Source of the DNA: Leidyana gryllorum EB-2025a
Lineage: Eukaryota > Protista > Apicomplexa
Reading direction: 5' to 3'
Assembly: GCA_048772705.1 (NCBI GenBank)
Contig: JBLWGC010000177.1
Span: forward strand, 1 to 64,000
Length of the DNA: 64,000 nucleotides
The notes below the pieces were generated by a model, which ran no database searches, was not told the DNA's origin, and saw only the letters and a program-made list of their open reading frames with translations. Both the position numbers and the translations under genes were made by a program. Below are positions 1-64,000 of this stretch, piece by piece; position 1 is the stretch's first letter, and every line of letters starts with the position of its first letter.

Positions 1-315
1 CGCATCAGAGACATGGCTCGGACTCGTGGTATTCATAATTGGTTGCGTAATGATTCGACCGAGACGGCGTCATTTCGAAACGCGTACGCGATTAAAGTCA
101 ACTTGTTGACCCGCTGTAATGGGGGTGTTGGGCGAGTCTGAGAAAACACTGGGGGGAGAAAATGCTTTCCGCGGTGTTGCGGTGGGAGATGTCCTGAGGG
201 TTGCAGTGAGCGTTGTACCACAACCGTCAACACGGGAAGGGCATCCGTCTTGGGGCTCGCAATCTAAGGTTTGGGATCGAGCCTGTTTGCACGTGACCCA
301 CACATCCCTCCAACG

Positions 316-2260
316 ATGGCAGTGGACTTGGTGCCAATATGTTGGGCAGAAGTATTTACTTTCTTGCGACTGCGAGAGGTGATGTACTATAGCCGAGTAT
401 CGGCATCCGCTCGCGTGGCAGTGCGGGATGTGTTTACTCCTATTCAACTGGCCTGTGACAGTGCTGACGCGGACCATTTCCAGCGTTACGAGTATTTTGA
501 TCAATGGTTGCGTCGCACTGCTCGAAATGTCAGGTCTGTGGTCTTTGTGGAGACCACTGCAAGTGATGGCTTGTGGGAGTTCTTCAAGGCGTTATGCAGT
601 CTAGGACTGCCTCAGTTGCAGTACTGTCTGGTGCGTCTGACAAAGGAGGGCTATTCAAGACGAATAGACGGCTATTATCCGGCTCTCTCGTACTTTAATG
701 TCGCCGGGAAGGATTGGTTGCCAAATCGATTGGAGATCGAGATCGACGCGCCGGCGCTCAAATATCTCATACTCCGCGGGGCAGATGTACCAAACTGCAA
801 GACTCAATTGATGGAGGGCTTAGCAGAGGAAATGGAACTGGTGGGTTGGCGGAACTCTGTCATCATTACCAGGGACGAATGGAAGGAAGTGTTGCCGGAA
901 GGGCCTTCGAACGTGGACATCTCCGATATCGTGATCCCTCCATCGAGCAGCCGATGTATTTACAGCCACGTCGAACTGCCTCATAGACTCGTGGGCTCCG
1001 CTGACAAATCCTACGATGAGATTCAATGGCCAATGGATGAACGGTGAGTTTCCAGTACTCTCTATCTGAGCTCAATTCCTTTCATGCAGACGTATCAATG
1101 CCTTCAAAGTGTGCGTTCCGAGGTTCTGGCATCGCTTTCGAGCGAACTTGTCGGACCAAATAGAGAGGCTGTTGTGTGACATTGAATCCTTCGTCACAAT
1201 AAGCTCAGATTGCAGCAATCGTGTCGAAGCCTGGGAGGAGCTCTTCCGGACGAGAGATATCGAGAACCTGCCCAGCTGGGTCGACTATCTCCCCGCCGTG
1301 CACTTACTTCACGGACGAGTGGGGTCGCAAGTTGCACAGCGCAATGAAACTCTCATCACGAGACCGGGACATTCCAACTTACCGGGCTCGATCGCCGAGT
1401 ACGTACTGGAGGACCTGCGCAGCTTGGTACGGCGTATCAAAGGTACCAAGGACTTGAAGAGGCTCATTCTGACATCCAGTGGATGGGAGAGGGTTAAGAA
1501 AATCTCCTCCATCCACATATCCCCCGATTGTGCGGGGGTCTGGTTGGGGTCCACACAGAATTTGCCCAATGGACCCCTCACAACGTTTCGTTTCATCCAG
1601 TTAGTCACGCATGGTAACATTGAGTACGCGGTTTGCCATGATCCAGTGACCAAATCGAGCACCATCTTTTGGACCTTTCTCGCCATATATACTCTCAAGA
1701 GACAATATGGGCTGAGTCTGCGCCTGGCCATGCAGATTGTCGGGTACTTCCCTCGCCCGTGGTCCCAACTGCTCCTGGAGTCAGTCTCCGGAAACGTCAA
1801 AGAAGACACTCTCAAGATGGCCCTCGACTACATCAACGTCAGGGTGCCGGAGACCTTTATAAAGTTCGGAATGCTCGGCGGCTGTACCGAGGACGAAGTG
1901 GAAGATCCATGGTGGCACTGGCTGGCTGACAAGGTATCCTGTCGACGGTGCTATGTCGGGGGCGTTGGGAAACTGGTACCCTTCGAGCGACGCCACTTCC
2001 AGCGGTGGTACTCAGAATTCTTGGACTCCACTTCACCGGAGGCAGTTTCTCTCGTTGAGCATCTCCCGTTCTGCATGATAGGGCACCTCGACACACATAA
2101 CGATTGGTTCCTGCGACGGATCTTTGAACGCAACTTTTTGGATCTCAATCGCTGGGGTGTCCCGGCCAAATTCCTTCCCACAACACTCCATCCCAAGTGG
2201 ATGGAGAAAGTTCCGAATGTTCCTCTGTCCGATGTTTTCTGCCGATGCCCTCATCCCTAA
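316..2260 (+). CDS. F-box/LRR-like family paralog 1 (2 exons, ~632 aa)
   Basis: ATG at 316 after an in-frame TAA at 265. F-box-like start (CWAEVFTFLRLREVMYYSRVS) and family motifs WLRRTA..V, LGLPQL, IDAPALKYL, LPSWVDYLP, YFPRPWSQLLLESVSG, FQRWY, LNRWGVP. Intron 1044-1089 (GTGAGT..CAG, 46 nt, phase 2) joins ORFs 271-1047 and 1109-2260 in frame. Confidence 0.8.
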
Positions 2261-4172
2261 CCTCCTCGCGGCCCGCCTTGGAGCTGTGACACACCCCATT
2301 GTTGACGGTGTAGGCGTCACGCCAATTAACACACCATGTCAAGATGCAACTCATTCGACTGTCGTGACTGGCACGACACCTTCGCTGACTGTAAACAATG
2401 TCGTCAGTCTGGTCCCAGGCACTTTGAGGAGAGTCGTCTCGTCCAAGACGACTCACATTCCGAGTCGCTCATCTTCAGCCAATGTCTTCAACTGTTGCGA
2501 TTGTTCAAGCGTCCGCTCACCCGCTGTGGTGGATCCAGTCTGCCGGCGTGACCGGCGGTAGTGAGGCCTTCCAGGGCGGCGGGAGCAGTAATGTCGCCTG
2601 TCCCGGACCGCTTGACCCCCCTCCTGAGCCACACAAATGAATTACTCCCCAAAAGCCTCCAGACCGAACCATAGACCTCTCCTCCGCGGCTCTGCCGCGA
2701 TCACCCTTCCATACAGCCGTTCTCCAGCCGCAAATCCATAGCTTGCGATATGGGCTCCGCTAGCTCCTTTCTTCACCATGGAGTGTCAGCCAACAGCCGA
2801 CCCTCTACATGGCTCTGCTCACAATCAGCACCTCCCATTTGTGTCGGAGCAGTAAAGAGAGTGACCAATACGACAACTCGTTCGATACGGGAAGAAATCC
2901 GAGACTTGAGGCTTTCTTTCGAAACCCTCCCGAGCGTTCAGCGCAGCTTCTCATCTCAGGATGATTCACCGCTCTTATCCGACGGAGTTGAACGCTCCCC
3001 AGTCCGCCATCAGCCTCGTGGCTCACCTCTATGTGGTCGCAGAGGCCCCGTGTCATGCGCGCGGCCACTCACGAGGTGATCACCCTGATACGTCGCACCC
3101 AGTAGGAATACCACATGCCTGCCGCGGGATCAACCAAACCTCTTCACTCCGATTTCTGTATATACTTGAAATACTTTCCCTCAGAGGTGTGGGTCGTAAA
3201 TCAGCCAACATGCGTATCTCATTGTGAAGTCGAAATGACGCAATATTCAGATTTCGGGAAATAATCTTCAAGTACGTTGTTCGTCGTTGGAGACGTATTA
3301 TTATATGCAATACGTCATCTCATCAAGCGGACAATGCAAGAATCCAAGACCGGAACTCCACGTATATCAATAACCAGACCACTTGACCAGTGCACTGCAG
3401 CCAAGTGATATTCCAAGGAAGATGCCCCCACCAATCAAAAAGCTTTTCATTCCTTCGCGACGCGGAACTTCAACAAATCCTACAGATGGAAGCATCGAGC
3501 GTACATAGTAAAGTAGACATCAGACATGGCCCGCCAGTGGGCTGTCGCTCCTTCGCCTCGCGAACCCCATGTAGAGAGGGGTTCCGGACGCCTGCGGTGT
3601 TGCTACTGCCGCTGTGGGGTCCTCGATGTCGCTTTGGGGAAACACTCTCCCACGCAAACCGACGGGACAAACAGCCGGCAATGGCACAGGGAACCCCACA
3701 TTCTTCAACTCGCTGATTGATCACCATACTGCTCAGCCACGTATTCCGTGAGTGTAAGGTGATGGATCTAACGAAGATACCGGCAGCAGGGCTCCAACAA
3801 CGACAGAAAGCTCAGAATTGGAGCCCAGATGAGGCCTCTAAGCATCCGTCAGTACCAAAGGTTGGGGGAGTGTTTTCGCACACACACCTGTGTGCGAGCT
3901 GAAGTAGGTGGGGCGGTGCTGTGTGGTGATGCTGATGGCGTCTCCGTTCCAATCTCCCATGATGTCGGCATAAGTGGTTTTTGTGTCAGACGTCTCGATT
4001 CTCAGTTTCATCCAAACTTCGTTGCTTGCCGTCCGGCGAAGACAAAAGTTGTGAAGGGGGGCATTTTCCTCGCTTCTCAATTGTCACCATTGTCAGTCAC
4101 TTATTTTCTTGCGAACAAGAACAAAATGATTGTTTTTCGATTAGCAGTTGAACTCTGGAGTGCTGAAAAAGA

Positions 4173-6881
4173 TTAAGTGGTCAATGCCGAGGGCAGGAAT
4201 GAGCTCGGGGTTCCGGAGACTTTGGCTTGCGTCCCTGGGATGTGGGGATAATCTGGGTGAGGTTCCACTTCACCAGAAGTGTGAACAAAGAGGGGATACG
4301 TGCACAAGTGTCCGTGGGGAAGCTCGCGATTTGCAGTACCACTGAAAGCCAACCAGTTGTTCCAGGACAGGGATTTGACGAGACTGGAACAGTCGGGGTC
4401 AGCTGGGCGCAGGAACTCTTGGGCAATAGACCCCAAGTGCTCGTGCCAGAGGTGGAGGCGGTAGCCATGTATATCGCCTCGGGGTAATTGAACCTCGTGT
4501 CCCTCATCCTCCTGTACGGTGAAGGCGGGTTGCCAACAGCCAACAGCAATCTCGGTGTCCCGGCAGCCTGCCATACTTCTTTCATTTATGTTAGCCGAAC
4601 CCATGATGAGATACTCGTCGTCCACTATCATCATCTTGGAGTGCACATAGATCTGCAGTCTACGATTGTTGAGGGCATTGGCGAGCTCCGCAGAAGCTTT
4701 CGGTGGCACTTCAACGGGGTATTCCGGCTCACGTTTCCCCACGAAGAAGAATTGGAGGTACTGATGTGGGTGTATGTTGGACTTCCCGACCGCTTTGAGC
4801 GTGGCCCCTGTGGAACATGAATTTTTGATTGGAAATGTGGTCAGAAGGGTCTGGGGGGGGGACAGTGATTCGGGGGGGTTTGAGAACAGGAGTAGTGATT
4901 CGGTTCGGTTGGGTTTTGAGACTGACCTATGCGGTTGTACATCATTCTGATGGTCTGGAATTGCCAGTGTAGAATTTCTTGTACTGTTCCGCTGGTTGGG
5001 GCGCCTTCAGGGAAGAGCGGTATGAGAATATATGCGCAGAATTGCTCGCCTCCTCGGATAGCACGGCATATGCGGCGGCATATCGCATAGGGTACCAGAT
5101 GCCAGGCGGGAACTTCTGGGAGTTCCCGCCAGTACTGCGCGGAGCCCAGGAAGTACTGATTTTCTATGTAAATGAAGTTTCGAGCCTTGTCAATGAGATA
5201 CAAGTAAGCAGCTTGTATTCCGCGATCGACCATGTTCTTTGTGGAAACATATCGGCCAGTGAACTTCTTGCTGTCAAAAACAGCAGATTCAGTGTCGAGA
5301 GATCTGAAAACTTGGACATCAAAGGCTCGGGGATCTTCCGGGTTGATAAGGCACATATCACCGTTCCGCAGGCAGTCCTTCTCGAACATCAGGTCAAGTT
5401 TGAAGTTAATAATAGTTAAAGCATCTGTGGCTTGTTTCTTGAGTCGTTCTCTGTATGTGGCCAGGACATCCCAAGCAGCCGGGCCTATAATGCGCGCATG
5501 GACATCATGCCACGGCTCTCTGGGACCACTGTTAGCTGTCGCGTCCAGGATACACCCATTGTAAAAGTCTTCGTGGTGAGCTGTCTTCAAGGTGGCGAAG
5601 AGCTCGTGCCGGCTGGTGTCGTACCGCCCACTGGTGAGATCCAGACCACCCACATAGCTCCATATCACCCGTCGATGGTCCGGTTCGACTGGGTTGGGGC
5701 CATCCATCAGCACGATCTGCACCAACAACGTTGTGCCAACAAGATAACAAACAAACACACACTGTCCCTACCTTCTGATGGTGGGTGAAGCTCGTCCCTT
5801 TGAGGGCGCCGACTAACGGATACAACAGTGTACCAACATCGTCCCCAGCGGTGCGCTTTGCCAAGATGACCTTCACTTTGCTTCCCCTAAAGTACTCGCG
5901 AGTGTACTCATCGTAGGTAGCCATGAGACCTGACTTCATGAACTCTGGACCGTCGACCGAAGTGACGTCATCCCAACACATCAGTATAATCTCCACGCCC
6001 TCCTCGGAACGCCGCTTGAGCAGTTCTCCAAGGGTTTCCGGATGATTCTCGGTCTCATCGTAGGACCGCGTCAGGCGTGTGGCAGTGTTGATGGACCACC
6101 CCGCAAAAAGGATGAAGTGCTCGGCCGCACAAACACTGTCATATATGTCTTGCCAGCAGCTGCGAGCCTCATATTTGCCAGTCGCGATATCCAGAGCCGG
6201 AAAATCGCCGGGAAGGCAGTGAGCATCATGATAGAAGTGTACAACATTTCCATGTGATCGTTTATAGTACGAGTTAGGCACAGCGTTGCTGGAAGGATCT
6301 TTGGCATTCACCAGAGGATACCAACGGAACTCAACGTTGACCTGAGTCATTGTGTGGGAGTCGGGTTTCGCTTGAGGATGACGCAATGTCAACGTCGCAG
6401 CTATTGTCTTGGTACTAATCACAGACTTGAGACTCACTTTAACTTGGGCCAAGAGATCATCATTATACGGTCCGTGCATGTCGTCATCGAATATGGTGAT
6501 GATTAAGTGGGGACCCGAGTACTCCGCCGACGCCGAGTTTGATGTTGGAGGAAAGTCGTCGGGAAACACGGGGTCGTTGTCCGAGACATCGACCAACGTC
6601 GAGAACTCATCGTCCCACTTGGGGTTCAGAGCCTTATTCACAGTCTTCGTTCGACCCAGACGATATGTGCGGTCCGGCTGCACTTGAAGTGCCACCACTG
6701 CGTAAGGATCTGGCGGCGCTCCGCAGGCATCCGCGGCACCACATTTACGAATATCCGCGCCACAAACCAATTTGCGATACCACGAAGAAGTTGTGTAACG
6801 TCTTCGAAACGCTGTGTAGGCATGCTGGACATTCAAGCCTTCCACAACCCTCACATGAAGCAGACCAAAAAATCGCGTCAT
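4173..6881 (-). CDS. PLD: C2-domain phospholipase D (plant PLD-alpha/beta-like architecture)
   Basis: N-terminal C2 domain (PDPYAVV, RTKTVNKALNPKWDDEF, ITIFDDD). Two HKD motifs: THHQK|IVLMD across intron 5717-5771, and YVHSKMMIVDD. Also GGLDLTSGRYDT, PREPWHD, IYIENQYFLG, GSANINERS, RDTEIA. Second intron 4808-4926. Confidence 0.93.
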
Positions 6882-6953
6882 TCTTCGACGAACAACTGGG
6901 TCGCAGCACGAAAATTGAGATCTTCCGAAAATGATCAACAAGAACGACAAAAA

Positions 6954-9900
6954 TCAGACTCTCCGACCGCGAGATGATGTCGAGAGTCTGGAGGCACTCT
7001 GCCGAGCAGACGAGCTCGGCCGAGCCGCGGAACTCACGGATAATCGAGCTGGGGACTTCCCCCCCGTTTTCGCCTCCTTCGAACCCGAGCTCTCCTTTTT
7101 CTCTCCCGACTCGCTGCTGCCCTTCCCGGCCGCGGGAGTCGAGCTCGACGACTTTCGTCTCTCCTTCGTTTCACCGGCGGCTGACGGAGACAGTCGGGCT
7201 GGAGACTTTGTGACCCCTGGTGACTTGGACGACCGCTTCTTGTCATCTTTCACTCTGCCAGGGGAGATAGATAATCTCCCAGGAGACTTGGCCAATCGCT
7301 TCTTGTCGTCCTTTCCTGACTTCTCTTTACCTCCTTCAGCTGCTTCCGCCTTCTCGCGGGCTCTTCGTTCGCGACGTTCTCGCTTCCGTGCCGCTTCCTC
7401 GTCTTCATCCTCTCCTCCGGCGGCCCGTCTCTCCTCTTTCATTTTGATCATTTTCTCTTCCAAGGCGAGAGCTCTGTCCTCGGCAACCTTCAGAGCGGCA
7501 GCAGAGTCGGCAATGTCCTTTTCGAACAGTTCACGTTCCCTTTGCAGAGATCGTTTGTACAGCTCAGCTTCGCTCTTCAACGACTTGGTGAGTTCCACCG
7601 ACTTTTTCAGGTCGGAGTAGATCTCTTGATTCACTGTCCGGAGGTCATTGAGGAGGGTGGCTTCTTCCTTCTCGCGCTCGACGATATCTAAGAAGCGCTG
7701 TCTGTAGTAGAGGATCATTCCCAGAAGCTTGGACCGGTCCTCTTCCTTTGCTATCGCTCTGACCTGTTCCTCCTCGAACAAGACCGCGTTGCCTTCGGGG
7801 TCCAGGCACTGCTCATAGCGGTCCAAGCGCTGGAGTCGTTGCTTGAGCTCCTGATTGTCTTCTTCCACCTTGGTGCAGAGCTCTGTCAGTCAGTAATTAA
7901 ACTGAAAGCCTTTTGCAGTGTACCACTTACTTCTGGCCATGGCGAGTTCCACGTCCCTCTCGGCCAATTCTGCCGAGAGACGTTCCAACTCTTTGACAAC
8001 AGTCGCGAACTGTTCGTTCCCATCCATACTAAGTTTGTGTGCCACTTCACGCCCGTACCACTCGATCGTTTTGACGATCCTGCGGCAATGAAAACTCCAA
8101 GCGAGCTTCTCCAGCTGTTCAATAAGATAAACATTATGGGAGAATAGATCGCTCAATACTCACGTGAAGCAACTGGAGCTTTTGAGTGGCTCCTCGCAGT
8201 TTCTCGTCGCACAGTCTCTTGAGGCCCTCAATGTCAGCTCTGACCTGCTCGTGTTCCATCCCAATGATCAAACACATCTTCTCCAAGGGATTCAGTAAGC
8301 GGCAGACACTGTCAATCCTGCGATTGGTCCGTAATTTCTCCAACTCTAAAACTCGCTCGGCTTGAGCCGGATCGCGGGTCCGAGCTGCTGCAGCCGCCAA
8401 CTCTGGCGAAACCCCGAGACTCGTCAAGCGAGTCTGGAAAGGTCCGTACCGGAAAAGGAGAGCCGAACTGCGAGAGAATAGATCACTCACTCACTCAATC
8501 ACTCACTTGACCAACTTTAGCATCTGCACATGGATCATTCCCTGCCAATTGCCACTCTTTCCGGACGGGATCGCAATGTCTGTCTTGTCGAACGGCTCTC
8601 GGAGCTCTTGAATGCGGGCGTGCATCTGGTCCAACCGTAAGCGCAGAGGCAGTTTGGCGCCCACATTGGAGGAGTGTTGTAGATTCGGCTGCCCCAAACC
8701 GGTGTCCATTGGGGACTCAATGGTCCCAGATCCCGTGGGGGTTAGGGTTGGAATCGATTTGTGCTCTCCAGAGGCAATGGCTGTGGTCTGAGTCGTCAGC
8801 GGAGACAGCCCGAGAGTTCGCATAATCGTCCCAACATAGTCAAGTTTAGCGATCAGATCAGAGTTGACTTCCCGCAGCTTCCGATTCTCGGCGTGGGCTT
8901 CGCGACGGTGCCGTTTGAGATCCATAACAATGTCGTCGACCTCCGCGATTTTGACAGACTCCTCTTCGGTCCCCGGCGGGACGACTTTGCGAGCCGCCTG
9001 GACGGCCAAGAGATCATCAGCAGCAAAGGTCTCTAGCCGTGCCAGGGAGGTCGTCGGCTTGAGCTCCTCGCCGACTTCGATTTCGCGTTGGTTTAGATCC
9101 TCCATTTTATGTAAGAAACTCAACGCCCGTTTCAGTGACCTCCGTTCTTCCGACTCGCCGGCTTCCGGCTCATATGAAGCTCTAAGGGAGGAGGCCCATC
9201 TGTTTCACCGACAATGCAGAACTTACGTCAGAGTGGGGAGGGTATTGGTACGCAGATACTTTTGTCGGAGGCCCTGGGGTCCCGCGACTTTCTGCTCGTC
9301 AGCTGGTGCGGCTCCGGGCCCGGCGACAAAGATGAGAGCGCTCATTTTCTCAATCTTCTCCTTCAACTCCTTTTCAAGATTGCCTACCTCGGCCATGCGT
9401 TCTTGATATTTGGCCTCGAGAGCGCGACGTTCTTTGCCCGATACACCTCGTTCTTCAGCTCCACCACCGCCTCCTTCGACTACGGCGGGCAACCCTTCAA
9501 TATCCTCCTTCTCAACACCGGCCCGGGCAGCCAGATGGACGAGTTGGGCTTGAAGTTTGGCAATTAATTCCTTTTGCTGCGCGATGATACTCTGCTCGGG
9601 AGACAAGAAGTTCTTCTCGACCTTCTTAGTGATCTTTTTGGTACGTTCTGCAAACCTCAGCGTAGACAAAGAGATTTCCATAGCCTGAGTAGACGGATGG
9701 ACGGCGACCAACAAACAGGCACGCGAGTTGCCTTCAAGCGCTCTCTGCAGCAAACGAGTCAATTTGGACTCTCTCCATGGGACAAAGAGCTTCGCCAACG
9801 TCTTCTTGTCGACCTCTTTACCCTCCTCTTTCGCCTTGGCCACCATAACGGACTTTTTGGACATCTTATTGATGACTTCGGCGAGACAGAAAAGAGACTT

Positions 9901-11024
9901 ATTGATAGCCTGTCCCTCCGCTTGGCGTTCCTTAGCGTCCTCGACACCATCTGCAGCCATGGCGGCTCTCTCGTTACCCGCGAGATCGACCAGTTTCATC
10001 TCTCCTTCGGTTGCGATCTCACTCCCGTCGGCGTGAGTCTCGCTGCGTTCGAATCGGATAGAAAATACCGTATGGGAACGGGACGACACCTCATTGAAAT
10101 TCGTTCGCGCGATGTGACGCTTCACCTCAGCTCTGCAACGAGATACAAAGGAGTGTGGTTCGACGGAGACCTACGCCTGAAGCAGGGCCATGACGTCTTC
10201 GAGTCCCTGCACCTCTACTTGTTTGAGACCCACAGCATAGAAACTGCCGTTCTTATCTTCTTTGACATCGAGATTCTCAGCCGCCTGCGTAGCTGTCCCT
10301 CCCAGGAGATCGTTGACTTTCTCATTATAAATTTCGACATAGTCAACTCGAACCAGATGTTCCTGTGTGCACACGATGAATGATAATCAAGTCGACCCAC
10401 AGCTCTCTCGCTTACTGCCTTGACAACCCCTGGGGGTCTGATGTGATGGAAATAGAACGGATGAGTTGAGCGAGCAACTTTCCTTGACGCACCTTTGATA
10501 ATCGTCAATCATGTCAAACACACATGCCACACTGCGCGGAAGCATCCCCGGATCTGTGGGCCCTCCCATAATACTCCACGTCTTTCCACAACCTGTTTGA
10601 CCGTAAGCCATATAACAGCCGTTGAAGCCTAACGGGGGGGAAGTTGGAGTGTTTGTTGGGGAACCTGCGAGAGACGCTCTCACCATCTGCCACATCCGAC
10701 ACAATATCTTTGGCCGTCTTATTGAACACATTCTCGTTGGAACCTGTGACGACAGCCACTCTCGTGAGCAGCGATAGAGCAGTGAGACTCACTGTCACTA
10801 TCGAAACAAGCGTCAAATGCATAGTTTGCTTTCAGTCTGACACCATTAGGTGGCTGTTTCATGAGTTTCAGGATACCATCCTCATGAAGTTCCCAGGCCT
10901 TTTCGTGGCCAGCGGCGATCTGTCAGGATAAATTGACCGTCTGCTCTCCCTAGGGTCAGCGTACTTCTTTCGGAAATAGAGGCCTTTGCCTTATACATAC
11001 TCGAATGAACTCCTCACGAGCCAT
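6954..11024 (-). CDS. N-terminal motor kinesin (kinesin-7/CENP-E-like) with coiled-coil stalk and Ser/Lys-rich tail; multi-exon
   Basis: Spliced start MAREEFIRVCIRQRPL, P-loop AYGQTGCGKT, YVEIYNEKVNDLL, SSRSH, LVDLAGNER, VPWRESKLTRLLQ, TLRFAER. In-frame GT-AG introns include 7883-7930, 8115-8163 and 8468-8506. Subfamily is inferred. Confidence 0.9.
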
Positions 11025-11104
11025 TCTCTGGAGTTGAAGCCCCCCACAGCACAGCGCATGCGACCAGCCTCTTCATTCCCCAAGTCCGTAGCGCTTTTTT
11101 TGCA

Positions 11105-14100
11105 ATGCCCCCACGCGGGCGGCAGCGCTGTACTCATTGCGATGGGACCAACTTTGTGCAGGACGACGCTGGCTTCTATGTCTGCAACGACTGTGGCACT
11201 GTTCTGGAGGGGGTGCGGCGAACTGAGCGGTAGGGGACCCCCACTCGTCACAAATATTGCCTTTTTAGAGACACTGAAGACCTCCTCTTCGAGTATACCG
11301 GCAGTCTAACTGGCGAAGGGGGTGGTGTAACCACTCGCAGAGCTGGCCGCACAGGTGGCCAACATGCAACTCTCACCCTGGCAAGTCGAGACTATGCAGC
11401 CGACTGGCACACCCTCGATGCTCACCGCGGTCGCTTGGAGGGTCCGACGGAAGCTGACTATCTGTTGGCTGTGCAGAACATCATAAAGCAGTGCATAAAG
11501 GGCGTGTGTAAACGATTCCTGTTGGGCGAAGCCGGCCGCAGATGGGAGGAAGAGGCCAAAGGCATATGGTTGTTGTTGTTACGATCATTTGAACGAAGCA
11601 GAGAAACAATGCGATCCTTCTTCGCTGATAATCGGCGAAGATCACTCAAAGTGAACCCCAACCGCATCGACGGCATGTTGACTGGGGATTTGGAACTGAC
11701 AACAGCACTCTTCACAGTCAACGATCCCGTCAGTGAGCTCAATCCCATAACTTTGGAGGCTTTCAACATGGCCGTTGAGAGATTAGGCCGCAACAAAGCC
11801 GCATACATTCGACGCTTAGTCGATGGAGTCCCCTCTCAACACAACCGTCGCCCCACGACTCCCAACCCAGCAGCAGCTTCCGCGGACGAGGTGAAACACG
11901 AAGAGGGAACGGAGGTTGGCAGAGGTGCTGAGGCGGCCAGACGAGCTGAAGCGGCTCCCGAATTGGTGGAACAGAGTCCGGAAGCCGGAGAGACGGCAGG
12001 TGTGGCGTCTCCTACAAAGCGAGAAAGGAAAGATGGTCTCTCGGCTTGGGAGGAGACCAAAACAACCGTTGGGTCAGCTGGTCGAAAGCGTCTGCCCGAG
12101 TTTCTGGGTCTACGGGAGCGCATGTTGGCCGAGGTGAACAAGAAGAGACGGCTGTGTTTGAATCCCTGGAGCACGTGGGATGGAACAGCTCAAATCTCGA
12201 GGAATAGTCTGAGTCAGTCTCGAAAGAGGATTCAAGCCCTCTTGACCGACAGAGGGCTGAGTGTAACTCCATATGAGGACGCGAGCCCGTCAGGTGGGGG
12301 GAAGAAAAAGTACTCTTCCGATCTGCAGGCCGCTATCCACGCTGTTTATGACCACGACTTGCTGGAGGCTATCCTCCGAACCGAGTTTGAGCTGTTGGAG
12401 AACGTGGCTGATCCGGCGAATATATTGTCTCATCCGGCCGGTCCGCCGCTGTCTATCAGTTTGCTGCAGGCCTCGTCCAACTCCAACTTGGCTCAAATGG
12501 TCACAACGGCGTTCTCCACTGAGGAGTTCCATATGGTGGCAGCGAGACTGCACGAATTGTATACAGAGTCGGCGCAGTTTATACGTCAATTGTACGGAGA
12601 CAAGCGGCGGTACAAAGAACAGTCATTGACTGAGGAGGAACGATTCCTTTTGTCTCGAATACCGCCGGCTGCGAGGAGACAGCGCGACTTTTATGCGAGT
12701 GCTGTGGAGAAGAGCCATCCCCGACAACGAGACACACCGCCAACTATTCGTTTACAGCCGCTGCGAACGTCGTTGCAGATCACTACGATCCAGGGCCTGG
12801 CTGAGGCATACAGGTCCACAACAGCAGACTTGACGCCTCCAGCAGCTGACAAGTCTGTGACATATCTCACACCAATGATACCCAATCTCTGGCTGAACAT
12901 ACGAGGAGCAGAAAACGCGAGCGGGTTCACCAGCCATGTTCGAACTGGAGAGGTGATGCGGCTGACACAGCTCATCACTAAGGGAGAGCTGCCCGGTGTC
13001 CTAACTGCGTTATCGGAGGTCACTGTGGACACTCGACTGCTCTTCCCATTGGTACTGGTGGCATCTCGGCAAGCTGGTCTGGGAGTGACGGCCGCCGATC
13101 TGATCCGCTGGGCGGTGGAAGAGCGGTCTCACATGTTGTCATATTTGGTGGAAGAGGGGGTCGACATCCCACCTTGGCTCCTGCACGGCGCGTTTCGGGT
13201 GCAACCTGTGGCTCGGGTGGCAGCCACGCAGAAGAGATCAGCTATTACGACTGACTTTCATCTCTTGTTGCCGAGACTTCCGCCACGCGTACAATCTCTA
13301 CAAACAACGGCCGAAGAGTTTGAGGCTCTTCTGGGATTGAAAGAGAGAGTGCCTCGCGAATTACTCCGGAATCGATTGGTGGTGCGACTATTACATCATT
13401 CTTTTCTGCCACCTAACCTTCAAGTCCCATGTCTCAGGATCATCTCGACCTCATCTGATACCCCGTCATCGGAAGCCGACGATCTGCACTTCATCGCCGC
13501 TGCTATTCTGGCCACTTGCAGACTGTACTGGAGTTCTTTCCGCACCAATGAGCCCCTGAAAGCTCGCGACTTTGACGATACAGCAGTGCCCTCGTGGAGA
13601 ATGGATGACGCGGTATGGAGAGACATTGCCGTCGCTTTGGCTCAAAGCCGAACACCCGTCCCCACCTCGCTGGACTCCAAACTGGCGTATGTCAATAAGA
13701 GGGAGGTGGAGGATGCATTGGGCGAACAGTTGAACGCCTATCGCACCTTCCTGTCCTTTGAGAAAGAAAACCGTTACGCTCCCATCTGCCGTATAATCAA
13801 TCAGGGCCACAGCGGCCGACCGATAATCGGTGCCGGTCAGTCCCTTCAGACTGCAAAGGAGAAGGAGATGTTCGAGTTTCCCCACGGTTCATACTTGCCA
13901 CCCCTATACACACGCTCAGAAAAGGAAGCGTATTTCCCTCTGCAGTTCCGTAAGCCCAATTGAGTCATCTGTTGTGGTTGTTGACCACTTTTGTTGTCGT
14001 TCAGCTTGGTACACGCAGTTTCGTCAAGGACCCGATGGAGTGCGCTCCTTACCGCCTCTTCCCATCACACTGGCGATACACGCTCAGCGGATGGCAGATC

Positions 14101-14215
14101 TCTTAGGCACTGATGCGCGTCTCATCTTACAGGTGAGCGAACTGTGCTCCACAGTGTGATATGTAGCCGGCCATTGCAGACTGTGGCGAAAATCGAAACC
14201 AAACTGGCCTCATAA
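11105..14215 (+). CDS. TAF1B/Rrn7-like RNA polymerase I initiation factor (TFIIB-related)
   Basis: Exon 1, missing from the ORF track, encodes the zinc ribbon CTHCDGTNFVQDDAGFYVCNDCG. Intron 11230-11268 joins it to the frame of ORF 11435-13963. Rrn7-like segments LLAVQNIIKQC..EEEAKGIWLLLL and LVASRQAGLGVTAADLIRWAVE. Further introns at 13950-14004 and ~14132-14179. Confidence 0.7.
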
Positions 14216-14228
14216 TTTTTGTCGTGCA

Positions 14229-15315
14229 ATGTGGCAAACCTGCGCTTGTGCGTGTCAGCCCCTTGCGGGGTTCACACAATCCACATACGCGACTATTGAA
14301 GCCCCTCAGATCGTCACACCTGAGGTTTTGACTCCGCCTTTATCCTATCCCCCTCAATATCCCTCTGCCCCTCAAGTACACACATGGACAGGACACGTCA
14401 ATAATGATGTCATCGTGCAAGCGTTTGTCAATACTATCCCGACCACACAGAGAGAGTGGGCCGCGCTAAGAGCCGGGCTCGCTAATCAAAGCAATTTTTA
14501 CAATAGAGATGATCGATTCCACCACACACAAGCAGCCATGGCGAACACAGTGCACCAGCAGGAGAGATTCGTGGGAATGGGCAACGGGGTGCGGACTCAA
14601 TACCCGGAACGACGAATAAGTAGTCCCGGCCAACTCGATAAAGGCTGGCTAAACGAGGCTTATTGGCTCGGCTATCAGCACGCATTCGAGGATACTCGCC
14701 CTTCGCCTCTAACCGCAGAGGTAAGTGCCCATCAGACACCATCTCATACACACTCGCCAGGAGCGTAATAACCCTCTGCCCTTTGTCACTGAGCCCGGAC
14801 AGAACGTGCGAGTCGCCGCTCAAGAGTATCTGGGGCTGAAGAGGCAGGCCGGGCCCGCCCACTTTGTTCAACAACACGAGAGTGGCGGCGGTGTACCACC
14901 AGCAGCGGTCTACAACTCAGAACCCGCTTCTCTGAGCAATGTAACCCAACAGCAGCAATGGCTCGAGCTCTCTGCCCGTGTCACGAATGTGAACCCCATG
15001 GCGGGTGTTGCAGCAGCCGCGTCTCACCCCACCCATGTGGCTGCTCCCCCAATGCCGATGGCAGCCAACTTAGCAGCACCCGGAGACGGATCTGTGCCGT
15101 ATTCGAGACCTCCTCCTCCTCCTGTAGCCAGAAAACGACGTACCGTTCGCCAAATGGTGGAGGTGCCGCTAAAGATTCAGGTTCCTCTAGAATTTTCTGT
15201 CAACGGAGCATCAGGAGATGTGGTCGTGAACGACGTCCAAGTAAAAAAGGCTCAAACAGTTGCGGCTGGTCGCTTTGCCCACCACCCGTTTGCACGAACT
15301 GACGAGTCGAGTTGA
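14229..15315 (+). CDS. Hypothetical Pro/Gln/Ala-rich protein (2 exons)
   Basis: ORFs 14229-14768 and 14725-15315 are joined by a phase-0 intron 14721-14760 (GTAAGT..CAG). No domain recognised. Confidence 0.6.
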
Positions 15316-17246
15316 GGCTTGGCAGCAACGGCTTTGGGGCCAGCGACTACGTGTTGACTTCTAATGAGAAGTTCTCCGCCGTCCCTCTGTCTTTCGATGT
15401 CCACCAGGGCGAAGTTGCATCCGGAAGAGACGATACTACGTGTTCAGATCAGATCGATGCGACAACTAACCATAAAACTTACTCTATGTGTTTGAATTGA
15501 TGGTCCGGCCCAAGCCACTTGACACCGGTACCAGCGCTGGCGAGACTGGGCCATGACTTCTTGACTTTGTGGGCAATCGGACCCGACGTCACCTGTCTCA
15601 TCCGCTCACATCGGATGTTGTTTTGGGCCTTCAGGCGCAAGTCGACAATCTCGCTTACACCACCGTCAGTGCTCGACCCAGCCAGCAAAACAACTTCTCT
15701 CTTCCCCGGACGTGTAGCCTTCCAGTCGAAGAGCCGGTTCAGCAGCATCGATCCCTCATCCAATGCTTGAGGAACGTTCCACGTGCCCGCCAGCTCGCGC
15801 AGGGAGCCTTGGGTAGTGAAGTAGCCCGGCTCACCCAAGTGTGCAAGTGGTTGGGCACTGCACACCAGGAGAACGCGACAGTCGTGCAGGTATCCGCCAT
15901 CAGACAAAGCGTACTCCAAGTCGGACCACTGCTTTGCACCGAGCACAGTGGTCGAGTCGTCACTGTTCCAATCCTTGTGGATAGCGCGCTGGGCCCGGGT
16001 GTCAAGGAACAAGAAGCCAAGATCGCCAAAGGCATGGAGATGATAAGCTTGGCCAATTTTCATTGCACCTGAGAGACTGCCTCCTTGTTTTGGAGCCGCG
16101 TAGTCTTCGAATAGAGAACGGCAGTACTCATTGTACACTCTATATGCACAGAACTGAAGGAAAGCTGGAATGGTCTGACGATCATTATTATCATCGTCGC
16201 CCAATTTGTGTGAGATTTCATGGTCATCCAATATCATGAGATTTGGGGCATTCGCCAGCACGTGACGAGTCGTCGGGACGCTCCAGGTGTCCCGATACAC
16301 GTTACGGAAAATATCGCAGACGCGCTTCTCCGCGTCTACAAGCTGCTCCCCATCCAATCCGTCGCAAGCCGCCAAGGCCTCTTGATAGGCACATTCTTTG
16401 CCAGTGAATTGACGTCCGCGGTTCGTATCAGTGTACTCATCAGAATCCACAAACGCTGTCAATGAACTGTGTTGAGAGCAAAACACAGTTGGAACATATT
16501 GAGAGGAGACGCCACCACTCAAACACCACACACACTTTGGCACGAACACGTCATGGGCATTTGGGACTCACCAATGTTGCCGAGGTGGAAGATGTAGTCG
16601 ACTTCTTGACGTTTGCACTGGCCGTAGAGGGTCTTCCACAGGTCCAAGTTTTGGGGGATGGAATCGCGTTGGGTTTGGAAGTTGTTGCAGGAGACGACCG
16701 CAACACGGGCCGGGTTCTTGGCAACACTCCATCCGGACGGTAAGGTTCTGAAGCTGGACTTAATGAGTCCCGGAGCAGGAAGGTCGAAGGTGACCTTATA
16801 CTGAGTGTCTGTTGAGTGTTTTGAGGTGCTGTTCCGAAAGGGTACTCACTGGCGCGGAGTTCCTCGAAGAAGAAGACAACTGGGGTCTCGCGCGCGACGC
16901 GTTTGACCATCCCGTGTTGTACGCCGAACTTGTCGGTAAGGAAGCATTTGACGGTGCATGTTTGTGAGGTTTCGATCAGAATTCTTGCAGTGGTATCAGT
17001 GACCATACCGATAACGGGTCCCAGCGATATGTAGGGCGTGAAAGCGCGTTTGGGCTCAAAGGCGGTCGAGGAGTTGGGTGGAGCCGAGACGGGGGTGCGA
17101 GCGGCATTACGAGCCAGGATCTGAGTAGTGCTCCAATAGTCCTGTGAGGTGGTGTGGATTCCGCTGTCCACGGTTGAAGACTCAGTACTTGATGATTGAC
17201 TCGTGTAGCTCGATGAGCTGCTGCTGGAAGAACGGGAGCTGGGCAT
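15252..17246 (-). CDS. PhoD-like (alkaline phosphatase D fold) protein, probably with a degenerate active site; multi-exon
   Basis: Spliced motifs LGPVIG..TDTTARI, FRTLP, VVSCN, YIFHLGNI, ILDDHEI, FLDTRAQR, LGAKQW, QVTSGPI, NFALVDI. Introns include 16456-16571 and 15436-15482. Start codon uncertain. Confidence 0.75.
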
Positions 17247-17332
17247 CCTAAAAAAGGGAGAGGTTTCCTCGAATTGCCTCTTCTGGTAGATCCTAGCACT
17301 TTTTTCTATTTTATCACACAAGGTGTGCGCGA

Positions 17333-20300
17333 ATGTCGGTCGATACCTTGCCAGAAGAGGAGAAGGAGGAACTTAAGAAGTTTGTTCATGACTTTGTCGA
17401 ACGAGTGTCAAGCCAAGGAATCTCATGCCGTATTGCGCATCCTCAAGGTCAACTTCAACAATGTGTGCTCTCCATGGATCACCTCCTTTCAGTCAGTCTC
17501 TTCGCACTTGATGATCCGCAAACTTCCAATAGTAGGCCGTACTACTGACTTCGGCAGGCGGCCAACAGGTCGCACGCCTTCGAGTCATTGACCTCCACGC
17601 CCTCGTCACGGGCAAGGCGATCGAAAAGGAGGTAAGCAACCGGCTCGCGAGACCACTACCCAGACACACACACACACGCACACACACACACACACACTTC
17701 TCCCCAGGCTCCCGATCACAAGTTGAGTGCTTCGAATCTGCGCCGAGCGATCCTAATGCAAACGCCGTATGGCAGTACATCGATAGTCTGTCGGAATGCT
17801 ACGGATCAGCATCAGATCGTGGCAGCGCTGTCCTTGTTCAGGTACTTTCCCCCTCTGCCCCCTTTTGCCCTCCTTTGCCCCCCTTTGCCCCCGACTGTGT
17901 GGTTGCAGGTTAATTCCACTGTACGAAGCTCGTCGGTTATTGGAGGAGGGACCGAGTGGTGAGGATGGGGCTCGTCAGCGTCCCGCGAGCAAGAGAAGTG
18001 CGAACGAGATCCGTATCTCTTCGCTGCAGTGGTCAACTCCTATGCTGGGGCCGTCGCTGATCTCGAGTCCGTTATATATACCGACTCGTACGGTGTCCCC
18101 AATACCGTCTGAAGAGTCACGGAGTCCACGGGAGTATCTGCCTGTCTCCTCCCCGATGAAGCATCCCTTCGATCGAATGCCGGCTGGCTTTTTGTCGTCA
18201 TCTGACCACACGGCGCGGTTGCAGAAGGCACTGAACAAGGAGATGGGCGCCTGCTGTTGCCCGTCTCCGGCGGTGCATCGGTCGGGCGGCAACAAAGAGG
18301 ACAAACCCTTTCCGACGGTGCCAATATCTCCCACGCATGGTCGGAAAGCGATTGAACGAGAAGGGCCGCCATCGGCGTTGTCTCCGCGTAACATGTTGGA
18401 AGGCCTCGAAGGTTTGAGCTCCTCCCCCGCGAAACCGTTGAAATTGAATGACATCTCCATCAGTTTACTGTCCCCCGAAGATCCCACCCCCGAAAACCGT
18501 CGTCGTTTCCACCCCCTATTAGCCGATGACTTTGCCGAGCACACAGCACGACCTACCAGAAGCTTTGTGACGTCAATGGCGCTCGGCCGGTCACCGCGAA
18601 ACCTCCGACGAAACAACATTGACGGCGACAACGACGATTTCGAGTTGGACTCTGACGACTCGCGTGAGTCATTGAGCCCCAGGGGATCAATGAATGTGGC
18701 GTCTCCTCGGGGAATAAAGGTCTTTAGCAACTTTGTCGCGAGAATGCAGACTTTATTGTCTCCCCGATCCGCAGTCGCCGTCCCTCCAATGGTTCCCAAG
18801 AGCAGCGACAATACAACACCAGCGGCCGCCCTCCGCTCTCCTCAACGAACGATCTCGGACCAGAGCGTCCACGGATTCGTCTCCTACCGCCGACCCCTCA
18901 GAGTAACCAAAGATACCACCGCGAAAGAGCGACATATTAATGAGGAAGAAAAGGACAGCTCCAGTGACGAAGAAGACGATCAGCAAATGGATGATGACAC
19001 CCACCATCACAGGTCGGAGGAAAATGTGGCCTACGAATCTTTGCCTGGAGAACTGCCTGCTCCAACCCCGCCCCCCAACTCCGGGGTCCTCTTTGACTCC
19101 GGAGTGGTGCCCGCCGGTCCTCGACAACAGTCGACGGCACAGCACACCGCCACCCTACCCCCCATCCGGCCGCTCCGTGTGCGACCTCCCAGCCCTTTAG
19201 TGGTTCCCGATGGACTGTTTCAATCGCGTAACGAGCGTTTGTACACCCATGAGGAGGAGCCGAGTTCCCTGGGAGAGGCGGAGTTGGAGTCGGCAGCCAG
19301 TCACTCGCACTCGCCCCGCCCGAGCCGTACCAAACGCTCCTCCGCATTGAAGGTCCAAGCAGTAGAGCTCCGTACACATCGACGCCTTTCATACCGCACT
19401 TCAGGTGTGTTGCATGAAGACCCGGTCCAACATAATATGTTGGGGACCTCCACTGGGACCCAACGCATGTCTAATAGCAGTCACAGTGTGGCTGTGGAAC
19501 CTCTCGAAGTTTATCGTTTATTGCCCATTGGCTCCCCCCGGATATCGCTGGCTCGCAAGTTGCCCACACCGGACGTCGTCTCCCCCTCTCCCAGCAACAG
19601 GTCCGGCTTCTCGGCTTACTTTGATCTCTCATTATCTGAGTCAAGTTGGCAGGCACCCGTCACGGACACGGACGAGACCATCGAGATACTCTACGCCACT
19701 CAACTTAGCCGCATGCCCGGGGAGCGCCGTTTCTCGAGTATCGAAGACGAGATTATCAATTATGGACCGCCTCTCGCGCCAGAGGGGATGCCACGAAGAG
19801 AACGGACTTCCACAAACTTGGCCTGGGCAACAGCTATTGGAAGTGGAAGGGGCGTCAATGGCGCCGTGGGACCCAACCGACCGAGGGCGGCCGACGCACC
19901 GCTCGAGCGACCTCCCCGTCGGTGGTATCGGCCCGCGAACCCTCCGAAACCCCCACCTTCGGTGGGGAAGGCTGCGCCACGTCTCCCCCGACAATCGGTC
20001 GTTTCCAGTTGTTCTGGAGAAGATGGGAGTCCGATGGCGGCGGAGACTGTCTCGGCGGCGAAGAATCCACGTCGGCTGTCTCTGTGGTCCTCGGATTCGA
20101 GTTCCATGTCGCCGCCTCCGACTCTGCCACCCACACGAAATGACAATCGGTTCGTTTCCCCGGCGACTATTGCCGCTCCAGCACAGACCCCCACCACCAA
20201 TGCTTTCGTTGTTCCAAAGGTCGCCGCGGGCTCTCTCGACGAAGAGACCGACACGGAGATCAACTTTACCACCTTCAAGGAGCAGGCGAAGGAGCAGCAG

Positions 20301-20729
20301 GCGGCCAGGGAGCAGTTGTTTCAATCGGCACAGGCCAGAGAGCAGCTCTTCCAATCGGCGCTTCAGGGGAAGTCTTCTTCCACCCCCGCGAAGGACTCAG
20401 CGGATCGGCCGCGGCGGCGCACGCGTTTCGCTGACGATGTCTACGTTTCCAATGAGGGGAACAAATATAGCGATAAGCAAAGCGAAGTGGACGACATTTG
20501 GCAAACTCGCCCTATGGTGGGTACGGCTTTCGGCGACGACGCCTCGTCTGCTGACTTGGCTGATGTGAGACTGAGCACTCTGGAAGCGTCGCAGCTGAGT
20601 CCGCTAGAGAAACTGAAGAAGGCGCATATCGGTGTCGCCACCCCCTTCACTCTGGCCATGCAGAAGCGCAAGGACAGCGAGTCACCACTGGCGTCAGCAG
20701 CATTGCAGTATAAGCGCTCCAATCTTTAG
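17333..20729 (+). CDS. Protein with a small globular (PH/ISP-like) N-terminal domain and a long Ser/Pro-rich disordered region
   Basis: Introns 17492-17535, 17632-17707 and 17842-17908 join ORFs 17333, 17723 and 17796-20729 in frame. The domain call is tentative. Confidence 0.6.
17664..17697. repeat. (CA)n microsatellite, intronic
   Basis: ACACAC... run with one G interruption, inside intron 17632-17707. Confidence 0.95.
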
Positions 20730-23700
20730 ACCAGTAAATCTATCGTTCCGTCTCGTCGGGCAATTGCCATCAATGGTAGATGGGTGGGGAGCAATGGGGA
20801 GCTCGGGAGGTCTGGGTGTAGCAGGGCAATGCTGGTACCTCTCTCCAGCCCGCCACCTTCTATCATAGTACACCCGGTCTCTAAAACTGCCACCCCCTCC
20901 TCCCCCAAGGCAGTCACTCCATATCTCAATGATCCACCTTCTTCCTCGTTTTGGTGTTGCCCAGCAGTGAGAACACGTGATCCTGTCACCCTCGTTTCCG
21001 ACAGCACCAACTGGTCCTGATCCTTCGGCATTGTCACGGAAGCGATGGGATCACTAACTGTCCAGAGTCTCATGTGCCCGTCCGCAGTCCCATGGAGAAT
21101 GCAGCTCTGGTACCCTACGCCTTGGGGCATCCACAGCGGCCCCCGACCTCCACACACTGGTTTGCTGCACACACTCTCCTCGGGACGGAGAAAGTCTTGA
21201 ATCACGCAATAGCCATTCGGCAACACTGTCCGCGTCTTTGAAGGAATAAACAGAACCGACACCCGTCCCGAAACGGCTTCAATTATCGCCAAATGGGCAT
21301 TCAAGTGACCTTCAAATGTTACCGCCACTCGAGGAATCTTATCGCAGGAATTCTCCCGACTCACAGCCGCTATAGTCACCGGGCACAGATTCTCCGAGTC
21401 GAACTGACGACAATCCTCAGATCCCGTCGTCTCCTCGTTCACCGGCACCAACTGAGAGGGCCTCCGCAAATCAATCACCGCCACGATTTCTAGAGGCCTC
21501 ATATTCACCGTCGCCAGCTTCCCAGTATTCGTCAGAACAGAAGCCCAGCTCTCTTCACAACTCGCAATCACCTTCACGGGTACCCCCAGCCACGGAGGCA
21601 GCGACACGCAATCGTCTCGCCGGCCGCTGTGTAGTGAGGGTACGGAGGCGATGTGCCGAACTTCAATCAGCCCGCACTTCCGACTTAGCAGAATACGCTC
21701 GGAATTGCGCAGCCAAATCAGGTCAGTGATGCCCAGACCCGCCGTCGGCACATCCACACCTGTGTAGTCACCAACAAAAGGAGGCATAATCGAGCACACA
21801 CATTGGCCACCTCCGGGACCGTTCTTCATAATTCCCCGCTGGACAGCATCTCTCATGTCCACAATCACGACTCGCCCGTCGTCGTAGCCAAAGATCAGCC
21901 CCATCGACCGAGTTCCCAGCGGCGCACACACCGTCGGCGTGTCGTCCTTCTCCGGTTCCCACTGCAACACAGCGGGGGTCGCTCCCACAGACCGCAACGA
22001 AGCCATCGACCAAATAGTGACCACAAATTCCGGAGTGTGCGTCACGGCAACCAAAAAGCGGTCCATCGCCAGGCCGAATAGCTGAAAAGCCGCTTACTTT
22101 AGTGACAACGGGCGAAGGAGGCGAAGGAAGAAGTGTCACACACGAGTCATTCAATCCTCGAACCACACTTTTATCCACTCACTGTGATAGAGGTCGACTC
22201 GCCCTGAAAGAAACAGGGACGGAGACCGGCAAAGAAACGGCCATACGGCTGCCAAAAGTCGAGACTCCTGGACGGAGGGCCGTTTTCAGTCTCAGGGAGC
22301 TCATAAGTTGGAAGTGGAATTAAGGGTGGGTCCAAACGTAACAACCGTCTAAGGGCCAAATCCTCTTCGTCGGGTTGGGAAGGTTTCCACAATGTTCTCG
22401 AGGGTACTGCTGGAACTTTTTGCTCATCACACAAATCCTTCACGCCCGCCCGCACTCACTTTGACTGTGGATATAATTGAGAATCTCAGAGACCTCTCGT
22501 AGATTGGCAGTCTCATCAAAGGGCAGCGCCCCAACAGCAGCTGTTTTGGGGGGAGAGTCACTTCGCAGTTGTGGGCTGGAGGGCCCTTTGAGGATATTCT
22601 CCAAATCATCGAACGAATACGTCCGCTGCAGCAGAGTCACCATTCAAACGGCGAGACAACCGCTAACTCACCTGCAGGAGGCCGGTGATCTCGTCCCAGT
22701 TGCAGAAAGGTGTGGACCAAAAAGACTCGGCTCTCCGGATAGCGGCCAGAACTCCAGCTATCGATGCGACACGAGCCTCGCGGATGACCTCATTTTCGCT
22801 GTCCAGCGTGGCTGAGGCCCGCAGAATACACTCCAAGCCATGGACAATCTCGGCACACGACTGAACAAATGAGGAGTGTGTGAGTGTTTGGGGGTTTCCA
22901 CACTCACTGTGATGTCTCGTCTCAAGGCGGGTTGAATCTCGGTGAGGATGACATTGCTGCAGGATCGCCACAGAGTGGCGTCTCGTCCGACTCCGTTGGC
23001 AAAGAGATCCAGCATAGTGGCATAGAGGAGAGGTTGGAGAGGATCATTTCGATTCTCGTTACGCCGGCGTTGGAGCGTCATGAGCAAAAATGGTATGAGG
23101 AATCCCTGAGTTGACGCCGGATCAAATTGGAACGCAATTCGGGGAAGAATGGAACAGAATGCCTCAACGACATCGTCGTCTTCGATGAACTGAATCTGCG
23201 CCAAAAGAGTAACGACAAAGTGCTGAACGGCCGACGAGTCAGTGGTGGAGGCAACAGCAGCCAGAAAGAGCGGTAAAGTGCGCACATAACTGATACGCAA
23301 AATGTGGCAGCCCTCCAGAGTCCCGTCCAGGGGTGTTGTGGACGGGTCGGTCGGCGTCGAGGTGGTATTCGCGTTGACCCCAAATGGCGTGGAGGCAACT
23401 GTCGAGTCAGTCGCACTCCCGCCACTCGGCACACCGGAGGGTGCGGGAATATTGGCGGTTTGACTGACGACAGATTGTGATGAGGGGTCCGTGGGCTCTG
23501 GAGGCGGGGCGAACTGGCCCACTGATGGGAAGAGCAAAAGGCCGATCTTCATATATATGGCCCTCAAGCCTTCCAACGACCTCACCTCCGCCCCAGAAGT
23601 GGTGAGCGCTTCGAGGGAAACCAAACTGGTCGGGGAAGACGGCCCAGCGTCACTCTGCTGCCCATCGAGGGCGGTCTGTTTGGATGGGACGAATAGAGAA

Positions 23701-25831
23701 GCGGCCGATTCCTGTTGTTGGAGCTCAACGTGGTCAGAGCGCAGATCCAAAGCAGTGAGACATCCCATCGCCACTAAGAGAATACCTCCATTAACGCTAA
23801 TGGTCGTCGCTTTCGCCATCCACTCGTCAAAGCGCTCAATGCACCAAGAAAAGATAGACTCCGCCGTGAGGTCATCAACCCACGGCAGGACTTGAACGAG
23901 CGTCTTCAACCCCTGAGTATACGCGGGAACGTTTGGGTCGCATTCGTCCAACGCATCCATCAGCATTGTGAGAGGCACTATCAGATCTGAGATTGGTTCT
24001 GCGTGAGGATAGATGAAGGGTAATCCATCCAGCATATCCCATAGCGTGACATCATTTTGGGTGACGTCTGAGGTGTCGGCTGCGGTGTCCTCTCGCAGTA
24101 CCTTCTCCCAGATTTGAGGGGCCGCCGCGTTCGCGAGGGCCATTTTGACTGATGGCGTCTCGGTGTTGGCACTCACTTCCCATAGGCGTCGCAGAGAGGC
24201 ATAGAAGTTTCCATCATTCCTCAGTTTGAGACTTGTTGAACCCGTGGATACGTCCAGGAGTCCTCGAAAGCGGTTCGAGGCAATTATATCACTCTCCTGT
24301 TCAGTTTTACTGGGCTGAACCCAATAATGAGCATCGGTCATAACTAGCGTTTGCCAGTCTCGAAAAGTCATAGCGTAATCGCCATCAAGCCACATGCGGA
24401 GCTCTCGACTCTCGGCTATGTGGTCAGGTCCCTCGTGGTCTACCAGTAGACTTCCGAGAGTTTGGGCGATCAGCAAAGTTCGTCGTGTGGGTGTGTTGAG
24501 TCCCGGTAAGAGGGTCATACACTGGAGGGGCAAATAGAGGTCTTTGAAGCGGTTTGGGAATAGGCCCTGGGCAAAACAGGTGTCGAGCAGCGTCTCGGGT
24601 AAGTCCCGTTCTTCTGGTAACGCTCTGAGCATCTTCCTGGCAACAATTTCGTTGACGCCCTCGGGAAGTTCTTCCAGCAGGGCTGCTACGCGGCCCGGTA
24701 GTCTCTGGTCGAAGCGTACCGCGACCAGTTGGTTGGGCTCTGCGTCTTCACATAAGCGGTCTATTAAGCTGAGAACGTCTTCGAGCTCGAAGAGATCAAC
24801 CACTCGGAAGGGAAGGTAGAGACAAGCGACAACGCACCCCGCTGAGAAAATGTCACTGCGACGCCAGTTCTCGAACGATGACGGCTTTCGTTTCCCATCG
24901 CCATCCAGAAACCTGAGACGAATTTGGCACCTGGAGAACGACGATTGTATATAATTCACCTTTCAGGGGCAAATGTACACGAGGAGTCTGTGAGTAGGGG
25001 CGGTGAGTCGGCAGAGCCCTTGACGAGTTCATGGGTTGGATGCTTTAAGTGATTTTCAAAAGGAGTATAGGGAGGTCCAGATTGGGCGGCAGAAAGTCTG
25101 AAGGCGGGTCGGGCCGCTATTTGAGTCGTCACAAACATATCAAATGCCAGAGCAGATCGCTGACGAGCGATTTCACTCGTATGCATCATCGAAGTTCCCA
25201 TGTCTGCGAGCTGGAGAAGAGATCCTCTCCGGGCGAGGAGGACGGAACGCGTATCGAGTTTATCGTGGTACACTTGACACGAGTGTAGTTGGACCAGAGC
25301 GATCAACAATTGGAAGAAGGTCCAGTGCTTCATGAAAATGGACGTCAGATCCGGGGCCGCTAAGGCCAACAGCATCCCGCCGCTCGGACGGGATAGCAGA
25401 AGCGAGTTATCGGAGGTAAAGACAGTATCATAGCCGAGGATATGGGGCGTTAGTAAAGGATGTCCAGCCAGGGAGGCTACCCTCTCAATGACTTTGTGAC
25501 CTCGATCTTCAGCAGCTCGAAAGTGTTTGCCTGCGTCTATACCTCGTCCCAAAAGTAGAGATGCCACCGTGTTATGGGGCATCGTGGACGCATCCTGGCC
25601 TGCCGAAGAACAGAACATTTCAGGCCGTGCGATGCATTGTAAAGTCCGTCCATGGATGGACTCGAAGAAACAGGCAGCTCGAGCTCGTTGGATCAGTGAC
25701 TTGGCGATATAGTCCCCCCGAGTACTTAGGGCGGGGAATTCAGAAGCCAAAATACTGTTGAATTCATTGGGTGTCGCTGCTGTGAAGAGAAGGTTGGAAG
25801 TTGATAAATTGAACGGGAAGGCATTCCCCAT
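20726..25831 (-). CDS. VPS15: Vps15/PIK3R4-like pseudokinase-HEAT-WD40 protein; multi-exon
   Basis: Myristoylation-type start MGNAF. Kinase-like WTFFQLLIALVQLH and SDIFSAGCVVACL (compare Vps15 WIAFQLL and DIFSAGCVIAE). HEAT-like helices (FLIPFLLMTL) and C-terminal WD-like segments (GYDDGRVVIVD, GTADGHMRLW, RDGTIDL). Internal introns not all resolved. Confidence 0.7.
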
Positions 25832-25840
25832 TTTTTCAGT

Positions 25841-28079
25841 ATGTCATCACCGTTCGCCACCACTTCGGTCTTTGCCTCTGTTTTCTCTCGGGCGACCAAG
25901 CCCGCCGTCGAGGTCGCCCCCAAGGACATCCCTCCACCCGAGCCCAAACAGCCCCCTTCGCCCATCTCCACAGACTCTTCTCCGTCTCAACTCGATGTCC
26001 AGCCTCTGATCGAAGCCGTTCTACAATTAAATCACGCAACGCCGTGGGCTGACCCGACCTTCGAAGCTGAAGTGTTCAGGTGGTTCGCCGAAACACCCAA
26101 CACTCCCTTCAATCTGGACGACGACACCTACACATCTTTGCAGAGTATTCAGAAATACGTATCGACATTGGCTGATGCCACCCGCACAGTTCTGCAATCT
26201 CCCTTCCGGTGTCTCACTCAACAGCGGGAGAGCGCATTGGATCAACTCAATGGCCTCGTGGACAAGCTGGAGACTCTCGATGACGAAGAGAAGACTCTTC
26301 TGGCTCAACAAGACCAGTTGTTATCGCAAGACGATCTCGATGGTTTGACATTGGTGGATACTCAATTGACCCAAATTAAAGCTCTACGCTCAGCACTCAA
26401 ACTTGAAATCGGTCAAGCTGTCATACGTTCGTGCGTTTTAGTCAACAAAACGATACCCATTCCTCGCGAGTCTGTGGGAACTCGGACTATTGGTGCGATC
26501 CTTCACATCATCGGTCAGGAGCTTCCAGAATTGAATCGCGAGATCGACCTGGAGGAACAAACTGCCAATACCCAAAAGCTCGTAGAGGCCTATGAGTCCG
26601 ACCTCGCTGTGGTCAACGAAGTGTTGAAGAACCTCAACGAACGACAAGCGGCATTCGAGAAGGAATTAAGCTCAATACAGGAGCAAAGTCACGACAAAGT
26701 GCAGCGAGCCGAACAGCAACGAGACGCCGCCCTGGAAAACCAAAGGTAAGTCGACCGAGTTCCCTAAAAGTATCGCTGTCAGTCGGTGTAACGCAGAAGT
26801 GGCCCGCTTGACTGAGGCACTCAACCAAGCCAAGCTGGCAGCTGCTGAGGCCACCACCAGAGCAGAAGAGGCGGAGGCCGGGCTGGAAAAGACTAAAAAG
26901 GACCTGCAGACGCAACAAGCGAGCACAGTCACCGAATTACGCAGTATCTCGGTCAAACTGACAGAAACGCAACGCCGACAGCATCGTCTCTCCCAAGATC
27001 TGCAAGAGAAGGTCGCAGAATTGGAAGAGTTACGGGCGGGGAACAAACCATTCGCTACTTTGGCTGACGAACTCTCACAGTGGACGTCACAAGAGGCCTG
27101 GACTGATGATCACGCGCGCGAAAGTGACTCTGTCGAAGCTCTGGGACAAGACATTGACCAGCTCACCACCACCCATAACAAGCTGACACACACTGTTGGT
27201 ACCAAGAGTGCCAAGATTGCGTCACACTTCTTCGAGTCCGACGCTCTGGAAACAACGGACACTGATGTCGCAGACCAATTGAGCACATGGTTGACGCACC
27301 TTCTACGTCGACTTGATCACCTCGAAACTCAGTGTGCCGAAGCCACATCATCAGAAATCATGAGTTTGTGAGTTTGACGGCCCGATATATATGTCGAAGT
27401 GTCACACCTATTGCAGAGAACAACTCAAAAAGTTGGAAACCGAGCACCTGCCGCTCGCTCTTCAGGCCAAACAGACGGCAATGCAACAGAAGCAGTTCAA
27501 AGTCGCCGTGATGCATTCCAGAGAAGCCAAAGCCATCGAAGAGAAGATTGCGCATCTCAAGGGTATCGTTGAAGCTAATGTACAACGACGGGGCCGACTC
27601 GATCAGGTATGATGAGAGATCTTCCAGTATCCCCGTCAATCTTCGCTCAGCAACGGTCCGACTTGACAGACGCAGTCGGTACACTCCAGGATCTATATGC
27701 CGTCTTGGTGGACTCAGCTTGGAAGGTCGATAGTGCTCTGCAAGCCGCAATTCTACGGCTGACGAATGTGTCGGTCTCTCTCTACAGAGATCTGCACGAC
27801 TCTTTGCCCGCAATCTTCAAAGACATTCTTCCGATCCATACCACCGATCAAAGCGCCGCCCCGCCCTTCAATATCCCCGACCAAGTCGTCACACTTCTCA
27901 ATCTCGGAGCCGTGAGCACCTCCCAATGTCTGGAACCAGCCGAAGAGCCCTCTCCACCGACTTCAACGTCAGACATCATCGCCGAGGAGAGCGGAGCGCC
28001 CGAAATGGACGTTGAGAGCCAACGACCAATTGTGGATTCCAATGACACTCAATCTAACAATATTAATGATTCAGAGTGA
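25841..28079 (+). CDS. Long coiled-coil protein of unknown function; multi-exon
   Basis: Four successive heptad-rich ORFs (25841, 26799, 27391, 27609). Intron 26746-26782 is in frame; later junctions are approximate. Confidence 0.65.
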
Positions 28080-28155
28080 CAAGAAACTGAGTGAGGTTGG
28101 TGTTGTTCAGGTGGGGTTGAAGGAATGGATAAGACAAAAACTGAACGCATACAGT

Positions 28156-29386
28156 CTACTGAGTCAACATGGTTCCTTCATTGTACTCAAACTCGACGGA
28201 TCCATCGTCGTGCGCTTTCAAGTGGTGCTTCTGGAGCACGTCACTCACTATTTCTTTGGTCTCCTATCGAATCATCGGCTGAATCATTGCTCAAACATAC
28301 ACTCACCTCAGGAGTAGCGTCTCGCAACATTTCCAGAGATGCTGAGGAGCGACCAGCGCTCCCTCTTGCGCCCGCGCCGTCAGCGCCGACTTCGAAGGAA
28401 TCGGTGATCCCTCTATCATCAACCCCGGTCGGTGGACCGGCATCTCGCAGATCTTTTTCGCCACTGGGCGTGCGGCCACCCGCAACATCACCATTCGCAC
28501 CTTGGGCAGCCAAAGGCGTACGGGCAGGAGATGACTGAAACAAGCCCAACAGTTCAAGAGTTCACCCACCCAATGCAAAATACTCACCTCCGCCAACGTT
28601 CTGAATCTGCCATCCTCACCACCAGGCTGTTGCCGTTGAATCAGCTGATCAGCGGCTTCGGCTGGATCAGTAGACAGGCCATCACGGCCTGCTACCGCCT
28701 GATGCATCTTGCCAGCCGCCCCAGCTGAGCTTCGTCGGGGTGAGTCACAAACGGAGCAGGGGGACCCCCGGTCCCCGCAAACCCCAGCATCGTCGTGCCT
28801 CCCACCCTTCCGGGAGCCGTCAACATTACGACCTCCACTCGCCGCTCCCCTATCACCAGGATGAGGGCTACCACATGGACTCTCAGCACCCGTGCAAGGG
28901 CCTCCTCCGCATGGCTCGGGCAGCAATCCTTCTCGGTTGGCTCCCGGACCACTCACTGCCGAGGTCCCCACTGCTCTGCCCTCCGCAGGCGGTCCAACAC
29001 CGCTTATACCATGCCGATTCTGTTGAGTTTGATGAGGCTAAAGCCGAAGATTGCATTACCTTATGCATTGGACTTTTTCTGGCTGATCGTCTGGCTCTCT
29101 TCGCATCTCGCGATGCATTCTCGCGTTCTGTCTGATCCATGAAGGCTTGCATCACACGCTGGTTGTCATTAAGGGTATACAGGTTATGATACTGCAAGAA
29201 GTTGAGCGCTGCTCTGTATTCTTGAGTTGGCCGGATCGGGTCGATAACAATCGTGTCTTTGAAAAGATGATTCGCGAGTCTGTTCTGGAACTTCTTGGCT
29301 TCATCACGAAGCCTCCTGCAGAACCCAGCCCCTCGCTCTTCGAGGGTGGGTCTAGACATGTTCGTATCTTGAGTCATATTATTCAT
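28156..29386 (-). CDS. Hypothetical protein; multi-exon
   Basis: ORFs 28883-29386, 28303-28971 and 28241-28549 can be linked by 40-55 nt GT-AG introns, with a last exon ending EGTMLTQ-TAG at 28156. Confidence 0.5.
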
Positions 29387-29802
29387 GCATGGTCAATCAC
29401 ACATTTTCAATCATGCCTATCTGGAGCCCGCGGCCCTTACAGTCATTCGAGTTGTTAAAGACTCAGCCTTGTTCTTCGCAGCCTCAATCCTAGTCCGCAA
29501 AGCCCCTTCTTTGGATTCGTCAGTCAACGCAAGTGCCGCTGTCGGCACATCATATCAGCATACATGCAGATACCTACTTTGCATCTGGGCTGCCGCACGG
29601 CTTGTGCTGTGTCGATATCATCACACTGAAAGTCGATACAAGCTCACCGGTCAGCGGCAGTCGTAAAAGATCCGTTCAGTACCATATCGGGGGTCCCCTC
29701 AATAAAAGTAGACGCTGACGGCACTCATGAATGGCAAAAAAAAGCCTCACCTTTCCGCAAGGCCGCTTGACGAGGGGTATCAGTGGCCACTGCCGCTGAA
29801 GA

Positions 29803-30719
29803 ATGGAGGAGAATGGCAATCAGCCAATGGGGTAAGTAACATTTCACCATAGCACACGTGTGTGCTTCTCAGCGTCGTCTCTGAAGCGCCACCGCCTGTT
29901 GCAACTAACGGGCCTGTAGACGAGGGACTTAAGGAGTATCGAATTGACGGGAATACGCCGGTTGATGACATGCTGTTTGCCTCTGTCTTTGCTAATGTAA
30001 GCGTCTGACGCGCTTAAGTGCTGTAAAAGGGCATCAGATGGACAATGCTGTCTTGGGTCATTTGAGGGATGTACCCCCGCCGGTGAACTCAATATCAGTG
30101 GGTGAGGCGCCTTCGATAGCGGAAGAAGAGATCAGCTCTGAGAGTGAAGCAGAGAGCGATGAGTCCGAAATAGATGAGAGTATTCGTCAAGGTGAGAGGC
30201 ATGCTGGTTGTACGACATCATTCTTGTTCTTCGCTAGCATTGCAAGTGCTTCGTGCGAACCCAATTGATATAGCCGACTCTGATGATGAGACAGGGGGGC
30301 ATAAAGGGGGGGAAGAAGAGGTAACCAAGCTTTTTCAGCTCCCAAATGAGCTTAGCCATCGGTTGACACCAACAACCGCGGTGGCTCAGGGACAGCTGAA
30401 GGAACTAGGGGTTGTGTGGAACGAAGTGGGGGACCTAATTACTGTCCGCTCCGCAACTGGTGGCATGACATACGACTTGGCCTCGGTGTGCTGCAAAGCT
30501 GATGGCCGCGTACTAGCCGTTATCGTCGATACCTTCGGGCCCACGACCGAGCCTTTCTACGTGCTACAACGAGTGCAGCCTGATCTACAAGTCTCACAGG
30601 TAAGACACCCTTTACTTCACTACCCAATTGTCTCGCCACCTCAGAATGAAGTCGTTTTCGTCGACACATATCAGGCCGCCATAGCGAGTGTAGAGATGGA
30701 TCGAGACATTGACTTATAG
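29803..30719 (+). CDS. NAF1: NAF1-like H/ACA snoRNP assembly factor (Gar1/Naf1 domain)
   Basis: Acidic SSESEAESDESE tract followed by YDLASVCCKADGRVLAVIVDTFGPTTEPFYV. Four short introns give a continuous frame from ATG 29803. Confidence 0.75.
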
Positions 30720-30811
30720 ATTGCTCAGTAATTCAAGCACTCACGCGTTTTTAGTCGCGTCATGGGCTGAACGAAGGACATTGGTGGCATGTAATGACAC
30801 ATTGAGCCTCC

Positions 30812-31639
30812 TCAGCTAGCATTAAAATAGTCCTCAGCAGCTGCCTCGATATCTCCATTATGCTTCTTCAATAATGCCTATGGTACCCATATCAAATTTC
30901 TCTATACACAATTGTTACGAACCTTCGCTGTGTCACGGTTTACTCCCAATTCCATCAGTTCATTCAATTTGGCCTCATGGGGCCAGCAGGTCTTCATCGC
31001 ATACTTCTGCACCCATTCCCTGCGACCCTGTTTACCGGAAGTCGCCCGAGCTGCTGACCTACCGGGCTTTAGCATTGAATTCTTCAATGTCGCGTTTATA
31101 CATAGTAGCGACTTCAGCATCTTGCGGGTCATCTGCAATATTTTATGAACATCTCAATCCTGCGTTCACTGGTCTACCTGGACAAGGTACCGACAACAAC
31201 GCTCCAATTGAGATCATTGCAGTACGGATAGTCAGCGCCGGTGACCATTCATTCTTCAGGATATCCAAGCAAATGGCCCCGGTGATCGAGGATATGTTCG
31301 GATGCCACACCTTCGTGGCAAATTTAATCTGCGACCACAACATCCGAACATAGTTATCGACAAGACAACGCACCTTGGGTGGAACATAAGGATACTCATC
31401 AGGAACTACAATATCCAAATAGAAAGTTCCACCCTCGTAGGGGGTGCCCATGGGCCCTTTGATGCGCCCCATCCAGTGCGATAGCTCGCCGTCCACCATT
31501 TGAGCGGTCACCTCGGGGTCTTGGTCTCCTTCTGCCTCACGGATGATGGCATCAAGTTCCTTTACGCATGGTAGTGTTACAAATTAATAGTTTGTTACTT
31601 TACCTTCTGCAAACGCTTGTGAGTGTTCACAGTCGCCAT
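30812..31639 (-). CDS. UBC1: Ubiquitin-conjugating enzyme E2 with C-terminal UBA (UBE2K/Ubc1 type)
   Basis: KRLQK|EL, IKGPMGTPYEGGTF, YPYVPPK, TKVWHPNISSITGAICLDILKNEWSPAL, and UBA-like LNELMELGVNRD..GDIEAAAEDYF. Confidence 0.9.
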
Positions 31640-31796
31640 GGTCAAAAAATTCGGTCAGTGCCTTACATTCTCTGTCCATGATCGACGGAAAAACCGATCC
31701 GGTCTCCATCCGCCCCGCGGGGGAGTGAGTGTCGGAGGTGGAAAACGAGCGTGTGGTGTGCGCTGTGTGGGAGACAGGGGCAGATATCGCCCTACC

Positions 31797-34185
31797 ATGG
31801 CAGCATGGGTGCTTTCTTTGTGGCTGATGGTCCATGCAGCTGAACCGGACTTCTCAGGATTTCAAGGACAGCAGATGTCTTCACGTTTGCCTCAGCTACC
31901 TCTCCAAATTGAAGTTTTCGGATCAATCTTCCAGACAGCCTACTACTTTGTGGATCTGAGTATTGGCGCTCCGGAACCCCAATCGGTATCGATGATTGTG
32001 GACACTGGCTCGAGCACGCAAGGAATCCCGTGTCAAGACTGCGAATCCTGTGGAGCGGAGCACTGGGACGAATTCTACAACAGATCGCAATCGGAGTACA
32101 ACGAGAGGATGCCATGTGGTGATTGCGCCACATGTCGATTGATTACTCCAGAAGACAATCTACAAGCCTTGGTCGCTCCCTTACAACACCTCGTAGGGAA
32201 CGATACGGCGTTTTCCAGTGAGACTGCTAAACTGCTACTCCAAGACAGTGAACGAATGCAATGTCTTTATCATGTAAGCCTCCACCCTGGAATCTATCGA
32301 TAACATAATCATGAATAGGTTCATTACGCGGAAGGCAGTAGCTTATCAGGATTATTCTACACGGATGTTGTATGGCTGGTGAGGGATCATGTTAATACTT
32401 TTCTTGAACCCTTAATTCCAGAACATTGAACAAGACCACAATGGCTCCAGTACGATCCTGGACGCGCACGACAACGATTGTCGAGATTACCCACTATCTC
32501 CAGGACCCTCTATTCCCGTCATCGTACCACTAGGATGCCATATTGAGGAGACACATCTATTCTTCCATCAGAAAGCGAGCGGAATTCTCGGCTTGGAGTT
32601 CTGGGGCAACCGAGGGGTTCCCACGTTTCCATCAGCTGTGCTGGATGCCCTAAAAGCACTATACAGCGATGCGGAGAACGATATCATGGAATGCTCCAGG
32701 GCAATGGGAGCTGCTAGGCCCAGACCGGGACCAGGAGCCCAGTTCCGTTATGCGTTCAGCATGTGTTTGTCCCCCCAGGGAGGTGTCATGAGTTTCGGAG
32801 CACCGAATACTCGTTTCCACCTAAGCAACAGTCGATTGGAACTGGGAACTAGGGAGAGTCTGCGATACGCCGCGCCCCTTATAGTCGCACCTGGCAAAGC
32901 TCCTTCTTACCTGATTGGACTACAGAAGATTCGAATAACTAAGAATGATACTTATTCTCCCGAACTGAACTCCGCAGACCTGTACTCCAATGTGTATGAG
33001 CGTGAGATGTGGGATGAAATTCAAATTAAGCGCTCTGCCGTCCTCCACGATGGACGACACGGACGTGACAAGCAGATTGAAGTCGTTCCCACTCTGCTCG
33101 ATAGTGGTACCACCCTTACTTACATGCCAGCTCGCCTTTTTAAGGATGTATTGGCGCAAATTAGCACTAGAGTGGCGGCAAACTCAGCCAGGCGAGAGAA
33201 AGACAGAGCTGGTGCCGGGCGGCGTCTCAAACGCTTCCCGCCTGAGCGGATATTCGGAAGCCAAGATCACGGACTGGTGGTACGCGACTCCCTCAGTCGT
33301 TCGTCTCTGGGACGGAGCAACCCCCATATGCAAGAAGAGGCCAATCAGAACTCCAATCGTGAATTCGTGGAATACATTCCTCTCACTCCGCGGCCTCTGT
33401 TGCCTACCCCGAAGAGGTTGATCAGATTGGCAAACTTGGAGAGCTCCAACTCGGGAACAGCAAGATTCGGGCGAGAGCTGTCAGAAAGGCGAGCGACGCA
33501 GAGTTCCGGAAATGAGCTAGTTGACCGCGAAGATCATCTGAAGGCTCATATTCTCAATGTCTATCACAAGTGGCTGCTGGAATCAAGCCTCAATGAATTT
33601 GGAAGCAAACGACGACTTCAAGAAACACCTCCCACGTGGTACGCAGTACTGGAACCCAGTGTCGGGGGGGAGAGCGGCGAGGCCGCAGGAGACGAGCTGG
33701 TAGGCTTCATCGACATACCAAGAAGCATGGAAGGTGCCCATCCACGATCAATGATATCGAAGCTTGAAGGTTATAACAATGGAGAATGTTGGTGGTTGCA
33801 GGAGTTGAGAGAAGATCTGCCTTTGTTCCCAACCTTGGCGTTCGACTTTTACGACAACTTGACGGATGTCTGGCATCCGATGAGTTATTTGTACAGTGGG
33901 ACGAATGAGCACTTCTGGTGTTTGGCTATCATGACTGACGGCGGGGCGAAAGTGGGTGATGATAAATTAGATGAAGAGATTATCTTTGGATCGAACTCCT
34001 TCGTCCACCATGATGTTGTGTTCAATGCGGAATCCACAGACTGGAGTCGCGTACCGGATGCGGAGATAGTGAAGGCCTCACGGAAGCGTCCTAAAATGAA
34101 TCATTACAATTTGCACAACAATGCATCGGTTTACATAGTGCCAGCTGTGTGTCCGGACAGAGGTTTGGGAGATCGGAGTAGTTAG
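31797..34185 (+). CDS. Plasmepsin V / ASP5-like aspartic protease with signal peptide
   Basis: MAAWVLSLWLMVHA signal. YYFVDLSIG, IVDTGSS, PCQDCESCG, YAEGSSLSG, GCHIEETHLFFHQKASGILGL, FSMCLSPQGG, LLDSGTTLTYMP, WHPMSYLY. Introns 32274-32318 and 32379-32421. Confidence 0.85.
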
Positions 34186-34246
34186 TGGCTGTCTTTTTTC
34201 TCGCAGTTGATCGGCAACAAAGAAACTAGTGAGTGAAGTTCATTTC

Positions 34247-35598
34247 TCAAAAAGCATCCAATTCGGATTCTGTGACGGCTCGGCGGGCATTGTCTGCTGG
34301 AGTGAAGGCGGAGAGGTCATCGCCTCCGCCGACAATAGTGGGTTTTTGATTGAAAGAAGGGGTTGATGTGGTGTGCTTGTCTCTGAGAGCCGCGGAGAGA
34401 AAGTCTTCGCCCAACACCGTAAGGCGGAAGGCTCTGCAAGAGCAATTCCTGCGTGTCTGAGGACAGGATTCAGCTGAGTGATTATCTGGGTCGTTTGGGT
34501 CGGCACCATCATCAGAGGAGGGAGGTTCAGGGGACTTGACAGGGTTGTGATCGTTTGGTTTAGTGTTGGGTCGATCGAGAGTGATGAATCGGAGGGAGAG
34601 GAGATCTCTGATGGTTTTGGCCGCAGTTTCTACGTCACAGCCAGATTGTCTTGAAATACGGTAGACGTTGTAAGAAAATGCTCTGGCGTCATGATGGTGT
34701 AGGGATCTGCGGGCGGACCTCAGGGGTGTGAGAGAGCTTTCTTCGCCTTCAGAGTAGTTGCTGGGGCAGCGGTGGAGGACGGGTGGAGTGAGATGCATCT
34801 GCTCTGTCTGAGCATCTGGGGAGCAGAGGGTTTGGATGGATTGGAGTACAGCGACTCGGATGGCCTGAAGGTGTTGTTTGAAGCGGAACCTGGGTTGTTT
34901 GCACCAAGAGCAATATGCCTGCATGGCCAAATTGAGTTGGAATCCGCATTTACAGGCCCATGTGGATCGAAGATGCTTAGGAACTTCGGCGACATTCTCT
35001 TCAACAAATGTAACAGGGCATCGTTCCAGTATCTGATTGATGGATGTGTGGTTTGGGTTCACGGGATGGCGTTTACCTCTTGCATGGAGGGGTCGGTGAA
35101 GGTGACGATGGTGAAGGAGGGAGAGGCTTGTTCGATTTTCTTGAGCCATTCGTCGCAGACTCCACAAGGCGCGATTGGGTTTGCAGATTGCGACTTGGGC
35201 GCGAGGACGGCGATAGCAACAAAGTCGGTGCGAGAGAGTGACAAGTGTTGTGAGAGAGCTGCTGCAATGGCGGCTCTCTCAGCACAAATAGATCCTGATA
35301 CCAGAGAGAGCTCGGAGTTGATGCCTCTGGTACACATTAAGGTCTTGTTAACTCTGACCATGAGTACCGCTAGGACGATCTGTCCGGATTTGCGGTGCCA
35401 GTAGGCGTCTGGCGTGGCAGAGTTGTATTCATGAACGTATTTACGCATTTGGTCGACGAGGAAGCGGACCTCAGAGGTCTCGCCGAGATCGTCATAGCGG
35501 CGGATGCGGCTGTACTCGCGACAAACTCGCCATCTTGGAGTGGGTCGTTGAGCCGAGCGGCGTCTTGTTGGTGCTGGTGAGGTTGTAGTGACCTCCAT
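34247..35598 (-). CDS. Cytidine deaminase-like domain fused to a RanBP2-like zinc finger and a winged-helix-like segment (2 exons, ~435 aa)
   Basis: Deaminase zinc motifs GINSELSLVSGSICAERAAI and PCGVC. Phase-0 intron 35033-35076 (GTAAAC..CAG, 44 nt) joins ORF 35059-35598 to ORF 34247-35167, which has no convincing start of its own. Confidence 0.75.
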
Positions 35599-35655
35599 TT
35601 CGCTGAATGAGTTATTGGATGAGAAAAGTCGTGACTACGTTAAGAACTCTGTGTA

Positions 35656-36484
35656 TCACTGACTCGCACGTCGGCGAGAAACAACACTCTTGGTGTGCAA
35701 TAGCTGGTACCAGAATTGGAGATCGGGTGGGTCGGTGATGTCTGTGGTAGCGAGTTGACAGATTTTGTCACCAGTCCTCTTGTCCTCAAATGTGATGGTC
35801 GGTGTTCCATTCTCAGCCTCAGAGGGTAGCACTGCCGTGTTTGTGAGATCAAATTCTAGCAGTTGTTGTCCCTGTGGCGTTAAGCAGATCCTAACTACAG
35901 CTCCAGTCGATAGTTCAACATAGTGCTTCTTCCACCCTTTGTGGGTTCCGACTCGCACCGAAAACCAATCTGACTTATCACTTTCGAAGGCTTTGGCCTC
36001 TTTATAGGCTTCTGGCTCTTCGTCGGTGACGTTTTGGTGTCGCCCAACATCAGGAGGTGCCGAGCTACGGCGCTGGCGCTTTTTGGTCTGCTTTTCGAGG
36101 CGCATTTCCGCCCGGTTGACTGCCTCCGCAAGGGCCAATACGTCCTCAGGCTTCATCTTCTCCACTATAGAACATTGGATACATTGCGTGTGTGAGTAAG
36201 TCTATCATATATATGTAACACTCACGTGTGGCGTCATCCCCAATGACGGGGTAGTGAATCTCAGTCACAGGCTGCGGCCGATCGTTTGCGGCTTTGCGGG
36301 CTTCGAGGGCGCGCTGCAGCCCAGGAGCTGTTGCGTCAGCGTACTCTGCGTGCCAGCTAACATCAGGTGCGGGGCTAGTACTTCGTTTGCTGCTCTGTTC
36401 GCCTCCCTCTCCTCCTCCAAAGAGCCACCCTATTCCACTTGCTAGGTTGGCTAGAGATTGTTTGGCTGTTTCAGTGAAGCTCAT
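35656..36484 (-). CDS. PH-domain-like protein (2 or more exons)
   Basis: ORFs 36146-36484 and 35656-36165 are joined by a GTGAGT..TAG intron. PH-like SDWFSVRVGTHKGWKKHYVEL and C-terminal helix LQFWYQLL. The 3' end is uncertain. Confidence 0.6.
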
Positions 36485-36560
36485 TTGTCTCTAACTGCGT
36501 TGGTAGGTGTATTATTATTGTGTAACTGTTGTGCATGTGAATATATTTTTTCCGCTAGGC

Positions 36561-36977
36561 ATGGTGGCCACTTATATATACGGAGCCCCCATCCATAATT
36601 CCCGATATATTCTGCTGTTCTGCGAGGGGACATTAGATGCGCTCAAGGCGGCGCTGGTCGCTCGCGCGGAAATAAGTGCGCATGCCTACATCGCGAGCGA
36701 GCCTGGTTCTCACAAACCGCCTCAGTTCGAGTTGGCCGCAGCGGCGTTGCAGAAACACCTCCGCGGACCCGCCATCAAGGTTCGAGGGAGTTCGGGGCTC
36801 AAACTTAGTCCCGTAGTAATGCGAAGCTCGAAGAATCTGCTTGCGCTCACGACTGGCAGCCAAACTGTCTCGCTGATACCTGTGTGTTACCTACTGCAGG
36901 TCTGGCGGCAGGGGTCTTTTGGGTGTTACGACCTGCCAAACGAGCGAATAGACCTCAAAATACCTAGAAAGCCGTAA
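36561..36977 (+). CDS. Small hypothetical protein
   Basis: ATG at 36561 within ORF 36507-36977, with a possible in-frame intron at ~36780-36899. No motif recognised. Confidence 0.35.
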   Translation: MVATYIYGAPIHNSRYILLFCEGTLDALKAALVARAEISAHAYIASEPGSHKPPQFELAAAALQKHLRGPAIKVRGSSGLKLSPVVMRSSKNLLALTTGSQTVSLIPVCYLLQVWRQGSFGCYDLPNERIDLKIPRKP

Positions 36978-37058
36978 AAGTCGAAGAAGACCACCTCACT
37001 CACACACTGCCCACACAATCAATAAGCAAGAGGGGTTTTTTTACGTGGAGTAAGAGAA

Positions 37059-38474
37059 ATGGAGGGGGTCCGCGTATGGCTGATGCTGATCGCTTTTAGT
37101 GTTCTATTCTCTCTCTTCTTCGTCTGGCGGACGGAGTACATATCTGCGACGAAAGTAACTTTGGCTTGGCACAGTCAAGGCGGCTTTGCCTCACCAGCGA
37201 CTATTTGTCTGGTCTTTCTGACGAATGACGGGCTCGCATTGCCGGATCTTTGGGCTCGGTGGTACGAAGACGCGCGCATAGAGATGTCCAATCGCGGGAT
37301 AGACACATTATCGCCAACTTCAAAGGGCAAACTGCGAACATGTCGGGCTCCACCCTCACCTTATCTGAGATCAGTAGTCAGTTGGTCGCCCAACAGTACC
37401 GAGATTGATGCAGTCAAGTCGAATTTGCCGTGTTGGATGCACGACTCTGTGATGCCTAATCCAGAGCAAGGGAAGTGGGGTAGCACAAATCACGTGATCC
37501 ACGCAGCGCTCAAATACGCGCGCGAGACGCATCCTGATGCTGACCTTTTTGCCATTGTCTCTGACAAATCAGTACCCGTCAAGAAGTTCACCGATTGGCA
37601 CTCGGAGATATCTTACGACCGTCGGAGTCGATTTTACTTGTGGTTGATGGGTGAGTGACCGGAAATGTGTCTGACAATGCTGAACAGATTTTGTGGATGG
37701 AGTGCCGAAACATTCCGAATGGTTCGTGCTGAGTCGGGCTCACCTCGACATTCTGGTGGACAATCCTGAAGGCTGGTTGGGCAAAGGATCGATCCAAGCC
37801 GACCCCTCTGAATTTGTGAAGGGCTACGCAAGCGAAGAAGAATACTATCCGCTGAGGGTGATTCTCGATCATGAAAGGGTCGAGATCCCCCTCACGTCTG
37901 CCGACCGTTCTCAAGTCTATTGGTTGGAAGACGTCATCAAGCCCTACGTCCAACACACACCCGATCTTGCCAGCTTCCACTGGGTACATTGGTACGAAAT
38001 TGACAAACCCAGTCGAGAAGAGTACCTGGGCAGTGCCCCAATGTTCTCCAACGTGAGTTAATTTTTCCGATGTCACATCATAATGACACACAGAGACCCT
38101 ACGGGTTCGAGCGAATCAACGCCGGACTGCTGAAGTATTTGCACGAGAGGGAGGGGGTTTGGATGATGCGGAAAGTTTCAAACGACACCATCGTGGACCA
38201 TTGTGAAATGACCCATATGGATTACGTTACTTATTGGCTCACAATTAATCAAGGCGACGGCTTCCCATATAGAGTCAACGACGAAAATACGCGACACCGT
38301 CTACGTGGTGACCCAGCTGCACGAATGCTCAGTACCTGTTCCGTCACCGATTTCCTTACTAAAGAACTTCGTTTCAAATCTTCTATATCAACCTCTGACA
38401 TCTCTGAGACTGGCGAAAATTGGTTATATTACGGCGATCGACCTTATCCCTCTTCTCCCGCCTCCGCCTCCTAA
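37059..38474 (+). CDS. Core-2/I-branching beta-1,6-GlcNAc-transferase-like (GT14/Branch family), type II membrane protein; 3 exons
   Basis: N-terminal TM helix, then ICLVFLT..LPDLWARWY, KWGS, FAIVSDKSVPVKKF, KHSEWFVLSRAH, SEEEYY, WVHW, MMRK. Confidence 0.8.
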
Positions 38475-38612
38475 CAACGACTCTCCCGGACACTCCACGT
38501 TTTTTCTAGTTACATTTGAATGCCATCTTATTTAGACAGCGAGAGAGAGAGATAGTGACCTAAATAAGAATAAACAGAGCGGGAATCAATGTGCTCTGCC
38601 GCCATGCTACTC

Positions 38613-40334
38613 CTATAAAGCAGTGCCTCGTTCCAGATTCTGTCGAGTTTCGACAGTGTACTCTCCATACGCCCTTTGAAGCTCTTGATTGAAGATGCGG
38701 TTCGAGGAGTTGATATAGCTGACATCTCCCAGAGGGATCTCGGACTTGTGACGTATCCGCTTCCTGTTCAAAGGACAACTGTTCGTCAAAGACACAAAGA
38801 AGACGCTCGCAACGTACTTTTTCGGCTTTGCCATCTCTGCCAGTCTGTCCTTGGCAGCCGATGTCGGCACGTGACTCGTGACCCCCAGCACCGCGCTGTT
38901 AGGCGCATAAAACGCCGAGGGTCCCATCAGTCTCTTCTGACGCACGTACTCAGATCTATTGATCGGGCCCAGCCTAAACACCACCATTTCCCAGCCAAAG
39001 AAACCGCCACTTACGCTTTGCTATATCTCTTGTACACAGACCGAGTGTTGTTCATATCGAATCCGAACGAAATGTTCCTTTGCTTCGCCTGTTCCTTCGC
39101 CTCTCGCCGACCAGCAGCTGCCGCCGTATCACTCAAGTACCATTTTGGGTCCTCTGTCCATCCTCGACGCTTCTTCTTCGGCTTCAGAAGCCTCTCTAAC
39201 GGATCGATGGTGTTACGCTTAGCCTCAATTTCAGCCTGGACTCCACAACCATGACCACGTGAGACAAACATCAATGTGCACACGTACCGCTCTCTCATTC
39301 ATTTGTCGTCCACGTTTCAAATGTCGTCTCAAAGCTTCTAATTTCGCCTGCGCACTGTCGGATGCTGTAGACTTCGGGTCGCCGCTAGTAGCGCTCGTGA
39401 GCAGCTTAGCCGCCGCCTCGGTGTCGTAGCCCTCCCTGTCTTTACTACTGGGATCGCCTTCGCCCATGTCATCACCTCCCTCGACCTCCTCTTCCTCGCC
39501 CTCACTGTCAGATACCGCCTGCGCGCTCTCATCGTCAACCCCAGCGTCGTCTCCGGCCGCCGGCCCGTCCTCCCCGCCATCAACGTCTTCTGTCGGACGC
39601 CCCTCTCGCAGAGGAGCCGAACTTATGAGTTGCTCCTCCCGCCGGGCTTTACTGATCTCCCTACGCTGTGCCTCTAATTGTGTCTGCCAGTCTTCCCCTC
39701 CACTGTCTTGCATCAATAGCGACAACAACCTCTTGCCTTGAGCAGCGGCGCTGCTCACGTCTTCTCCGGGACCCTGTGGCAGCTGCCTGCGACTCCGCGG
39801 CAAAGCTCGAGAGACTCCCGAACCCACTATGAAGACCGGAATACGCGGCCTGTCACTGTTATCCGTGGGCAGACGCTCAATAGCGCGCAAAATCTCCATT
39901 CCCGCACGAACTTGTCCGAAGACAACATGCCGCCGGTTCAGCTGAGCCGCCTTCTTCAATGTAATGAAGAATTGAGAGCCATTGGAATTCGGGCCATCGC
40001 CAGCCATCGACACAATACCCGCGTTAGAATGCCACAGAGTGAAGTTCTCATCGTCGAACTTCCCGCCATACACACTCTCGCCTCCGGTACCGTCGTTGTG
40101 TACAAAATCCCCACTTTGTATATATTGCCCAGGTATGATCTTGAAGATTTTGCAACCCACGTAGGATAACGGTTTCTGACTCTCAAGACCCGTTCCATAC
40201 TCGCCTGTGCATAGCCCACGAAAGTTTTCTGCTGTTTTTGGAGCAAGGTCTGCGAACAGCTCTATCACTACTCGACCAACAGGCTTGTTGCCAATCTGCA
40301 AGTCCAGAAAGACGCGCGGGTTCTTCTTTGGCAT
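38613..40334 (-). CDS. Cyclophilin-SYF2 fusion (spliceosome-associated); multi-exon
   Basis: Cyclophilin domain NPRVFLD..PKTAENFRGLCTGE..NGSQFFIT..HVVFG, an acidic linker, and the SYF2 C-terminus SYINSSNRIFNQELQRAYGEYTVETRQNLERGTAL. Confidence 0.92.
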
Positions 40335-40433
40335 CGCTCTGGCACCAAATTATTTTTTGGTTTCTTCCACCCAATATATCATATAGCACACGTGTGTTTC
40401 CGGCCTTCACCATGTTCATAACCCCATTGATCG

Positions 40434-43022
40434 TTGCCATTCTTTTTCGTGCCCTATAGAGCTTTCGATGTTGCCCTCGACGATGTGGATTGGGCGGCTC
40501 AATATGGCCGGCCGTCATCGCTCCCCCCACTTGCATGGTGTTCACACGACAGTATCTCCGTTGCAGTGCCAGCCTCAACGAAAGCAGGTCGTGAACTGCC
40601 ACCGGGATCCGTTTCAAAGAAGACTCCACAAGGCCTTGTTCACCATTTCCCGCACATCTTCTCACTCTGGAAAGAAGCAGGCAAAGGCGATCACGATTGT
40701 CAATCGGGATTTGCCACCCAATTCTTCAAAGGACGCCGGCGAAAACGTGCCGCGGCCTTCATGGGTGAAACCCGAACCGACGCATGTGGAACGACCGTGG
40801 TTCGTGCTGGCAACCATACATACTACTCCAACGTATTCACCCCCCCAGGAAGCACGAGATCCCTATTTATTTCCTGCACTTGCTCGCAAGATAAGTCACT
40901 TGGATGCCGTCCTGCCACTAGGTGGCACGATGTAGTCCAACCCAATGTGCCAGATTCCCCTTTTGCTAGGACTCGATTTTCAGGTTACGCTTTACCCATT
41001 CGCAGCACCGTCGGTACCAATTCCGATGTTCAAATAGCCTTTACAGGAGATCGCTATGTTTTCCAGATGCAGATAGAAATAGACCCTCAGGATGCTTCTG
41101 AATTAAGTGGAGTTATTCCTTGGCCTCAAGAATGTGTTGTTGTCTCAAAAAGGAATCTGGAGCTGCCGATCGTTTCATTCGGGTGCCCTGTATCAAAGTC
41201 GCTAGATTTCCAGATACATGAGACCACCGAACCCGGGATGCTTTCCTTTTCAACCATTCCTTTCGTCCTGGCTGACTCAACGTCGGGCCCCGAGATGCGA
41301 ATCAGATGTCAAGTTGCACCAGTGCGAGCGAGTGTCGCCGATATGTTAAACATCTGTCACGAATCTATAGACCTCACAAACGAGCCCGCAGCCTTACAGG
41401 CCATTGGTCTAGCACCAAACTTAGCGCAGACCAAGGACAAGGAAGTTGTTCTGGAGAGTGCGCCCCCAGCAAGTGACCACCGCCTCACGTCATCTGCCAA
41501 CTCCACAATCGAAACAGGGCTCCATGTCCCATCCACTTTGGAGGAAATGAAACCTATGATCCCAGCAGTCCCACTTCAAGAACCCCCTCGGGCTCAACTT
41601 TATCCGGGTGTTGGGAAGAGCATATGGCGGATCCCTGATGAGGCAGTCGTACGTACCACGAAGCGTCTGCCCAAATCAGACAGGCTCGAGCCGCATGCTT
41701 CTGACATTCGTGACACCGAGACTCGTGACACCGAGACAACACAGCTTCGAGAGTCTGACCGTTACTCACTGACGGACAACTCGGCGGCTCGAAGACGTTT
41801 AGGAGCCGAGACCGCTAGTTCAAGATCAGGATCTGGATCTGTTAAGAAAGTTTCATTCACCCCTGCCAGTAGTCCCCTTCTGCCCTCCTCCGAGAGTATT
41901 TTGACGGGCAAGACTCACAACAAGCTAGGCGGAGATGATCCACGGCAGATTCTGCTCGAGAACATGAATGTGGAAAGTCAGAGTAGAATGAAGCTATTGG
42001 AGGAAGCCATAGACGACGGTGTCTTTGGGGTTCGGAATGCTGTTAAGCGCGCCGAGGCGATTGTGGCTGGAAACGAAGAGCTTAGATCAACAGAGCAGAC
42101 AGGATTGCTTCCCGGTTTGGCAAACCTCCGTGTCATGCCTCAAATCTTCAATGAATACGTGATGGGTCCATGGTCTGTTAGCTGGGGCACTAACACTGCT
42201 CGGCAATCTCAAGAAGTCAGTATAGCCCATCCTGGTGGGTACGGATTCGGCGGTTTATCCCGCGGTGTACGGAGCGGCTTCTTTGGAGTTGGTACACGCG
42301 GTAACAATCTTGAGATTGCATTCGACGAGCCAAGCGGAGAGGGATCAGTTGGTTTCGCCAAAAAGCGATACGGAGTCAACGTGGACCGTTCAACGGCTGA
42401 AATGGCAACCGCGGTTGAGGTCAGAGCGCGATCGGTCGATATTGTTACCGTCGCTGACTTCCTCGACCGAGCATTTGGCCAAAGAGTCGGTATACGTAAT
42501 TTCGGACTTGCTATTCGCCACGATCTAGACGACATTATTGATGAGCTTGACGGAGATTTCGGGACAGAGGTGTACTTTCAGTACAAGAAGGTGGCCATTG
42601 GTGTTGGTGCTGATATGCTGGAGACGAAATACTTTATCACCGTTGGACTACTCGGTGTCAATGTGGTAGCTGCCCGAGACTTCAATTCATACGCCAGCAA
42701 TCTACAGATCAACTGGGGTAGAGGCTGGCAGATATTCCTGGAAAGCGACTTTCCCGATGATAATGATAACGGCACGATGGCTGCAGTCGGTATCGGCAAG
42801 CCGGGACGAATGTACTTAGCAATTGGAGCTGGAGTCGGTCCTGGCGGTTTACCTGTTGCGGCCGCAAATGTTCAAGCACCAAACTCGTTTTTCGGTATCG
42901 GATTTCTGGAAAGAGCTGGCAGAAGAATCTCTCAATACAGCATTACAGCTGGAAGATATACTTATTTGTGGGAGTCGGTTTTGATCCCGGATAATCTAAG
43001 GATCCCTACATTGATAGGTTAG
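40434..43022 (+). CDS. Large hypothetical protein with a Gly-rich, beta-strand-rich C-terminal region; start uncertain
   Basis: 862-codon open frame. The true start is unclear (acceptor-like TAG at 40459, first ATG at 40761). Contains a 15-nt duplication (RDTET x2) near 41708-41737. Confidence 0.65.
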   Translation: MPFFFVPYRAFDVALDDVDWAAQYGRPSSLPPLAWCSHDSISVAVPASTKAGRELPPGSVSKKTPQGLVHHFPHIFSLWKEAGKGDHDCQSGFATQFFKGRRRKRAAAFMGETRTDACGTTVVRAGNHTYYSNVFTPPGSTRSLFISCTCSQDKSLGCRPATRWHDVVQPNVPDSPFARTRFSGYALPIRSTVGTNSDVQIAFTGDRYVFQMQIEIDPQDASELSGVIPWPQECVVVSKRNLELPIVSFGCPVSKSLDFQIHETTEPGMLSFSTIPFVLADSTSGPEMRIRCQVAPVRASVADMLNICHESIDLTNEPAALQAIGLAPNLAQTKDKEVVLESAPPASDHRLTSSANSTIETGLHVPSTLEEMKPMIPAVPLQEPPRAQLYPGVGKSIWRIPDEAVVRTTKRLPKSDRLEPHASDIRDTETRDTETTQLRESDRYSLTDNSAARRRLGAETASSRSGSGSVKKVSFTPASSPLLPSSESILTGKTHNKLGGDDPRQILLENMNVESQSRMKLLEEAIDDGVFGVRNAVKRAEAIVAGNEELRSTEQTGLLPGLANLRVMPQIFNEYVMGPWSVSWGTNTARQSQEVSIAHPGGYGFGGLSRGVRSGFFGVGTRGNNLEIAFDEPSGEGSVGFAKKRYGVNVDRSTAEMATAVEVRARSVDIVTVADFLDRAFGQRVGIRNFGLAIRHDLDDIIDELDGDFGTEVYFQYKKVAIGVGADMLETKYFITVGLLGVNVVAARDFNSYASNLQINWGRGWQIFLESDFPDDNDNGTMAAVGIGKPGRMYLAIGAGVGPGGLPVAAANVQAPNSFFGIGFLERAGRRISQYSITAGRYTYLWESVLIPDNLRIPTLIG

Positions 43023-43106
43023 GTTATTTTTAGAGCTCGATTTAGTTGTGCGAACTTCTACGCTTTAAGCCATTTTTTAGTTATCGAAGAGGACGAAGCG
43101 GTCAAG

Positions 43107-44967
43107 ATGAGTATGTTGTGGAGTCAAATCTTATCGTTTGTACCCTGGCGAGAATTACCTCGCATGGAGGCAGTATGTAAATTGTGGCGAGATTGTATCG
43201 GCTGCCAAGTTGCTGCGGTGAATATCCGAATAGGTGCTGAGGATTCCTTATTGTTCTCCCATTGGCCACGAGCCACCCAGCTCTTGAGGCGATCTGCTTC
43301 TGTGGTTAGAACTTTGGAGATTGGTGGGTACTGGGCAACCGAGAAAGCGTGGGATGTATTGGGGTTGCTACTGTCGATTGGAATGCCCGAACTGCGTCGT
43401 TTGGTGTTGTCATGCTCAATGCCAAAATCAAGACGGGGGCTGATCGAGGCTGATCTGCCATCTTTGGAGTACTTGTTGGTTCCGTGGTGTCCCCCAGGAA
43501 ATAGGAAACTTCTATGGATGAGATTGCGTGCGCCTAAACTGCGGATGGCGGGCGTGTCCAGGGGATGTGTTTATCTTGTGGAGACTGAGTTGTTCACAGA
43601 GGATTTGCAGCAGAGACTCGCGACCGTGCGCCGATATCCTCATGACCTGATTGTGTGCAGTGACTTGGAAGCCGGGTATATCACATATGAGACGACCGCG
43701 AAAAGGGTCCTCACGTCGGGCTGGAGGCTGCCGGTGAGCGAATGGGAGGCGGTATACGGTGGAATCGAGTGTGGTGCTGGTTTCAAAGAGTAAGAGTGAT
43801 GGAGGTGAGCAGGTTGTATTTGTCTGTAGGGGGTTCGAAGTGGGGCAAAGTATGGCCCATATGTACTCCAATGACGTGAAAAAGCGATTTCCGGAGAGTA
43901 TCTGGTGGGTGATGGAAAAATGGCCCGATTACGTGACCATAATTGGGGATTTGTTGGCTTGGGAGCGGTGGCATGAGGTATCGACAGGTCGGTCTCCGTT
44001 TGATCTACCGTATTGGTTGCGTGGGTGTTCCCTGGGTCGGCGAGAGCGAGTGTTTGAGGAAAGGGAGAGAGTTGTTAAGTGGGGTGGCGAGGACGAACTG
44101 GACGATCGGTTTGGTGCGGGAGATTGGTCAAAGATCGAGTATTTGATTGGTGATGAGGAGCTTCTAGGGAATTCCGAAGTAGCTGTCTTACCTGACTTCA
44201 ATGCATTGACTCAGCTGAAAAGGATTGAACTTCCGGAGGCTGAGTGGACACATCTTCACTCTAGTATGTGTCCCATGGATTGGCCAAAGGAGTGTGTAGT
44301 TCACATGAACTCGACAAACAATTACATTGTGGAGTCGGTAACTCTGACTTTGCAGTTGCTTAAGATTGTGGTTGAGTGTGATATCAACTCGTGGGCGGTC
44401 ACTGAGATTTTGGATAGCTCCGAAGCAGTGTTCGGTTTGTATATGATTTTGTCGAGGCGACATTGGTTCAAAGGGAGGTCGGAGGACTCTCACAAGTTGA
44501 AAATCAGATTCGAGGCTGTGGCTGCCTTTCCGCTCGTTTTTCGTCAGGCAGTACTCGAATTGGCATCTGGGGATGTCAAATTGGAGACGTTGAGAGACTT
44601 GTTGCGGTTCCACAAAGTCAGTGACGTTGAGAAGGTGATTAATGTGATGAGAGAAGGGAGTCAGGACGATTTGGCTGCGAATTGGGTATCAATCTGGGAG
44701 TCTGTACGTGAGTGCTCATTCACTGGGCTGCCGCCTGGACTACTCAGTCCTGACGGGAAGAGGAATTACTTTCAGTGGTGTGACCAGCTGCGTTCCCTAA
44801 ATGATCTCAATCGGACAGGTCTGCCATGGGCAGACGTCGAAGCAGAAGTTTGGTTGGGCGATCTAGCGCGGAATGAAAAGTGGTATACAAACCTTTTCAA
44901 TGAAGGCAATTTTGATGAACTGAAGGCTTGGGGAATCCCGCTGAAGATTCCTTTCATGCTGCCGTAA
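43107..44967 (+). CDS. F-box/LRR-like family paralog 2 (2 exons, ~606 aa)
   Basis: LWSQILSFVPWRELPRMEAVCKLWR (F-box-like), LRRSASVV, IGMPEL, LPSLEYL, LRAPKLR, LPYW, WPKEC, LELASG, LKAWGIP. Intron 43790-43829 (40 nt, phase 2). Confidence 0.82.
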
Positions 44968-45247
44968 AGCATCCAGTCAACAACGCTTCTAATTAATTAG
45001 CCTTCAGTAAACGGGCTCCGTCGTCACACGTATCAGACGTGATCGAAAATAACAGATACATGCGCCAACGCCTTCCATTCTCCTCGCGCTTCCTCCTTCC
45101 TTCCCCGAAGCACACCTTCGATTAACAAACCTTCAAAGTTTTCGCGTCGTATCTGGACGCTTCGGACCTTTCGTACAACATAACATGTATCAACGCAAAC
45201 CTTCCAGACGAGGGAAAGAGCCGTCCTCCCCGCATATACTTTAGTAC

Positions 45248-45826
45248 TCAGAATCCAGCTGGACCCCCCCAGTGACCGCCCTCGTGAGGAGGCGGACCGC
45301 CCCAGTGACCGCCTTGATGAGGAGGCGAACCGCCCCAGTGACCGCCTTCATGAGGAGGCGTTGGGGCACAATCCTGGCACTGCTGCTGCCTCTGCGAAGC
45401 AGCACGGTGCTGCGCCGCCACCTTTGCCGCGGCCTTCACCAAAGGTACAGCGGCTCTGGCCAACGACGTAAATGAGGACAACTTGCTCGGCGGACTCTTG
45501 CCCGCACCGTTGTTTCCCCCAGGCATTCCACCGGGCACTCCGCCCATACCTCCTCCCGGCATTCCACCGGGCATTCCGCCCATACCTCCTCCCGGCATTC
45601 CACCCATACCTCCTCCTGGCATCCCATCGAAGCCACCATGTGGGGGTCCGCCAAAGTTGCCGTGTGGGGGTCCGCCAAAGTTGCCGTGCGGGGGTCCGCC
45701 AAAGTTGCCGTGTGGGGGTCCGCCAAAGTTGCCGTGTGGGGGTCCGCCAAAGTTGCCGTGTGGGGGTCCGCCGAAGTTGCCGTGTGGGGGCGCACCCAGA
45801 TCTGCGGGTCCAGAGGGCATATGCAT
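45248..45826 (-). CDS. Gly/Pro/His-rich repeat protein, 192 aa
   Basis: ATG and TGA closely bracket the repeats: (PPHGNFGG)x6, GGMPG blocks and GGHWGG x3. The strand was chosen on start/stop placement. Confidence 0.6.
   Translation of the reverse strand: MHMPSGPADLGAPPHGNFGGPPHGNFGGPPHGNFGGPPHGNFGGPPHGNFGGPPHGNFGGPPHGGFDGMPGGGMGGMPGGGMGGMPGGMPGGGMGGVPGGMPGGNNGAGKSPPSKLSSFTSLARAAVPLVKAAAKVAAQHRAASQRQQQCQDCAPTPPHEGGHWGGSPPHQGGHWGGPPPHEGGHWGGPAGF
45266..45360. repeat. 33-nt coding tandem repeat, ~3 copies
   Basis: CCCCAGTGACCGCC..TGAGGAGGCG units, encoding PPH(E/Q)GGHWGG on the minus strand. Confidence 0.9.
45638..45790. repeat. 24-nt coding tandem repeat, ~6.3 copies
   Basis: Unit GTGTGGGGGTCCGCCAAAGTTGCC, near-identical copies. 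Confidence 0.95.
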
Positions 45827-46340
45827 CTTCTCTAGATCTACTCAAATATGTGGGAACCAAGTGGGGAGTAGGAGTGATTCTTTCACTGTCGTCGTTTTGT
45901 CTATTGCTCACTCGCTGGGTCACCTCCAAGCAGATAGCCCTATCATCAGCCTCGTGGTCTATCCAAACGAGCAAGAAATCCAACACTGATCCTGAGCCAG
46001 ATTATTTAGAAGACAAGTTTGCTTCCACATCTGGTGCACATCTGGTAAAAAGGATCGGCACGTGCCTGTGCCTGCCCTGCCATCGTGCCATTGATCCCCA
46101 TCTTGACATGAGGGAGTGGTGATCTCAAGTGCTGTTGTCCCGGTGTTTGTGGACGTGTGTGAAAATGGCGTGTGGCACACGAACTGACGTGAGACGCGCT
46201 GTCATGTCTGATGGCTTCAGCCTGGTGTCTGAGAGATGTGCTAAACCTCTGTGACTGTCTGGTGATTGAATGGAGTGGTGGGGGTGATGGGGGGATTTCT
46301 GGTGGTCGGTGTATTGGTGGTCTTTTTTTTGCATCCCGTG

Positions 46341-48417
46341 ATGGGAGCAACGCCAAGAAGGGTATCGGGGAGGAAGAAGGAATCACCGCGAGGTGTGGCT
46401 GAAGTTCCAAAGGCATATTGTCTGAATTATGAACAGTGGAATCGCGTGGTGGATTTTCTGGAACTGAGCGAAGCGCCACGAATAGGAGCCATCAGTAAAT
46501 ATTTCCGGAGGTTTTTGAGTAAAGGGATTGGATCGCAATCAATAAGAGTTGACAGTGATGTTTGGAGTGTATTGAGCGGATGGACGGGCCGAGAAGCGTG
46601 GATGCGGCGGTCGGCTTTGACGGTTCATGCGCTGTGTTTGACTTTGGATCGTGATCTGAGTGGTCCGGACTCTGTGTGGGACTTCTTTCGCATGATGATG
46701 GCATTAAAGTTGCCGAAGCTGACGAAATTAAAAATCTTTGTTGAGGAAGGGCTTCAGTTCGACGATCGCGATGACGAATTGTGTCTTCGGAGGTGTCCGG
46801 AGGAGAAAGAAGAGATCAGATCGAGTCTGATGAAATCATCAGCCTTCAAAGCCGTTCTGCCGTCGCTGGATAGCCTATATATCATTGACACGACTCTGGT
46901 GACTCCGATTGACCTCATTTTGGAGGCGCCGAGATTGAGAGTTGTGGCCGTGAGTTGGGGTCAACTCGACCGGCTGGACACCGAATTTGTGAATAAGGTA
47001 CGGTCGAGAGTTGTGCGGGTGCCTCTGTCGGATCACCTGGTCATCATTGGTCGAGATTGGATGCCGATCAACAGTTTGTTGGGAAATCGGCTGATAATAG
47101 AGAACCATGGGATACTGCACAGTCAGTTGCCCAAGCCGGAGTCGGTGGTCAATGATGGCATAATGTGGGGCGATCACAGGCATCGGTGGCCGAGTGTTTC
47201 GAGGTGAGCGCACTTTTGTCAGTCGCAGTTTGTATTCTCTCTTCTCCTGTCACAGTGAACAGAAGGGGTTGAAGGATTTGGTGAGGGATTCGACACTGCG
47301 AATTGCCTCTCGGTATCCAGTGGAGGTTGGAGAGATATTATGGAACTTGTTGCGAGTCTGTAAGATTGATTGGAGCGCTGACCTCCCGCCTCCCGCGGTT
47401 CAGTGCTTCCACAAGACGCCCCGGATGTTTGATGACTTGCCCGAGTGGCTGGAGGAGGTACCGATAACGCGGTATATGGCGGTGCCGGATGAAGAGCCTC
47501 CGCTTCTCATCACTCAAGTTGTGAGGCAACACTGGTGTTCAGGCGGATCATTCTGTGAAGAATTGGGGCGGCCCACGAGGGACGTTGTTTATCAGCGGCA
47601 GTGTGGCGGTTTGAGGGGCAGAAAGATCGACAGTCTCCGAAGAGTGGAGTTGAGTATCTGGGAATGGGAGGATCTGTCGGTTTCGATGCCAAAGCTGCAG
47701 TTGCCGCCCAGAACGGTGTGCATCGCAGTGGGGCAGCCCCACTTTGAACCCGAGCTCGGTGGGCCGCCGGGTTCTGTGATGGCGTTTCGGTGGTTGAAAA
47801 CATTGGAGAGATGGAACATTCAGTATGTGGCGATCCGAAGCTTTGACTCCACGGCAGCTATCTTTTGGAGCTATTTGGTGGGTTCAACAATCAAACAGCG
47901 GATGGATAGAGCGGTTCGGTGGTGTCTAAAGAGCACAAAATACTATCCGCCCCTTTGGTCAACACTCATTCTGGAGCTCGTGTCAGGAGAGTACTCTGCG
48001 GAGTCTCTGCGGTCACTGTTCCGATATATCCAAGTAGAGCAAATGAACAGATTTGTCACCAAGTTGTGTTGGCGGGAACAGGAGCTCCTGAAACGTTGGG
48101 CGGGTTTGGACGCCTATGTCGCTCTGCACACCTTTAGGCCCATTCGGGTTGGGGCGCTCAGGGGGAGTTGGAAGGCCAGTTTCGCTCGTTGGTATCGTGA
48201 GATTCTCGCCGAGACGGAGCCCGAGTCTATCGTTCCCACTTTAGGCTACAGAGCCAATACCAGACAGCGTTCGCTTCTTCATCTCGACTGGTTCGCTCAT
48301 CGGTTCAGCCACGATCGGTTTAAGTCGTTCGCTAATTGGGGAGTTGGGTTGATAATACCCGCTGTATCAGAGACGGTCCAGAAAGGTCTCACCACAAAAA
48401 CTCAAGCAGCACATTAG
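46341..48417 (+). CDS. F-box/LRR-like family paralog 3 (2 exons, ~674 aa)
   Basis: WNRVVDFLELSEAPRIGAISKYFR, WMRRSALTV, LPSLDSL, LEAPRLR, LPEWLEEVP, LRRVEL, IFWSY, LILELVSG, FARWY. Intron 47204-47255 (52 nt, phase 2). The start may lie further upstream. Confidence 0.82.
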
Positions 48418-48546
48418 GGGAGTCGAAGACTGACTCCAACTTTCAATGGAATTCATCAATGTATGGCTGGCTCATTGGAAATGGGCTACTTTTTCAATAA
48501 CCTGCGTCACAACCCTTTTTGCCCACAAACCATAGGAACCCTCAAA

Positions 48547-50415
48547 ATGGACTCATTCACCCATGTGACACTCTTTGAGCGCTTCGTACACCAAATACTC
48601 CAATTCGCACCGTTGAAGGATTTGCCCCGCCTTTCTCATATCTCCCGGTCCATTCGTCACACAGTCTTACACCGGCTGGCGTCGCAGTCCATTGTGATCG
48701 ATGAAGTGTCGTCCAGACGAGTGGTTATGCGATGGACCGGAATCCACGATTGGTTCCGACGGTCGGCCCCAATGGTGGAGAAATTAGTTCTACACGAGCG
48801 CATGGATGGCCTCGGATTGGAGCTGTGGTCAACATTTATCACATTGTGTGAGTTGGGTATGCCTAATGTTCGCCACATTAGTCTGCGACTGAGGACCATT
48901 GATGAGGAAATATGCACTTTTGACCTCCCCCAACTCGTCTTCTTCGTTTGCATTGTGGCTGAGCGACCCCGATGCCCTTATCTTTTCACCCTCAACGCTG
49001 ACGCACTCAACACCCTCGTGTTGGCTGCAACATGTATCAACATCGACAATCCGTTGGTGAAAGAGGCTGAGATCCTCGAGGAAACACACGGCCCCGAAGC
49101 CCGCTGGTACGACTTTGTCGTCATCACACGCTCGCCTATCGACAATTCGGCCACAAGTCTTGTGGTGAACACCACACTTGACCCTATGGCGACCTCCAGT
49201 GATAATGGAGTCTTCCGAGCCTTCTTTAAAAAGTGGGAAAAGACGTATTACTGGAGGGATCCCCTCCCTTTTCCCACTCGGGAGGAGTTCTCGTAAGTGT
49301 TGGTTGACACAGTTGAGATTGCTGCGATCTCCCTTTGCAGAAAGTTGCTGAATCGGTGCCGGGAGAGCTCGCAGAGCATTGAGGAGCAATACGGACCTCT
49401 GGTTCGCCAATTCATTTGGGACGCTCTGCAAGCAATCCCCGGCGTACTCCATTGTCGGAGGTGGAAGGACATAAAATGTCATCGCAATCTCTCATTGGTC
49501 CCCGAATGGATCAAAGCTCTGCCGGTCGCCTCTGACCCCGGTGGCCGGTTCGCGATGATGTGGGTTCAAAACTCGCCGACCTCTAATAAGCCCATCGACC
49601 AAATAGAGGACTTTGTTCGGCCCGGACGGCAGGGCCTTCGACGGTTGCCATTCCCCTATTTTGACAAGATGAAGAGCCTTAAACGAGTCGAAATGGAACT
49701 GGAAGACTGGCAGAAGTTAAGTCGGACACCGGAGCGATGCAGCTGGCCAGAGGACTGTATCGTAGTGGCTCACTGTTGGATGTTCGCGCTTGAGGATTGC
49801 GGTTGGCCTCATACTCTGATCGAATTGGTTTGGAAATGTGGGATCACTCATCTCAGTCTGAGCGGCGTCTTAAGGACGTCCGAGGAGGTTCTCAAACTCT
49901 ACGTTGCCGCCTGCCACTTGCAGATCTATCACCGCCAGTTCAGACTATGTCTCCATGCCGTCCCCTGTTTACCTCCGCTGTGGATGCGAGCCCTCCGAGA
50001 CTTGGTGAAGGGGGAGTGCACCGCAAGCACTGCCCAACACCTGCTGGATGTCGAGATGCCGGGCGACGGCCTGCCCGAGCCCCTGGAAGGCTGGTTATCA
50101 GAGAGTCCACTCTTTCGGTACGACCGGATGCGCGAAACCTATGGCATAGACTGCGAACCGGCCGCCGTTAGTCAACCGATTGGGACGCTCCCCCTTGGTC
50201 GGACGCAGCAGCTTTATGCTGATATTCTCTCCTCGCAATCCATCTTAGCCGTCCCGCACGAGGGATTCAGTGCATTGGTGGATTATGGGATCTGTCCACT
50301 CCAGTCTTCGTGGTTTCTCGAACGATATCTCGCTGGAGAGGTCGAAGAGCTCCAGGACTGGGGGGTCCAGTGGAATGTTTTCCCAAAGGTTTTGCCGACG
50401 CTGACGAATGCTTAA
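48547..50415 (+). CDS. F-box/LRR-like family paralog 4 (2 exons, ~606 aa)
   Basis: QILQFAPLKDLPRLSHISRSIR, WFRRSAPMV, LGMPNV, VPEWIKALP, LKRVEM, WPEDC, LQDWGV. Intron 49293-49340 (48 nt, phase 2). Alternative ATG at 48463. Confidence 0.82.
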
Positions 50416-50855
50416 ATCAAAATCACCCCTTTTTTTTTTGTCGGTGATCGAGAATTGATGAAGATCAACAATATTTCGGCTTTTAAGCGCCCCCGTCGGT
50501 GCGACACTGTTATGGCAAAGCAGCAAAGGGTCTCGCGTCTCTCCCCATAACAGACGTCTCGCTCAAAGTGTGTGTGTGCGTACATGATAGATGGCTTTGC
50601 GATTGCTTATTGTAATCGTCGTCGATGATGTGTCTTTGACTGTCGGCGGCATTGTCATTTGGCGAGCGAAGTTGTCGAGAGTGATGGGTTTACGCGGCGG
50701 GCGATCGCGCGATCTCAGTATGGAGGTGAGCGGACAGCGGCAGTTCGAGTCGCGGGGTAGCGCTTCATAGAGTAGTTGGCGGAAAAGAGGGATGAGTGAG
50801 GAGGCGTTCGGCATCGATTCGATTGATACGCAGAGGTTTAAGCGACGGTTAAAGA

Positions 50856-52607
50856 ATGGCAGTTGGCAACAACAAGTGTTGGAATTTGGAGAGTTTCCCA
50901 ACAGTGTTTCTCTCTCAAATTCTACGGTACCTGAGGCTTCCGGATTTGATGGTATTGGGAATTATGTTTCCATCGATTCTGGATCGATACGAGATACACG
51001 ACATTGTGATTGACACACACGACAGCGATTTGTTGTGGGACTATCCGATATTTGAGCAGTGGATGGAGGCCGCTGCAACAACGGTTCGAAGTGTGACCAT
51101 CCAAACGAAGAGTGAAGCCCCTGATGTATTCCAAGAAGAAATATTCTTGCGAGTTCTGCGTCCTCAGCTGCCTCAATTGCGCAAATTAACTTTGATAGGG
51201 AAAGTGGACTGGAATCTGATACGATCTAATTGGAGTTTCCCGAGACTGGAAGAGTTGGTGATTATGCGGGACACCTATCCTTGGCAAGAGTGCATCAAAA
51301 TCGATGCCCCCCTCCTCCATACTCTCGTCTGTCCGAGTCAGCATATCGCGGTGATAAGCACTCCCCTCCTGGATCAAATTCGATCTGAGATCCCCGTCTC
51401 GGATCTCAAGTGGCGCTTGGGACTGCTGGTTATCGCGAACAACACGTGGCATTGGGTGGATCGCGGCCTCGACTTGATCACTGCGAAGCCGAGACTGCCC
51501 CCTCACCGTATACTCCGCAACCCCTTACCGCTGATACGAGACTTTACGGACGAAAAGGTGTGGCCCACGGATCCGAGTGTTGTCGCGAAAGTACTCGAAC
51601 ACGTTCGCGAAAGTACTGATAAAATGCGTTGCCTTTTCCCACCAACAGTACGTGAAGCTCTGTGGCAATCACTGGTCACAATGCAAATCAAAAGTGATGC
51701 AAAACCTCTCGGCTGGTGCAAACTGCGTGACACTGGAAGTCTGGATCTCGCACCACACTGGCTCTCTCTTCTGCCCATCCGAGACACCCGCCAACGGAAC
51801 CGCCCGGGCGATCTCTCTGGACCACCCAGAGCGTTTCAGGACTACCGGGTTCCGCTACGTACTGTGAAACATCTGATACTGGACGATAGCCGAATCGAGG
51901 CCCGGGACACCAGCATTGAGCGAATGGTCAATCTTCAACGTGTCGAATTGGATATGGCCTCCATCAAAACCCTCTCCGCCGCCTTCCCCACACACGACTT
52001 GCTGCCATTCCCTCGCGGTTGCATGGTGATTTGCAGAGTTAACAAGTTGGAAAGCTTTTCTGCTGGGGATATCCGCACCTATGACTGGCTGTTCCACGGT
52101 CGGGTCACCCATCTCGCCCTCGGAGAGCCCTTAACGTCCCTTCGCGATGTTCTCCTAATCTTCAAAGGCCTCTGCCTCCTTAGACGCAGCACAGGCCACA
52201 CTATCCGACTGTGTGTGGCGACCGTCGGTTGTTTCCCGTTCCCCTACACCAAAGTGCTGCTTGAACTGGTCTCTGGAACCTTCTCAGAGCGGACCCTGGG
52301 GCTCGTGCACCAACTGCTGCGAGACGGGCCGGATGAAATAGATCCTGATCGAAATGTGGGGTCTCTTTGGCCCGAAGAGAGGAGACATATGCAGGATTGG
52401 TACCTCAAGATGTTAGCCTACACCGACCACAGAGGCTTCCCTTCCCGCCACACAGACTTTCCCCCCTTCACCATAGGCCATTGCCCCCTACAGTGTGATT
52501 GGTACGTGAAGAATCTCGAAAATGGATACTTTGACGAGCTCAACCAGTGGGCCATACAACCAATCCTCCCAGCGGTCCTTCCCGACCGCTGCTCCACCAA
52601 CAAATAA
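50856..52607 (+). CDS. F-box/LRR-like family paralog 5 (intronless, 583 aa)
   Basis: A single ORF carries both halves: FPTVFLSQILRYLRLPDL, IDAPLLHTL, WPTD, APHWLSLLP, LQRVEL, FPFPYTKVLLELVSG, DWY, IGHCPL, LNQWAI. Confidence 0.85.
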   Translation: MAVGNNKCWNLESFPTVFLSQILRYLRLPDLMVLGIMFPSILDRYEIHDIVIDTHDSDLLWDYPIFEQWMEAAATTVRSVTIQTKSEAPDVFQEEIFLRVLRPQLPQLRKLTLIGKVDWNLIRSNWSFPRLEELVIMRDTYPWQECIKIDAPLLHTLVCPSQHIAVISTPLLDQIRSEIPVSDLKWRLGLLVIANNTWHWVDRGLDLITAKPRLPPHRILRNPLPLIRDFTDEKVWPTDPSVVAKVLEHVRESTDKMRCLFPPTVREALWQSLVTMQIKSDAKPLGWCKLRDTGSLDLAPHWLSLLPIRDTRQRNRPGDLSGPPRAFQDYRVPLRTVKHLILDDSRIEARDTSIERMVNLQRVELDMASIKTLSAAFPTHDLLPFPRGCMVICRVNKLESFSAGDIRTYDWLFHGRVTHLALGEPLTSLRDVLLIFKGLCLLRRSTGHTIRLCVATVGCFPFPYTKVLLELVSGTFSERTLGLVHQLLRDGPDEIDPDRNVGSLWPEERRHMQDWYLKMLAYTDHRGFPSRHTDFPPFTIGHCPLQCDWYVKNLENGYFDELNQWAIQPILPAVLPDRCSTNK

Positions 52608-52869
52608 TCAAATCTGAAAAGAAAGAGAAACATTCCGTCAACGGTAATAATGACAATCATACGAGCTGATCATCTGTAAACTCAATTATCGTTAAAGACG
52701 ATCATTGAGTGTGAGTCTCTAAAAAGAAACACTCGTTTGCGGAGCGGATAACCGCTGGTAAGAACGCAACGGTCTGCTGCTGTCTTTTGGGGCCGAGCGG
52801 AGACTCAGAGAGAATGCCACGGAGGCTCTGTTAAGGTCCCTCTGTCGTCTCTCGACTCTTTCTGCCATC

Positions 52870-55800
52870 TTACAGTCCACTGGCGAAGAGTCCCTTGAGC
52901 GACCGATACGGCATCCCGAGCGAATATCCGCCCCCAACAGACTGATTGAGAGCGTCGAGACGCTTCTCCATTGCTTTCTGAAGTTGATGGATGAGTTAAT
53001 TGAATTATCACTAAGCAGTCGCCACCACCAGATCTGGGACCAAAGCACTTTCTGCCGATTTCCGGATGCGACGGTGTGTATGTGACAGTTCTTCCTCCTG
53101 AGGTTCGGCCTTTGACTGTTCTTTTCTGTGTTCGATCGCTTCCCGTTCTCTCTCACTGACCGGTTCCCCACTGACTGCCTCTGGTTCCTTCTCACTGACA
53201 GGTACTGGTTCCTTCCCACTCTCCCTCTCCCGCTCGTCGTCCGGTTTATCGTGAGTTTTGGAGGATTGTATCTTTTCTCTCTCGATCTGCTCGAGTTCCT
53301 CCTCTTCGGCCATTGACTGCTCGACGATCTCGTCGAAAGAGACGACCTTCATTAGTGGTTGTCCTGCAAAGTTCTTGGGAAGGGAGATGAAGTCCCGGCC
53401 GCGGGCCGGTCCTTTGGTGGTGGCCAATATTTTGCCCGAGTTGAAGGCTTTCTCCAAGAGGTCGGCGAAATCGACAAAGTCTTGGCGCGATGTTTGAAGC
53501 AGCCGCTGTCTCCGGTCAGTAACCATTTGGGCGGTTCGGCCATACAACCAGCGATATTTGGCCTTCCCGGCTTTGGTGACATTTGCCGTGGGATGATGAG
53601 CCTTGGAGAGCTGCTTGAGGACCTCTTCGTGAATGTCCTGGTCCGATACGGTCTCGGCGAGTCTCCTAGCGGCCTCTACGCTATCCATGAAGGCCGAATA
53701 GGACTTTTCGAGTTGAGGGTCGTTCCAAGACTGGAAGATCAATTTGCCGAGATCCTGAGACAGCGAGAGGCTCGCTCCATAGGCGCCAGTTTGTCGGAAA
53801 TGTTTGTGAATATATTCTGAGAATTTCGTCGATCATCCAGTCAGTCAGTCAGTTAGTCAGTCTTACCGCTGTGGAGGAATTTGGCGGGTATCTCCTCTCC
53901 GTGATTGATGGGAGAGTGGGGTTCTTTGTATTGTACCAACATTCGGTTCATATAGTTGTCTGTGGGTACATCGATGAAGAGACTTTCACCCTTCATTTCC
54001 GTCCTGAGTCTCGGTCTCAAGAGTTCGGCCACCGTACATTGGCGCTGGATTCTTCCCTTCTTGTTGAAACTCATATCGATGGGATCGACTCGAGACGGAG
54101 TTCTGGCGATGATGGGATCGAGGATATGTTTTTGAACCGCTTCAACAGCGTCTTTGACAGCCCAGTCGTCTGCAGTAATGTCCACAGTGTACCGTCGGTA
54201 GTCAAAGGTTTTGCGTGTAGATTCTTTGATCTCTTCGCAAAGATTCGGCCAATCAGTTTGAATCCGCTTGAGCAAGTTTTGGAGATATACGAGCCCCGGA
54301 ATACCCTCTGTCTCCTCCGCATACAATAGGGACAAACTCAAATGAGCCGTGACGGCTGCCAGAGCCTTATTGGCCGTTGATCGCACTCCGGTTTCCTCAA
54401 ATGACAGAATGGCATCGGAGATTTCCTTCTCAGCGACAAACTGGCCATATGCGCAGTAATCGTGGACCTCAAAGGCCAATTTCCAGACAATGTCCAAACA
54501 CTCTGCGAGTTCTTCGTGTCGGCACTGATCGATTGAAGAGAGTGAGAGAGAGTTACTCAAGAGTCTGTCACTTACCGCAACAGTCACCTCTCGTCCCAAA
54601 TCCAGCCGTCCAGGATCATCGACCGTCAGTCCATCAGTGTAGTCCGCCTCTTCGAATGAGTCAGTGAGGCCGCCAGTGTAATTGGTGATGATCAATCGTC
54701 GCTGGAGGGCGGTGAGCTCCGGGGTGTCGGCGCGGGAGGCCAAGACGCGCTGGAACCACAATTGATGAGTGTCGAGTAGTTCGAGATCGTTGGCATCGAA
54801 GCGAACGGCAATGTGAACCGTCTTGTTGCTCCCAATGGGGTGTGTTACTATCGGGATTTTATGGTACTCGAGAACTTCGATGGGATATTCCGGTTCGGTA
54901 ATGTTTATGGCGTCCAAAGTGATAGCCGAAGGCAAAGCAGCTTTGGTTTCGTCGGATTCGGTGTGGAGGTCGAATTCTCTCATCCGTCGCGTTGTCTCAG
55001 CTACCTCAGATATCTCTTCCGGACTCATCTCGGCCTTTCGCTCCGCCAACCACTGTTTCTCCTTTTCGAGTCTGTCGTGATCTGCATCTCTGACGGAGTG
55101 GTAGAGGACAGTGAGTCTGTCTTTGTTGTTGATCAGATATCTGCGGCGAGACGATAAATAATGAGATTCATTCGGAGACAACGTACTTTTCGATCACACT
55201 TTCGAGATACCGTGGGTTCTCGGCAATGCGAGCCGTTAGGCAGTTGTAATCCTGTTGCGGACTCGCGGCGTGGGTGATGGGCAAACCGGCGACCCAATTG
55301 TTCTGAATGATCTCGCGAACATCCGAGGCCAACCAGTCTTGCGTTGGGCCGCGCATTCGCCCATTGAACTCGAATTGGCGAATGTGAGCGGCCACGAGGT
55401 CGGTCTCGAGTCCCCGTTCGACAACGTTTTTGAGTGCCGAGAAATAGAGGGCCTCGACTCTCTTTTTGTATTCGCAGGGATCTTCGGGATCTTCGGGATC
55501 GTCAGTGGCTGCCTCGTCGCATTGCGGGATTTGACCGAGGGTGAAATCGAAAGTCATTACCCGACTCCATATCGATGCTCCACCGATTTTGATATCTTTG
55601 CCCATGTCGGCCGCTTCCAATTCTTTGTAGAAAGCCGCTGCCGGATTCCTCAACAGTGTCGCAATCATTTGTAACGCCAGTGCTGTGCACGTGCAGAAAT
55701 CTCGTATGTCTCCGATATACATTTCAATGTTGACAGAGTCCATTGGTATCGGTGATCTCGAGGAGATATTGACGTTGGCTAAGTGTATCGACTCTGCCGA

Positions 55801-56773
55801 GCGCACGTACGGGTCCGGAGTTATCAGATGCTCGGCGTCTGCAAGGAGACGGCGATGATCGGCTGTTTGCTTCTGACCGAACATCAGCTGCTCGTCCACC
55901 GTATCCAATATCTCTTTCATACCGGCCTTTTTGCCAAAGAGGTAAATCAAAGCATTGGCCGGCTGATAGAACGTTCTCAGAAACTTGACAGTGTCTTCCC
56001 AAGTCAAAGTCACCAAGTCCGACAATCGGCCCCCCGAAGTGTACTCGTTGGGCGTTCCTTTGTACAGAGTCTGCTGCATCAGTCTCATGACCTCAGCCTG
56101 GCCTCCAGATTCTTTCTGTCTCATCTCGTTGTAAACGACACCCGAGAGGGTCAAAGGGGAGTCTTCGTCTTCCAACTCATACCGCCATCCGTCATGTTTG
56201 AATAGCTCGGGCTCACGGAGGAAATTGGAATCAAAGATTGCATCAAATAGAAATCTCGCCCACAAAAGTGTCGACTGCACGCACACACTCAATTACATCG
56301 AACACAACTCGACGTACGCACCTTTGGGTCTAATGTGGTCGCGTAATACCACGTGTGTGTCCGAGCAGTCGCGGCGTTGGCCGACACTGTGGTGGCCACT
56401 CTCCCGAGCCGTTCCATATTGAATTTCCCCGGGAACTTCCGAGACCCCATCAGCAGAGAGTGCTCCAACACATGAGCCGCACCTGTTGCCACACATTCCA
56501 ACTTGACGACGACGACGACGACGGCGACTTTTTACCTTTGTGATTCTGCGCCAAAGTCTTGAAGAGTATAGATATGGAACTCTCAGCAGTCTCAAACTGC
56601 GGAATTGCCCATACAACTCTGGCCCCCGTAGCTTTATGCTGCAGCTCTGCCAGGTGTATGTCTTCTCTCAGAAAATGGGTATTGAGCCATTCGAATTCGG
56701 CACTCGCGCCCACTTCTTCTACCACCGACGATCGGGCCACCCCCAATAGGCCCCACAGCAATCCAAACTTCAT
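52870..56773 (-). CDS. Secreted M16C (PreP/falcilysin-like) zinc metallopeptidase; multi-exon
   Basis: Signal-like MKFGLLWGLLGVARS, LQHKATGARVVW, inverted zinc motif HVLEH, GSRKFP, ANAAT, HDGWRYE, SGVVYNEM, SGG, FYQPANA. The last exon is inferred to end GLFASGL-TAA at 52870. Confidence 0.88.
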
Positions 56774-57070
56774 CTTGGCACCTCGTGTGTCCCGACGCAC
56801 CCGCCAACGCACCCACAGTGGCAACCCTTTGGACGTCTCTCATCTGAGTCTCAGGGCGGGAAGAGAGCGCGGACACTCCGCGCCCCCTCGGCCGCAACAA
56901 CTTTTCTCCCACCGACAGATAGCCACAGCCATTGGAGTCTTCTTTCAGTCCAAAATAGGCGTCCACAGCCCAAAAGTCGGGGTCTACAGCTGGGTGGGGT
57001 TTACAGTGTTACCACTCTGGACCACTGTAATTTGACCCCAAAACCAGGTGGATTTAAAAAGTGGAGCAGT

Positions 57071-59170
57071 ATGTTCTTGCAGCCGTGGAGAGGCGGTCTT
57101 TTCCATTGCCCTCGTCCACAGTTGACTCCTCGACTGTGGGCTCAAGTGTTGCGATGGTTATACTTGTGGGAGCTGCCACGTCTGCAACGGGTCTCGAGAA
57201 CAATGAGATGTTGTTTGACTGATTATATAACGTCGACTCGAATTCACATCGATAGAGACTGCTGGCAAGAGTTGAAACGATGGGGTGGCAGGCCGGCGTG
57301 GCTCCAACGGTCTGCGCCCGTTGTGCACACCTTAGTGTTGAGGGGTGATGCGAGTATGAGTGACAAATTGTGGCTATTACTGTATGATTTATGTGCTTTC
57401 GGGATGCCTCAGTTGCAGAAATGTATATTAAGTCTGCACCTCCCGGATAAGCGGTGTGGAGTGAGGACGATCGAATGCAAGTTGCCGGCGTTAAAGTACC
57501 TCAATTTGGCCGGGAGCGACTTGACTCCCATCCGGTCTGCCCGATTGAAGCTCGACGCCAAAGCGCTCGAGACTTTAGTATTGACTGTTGATTCATTGAT
57601 TCATGTAGAGACGCAATTATTGGATGAGATTGCGTCGAAACTTAAGAGAGAGACAAAGGAAGAGACTATTGAACAGATCATTATCATAAATCGGGACTTT
57701 GATCACGGCTATCTACTCTTCTGGCCCCAGGCTCCCCCCTACCCGCTGACTCGGCGGTATCACAATATCACTCACTTTTGGGAGGAAGTCGGAGGAGTCT
57801 ATGCCTTAGTTCAGTTACCGAAGGCCTACAAGAAATGGGCCGGCGAATTGAGTCAGAGACGCACCAAGAAGAAGAAAAAGTCGCGGCTCCCAGGCAAAGA
57901 GCTGTGGCCTCTCAGTCGATCGTGAGTTGTGTATCTTTCCTCAACAGCCAATTCCCCCTCGCCGCACAGGAAAGTGGAAGAATTGCTGTTACGGAGTCTC
58001 TCCAAATCGAGAGAAGTTCTGGACACTTATCACTCGACCATTATAGATGCCATCTGGGACTCTTTTCCCCGCGAGGAGATGTGTGTTCGGGAGGAGATGC
58101 CTCTGCCGGGCTGGGACGAGATTGCTAAGACTCGAGACTTTCGCTTCGTCCCAGACTGGGTGGACGTCTTACCACTGTGCTACGATACGCCGCCTCGCAA
58201 CGTCCACGACGAGAGTATAGAATGGTTCTTGGGGTACGTGGATCCCGCCATGCAGAACAACTTCAAGTTCATCAAATATGTTATTGGACACATAGATCGT
58301 AATAATCCAGCGGTTGTCCTGCCGAATTGGCCCGCTTATACACATCTGCGTCGAGTCGAATTCAGCTCTGAGTCGTGGCTGCTCTTGTCGCAACAGATGG
58401 TCGATTATCCGTGGCCGAGAAAGTGTGTGACTGTCTGGAAGGGCCACTGTAGGGATTTGCCCAAGTCACCTCGCACTGCGGCCGACTGGATGCGTATCGT
58501 TAACCGATGTGGAATTCAATATGCCATTGCGGCAGAGTACATTGAAGACGCCAGTGTAGTATTTTGGACCTACATTGCAGCTCACACACTCAAGATCCGC
58601 ACAGGGAAAAGCGTTCGTGTTAGCTGCCAAGCTGTGGGTTACTTCCCCTTTCCGTGGTCCCTTCTGCAATTGGAGCTGGCGTCCGGTACCTACTCGACCA
58701 ACACTTTGTTCGCTCTGTTCCATTACATTGACAGTCGGATTGGAGACGACTATTTGCGGTGGCAGGGCAAGGACTGGGAAGGGTATTGGAATTATATATT
58801 CCCCCCGCGTATATTGACTGCGTGTGATCTGAAGGTGCGACGAGTCGGGGGGCTCGTCGGCACTGCGAAGCGCGAGTTTTATCGGTGGTACCGAGACATG
58901 CTGGACGCAACGCCGAGCAAGTGTTGGCCGATGGACGATTTCGACGACCGTTGTTGCATTGGGCGTTTCTGTACCTTCTCTGATTGGTTTGTTCGCCATT
59001 TCAAAGCGTTGCGGTTGGAGGATCTGCGTAAGTGGGACATCCCCGTCCGACTTCCAACAATGCTCCCCACTGAGGAGCAACTGTCCTCTCCCCAGAGCCC
59101 CCCCAAAACAGTAGCAGATCCATATGATGCTCATGAGTTGTGCTTGAACTCTCAGTTCGGCTATCTATAA
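57071..59170 (+). CDS. F-box/LRR-like family paralog 6 (2 exons, ~683 aa)
   Basis: LWAQVLRWLYLWELPRLQRVSRTMR, WLQRSAPVV, FGMPQL, LPALKYL, VPDWVDVLP, WPRKC, VFWTY, YFPFPWSLLQLELASG, FYRWY. Intron 57922-57969 (48 nt, phase 2). Confidence 0.85.
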
Positions 59171-59266
59171 GACATTCATTTCGCTGCGCTGAAACAAACA
59201 AAATCATCTCCCGCGAAAAGAGTGTGCGACTTTCCACAGTACCACGACCACAACAAACATTTGACA

Positions 59267-61249
59267 ATGACCACAAACATTTATGTGTGGAGACAGATAT
59301 TGCCTTACTTCCACTTTACAGAATTCGCAAAGCTTAGCACTGTCAACGTATTCTTTCGAGATTACTTGCTGCGAGAAAGCGTTTCCAAAGACATTTTGGT
59401 CAATGAGGACATTTGGGAAATCATTAGAGACTGGAGAGGGCTGCAGAGGTGGGTGGAGCGGTCAGCGGCGGTGGTCGAACGGCTATACATCTCGGGTTCC
59501 CCCGCGAGAGCTGCAGAGCTGATGGACCTGATCGCTACGTTCATGAAACACCCTTTTCCTCGAATGCGCATATGTTCTCTCAAGGTACACACTTGGGACC
59601 TTCTGCAAGACGATTGGCGACCAAAGCCGTTGCGCATCTCGGCTCCCGAGTTGCGCATCCTGGACATCACTGAATTGCACACCTGTACTTGGAACGAGTA
59701 CCACACACTGGGAACCAAGCAACATACCGTACAGCTGAGAGTTGATGCTCCAAAACTCGAGTCTCTCATCTGCACCGCGAGAGGATTTCGGTCCATCGTC
59801 ACGCAACTCACTGATGTGGAGTTGAAGGACAAAGTGAACTTCCATTGGGCCGGTGGAACGCCCATACAAGTCATAATCAGCCGAAATCTTCCACACGGAC
59901 ACTGCCTGACGACCCAACACCGCCGTGCCCTTCCGCCAACGGAAGGTCTTGTCTTACTGACACAGGAGATACCGGGGGACCTTCGAGCGCGTCTTATGGA
60001 CATTCAAGAGCGGGACAACTTGATGAACACAACGTGGCCGTCAACACCAGCGTAAGTCGTCAAGTCTTTGTCGTCCCCGACATCATTTGATTGTAGAGAA
60101 ATAAAGGACTTACGACAGATTTTCGCCGAGACCGTTGCTGAGAATGCCGAGAAATACTCTCCGGAGATCGTCGAGGCATTGGCGATGATGGTTCCAAGGG
60201 TCCCCATAACAGTCGAGATTGACGACACCACAGAGACGGCTTGGCATAAGCTGGCGCGCACATGTTATATAGATAGCCTCCCCCCCTGGGTCGAAGTGCT
60301 GCCGGTGCGTCAAGGGGGAATGCCGTCGAACGAAGAGGACATCCCGATTGTGAACAGGTCCGATACATTCACGTGGAAACGTGACAGCTTCAAGATGGTA
60401 TTCTGGCCCCGAGGGATCCATTACATATGCTCGGCCGATGTCACGTTTGACGGCGCCAATCAGTTTGCTCTCGTGCAGTCCAAATTCGTCAATCTCAAAG
60501 CCATCCAGCTCGATTATCAAATGTGGCGACAACTCAAGACCCGTCTCGGCTCGATTACATGGCCAAAAAACTGTCTGGTGGTAGCCCGCGTTGACGACAC
60601 TGTGCTGCCAACCACCCACGAGTTGGCTGTCGAGCTCAGCAACCTTGTCGACCTGTGCAAAATTGATCGCCTTAACATCGTCGGTGTCATCAAGAACTGC
60701 AATACGATATTCTGGACATATATCGCAGCACATCTCGTGCGCAAGCGGTCTGGGCGATCAATACACATTACTCTCCAAGTCACAAGTTGTTACCCAAAAA
60801 TCCATCGCCAAATGCTCTTGGAGTTGACTCAAGGCTCCCTCCAAGCTGCGACGCTGGAAGCTGCCTGCCGACAACTCGGGGCTATCGAGATTTCACACTG
60901 GATCACCAAAGATCAGCACCTCACCTCCACTGACTGGTCTGAGGCCGCTCTGACTGTCAAATGTAGAATGTCCCGATCTGTGGGGGTCTGTTGGACTACC
61001 GGGCGTCTGAGACTCGACTTTCATAATTGGTACATAAAGATGATCCATTCAACACGAAGAGATTTCTATGTTCGTGAACTCGATCTAGTCTTCTCCGCCT
61101 GGCACCAAGAAGTAGGTTGGAGCGATTGCGTGATCGGGGATATGCCCTTGAATAGCGAGTGGTTTTTGACGCAGTTCTGGTCGCCAGATAGCAATCTCGA
61201 CTCTCTTAGGCAATGGTGTATCCCTTTCACCCATCTACCCGCTTACTAA
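59267..61249 (+). CDS. F-box/LRR-like family paralog 7 (2 exons, ~645 aa)
   Basis: VWRQILPYFHFTEFAKLSTVN, WVERSAAVV, VDAPKLESL, LPPWVEVLP, WPKNC, IFWTY, LLELTQG, FHNWY, LRQWCIP. Intron 60052-60096 (45 nt, phase 2). Confidence 0.83.
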
Positions 61250-61617
61250 CCTATGATTTTTGGGTCACACCCACACGCGCGCACACACACACGCACAAAG
61301 TTACACTTTGCAAATTGCGTTTGTTGGATCGATGCTCAAGATCTTTTTTTCCCCTTCTCTCCCCTCCTTCTCCCGCTCCCCCCTCTCCAGACCGGCCCCC
61401 TAAGGGTGTCGCGCATCCGTCCAGGAGAACTCCCAACAGTCAGAGGAGCCCAGTTCTCACCCATAACGATCCTAAGGGAGCGAAAATTGGGCGCGCTGCC
61501 GCGTCATGTGTTCCATTTAACGCATCACTCTTCCCCCACAGACAGACGGGTGTTGAACAAACTTTCGCGTTCATTACTACACACACTCTTAAACCACTTA
61601 GGGCACAGCAAGGGAAG

Positions 61618-61657
61618 TAACCAGTTAGGAGTATCTCTAACCAGTTAGGAGTATTTC
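61618..61657. repeat. 20-nt intergenic tandem duplication
   Basis: TAACCAGTTAGGAGTATCTC / TAACCAGTTAGGAGTATTTC, followed by a degenerate third copy. Confidence 0.85.
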
Positions 61658-61927
61658 TACCCCAGTGGGAAGCTACAAAGACTCGAGGTGTCCCTTTCCA
61701 ACGGTTGATGCAGATGTCAATACGGCTGTTGCTCGGTGTCGCGGCTTTCTTACGGAACTGGTGAGCATCCAGACTGACAAGTGGTGGGAAGGTGCAGATT
61801 GACCGATCGACCGATTGACAGATGTTGTGTTGTCAGGCGGTTGATGGGGTGCGTTCCCTGTGCTTGTAGTGTGGCTGAGACAGGTAGAGCGCTGCTACAG
61901 AATGGTAGCACAGAATGGTAGGTACCC

Positions 61928-62679
61928 ATGCGTCACGTGCAGGCCGGACATGTCATGCGTCTCCATTACTGCGCCTCATTGATTACGGTGGTGTTCGGCT
62001 TCGGGCAGCCGGAGAGTCAATTCTATGTTCAGAATCCCTGGGCGGATCCAAATTATGTGCCAGTCATATCGTGGGGGCCGATTACCCATGTCAAAGCAAC
62101 TGACACGACCCATGGGGGCCCAAAATCACGTGACACATCGACGAGGCGCGCCGGGAGTACGCAGTTACTATCGGAGCCGTTTGCGAGAACGGAGGTGAAG
62201 GGTGCGAGTACGGAGACAGATGGCGCGAGACGGAGTCTCCGGAAACGTCTGGCGAACAGCATGAGTGGGCTGACGAGGAGTCTGAGTGCGCGGATGTCGC
62301 GCAAGAAGGACAGAGCTCCTTCCGAGAAGACTGTCAAGAGACACCGTACGGATGCCGGGGAAAAGCGAAGTGAGCGACTTGGGGGTGAGGCACGCAATTA
62401 ATGTGTTTTCGGTGCGCAGGGTTTACAAAGGACTTGAAGCCGGTGATTCTGGGAGGATCTAATGTTGAGCATCGGAGACCACTCGAGCCCGAGTACCGTT
62501 ATCCAGTGATATCGAGGGCTATGGCTCAGGACCAATTGAAATTGGGATCGCAGCCGGTGCGTCAGCCGTGGGAAGAAGACACAGAGGCTGACGTGGAGGC
62601 GTGGCTGAGGCGGATGAATATGATTGTGGCAGAGAGACGAAAGAGTTTCAGTCAGCTGGACGCGGAGTCATCGTCGTAA
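61928..62679 (+). CDS. Small putatively secreted basic protein (2 exons)
   Basis: Hydrophobic N-terminus (YCASLITVVFGFG). A phase-1 intron ending at 62419 (donor 62370 or 62385) joins ORFs 61928 and 62401. Confidence 0.55.
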
Positions 62680-62769
62680 TTGAATGAATGCATCATGTGC
62701 TGCGTATGAATGGTGATTTGGGCTCGCATGAGACTCACATGACACATATTCTGTGGCTCAATTCACACA

Positions 62770-64000
62770 ATGCATTTACCCCCAGTTTACTACGCCTTCA
62801 TCTTGGAGTATCTGACTATTGATGAATTCCCTCGATTTCGAGGAGTCTCGAGAAACTGCCGACGGGGAGTCGATCGTCATTTAATAACCCGAAAGATCAA
62901 CATCGATAACGACCACGCGAATAGCCCCCAACTATTCGATCTCCGCAATTGGCCGCATATGAATGACTGGCTACGCCGCTCGGCCATTCCCCTCGAAGAG
63001 TTGACACTCCGAGAGGACATGACCTCCCACGGTAGTTGTTGGGACGTCTTTGTCACTTTGGCTCGTGTTGGACTCCCAAACTTGAAGAAACTCACAATGA
63101 CTGTGAGATTCCCAACAAGCTATGACATGACGAGTCTCCTGGAAGTCTCTCTCCCACAACTGACTTACTTCAAGTACGAAGACGCCGACCCCTTCTCGAA
63201 AAAGGTCGCGCCTCTCTGGAGACTCAGCGCGCCCAAACTCAAAAGACTGATCATGTCGGCTACGTGTCTCGACACCATTGATGCAGAACTGGCCAACCCA
63301 TACCGGCGCCAGCTCCGCGGCTTCCGCGGGGGCGAGACACGCAATAAAACCCGTTTCGTCTTTGATCGCAGTTTGATTGATGGCTATGCTGCCTTTATGT
63401 ACAATGACAGAGAACAAGACGTCAGTGTCGCTCGTTGGGACGAAGACGGTCTCACGTTCCGAGCCGAACCCCCAAATGTCCACTCGCCTCTCAGCAGAGA
63501 GGACTCACCCGACTTGCACACCAATCAAGTCTTCGGCCTGGAACTCAAGAGTCCAGAGTATTGGACCAAAGATCCCGAGCGGTGAGTTCTGCGCGGCAAT
63601 CTTCAGTTTGATATATTTTCTTCACTTTCTCCTTCAGAGTAGAAGAAACCCGCATGGGACTCATCACTTATTCGAGAAACTTCAAGTCCTCATGGCACCG
63701 TCCCATAGTCGAGGCCATTATGGACTGCAAAGGAGAATCCGTTCCTGTCACTTGGTGCAGCGGACAGCACTGGAAGTGGCGTGAACTGGCGGAGACGCAT
63801 CAAATTAAGGGTCTATTCGACTGGGTCGATGCTGTCCCGCTCGGTCACTACCTCACTGGCGATGAGGAAATCATAGAGCGGTCTGTCAGACATATGCTGT
63901 ACGTCGGAGACCAATTCCGGAGCCGCCGCTTCAAGTGGAACACTGGGTGGGAGATCGTTATCCCCAATGAGTGCGTCGAGTTTGTCGGAGACGGAGGGAT
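62770..64000 (+). CDS. F-box/LRR-like family paralog 8 (3'-truncated by the window edge)
   Basis: MHLPPVYYAFILEYLTIDEFPRFRGVSRNCR (clearest F-box), WLRRSA, VGLPNL, LSAPKLKRL. Intron 63582-63637 (56 nt, phase 2) opens exon 2 with WRELAETHQIKGLFDWVDAVP. Confidence 0.83.

Follow-up and report, generated by a model that had tools for sequence, protein, structure and literature searches.

Substrate adaptors of the FBXL class (SKP2/FBXL1, FBXL3, FBXL5, KDM2A/FBXL11, TIR1, and COI1) carry an N-terminal F-box followed by a leucine-rich repeat (LRR) beta-solenoid. Tandem birth-death expansion is typical of the FBXA (F-box plus FTH) and FBXB (F-box plus FBA2) families of nematodes, in which the Skp1 genes are expanded as well, and of plant F-box clusters. 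[quoted passage not shown] Plant F-box/LRR/FBD proteins (LRR_At5g56370) and fungal F-box-LRR clusters have a three-part layout, in which a C-terminal domain is added to F-box and LRR, and were look-alikes of the present family in the Atlas. The F-box sets of studied apicomplexans are small. In Toxoplasma, 18–19 F-box proteins are predicted, four of them with Plasmodium homologues, and TgFBXO1, FBXL2, and FBXO13/14 are SCF adaptors whose F-boxes are degenerate and whose C-terminal domains are lineage-specific (PMC6685633, PMC11570480); FBXO1 and FBXL2 regulate division and stage genes. The gregarine family analyzed here has the domain order of the FBXL class, the tandem expansion of the nematode and plant families, the three-part layout of the plant and fungal proteins, and the degenerate F-box and lineage-specific C-terminal domain of the Toxoplasma adaptors.

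The window (the whole stretch of 64,000 nucleotides analyzed, C177:1–64000, from a Leidyana gryllorum assembly of 15.5 Mb in 237 contigs; GC about 53%) contains eight F-box/LRR-like copies, all on the plus strand and at the positions originally stated. Copy 0 (316–2260; 632 aa; intron 1044–1089) lies apart from copies 1 (43107–44967; 606 aa; intron 43790–43829), 2 (46341–48417; 674 aa from its second ATG; intron 47204–47255), 3 (48547–50415; 606 aa, or 634 from ATG 48463; intron 49293–49340), 4 (50856–52607; a single, intronless 583-aa ORF), 5 (57071–59170; 683 aa; intron 57922–57969), 6 (59267–61249; 645 aa; intron 60052–60096), and 7 (62770–64000; 724 aa; intron 63582–63637), the last running beyond the window end and finishing near contig position 65000. 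The claim of eight co-oriented paralogs was borne out by positions, strand, and leave-one-out profile scores. Profile searches were run separately per exon, giving 71–152 bits for exon 1 (eight copies) and 115–207 bits for exon 2 (seven complete copies), with shuffles reaching at most 2.5. Mean pairwise identity among window copies was 22–23% (range 16–32%). Seven of the eight copies contain a phase-2 GT..AG intron of 40–56 nt, whose donors read GTRAG and acceptors YAG, so that the proposed joining of paired ORFs into spliced genes holds for all except copy 4. Splicing of the window copies is predicted from these sequence features. In 38 of 38 two-exon pairs from this genome and outside contigs the exon-1 frame stops inside the GT donor, which argues for intact spliced genes rather than broken ones. 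The original prediction had given lengths of about 580–680 aa, to be corrected by coordinate arithmetic to 583–724 aa, and a set of ordered motifs that stands as a consensus, each motif being exact in only one to four copies.

The description as a tandem array is accurate for the co-oriented copies; the array is nevertheless interrupted by unrelated genes and is not confined to the window, with further copies at contig positions 65291, 66997, and 71041. Copies 1 and 2 are separated by a minus-strand ORF of 192 aa (45248–45826) made of Gly/Pro/His octapeptide repeats, for which a Pfam search gave no match; a possible counterpart, a minus-strand gene of 191 aa, occupies the matching place on outside contig L068. 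A multi-exon M16C/PreP (falcilysin-like) peptidase gene (53011–56824, minus strand; PF08367, PF22516) interrupts the array after copy 4. The other species lacks it at this position, because the copy-4 orthologue on outside contig L063 is directly followed by another F-box gene. The window also holds an aspartyl protease-like gene (TAXi_C; 32593–34185, plus strand), a PhoD-like phosphatase gene (15479–16549, minus strand), and a C2-domain gene (5532–6950, minus strand). A cyclophilin gene (39234–40334, minus strand) had its best named full-length match in Blabericola migrator (49% over 94%; tree support 0.998), a placement that points to a terrestrial eugregarine as the probable source, and the SYF2 domain of its alveolate relatives was not detectable in it. 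Divergent from it lies an 862-aa ORF (40434–43022, plus strand) whose C-terminal region is Gly-rich and for which Pfam gave no match, and the pair is syntenic on outside contig L066 (63% and 72% identity).

Profile and structure tests supported the F-box/LRR reading of the N-terminal half. PF00646 matched 29 of 42 exon-1 members at E ≤ 0.1 (best 5.4e-6). The Pfam F-box cut-off was passed by four members (P0008, the L061 ORF, C177:71035, and C224:175620); window copies taken one by one fell below it, the best F-box-like match being that of copy 1 (E 0.0023). PF24758 matched weakly in 3 of 42 members. The best PDB matches of the exon-1 profile were KDM2A/FBXL11, SKP2, COI1, DIA2, and FBXL3. A full-length structure model was built on copy 4, which is naturally intronless; residues 1–200 of the model had FBXL5 and FBXL3 in the top three rows, with FBXL17, FBXL2, TIR1, and COI1 lower. 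The predicted F-box of copy 4 (50886–50993; model residues 1–36) folds into three helices (6–13, 18–27, and 29–34; pLDDT 71–89) that align with FBXL F-box regions, as anticipated from the N-terminal motif. Hydrophobic core positions of the F-box are conserved in the family; unlike FBXL proteins, it lacks the usual Pro and Trp residues, Pro occurring in only 7 of 42 members. An LRR-like beta-solenoid follows (51000–51461; residues 39–192), with only about five to six LRR strands. Unlike in the FBXL class, the solenoid does not make up the whole of the presumed substrate-binding region: behind it come a linker modeled with low confidence (51462–51572), which ends in a conserved WP and contains the intron in other copies, and a separate C-terminal domain.

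The most canonical F-box belongs to a member with a low-complexity extension of 470–550 aa before it, present in three datasets (C177:71035, a 1372-aa frame; P0008 on L064, 1456 aa; and L061:1628–4261) and passing the Pfam cut-off. This gene is a candidate founder of the family.

The C-terminal domain of copy 4 (51573–52565, plus strand) is confidently modeled as a compact alpha/beta fold. It measures about 330 aa rather than the approximately 370 aa first estimated, and its description as an unrecognized domain was upheld by sequence and by fold: a Pfam search of 51 exon-2 members gave no match, and comparison with known structures found no relative, only a weak partial likeness to beta/alpha barrels. 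FTH, FBA, and FBA2 had no Pfam match in 42 exon-1 or 51 exon-2 members, pointing to an origin independent of nematode FBXA/FBXB, and the domain differs from plant FBD in being much larger and not FBD. Trp, Pro, Gly, and Leu occupy most of its best-conserved positions, and a Glu, a Thr, and a Tyr are conserved as well. These last residues, the compact fold with its barrel likeness, and the weak-scoring F-box without its usual Pro and Trp would suit proteins in which the F-box is a Skp1 decoy or vestige and the C-terminal domain an enzyme, rather than degradation adaptors. We regard this as improbable, given that no invariant His/Cys/Asp/Ser set was found among the conserved C-domain positions and that no region of the protein is more constrained than the F-box (omega 0.22 in the young subfamily treated below).

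When 1.84 billion representatives were scanned in full by HMMER, the exon-2 profile matched 13 proteins, all of them Logan singletons, 8 of which were traced to runs ERR10900103, ERR10900105, and SRR28734874. No C-domain homologue was found in any named proteome searched, a result that does not extend to Gregarina niphandrodes (genome of 13.9 Mb, modal intron length 37 nt; PMC9250747) or a close relative. Within searchable sequence the family is thus lineage-specific, as had been proposed. A literature search found no published description of this family.

Outside contigs carry orthologues of the array in near-identical order, with tree support of 0.96–1.0 for the pairs. L063 contains orthologues of copy 2 and then copy 4 (40% and 38% identity, the latter P0005); L062 contains those of copy 6 (P0002, 32%), copy 7 (P0004, 42%), and the 66997 copy; and L061 carries an orthologue of the 66997 copy followed by one of the long 71041 gene (46%). 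The L068 protein P0003 is probably the orthologue of copy 1, at 28% identity. The matching positions lack copy 3 (in L063) and the 65291 copy, and both species share the loss of the copy-4 intron. Family orthologues are far less conserved than neighboring genes, the non-family neighbors being 63–72% identical to their counterparts on L066 (ERR10900127, a third run of the same series, assumed to be the same species). Conserved order combined with this divergence indicates that the window array is old, evolves fast, and gains and loses copies slowly; the high divergence noted initially therefore reflects age plus a fast rate, not recent turnover. The retention of window copies as orthologues in conserved order is compatible with stage-specific proteolysis, in which the adaptors would clear endogenous proteins at trophozoite, syzygy, gametocyst, and sporozoite transitions, and developmental apicomplexan F-box proteins have been documented (PMC6685633, PMC11166348). 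This is the best rival for the old copies; the low conservation of the orthologues relative to their neighbors speaks against it, and for the family we hold it unlikely.

Searching the genome with the two half profiles gave 119 matches for one and 114, spread over 27 contigs, for the other. Once split matches are allowed for, these correspond to about 100 loci, a lower bound in which near-identical copies on different contigs may be alleles, and to about five times the total F-box set of Toxoplasma. At least 36 similar copies on 13 other contigs form a short-branched clade with 46–98% amino-acid identity. Arrays of this young subfamily often start a few kb from the contig start (C9, C47, C173, C186, C204, and C213), which could be due to subtelomeric position or assembly breaks. 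Site-wise selection was tested on 17 exon-1 and 16 exon-2 copies of the young subfamily, the window copies being too deeply diverged. With our own implementation, a fixed topology, NEB posteriors, and partial sampling, and subject to possible gene conversion, M2a was preferred over M1a for exon 1 (2dL 44.3; omega 3.4 on 6% of sites) and exon 2 (2dL 52.5; omega 4.9 on 2.5% of sites). The signal was kept with indel masking (32 and 55) and in M8a versus M8 (46 and 49); segment-specific trees gave 18 and 25 and then 28, 0, and 19, the zero being the C-domain core. Regional omega beyond the F-box was 0.45 in the LRRs, 0.44 in the linker, and 0.50, 0.37, and 0.59 in the C-domain, with purifying selection on the F-box and C-domain core. 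The selected sites, mapped approximately through alignments of about 20% identity, fall in LRR strands and following loops (model residues 71–77 and 127–129), the linker, and C-domain strands 262–267 and 529–532.

The young subfamily thus combines a conserved F-box with a positively selected substrate-binding region, the pattern reported for nematode F-box genes in the passage of PMC8120010 mentioned above. The original suggestion of a conflict gains direct support from this positive selection, the signal coming from the young subfamily outside the window and not from the window array. Developmental clearance of endogenous proteins does not predict sites of omega 3–5 on binding surfaces together with ongoing tandem amplification. 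Gregarines pair in syzygy, and the young subfamily is similar in size and selection pattern to the family of Cni-neib-1, so a self/non-self or selfish system of that type was considered. Cni-neib-1 belongs to a set of 33 young paralogues under positive selection and destroys an enzyme of a sister species, an effect presented as a by-product of immune-driven expansion (10.1101/2024.09.11.612556), and we give such a system a low probability. In some off-window copies the match contains stops, and a cluster of intronless family copies (C35:232000–256000; frames of 660–680 aa) has an intact reverse transcriptase inside it (C35:248478); these copies are possible retrocopies or transposon cargo. Neutral amplification under relaxed constraint, as retrotransposon cargo or by segmental duplication, may fit single clusters. 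As an account of the whole family it is very improbable and was largely refuted, since most copies are intact, the M2a and M8 tests reject neutrality, purifying selection acts on the F-box and C-domain core, and the orthologues of window copies are long-lived.

A hydropathy scan showed that nearly all copies begin a few residues before the F-box, without a leader. The absence of signal peptides originally stated applies to all copies but one: in copy 2 (frame 46266), the first ATG at 46287 would add a hydrophobic, signal-peptide-like leader (KD11 3.4). Since its orthologue has no such leader, the second ATG at 46341 is the likelier start. The secretory leader of secreted parasite F-box effectors is therefore lacking apart from this non-conserved exception, and its near-universal absence suggests that the family proteins sit inside the parasite. 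Intracellular bacteria and viruses are known to have F-box effectors, and diversifying selection would fit a conflict with the host, as would the one possible leader if the proteins were delivered to host gut cells to hijack host SCF. With almost all starts leaving no space for a secretory leader, and the sole leader not conserved, this is highly unlikely.

Taken together, the family most probably consists of SCF substrate adaptors in which the LRRs and the new domain grip a target for ubiquitination. Profile searches of the genome found one Skp1 gene; two cullins exceeded the cut-off, and a third matched weakly. Building on homology, architecture, copy number, orthology, and selection, we infer Skp1 binding, degradation, and a target class. 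The N-terminal F-box would dock on the single Skp1 and hence on a cullin-RING ligase, a step from F-box to SCF that follows from established knowledge; the LRR solenoid and C-terminal domain, flexibly linked, would jointly bind a cytosolic or nuclear target, which would be ubiquitinated and then degraded. An old tier, the window array, comprises fast-changing orthologues retained between species, and a young tier of at least 36 copies is continuing its tandem amplification, with its presumed target-binding surfaces under diversifying selection. Such selection implies moving targets, and family evolution looks like an arms race against them. Reverse transcriptases gave at least 150 matches genome-wide, many in intact frames of more than 1000 aa and in identical copies, a load that is heavy for an apicomplexan. 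Mobile elements are for that reason available as targets, the alternatives being viruses or hyperparasites. From this co-occurrence, the likeliest targets are proteins encoded by intracellular genetic parasites, for example the abundant retrotransposons or viruses, a proposal with slightly less than an even chance of being right. More tentatively, about 100 SCF receptors with a new-fold domain may constitute a ubiquitin-based intracellular immunity against retrotransposons or viruses, independent of the nematode and plant systems. We know of no described cell-autonomous defense repertoire in apicomplexans.

Judged from its sequences, the family would work like an FBXL adaptor and evolve like the conflict-driven families of nematodes and plants, while being a member of none of these sequence families. 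The adaptor strategy is known; within the reach of the searches, what is new is its lineage, its scale, and the C-terminal domain. Unlike nematodes, the organism carrying this expansion is a unicellular gut parasite of the malaria group, whose genome of 15.5 Mb has only one Skp1, and about 100 adaptors with the nematode and plant selection signature mean that a compact parasite genome arrived at the same strategy. The family adds a confidently modeled domain without structural match, its LRR strands and two C-domain strands are named surfaces for target hunting, and its old orthologous and young amplified copies offer a built-in contrast of stable versus arms-race adaptors.
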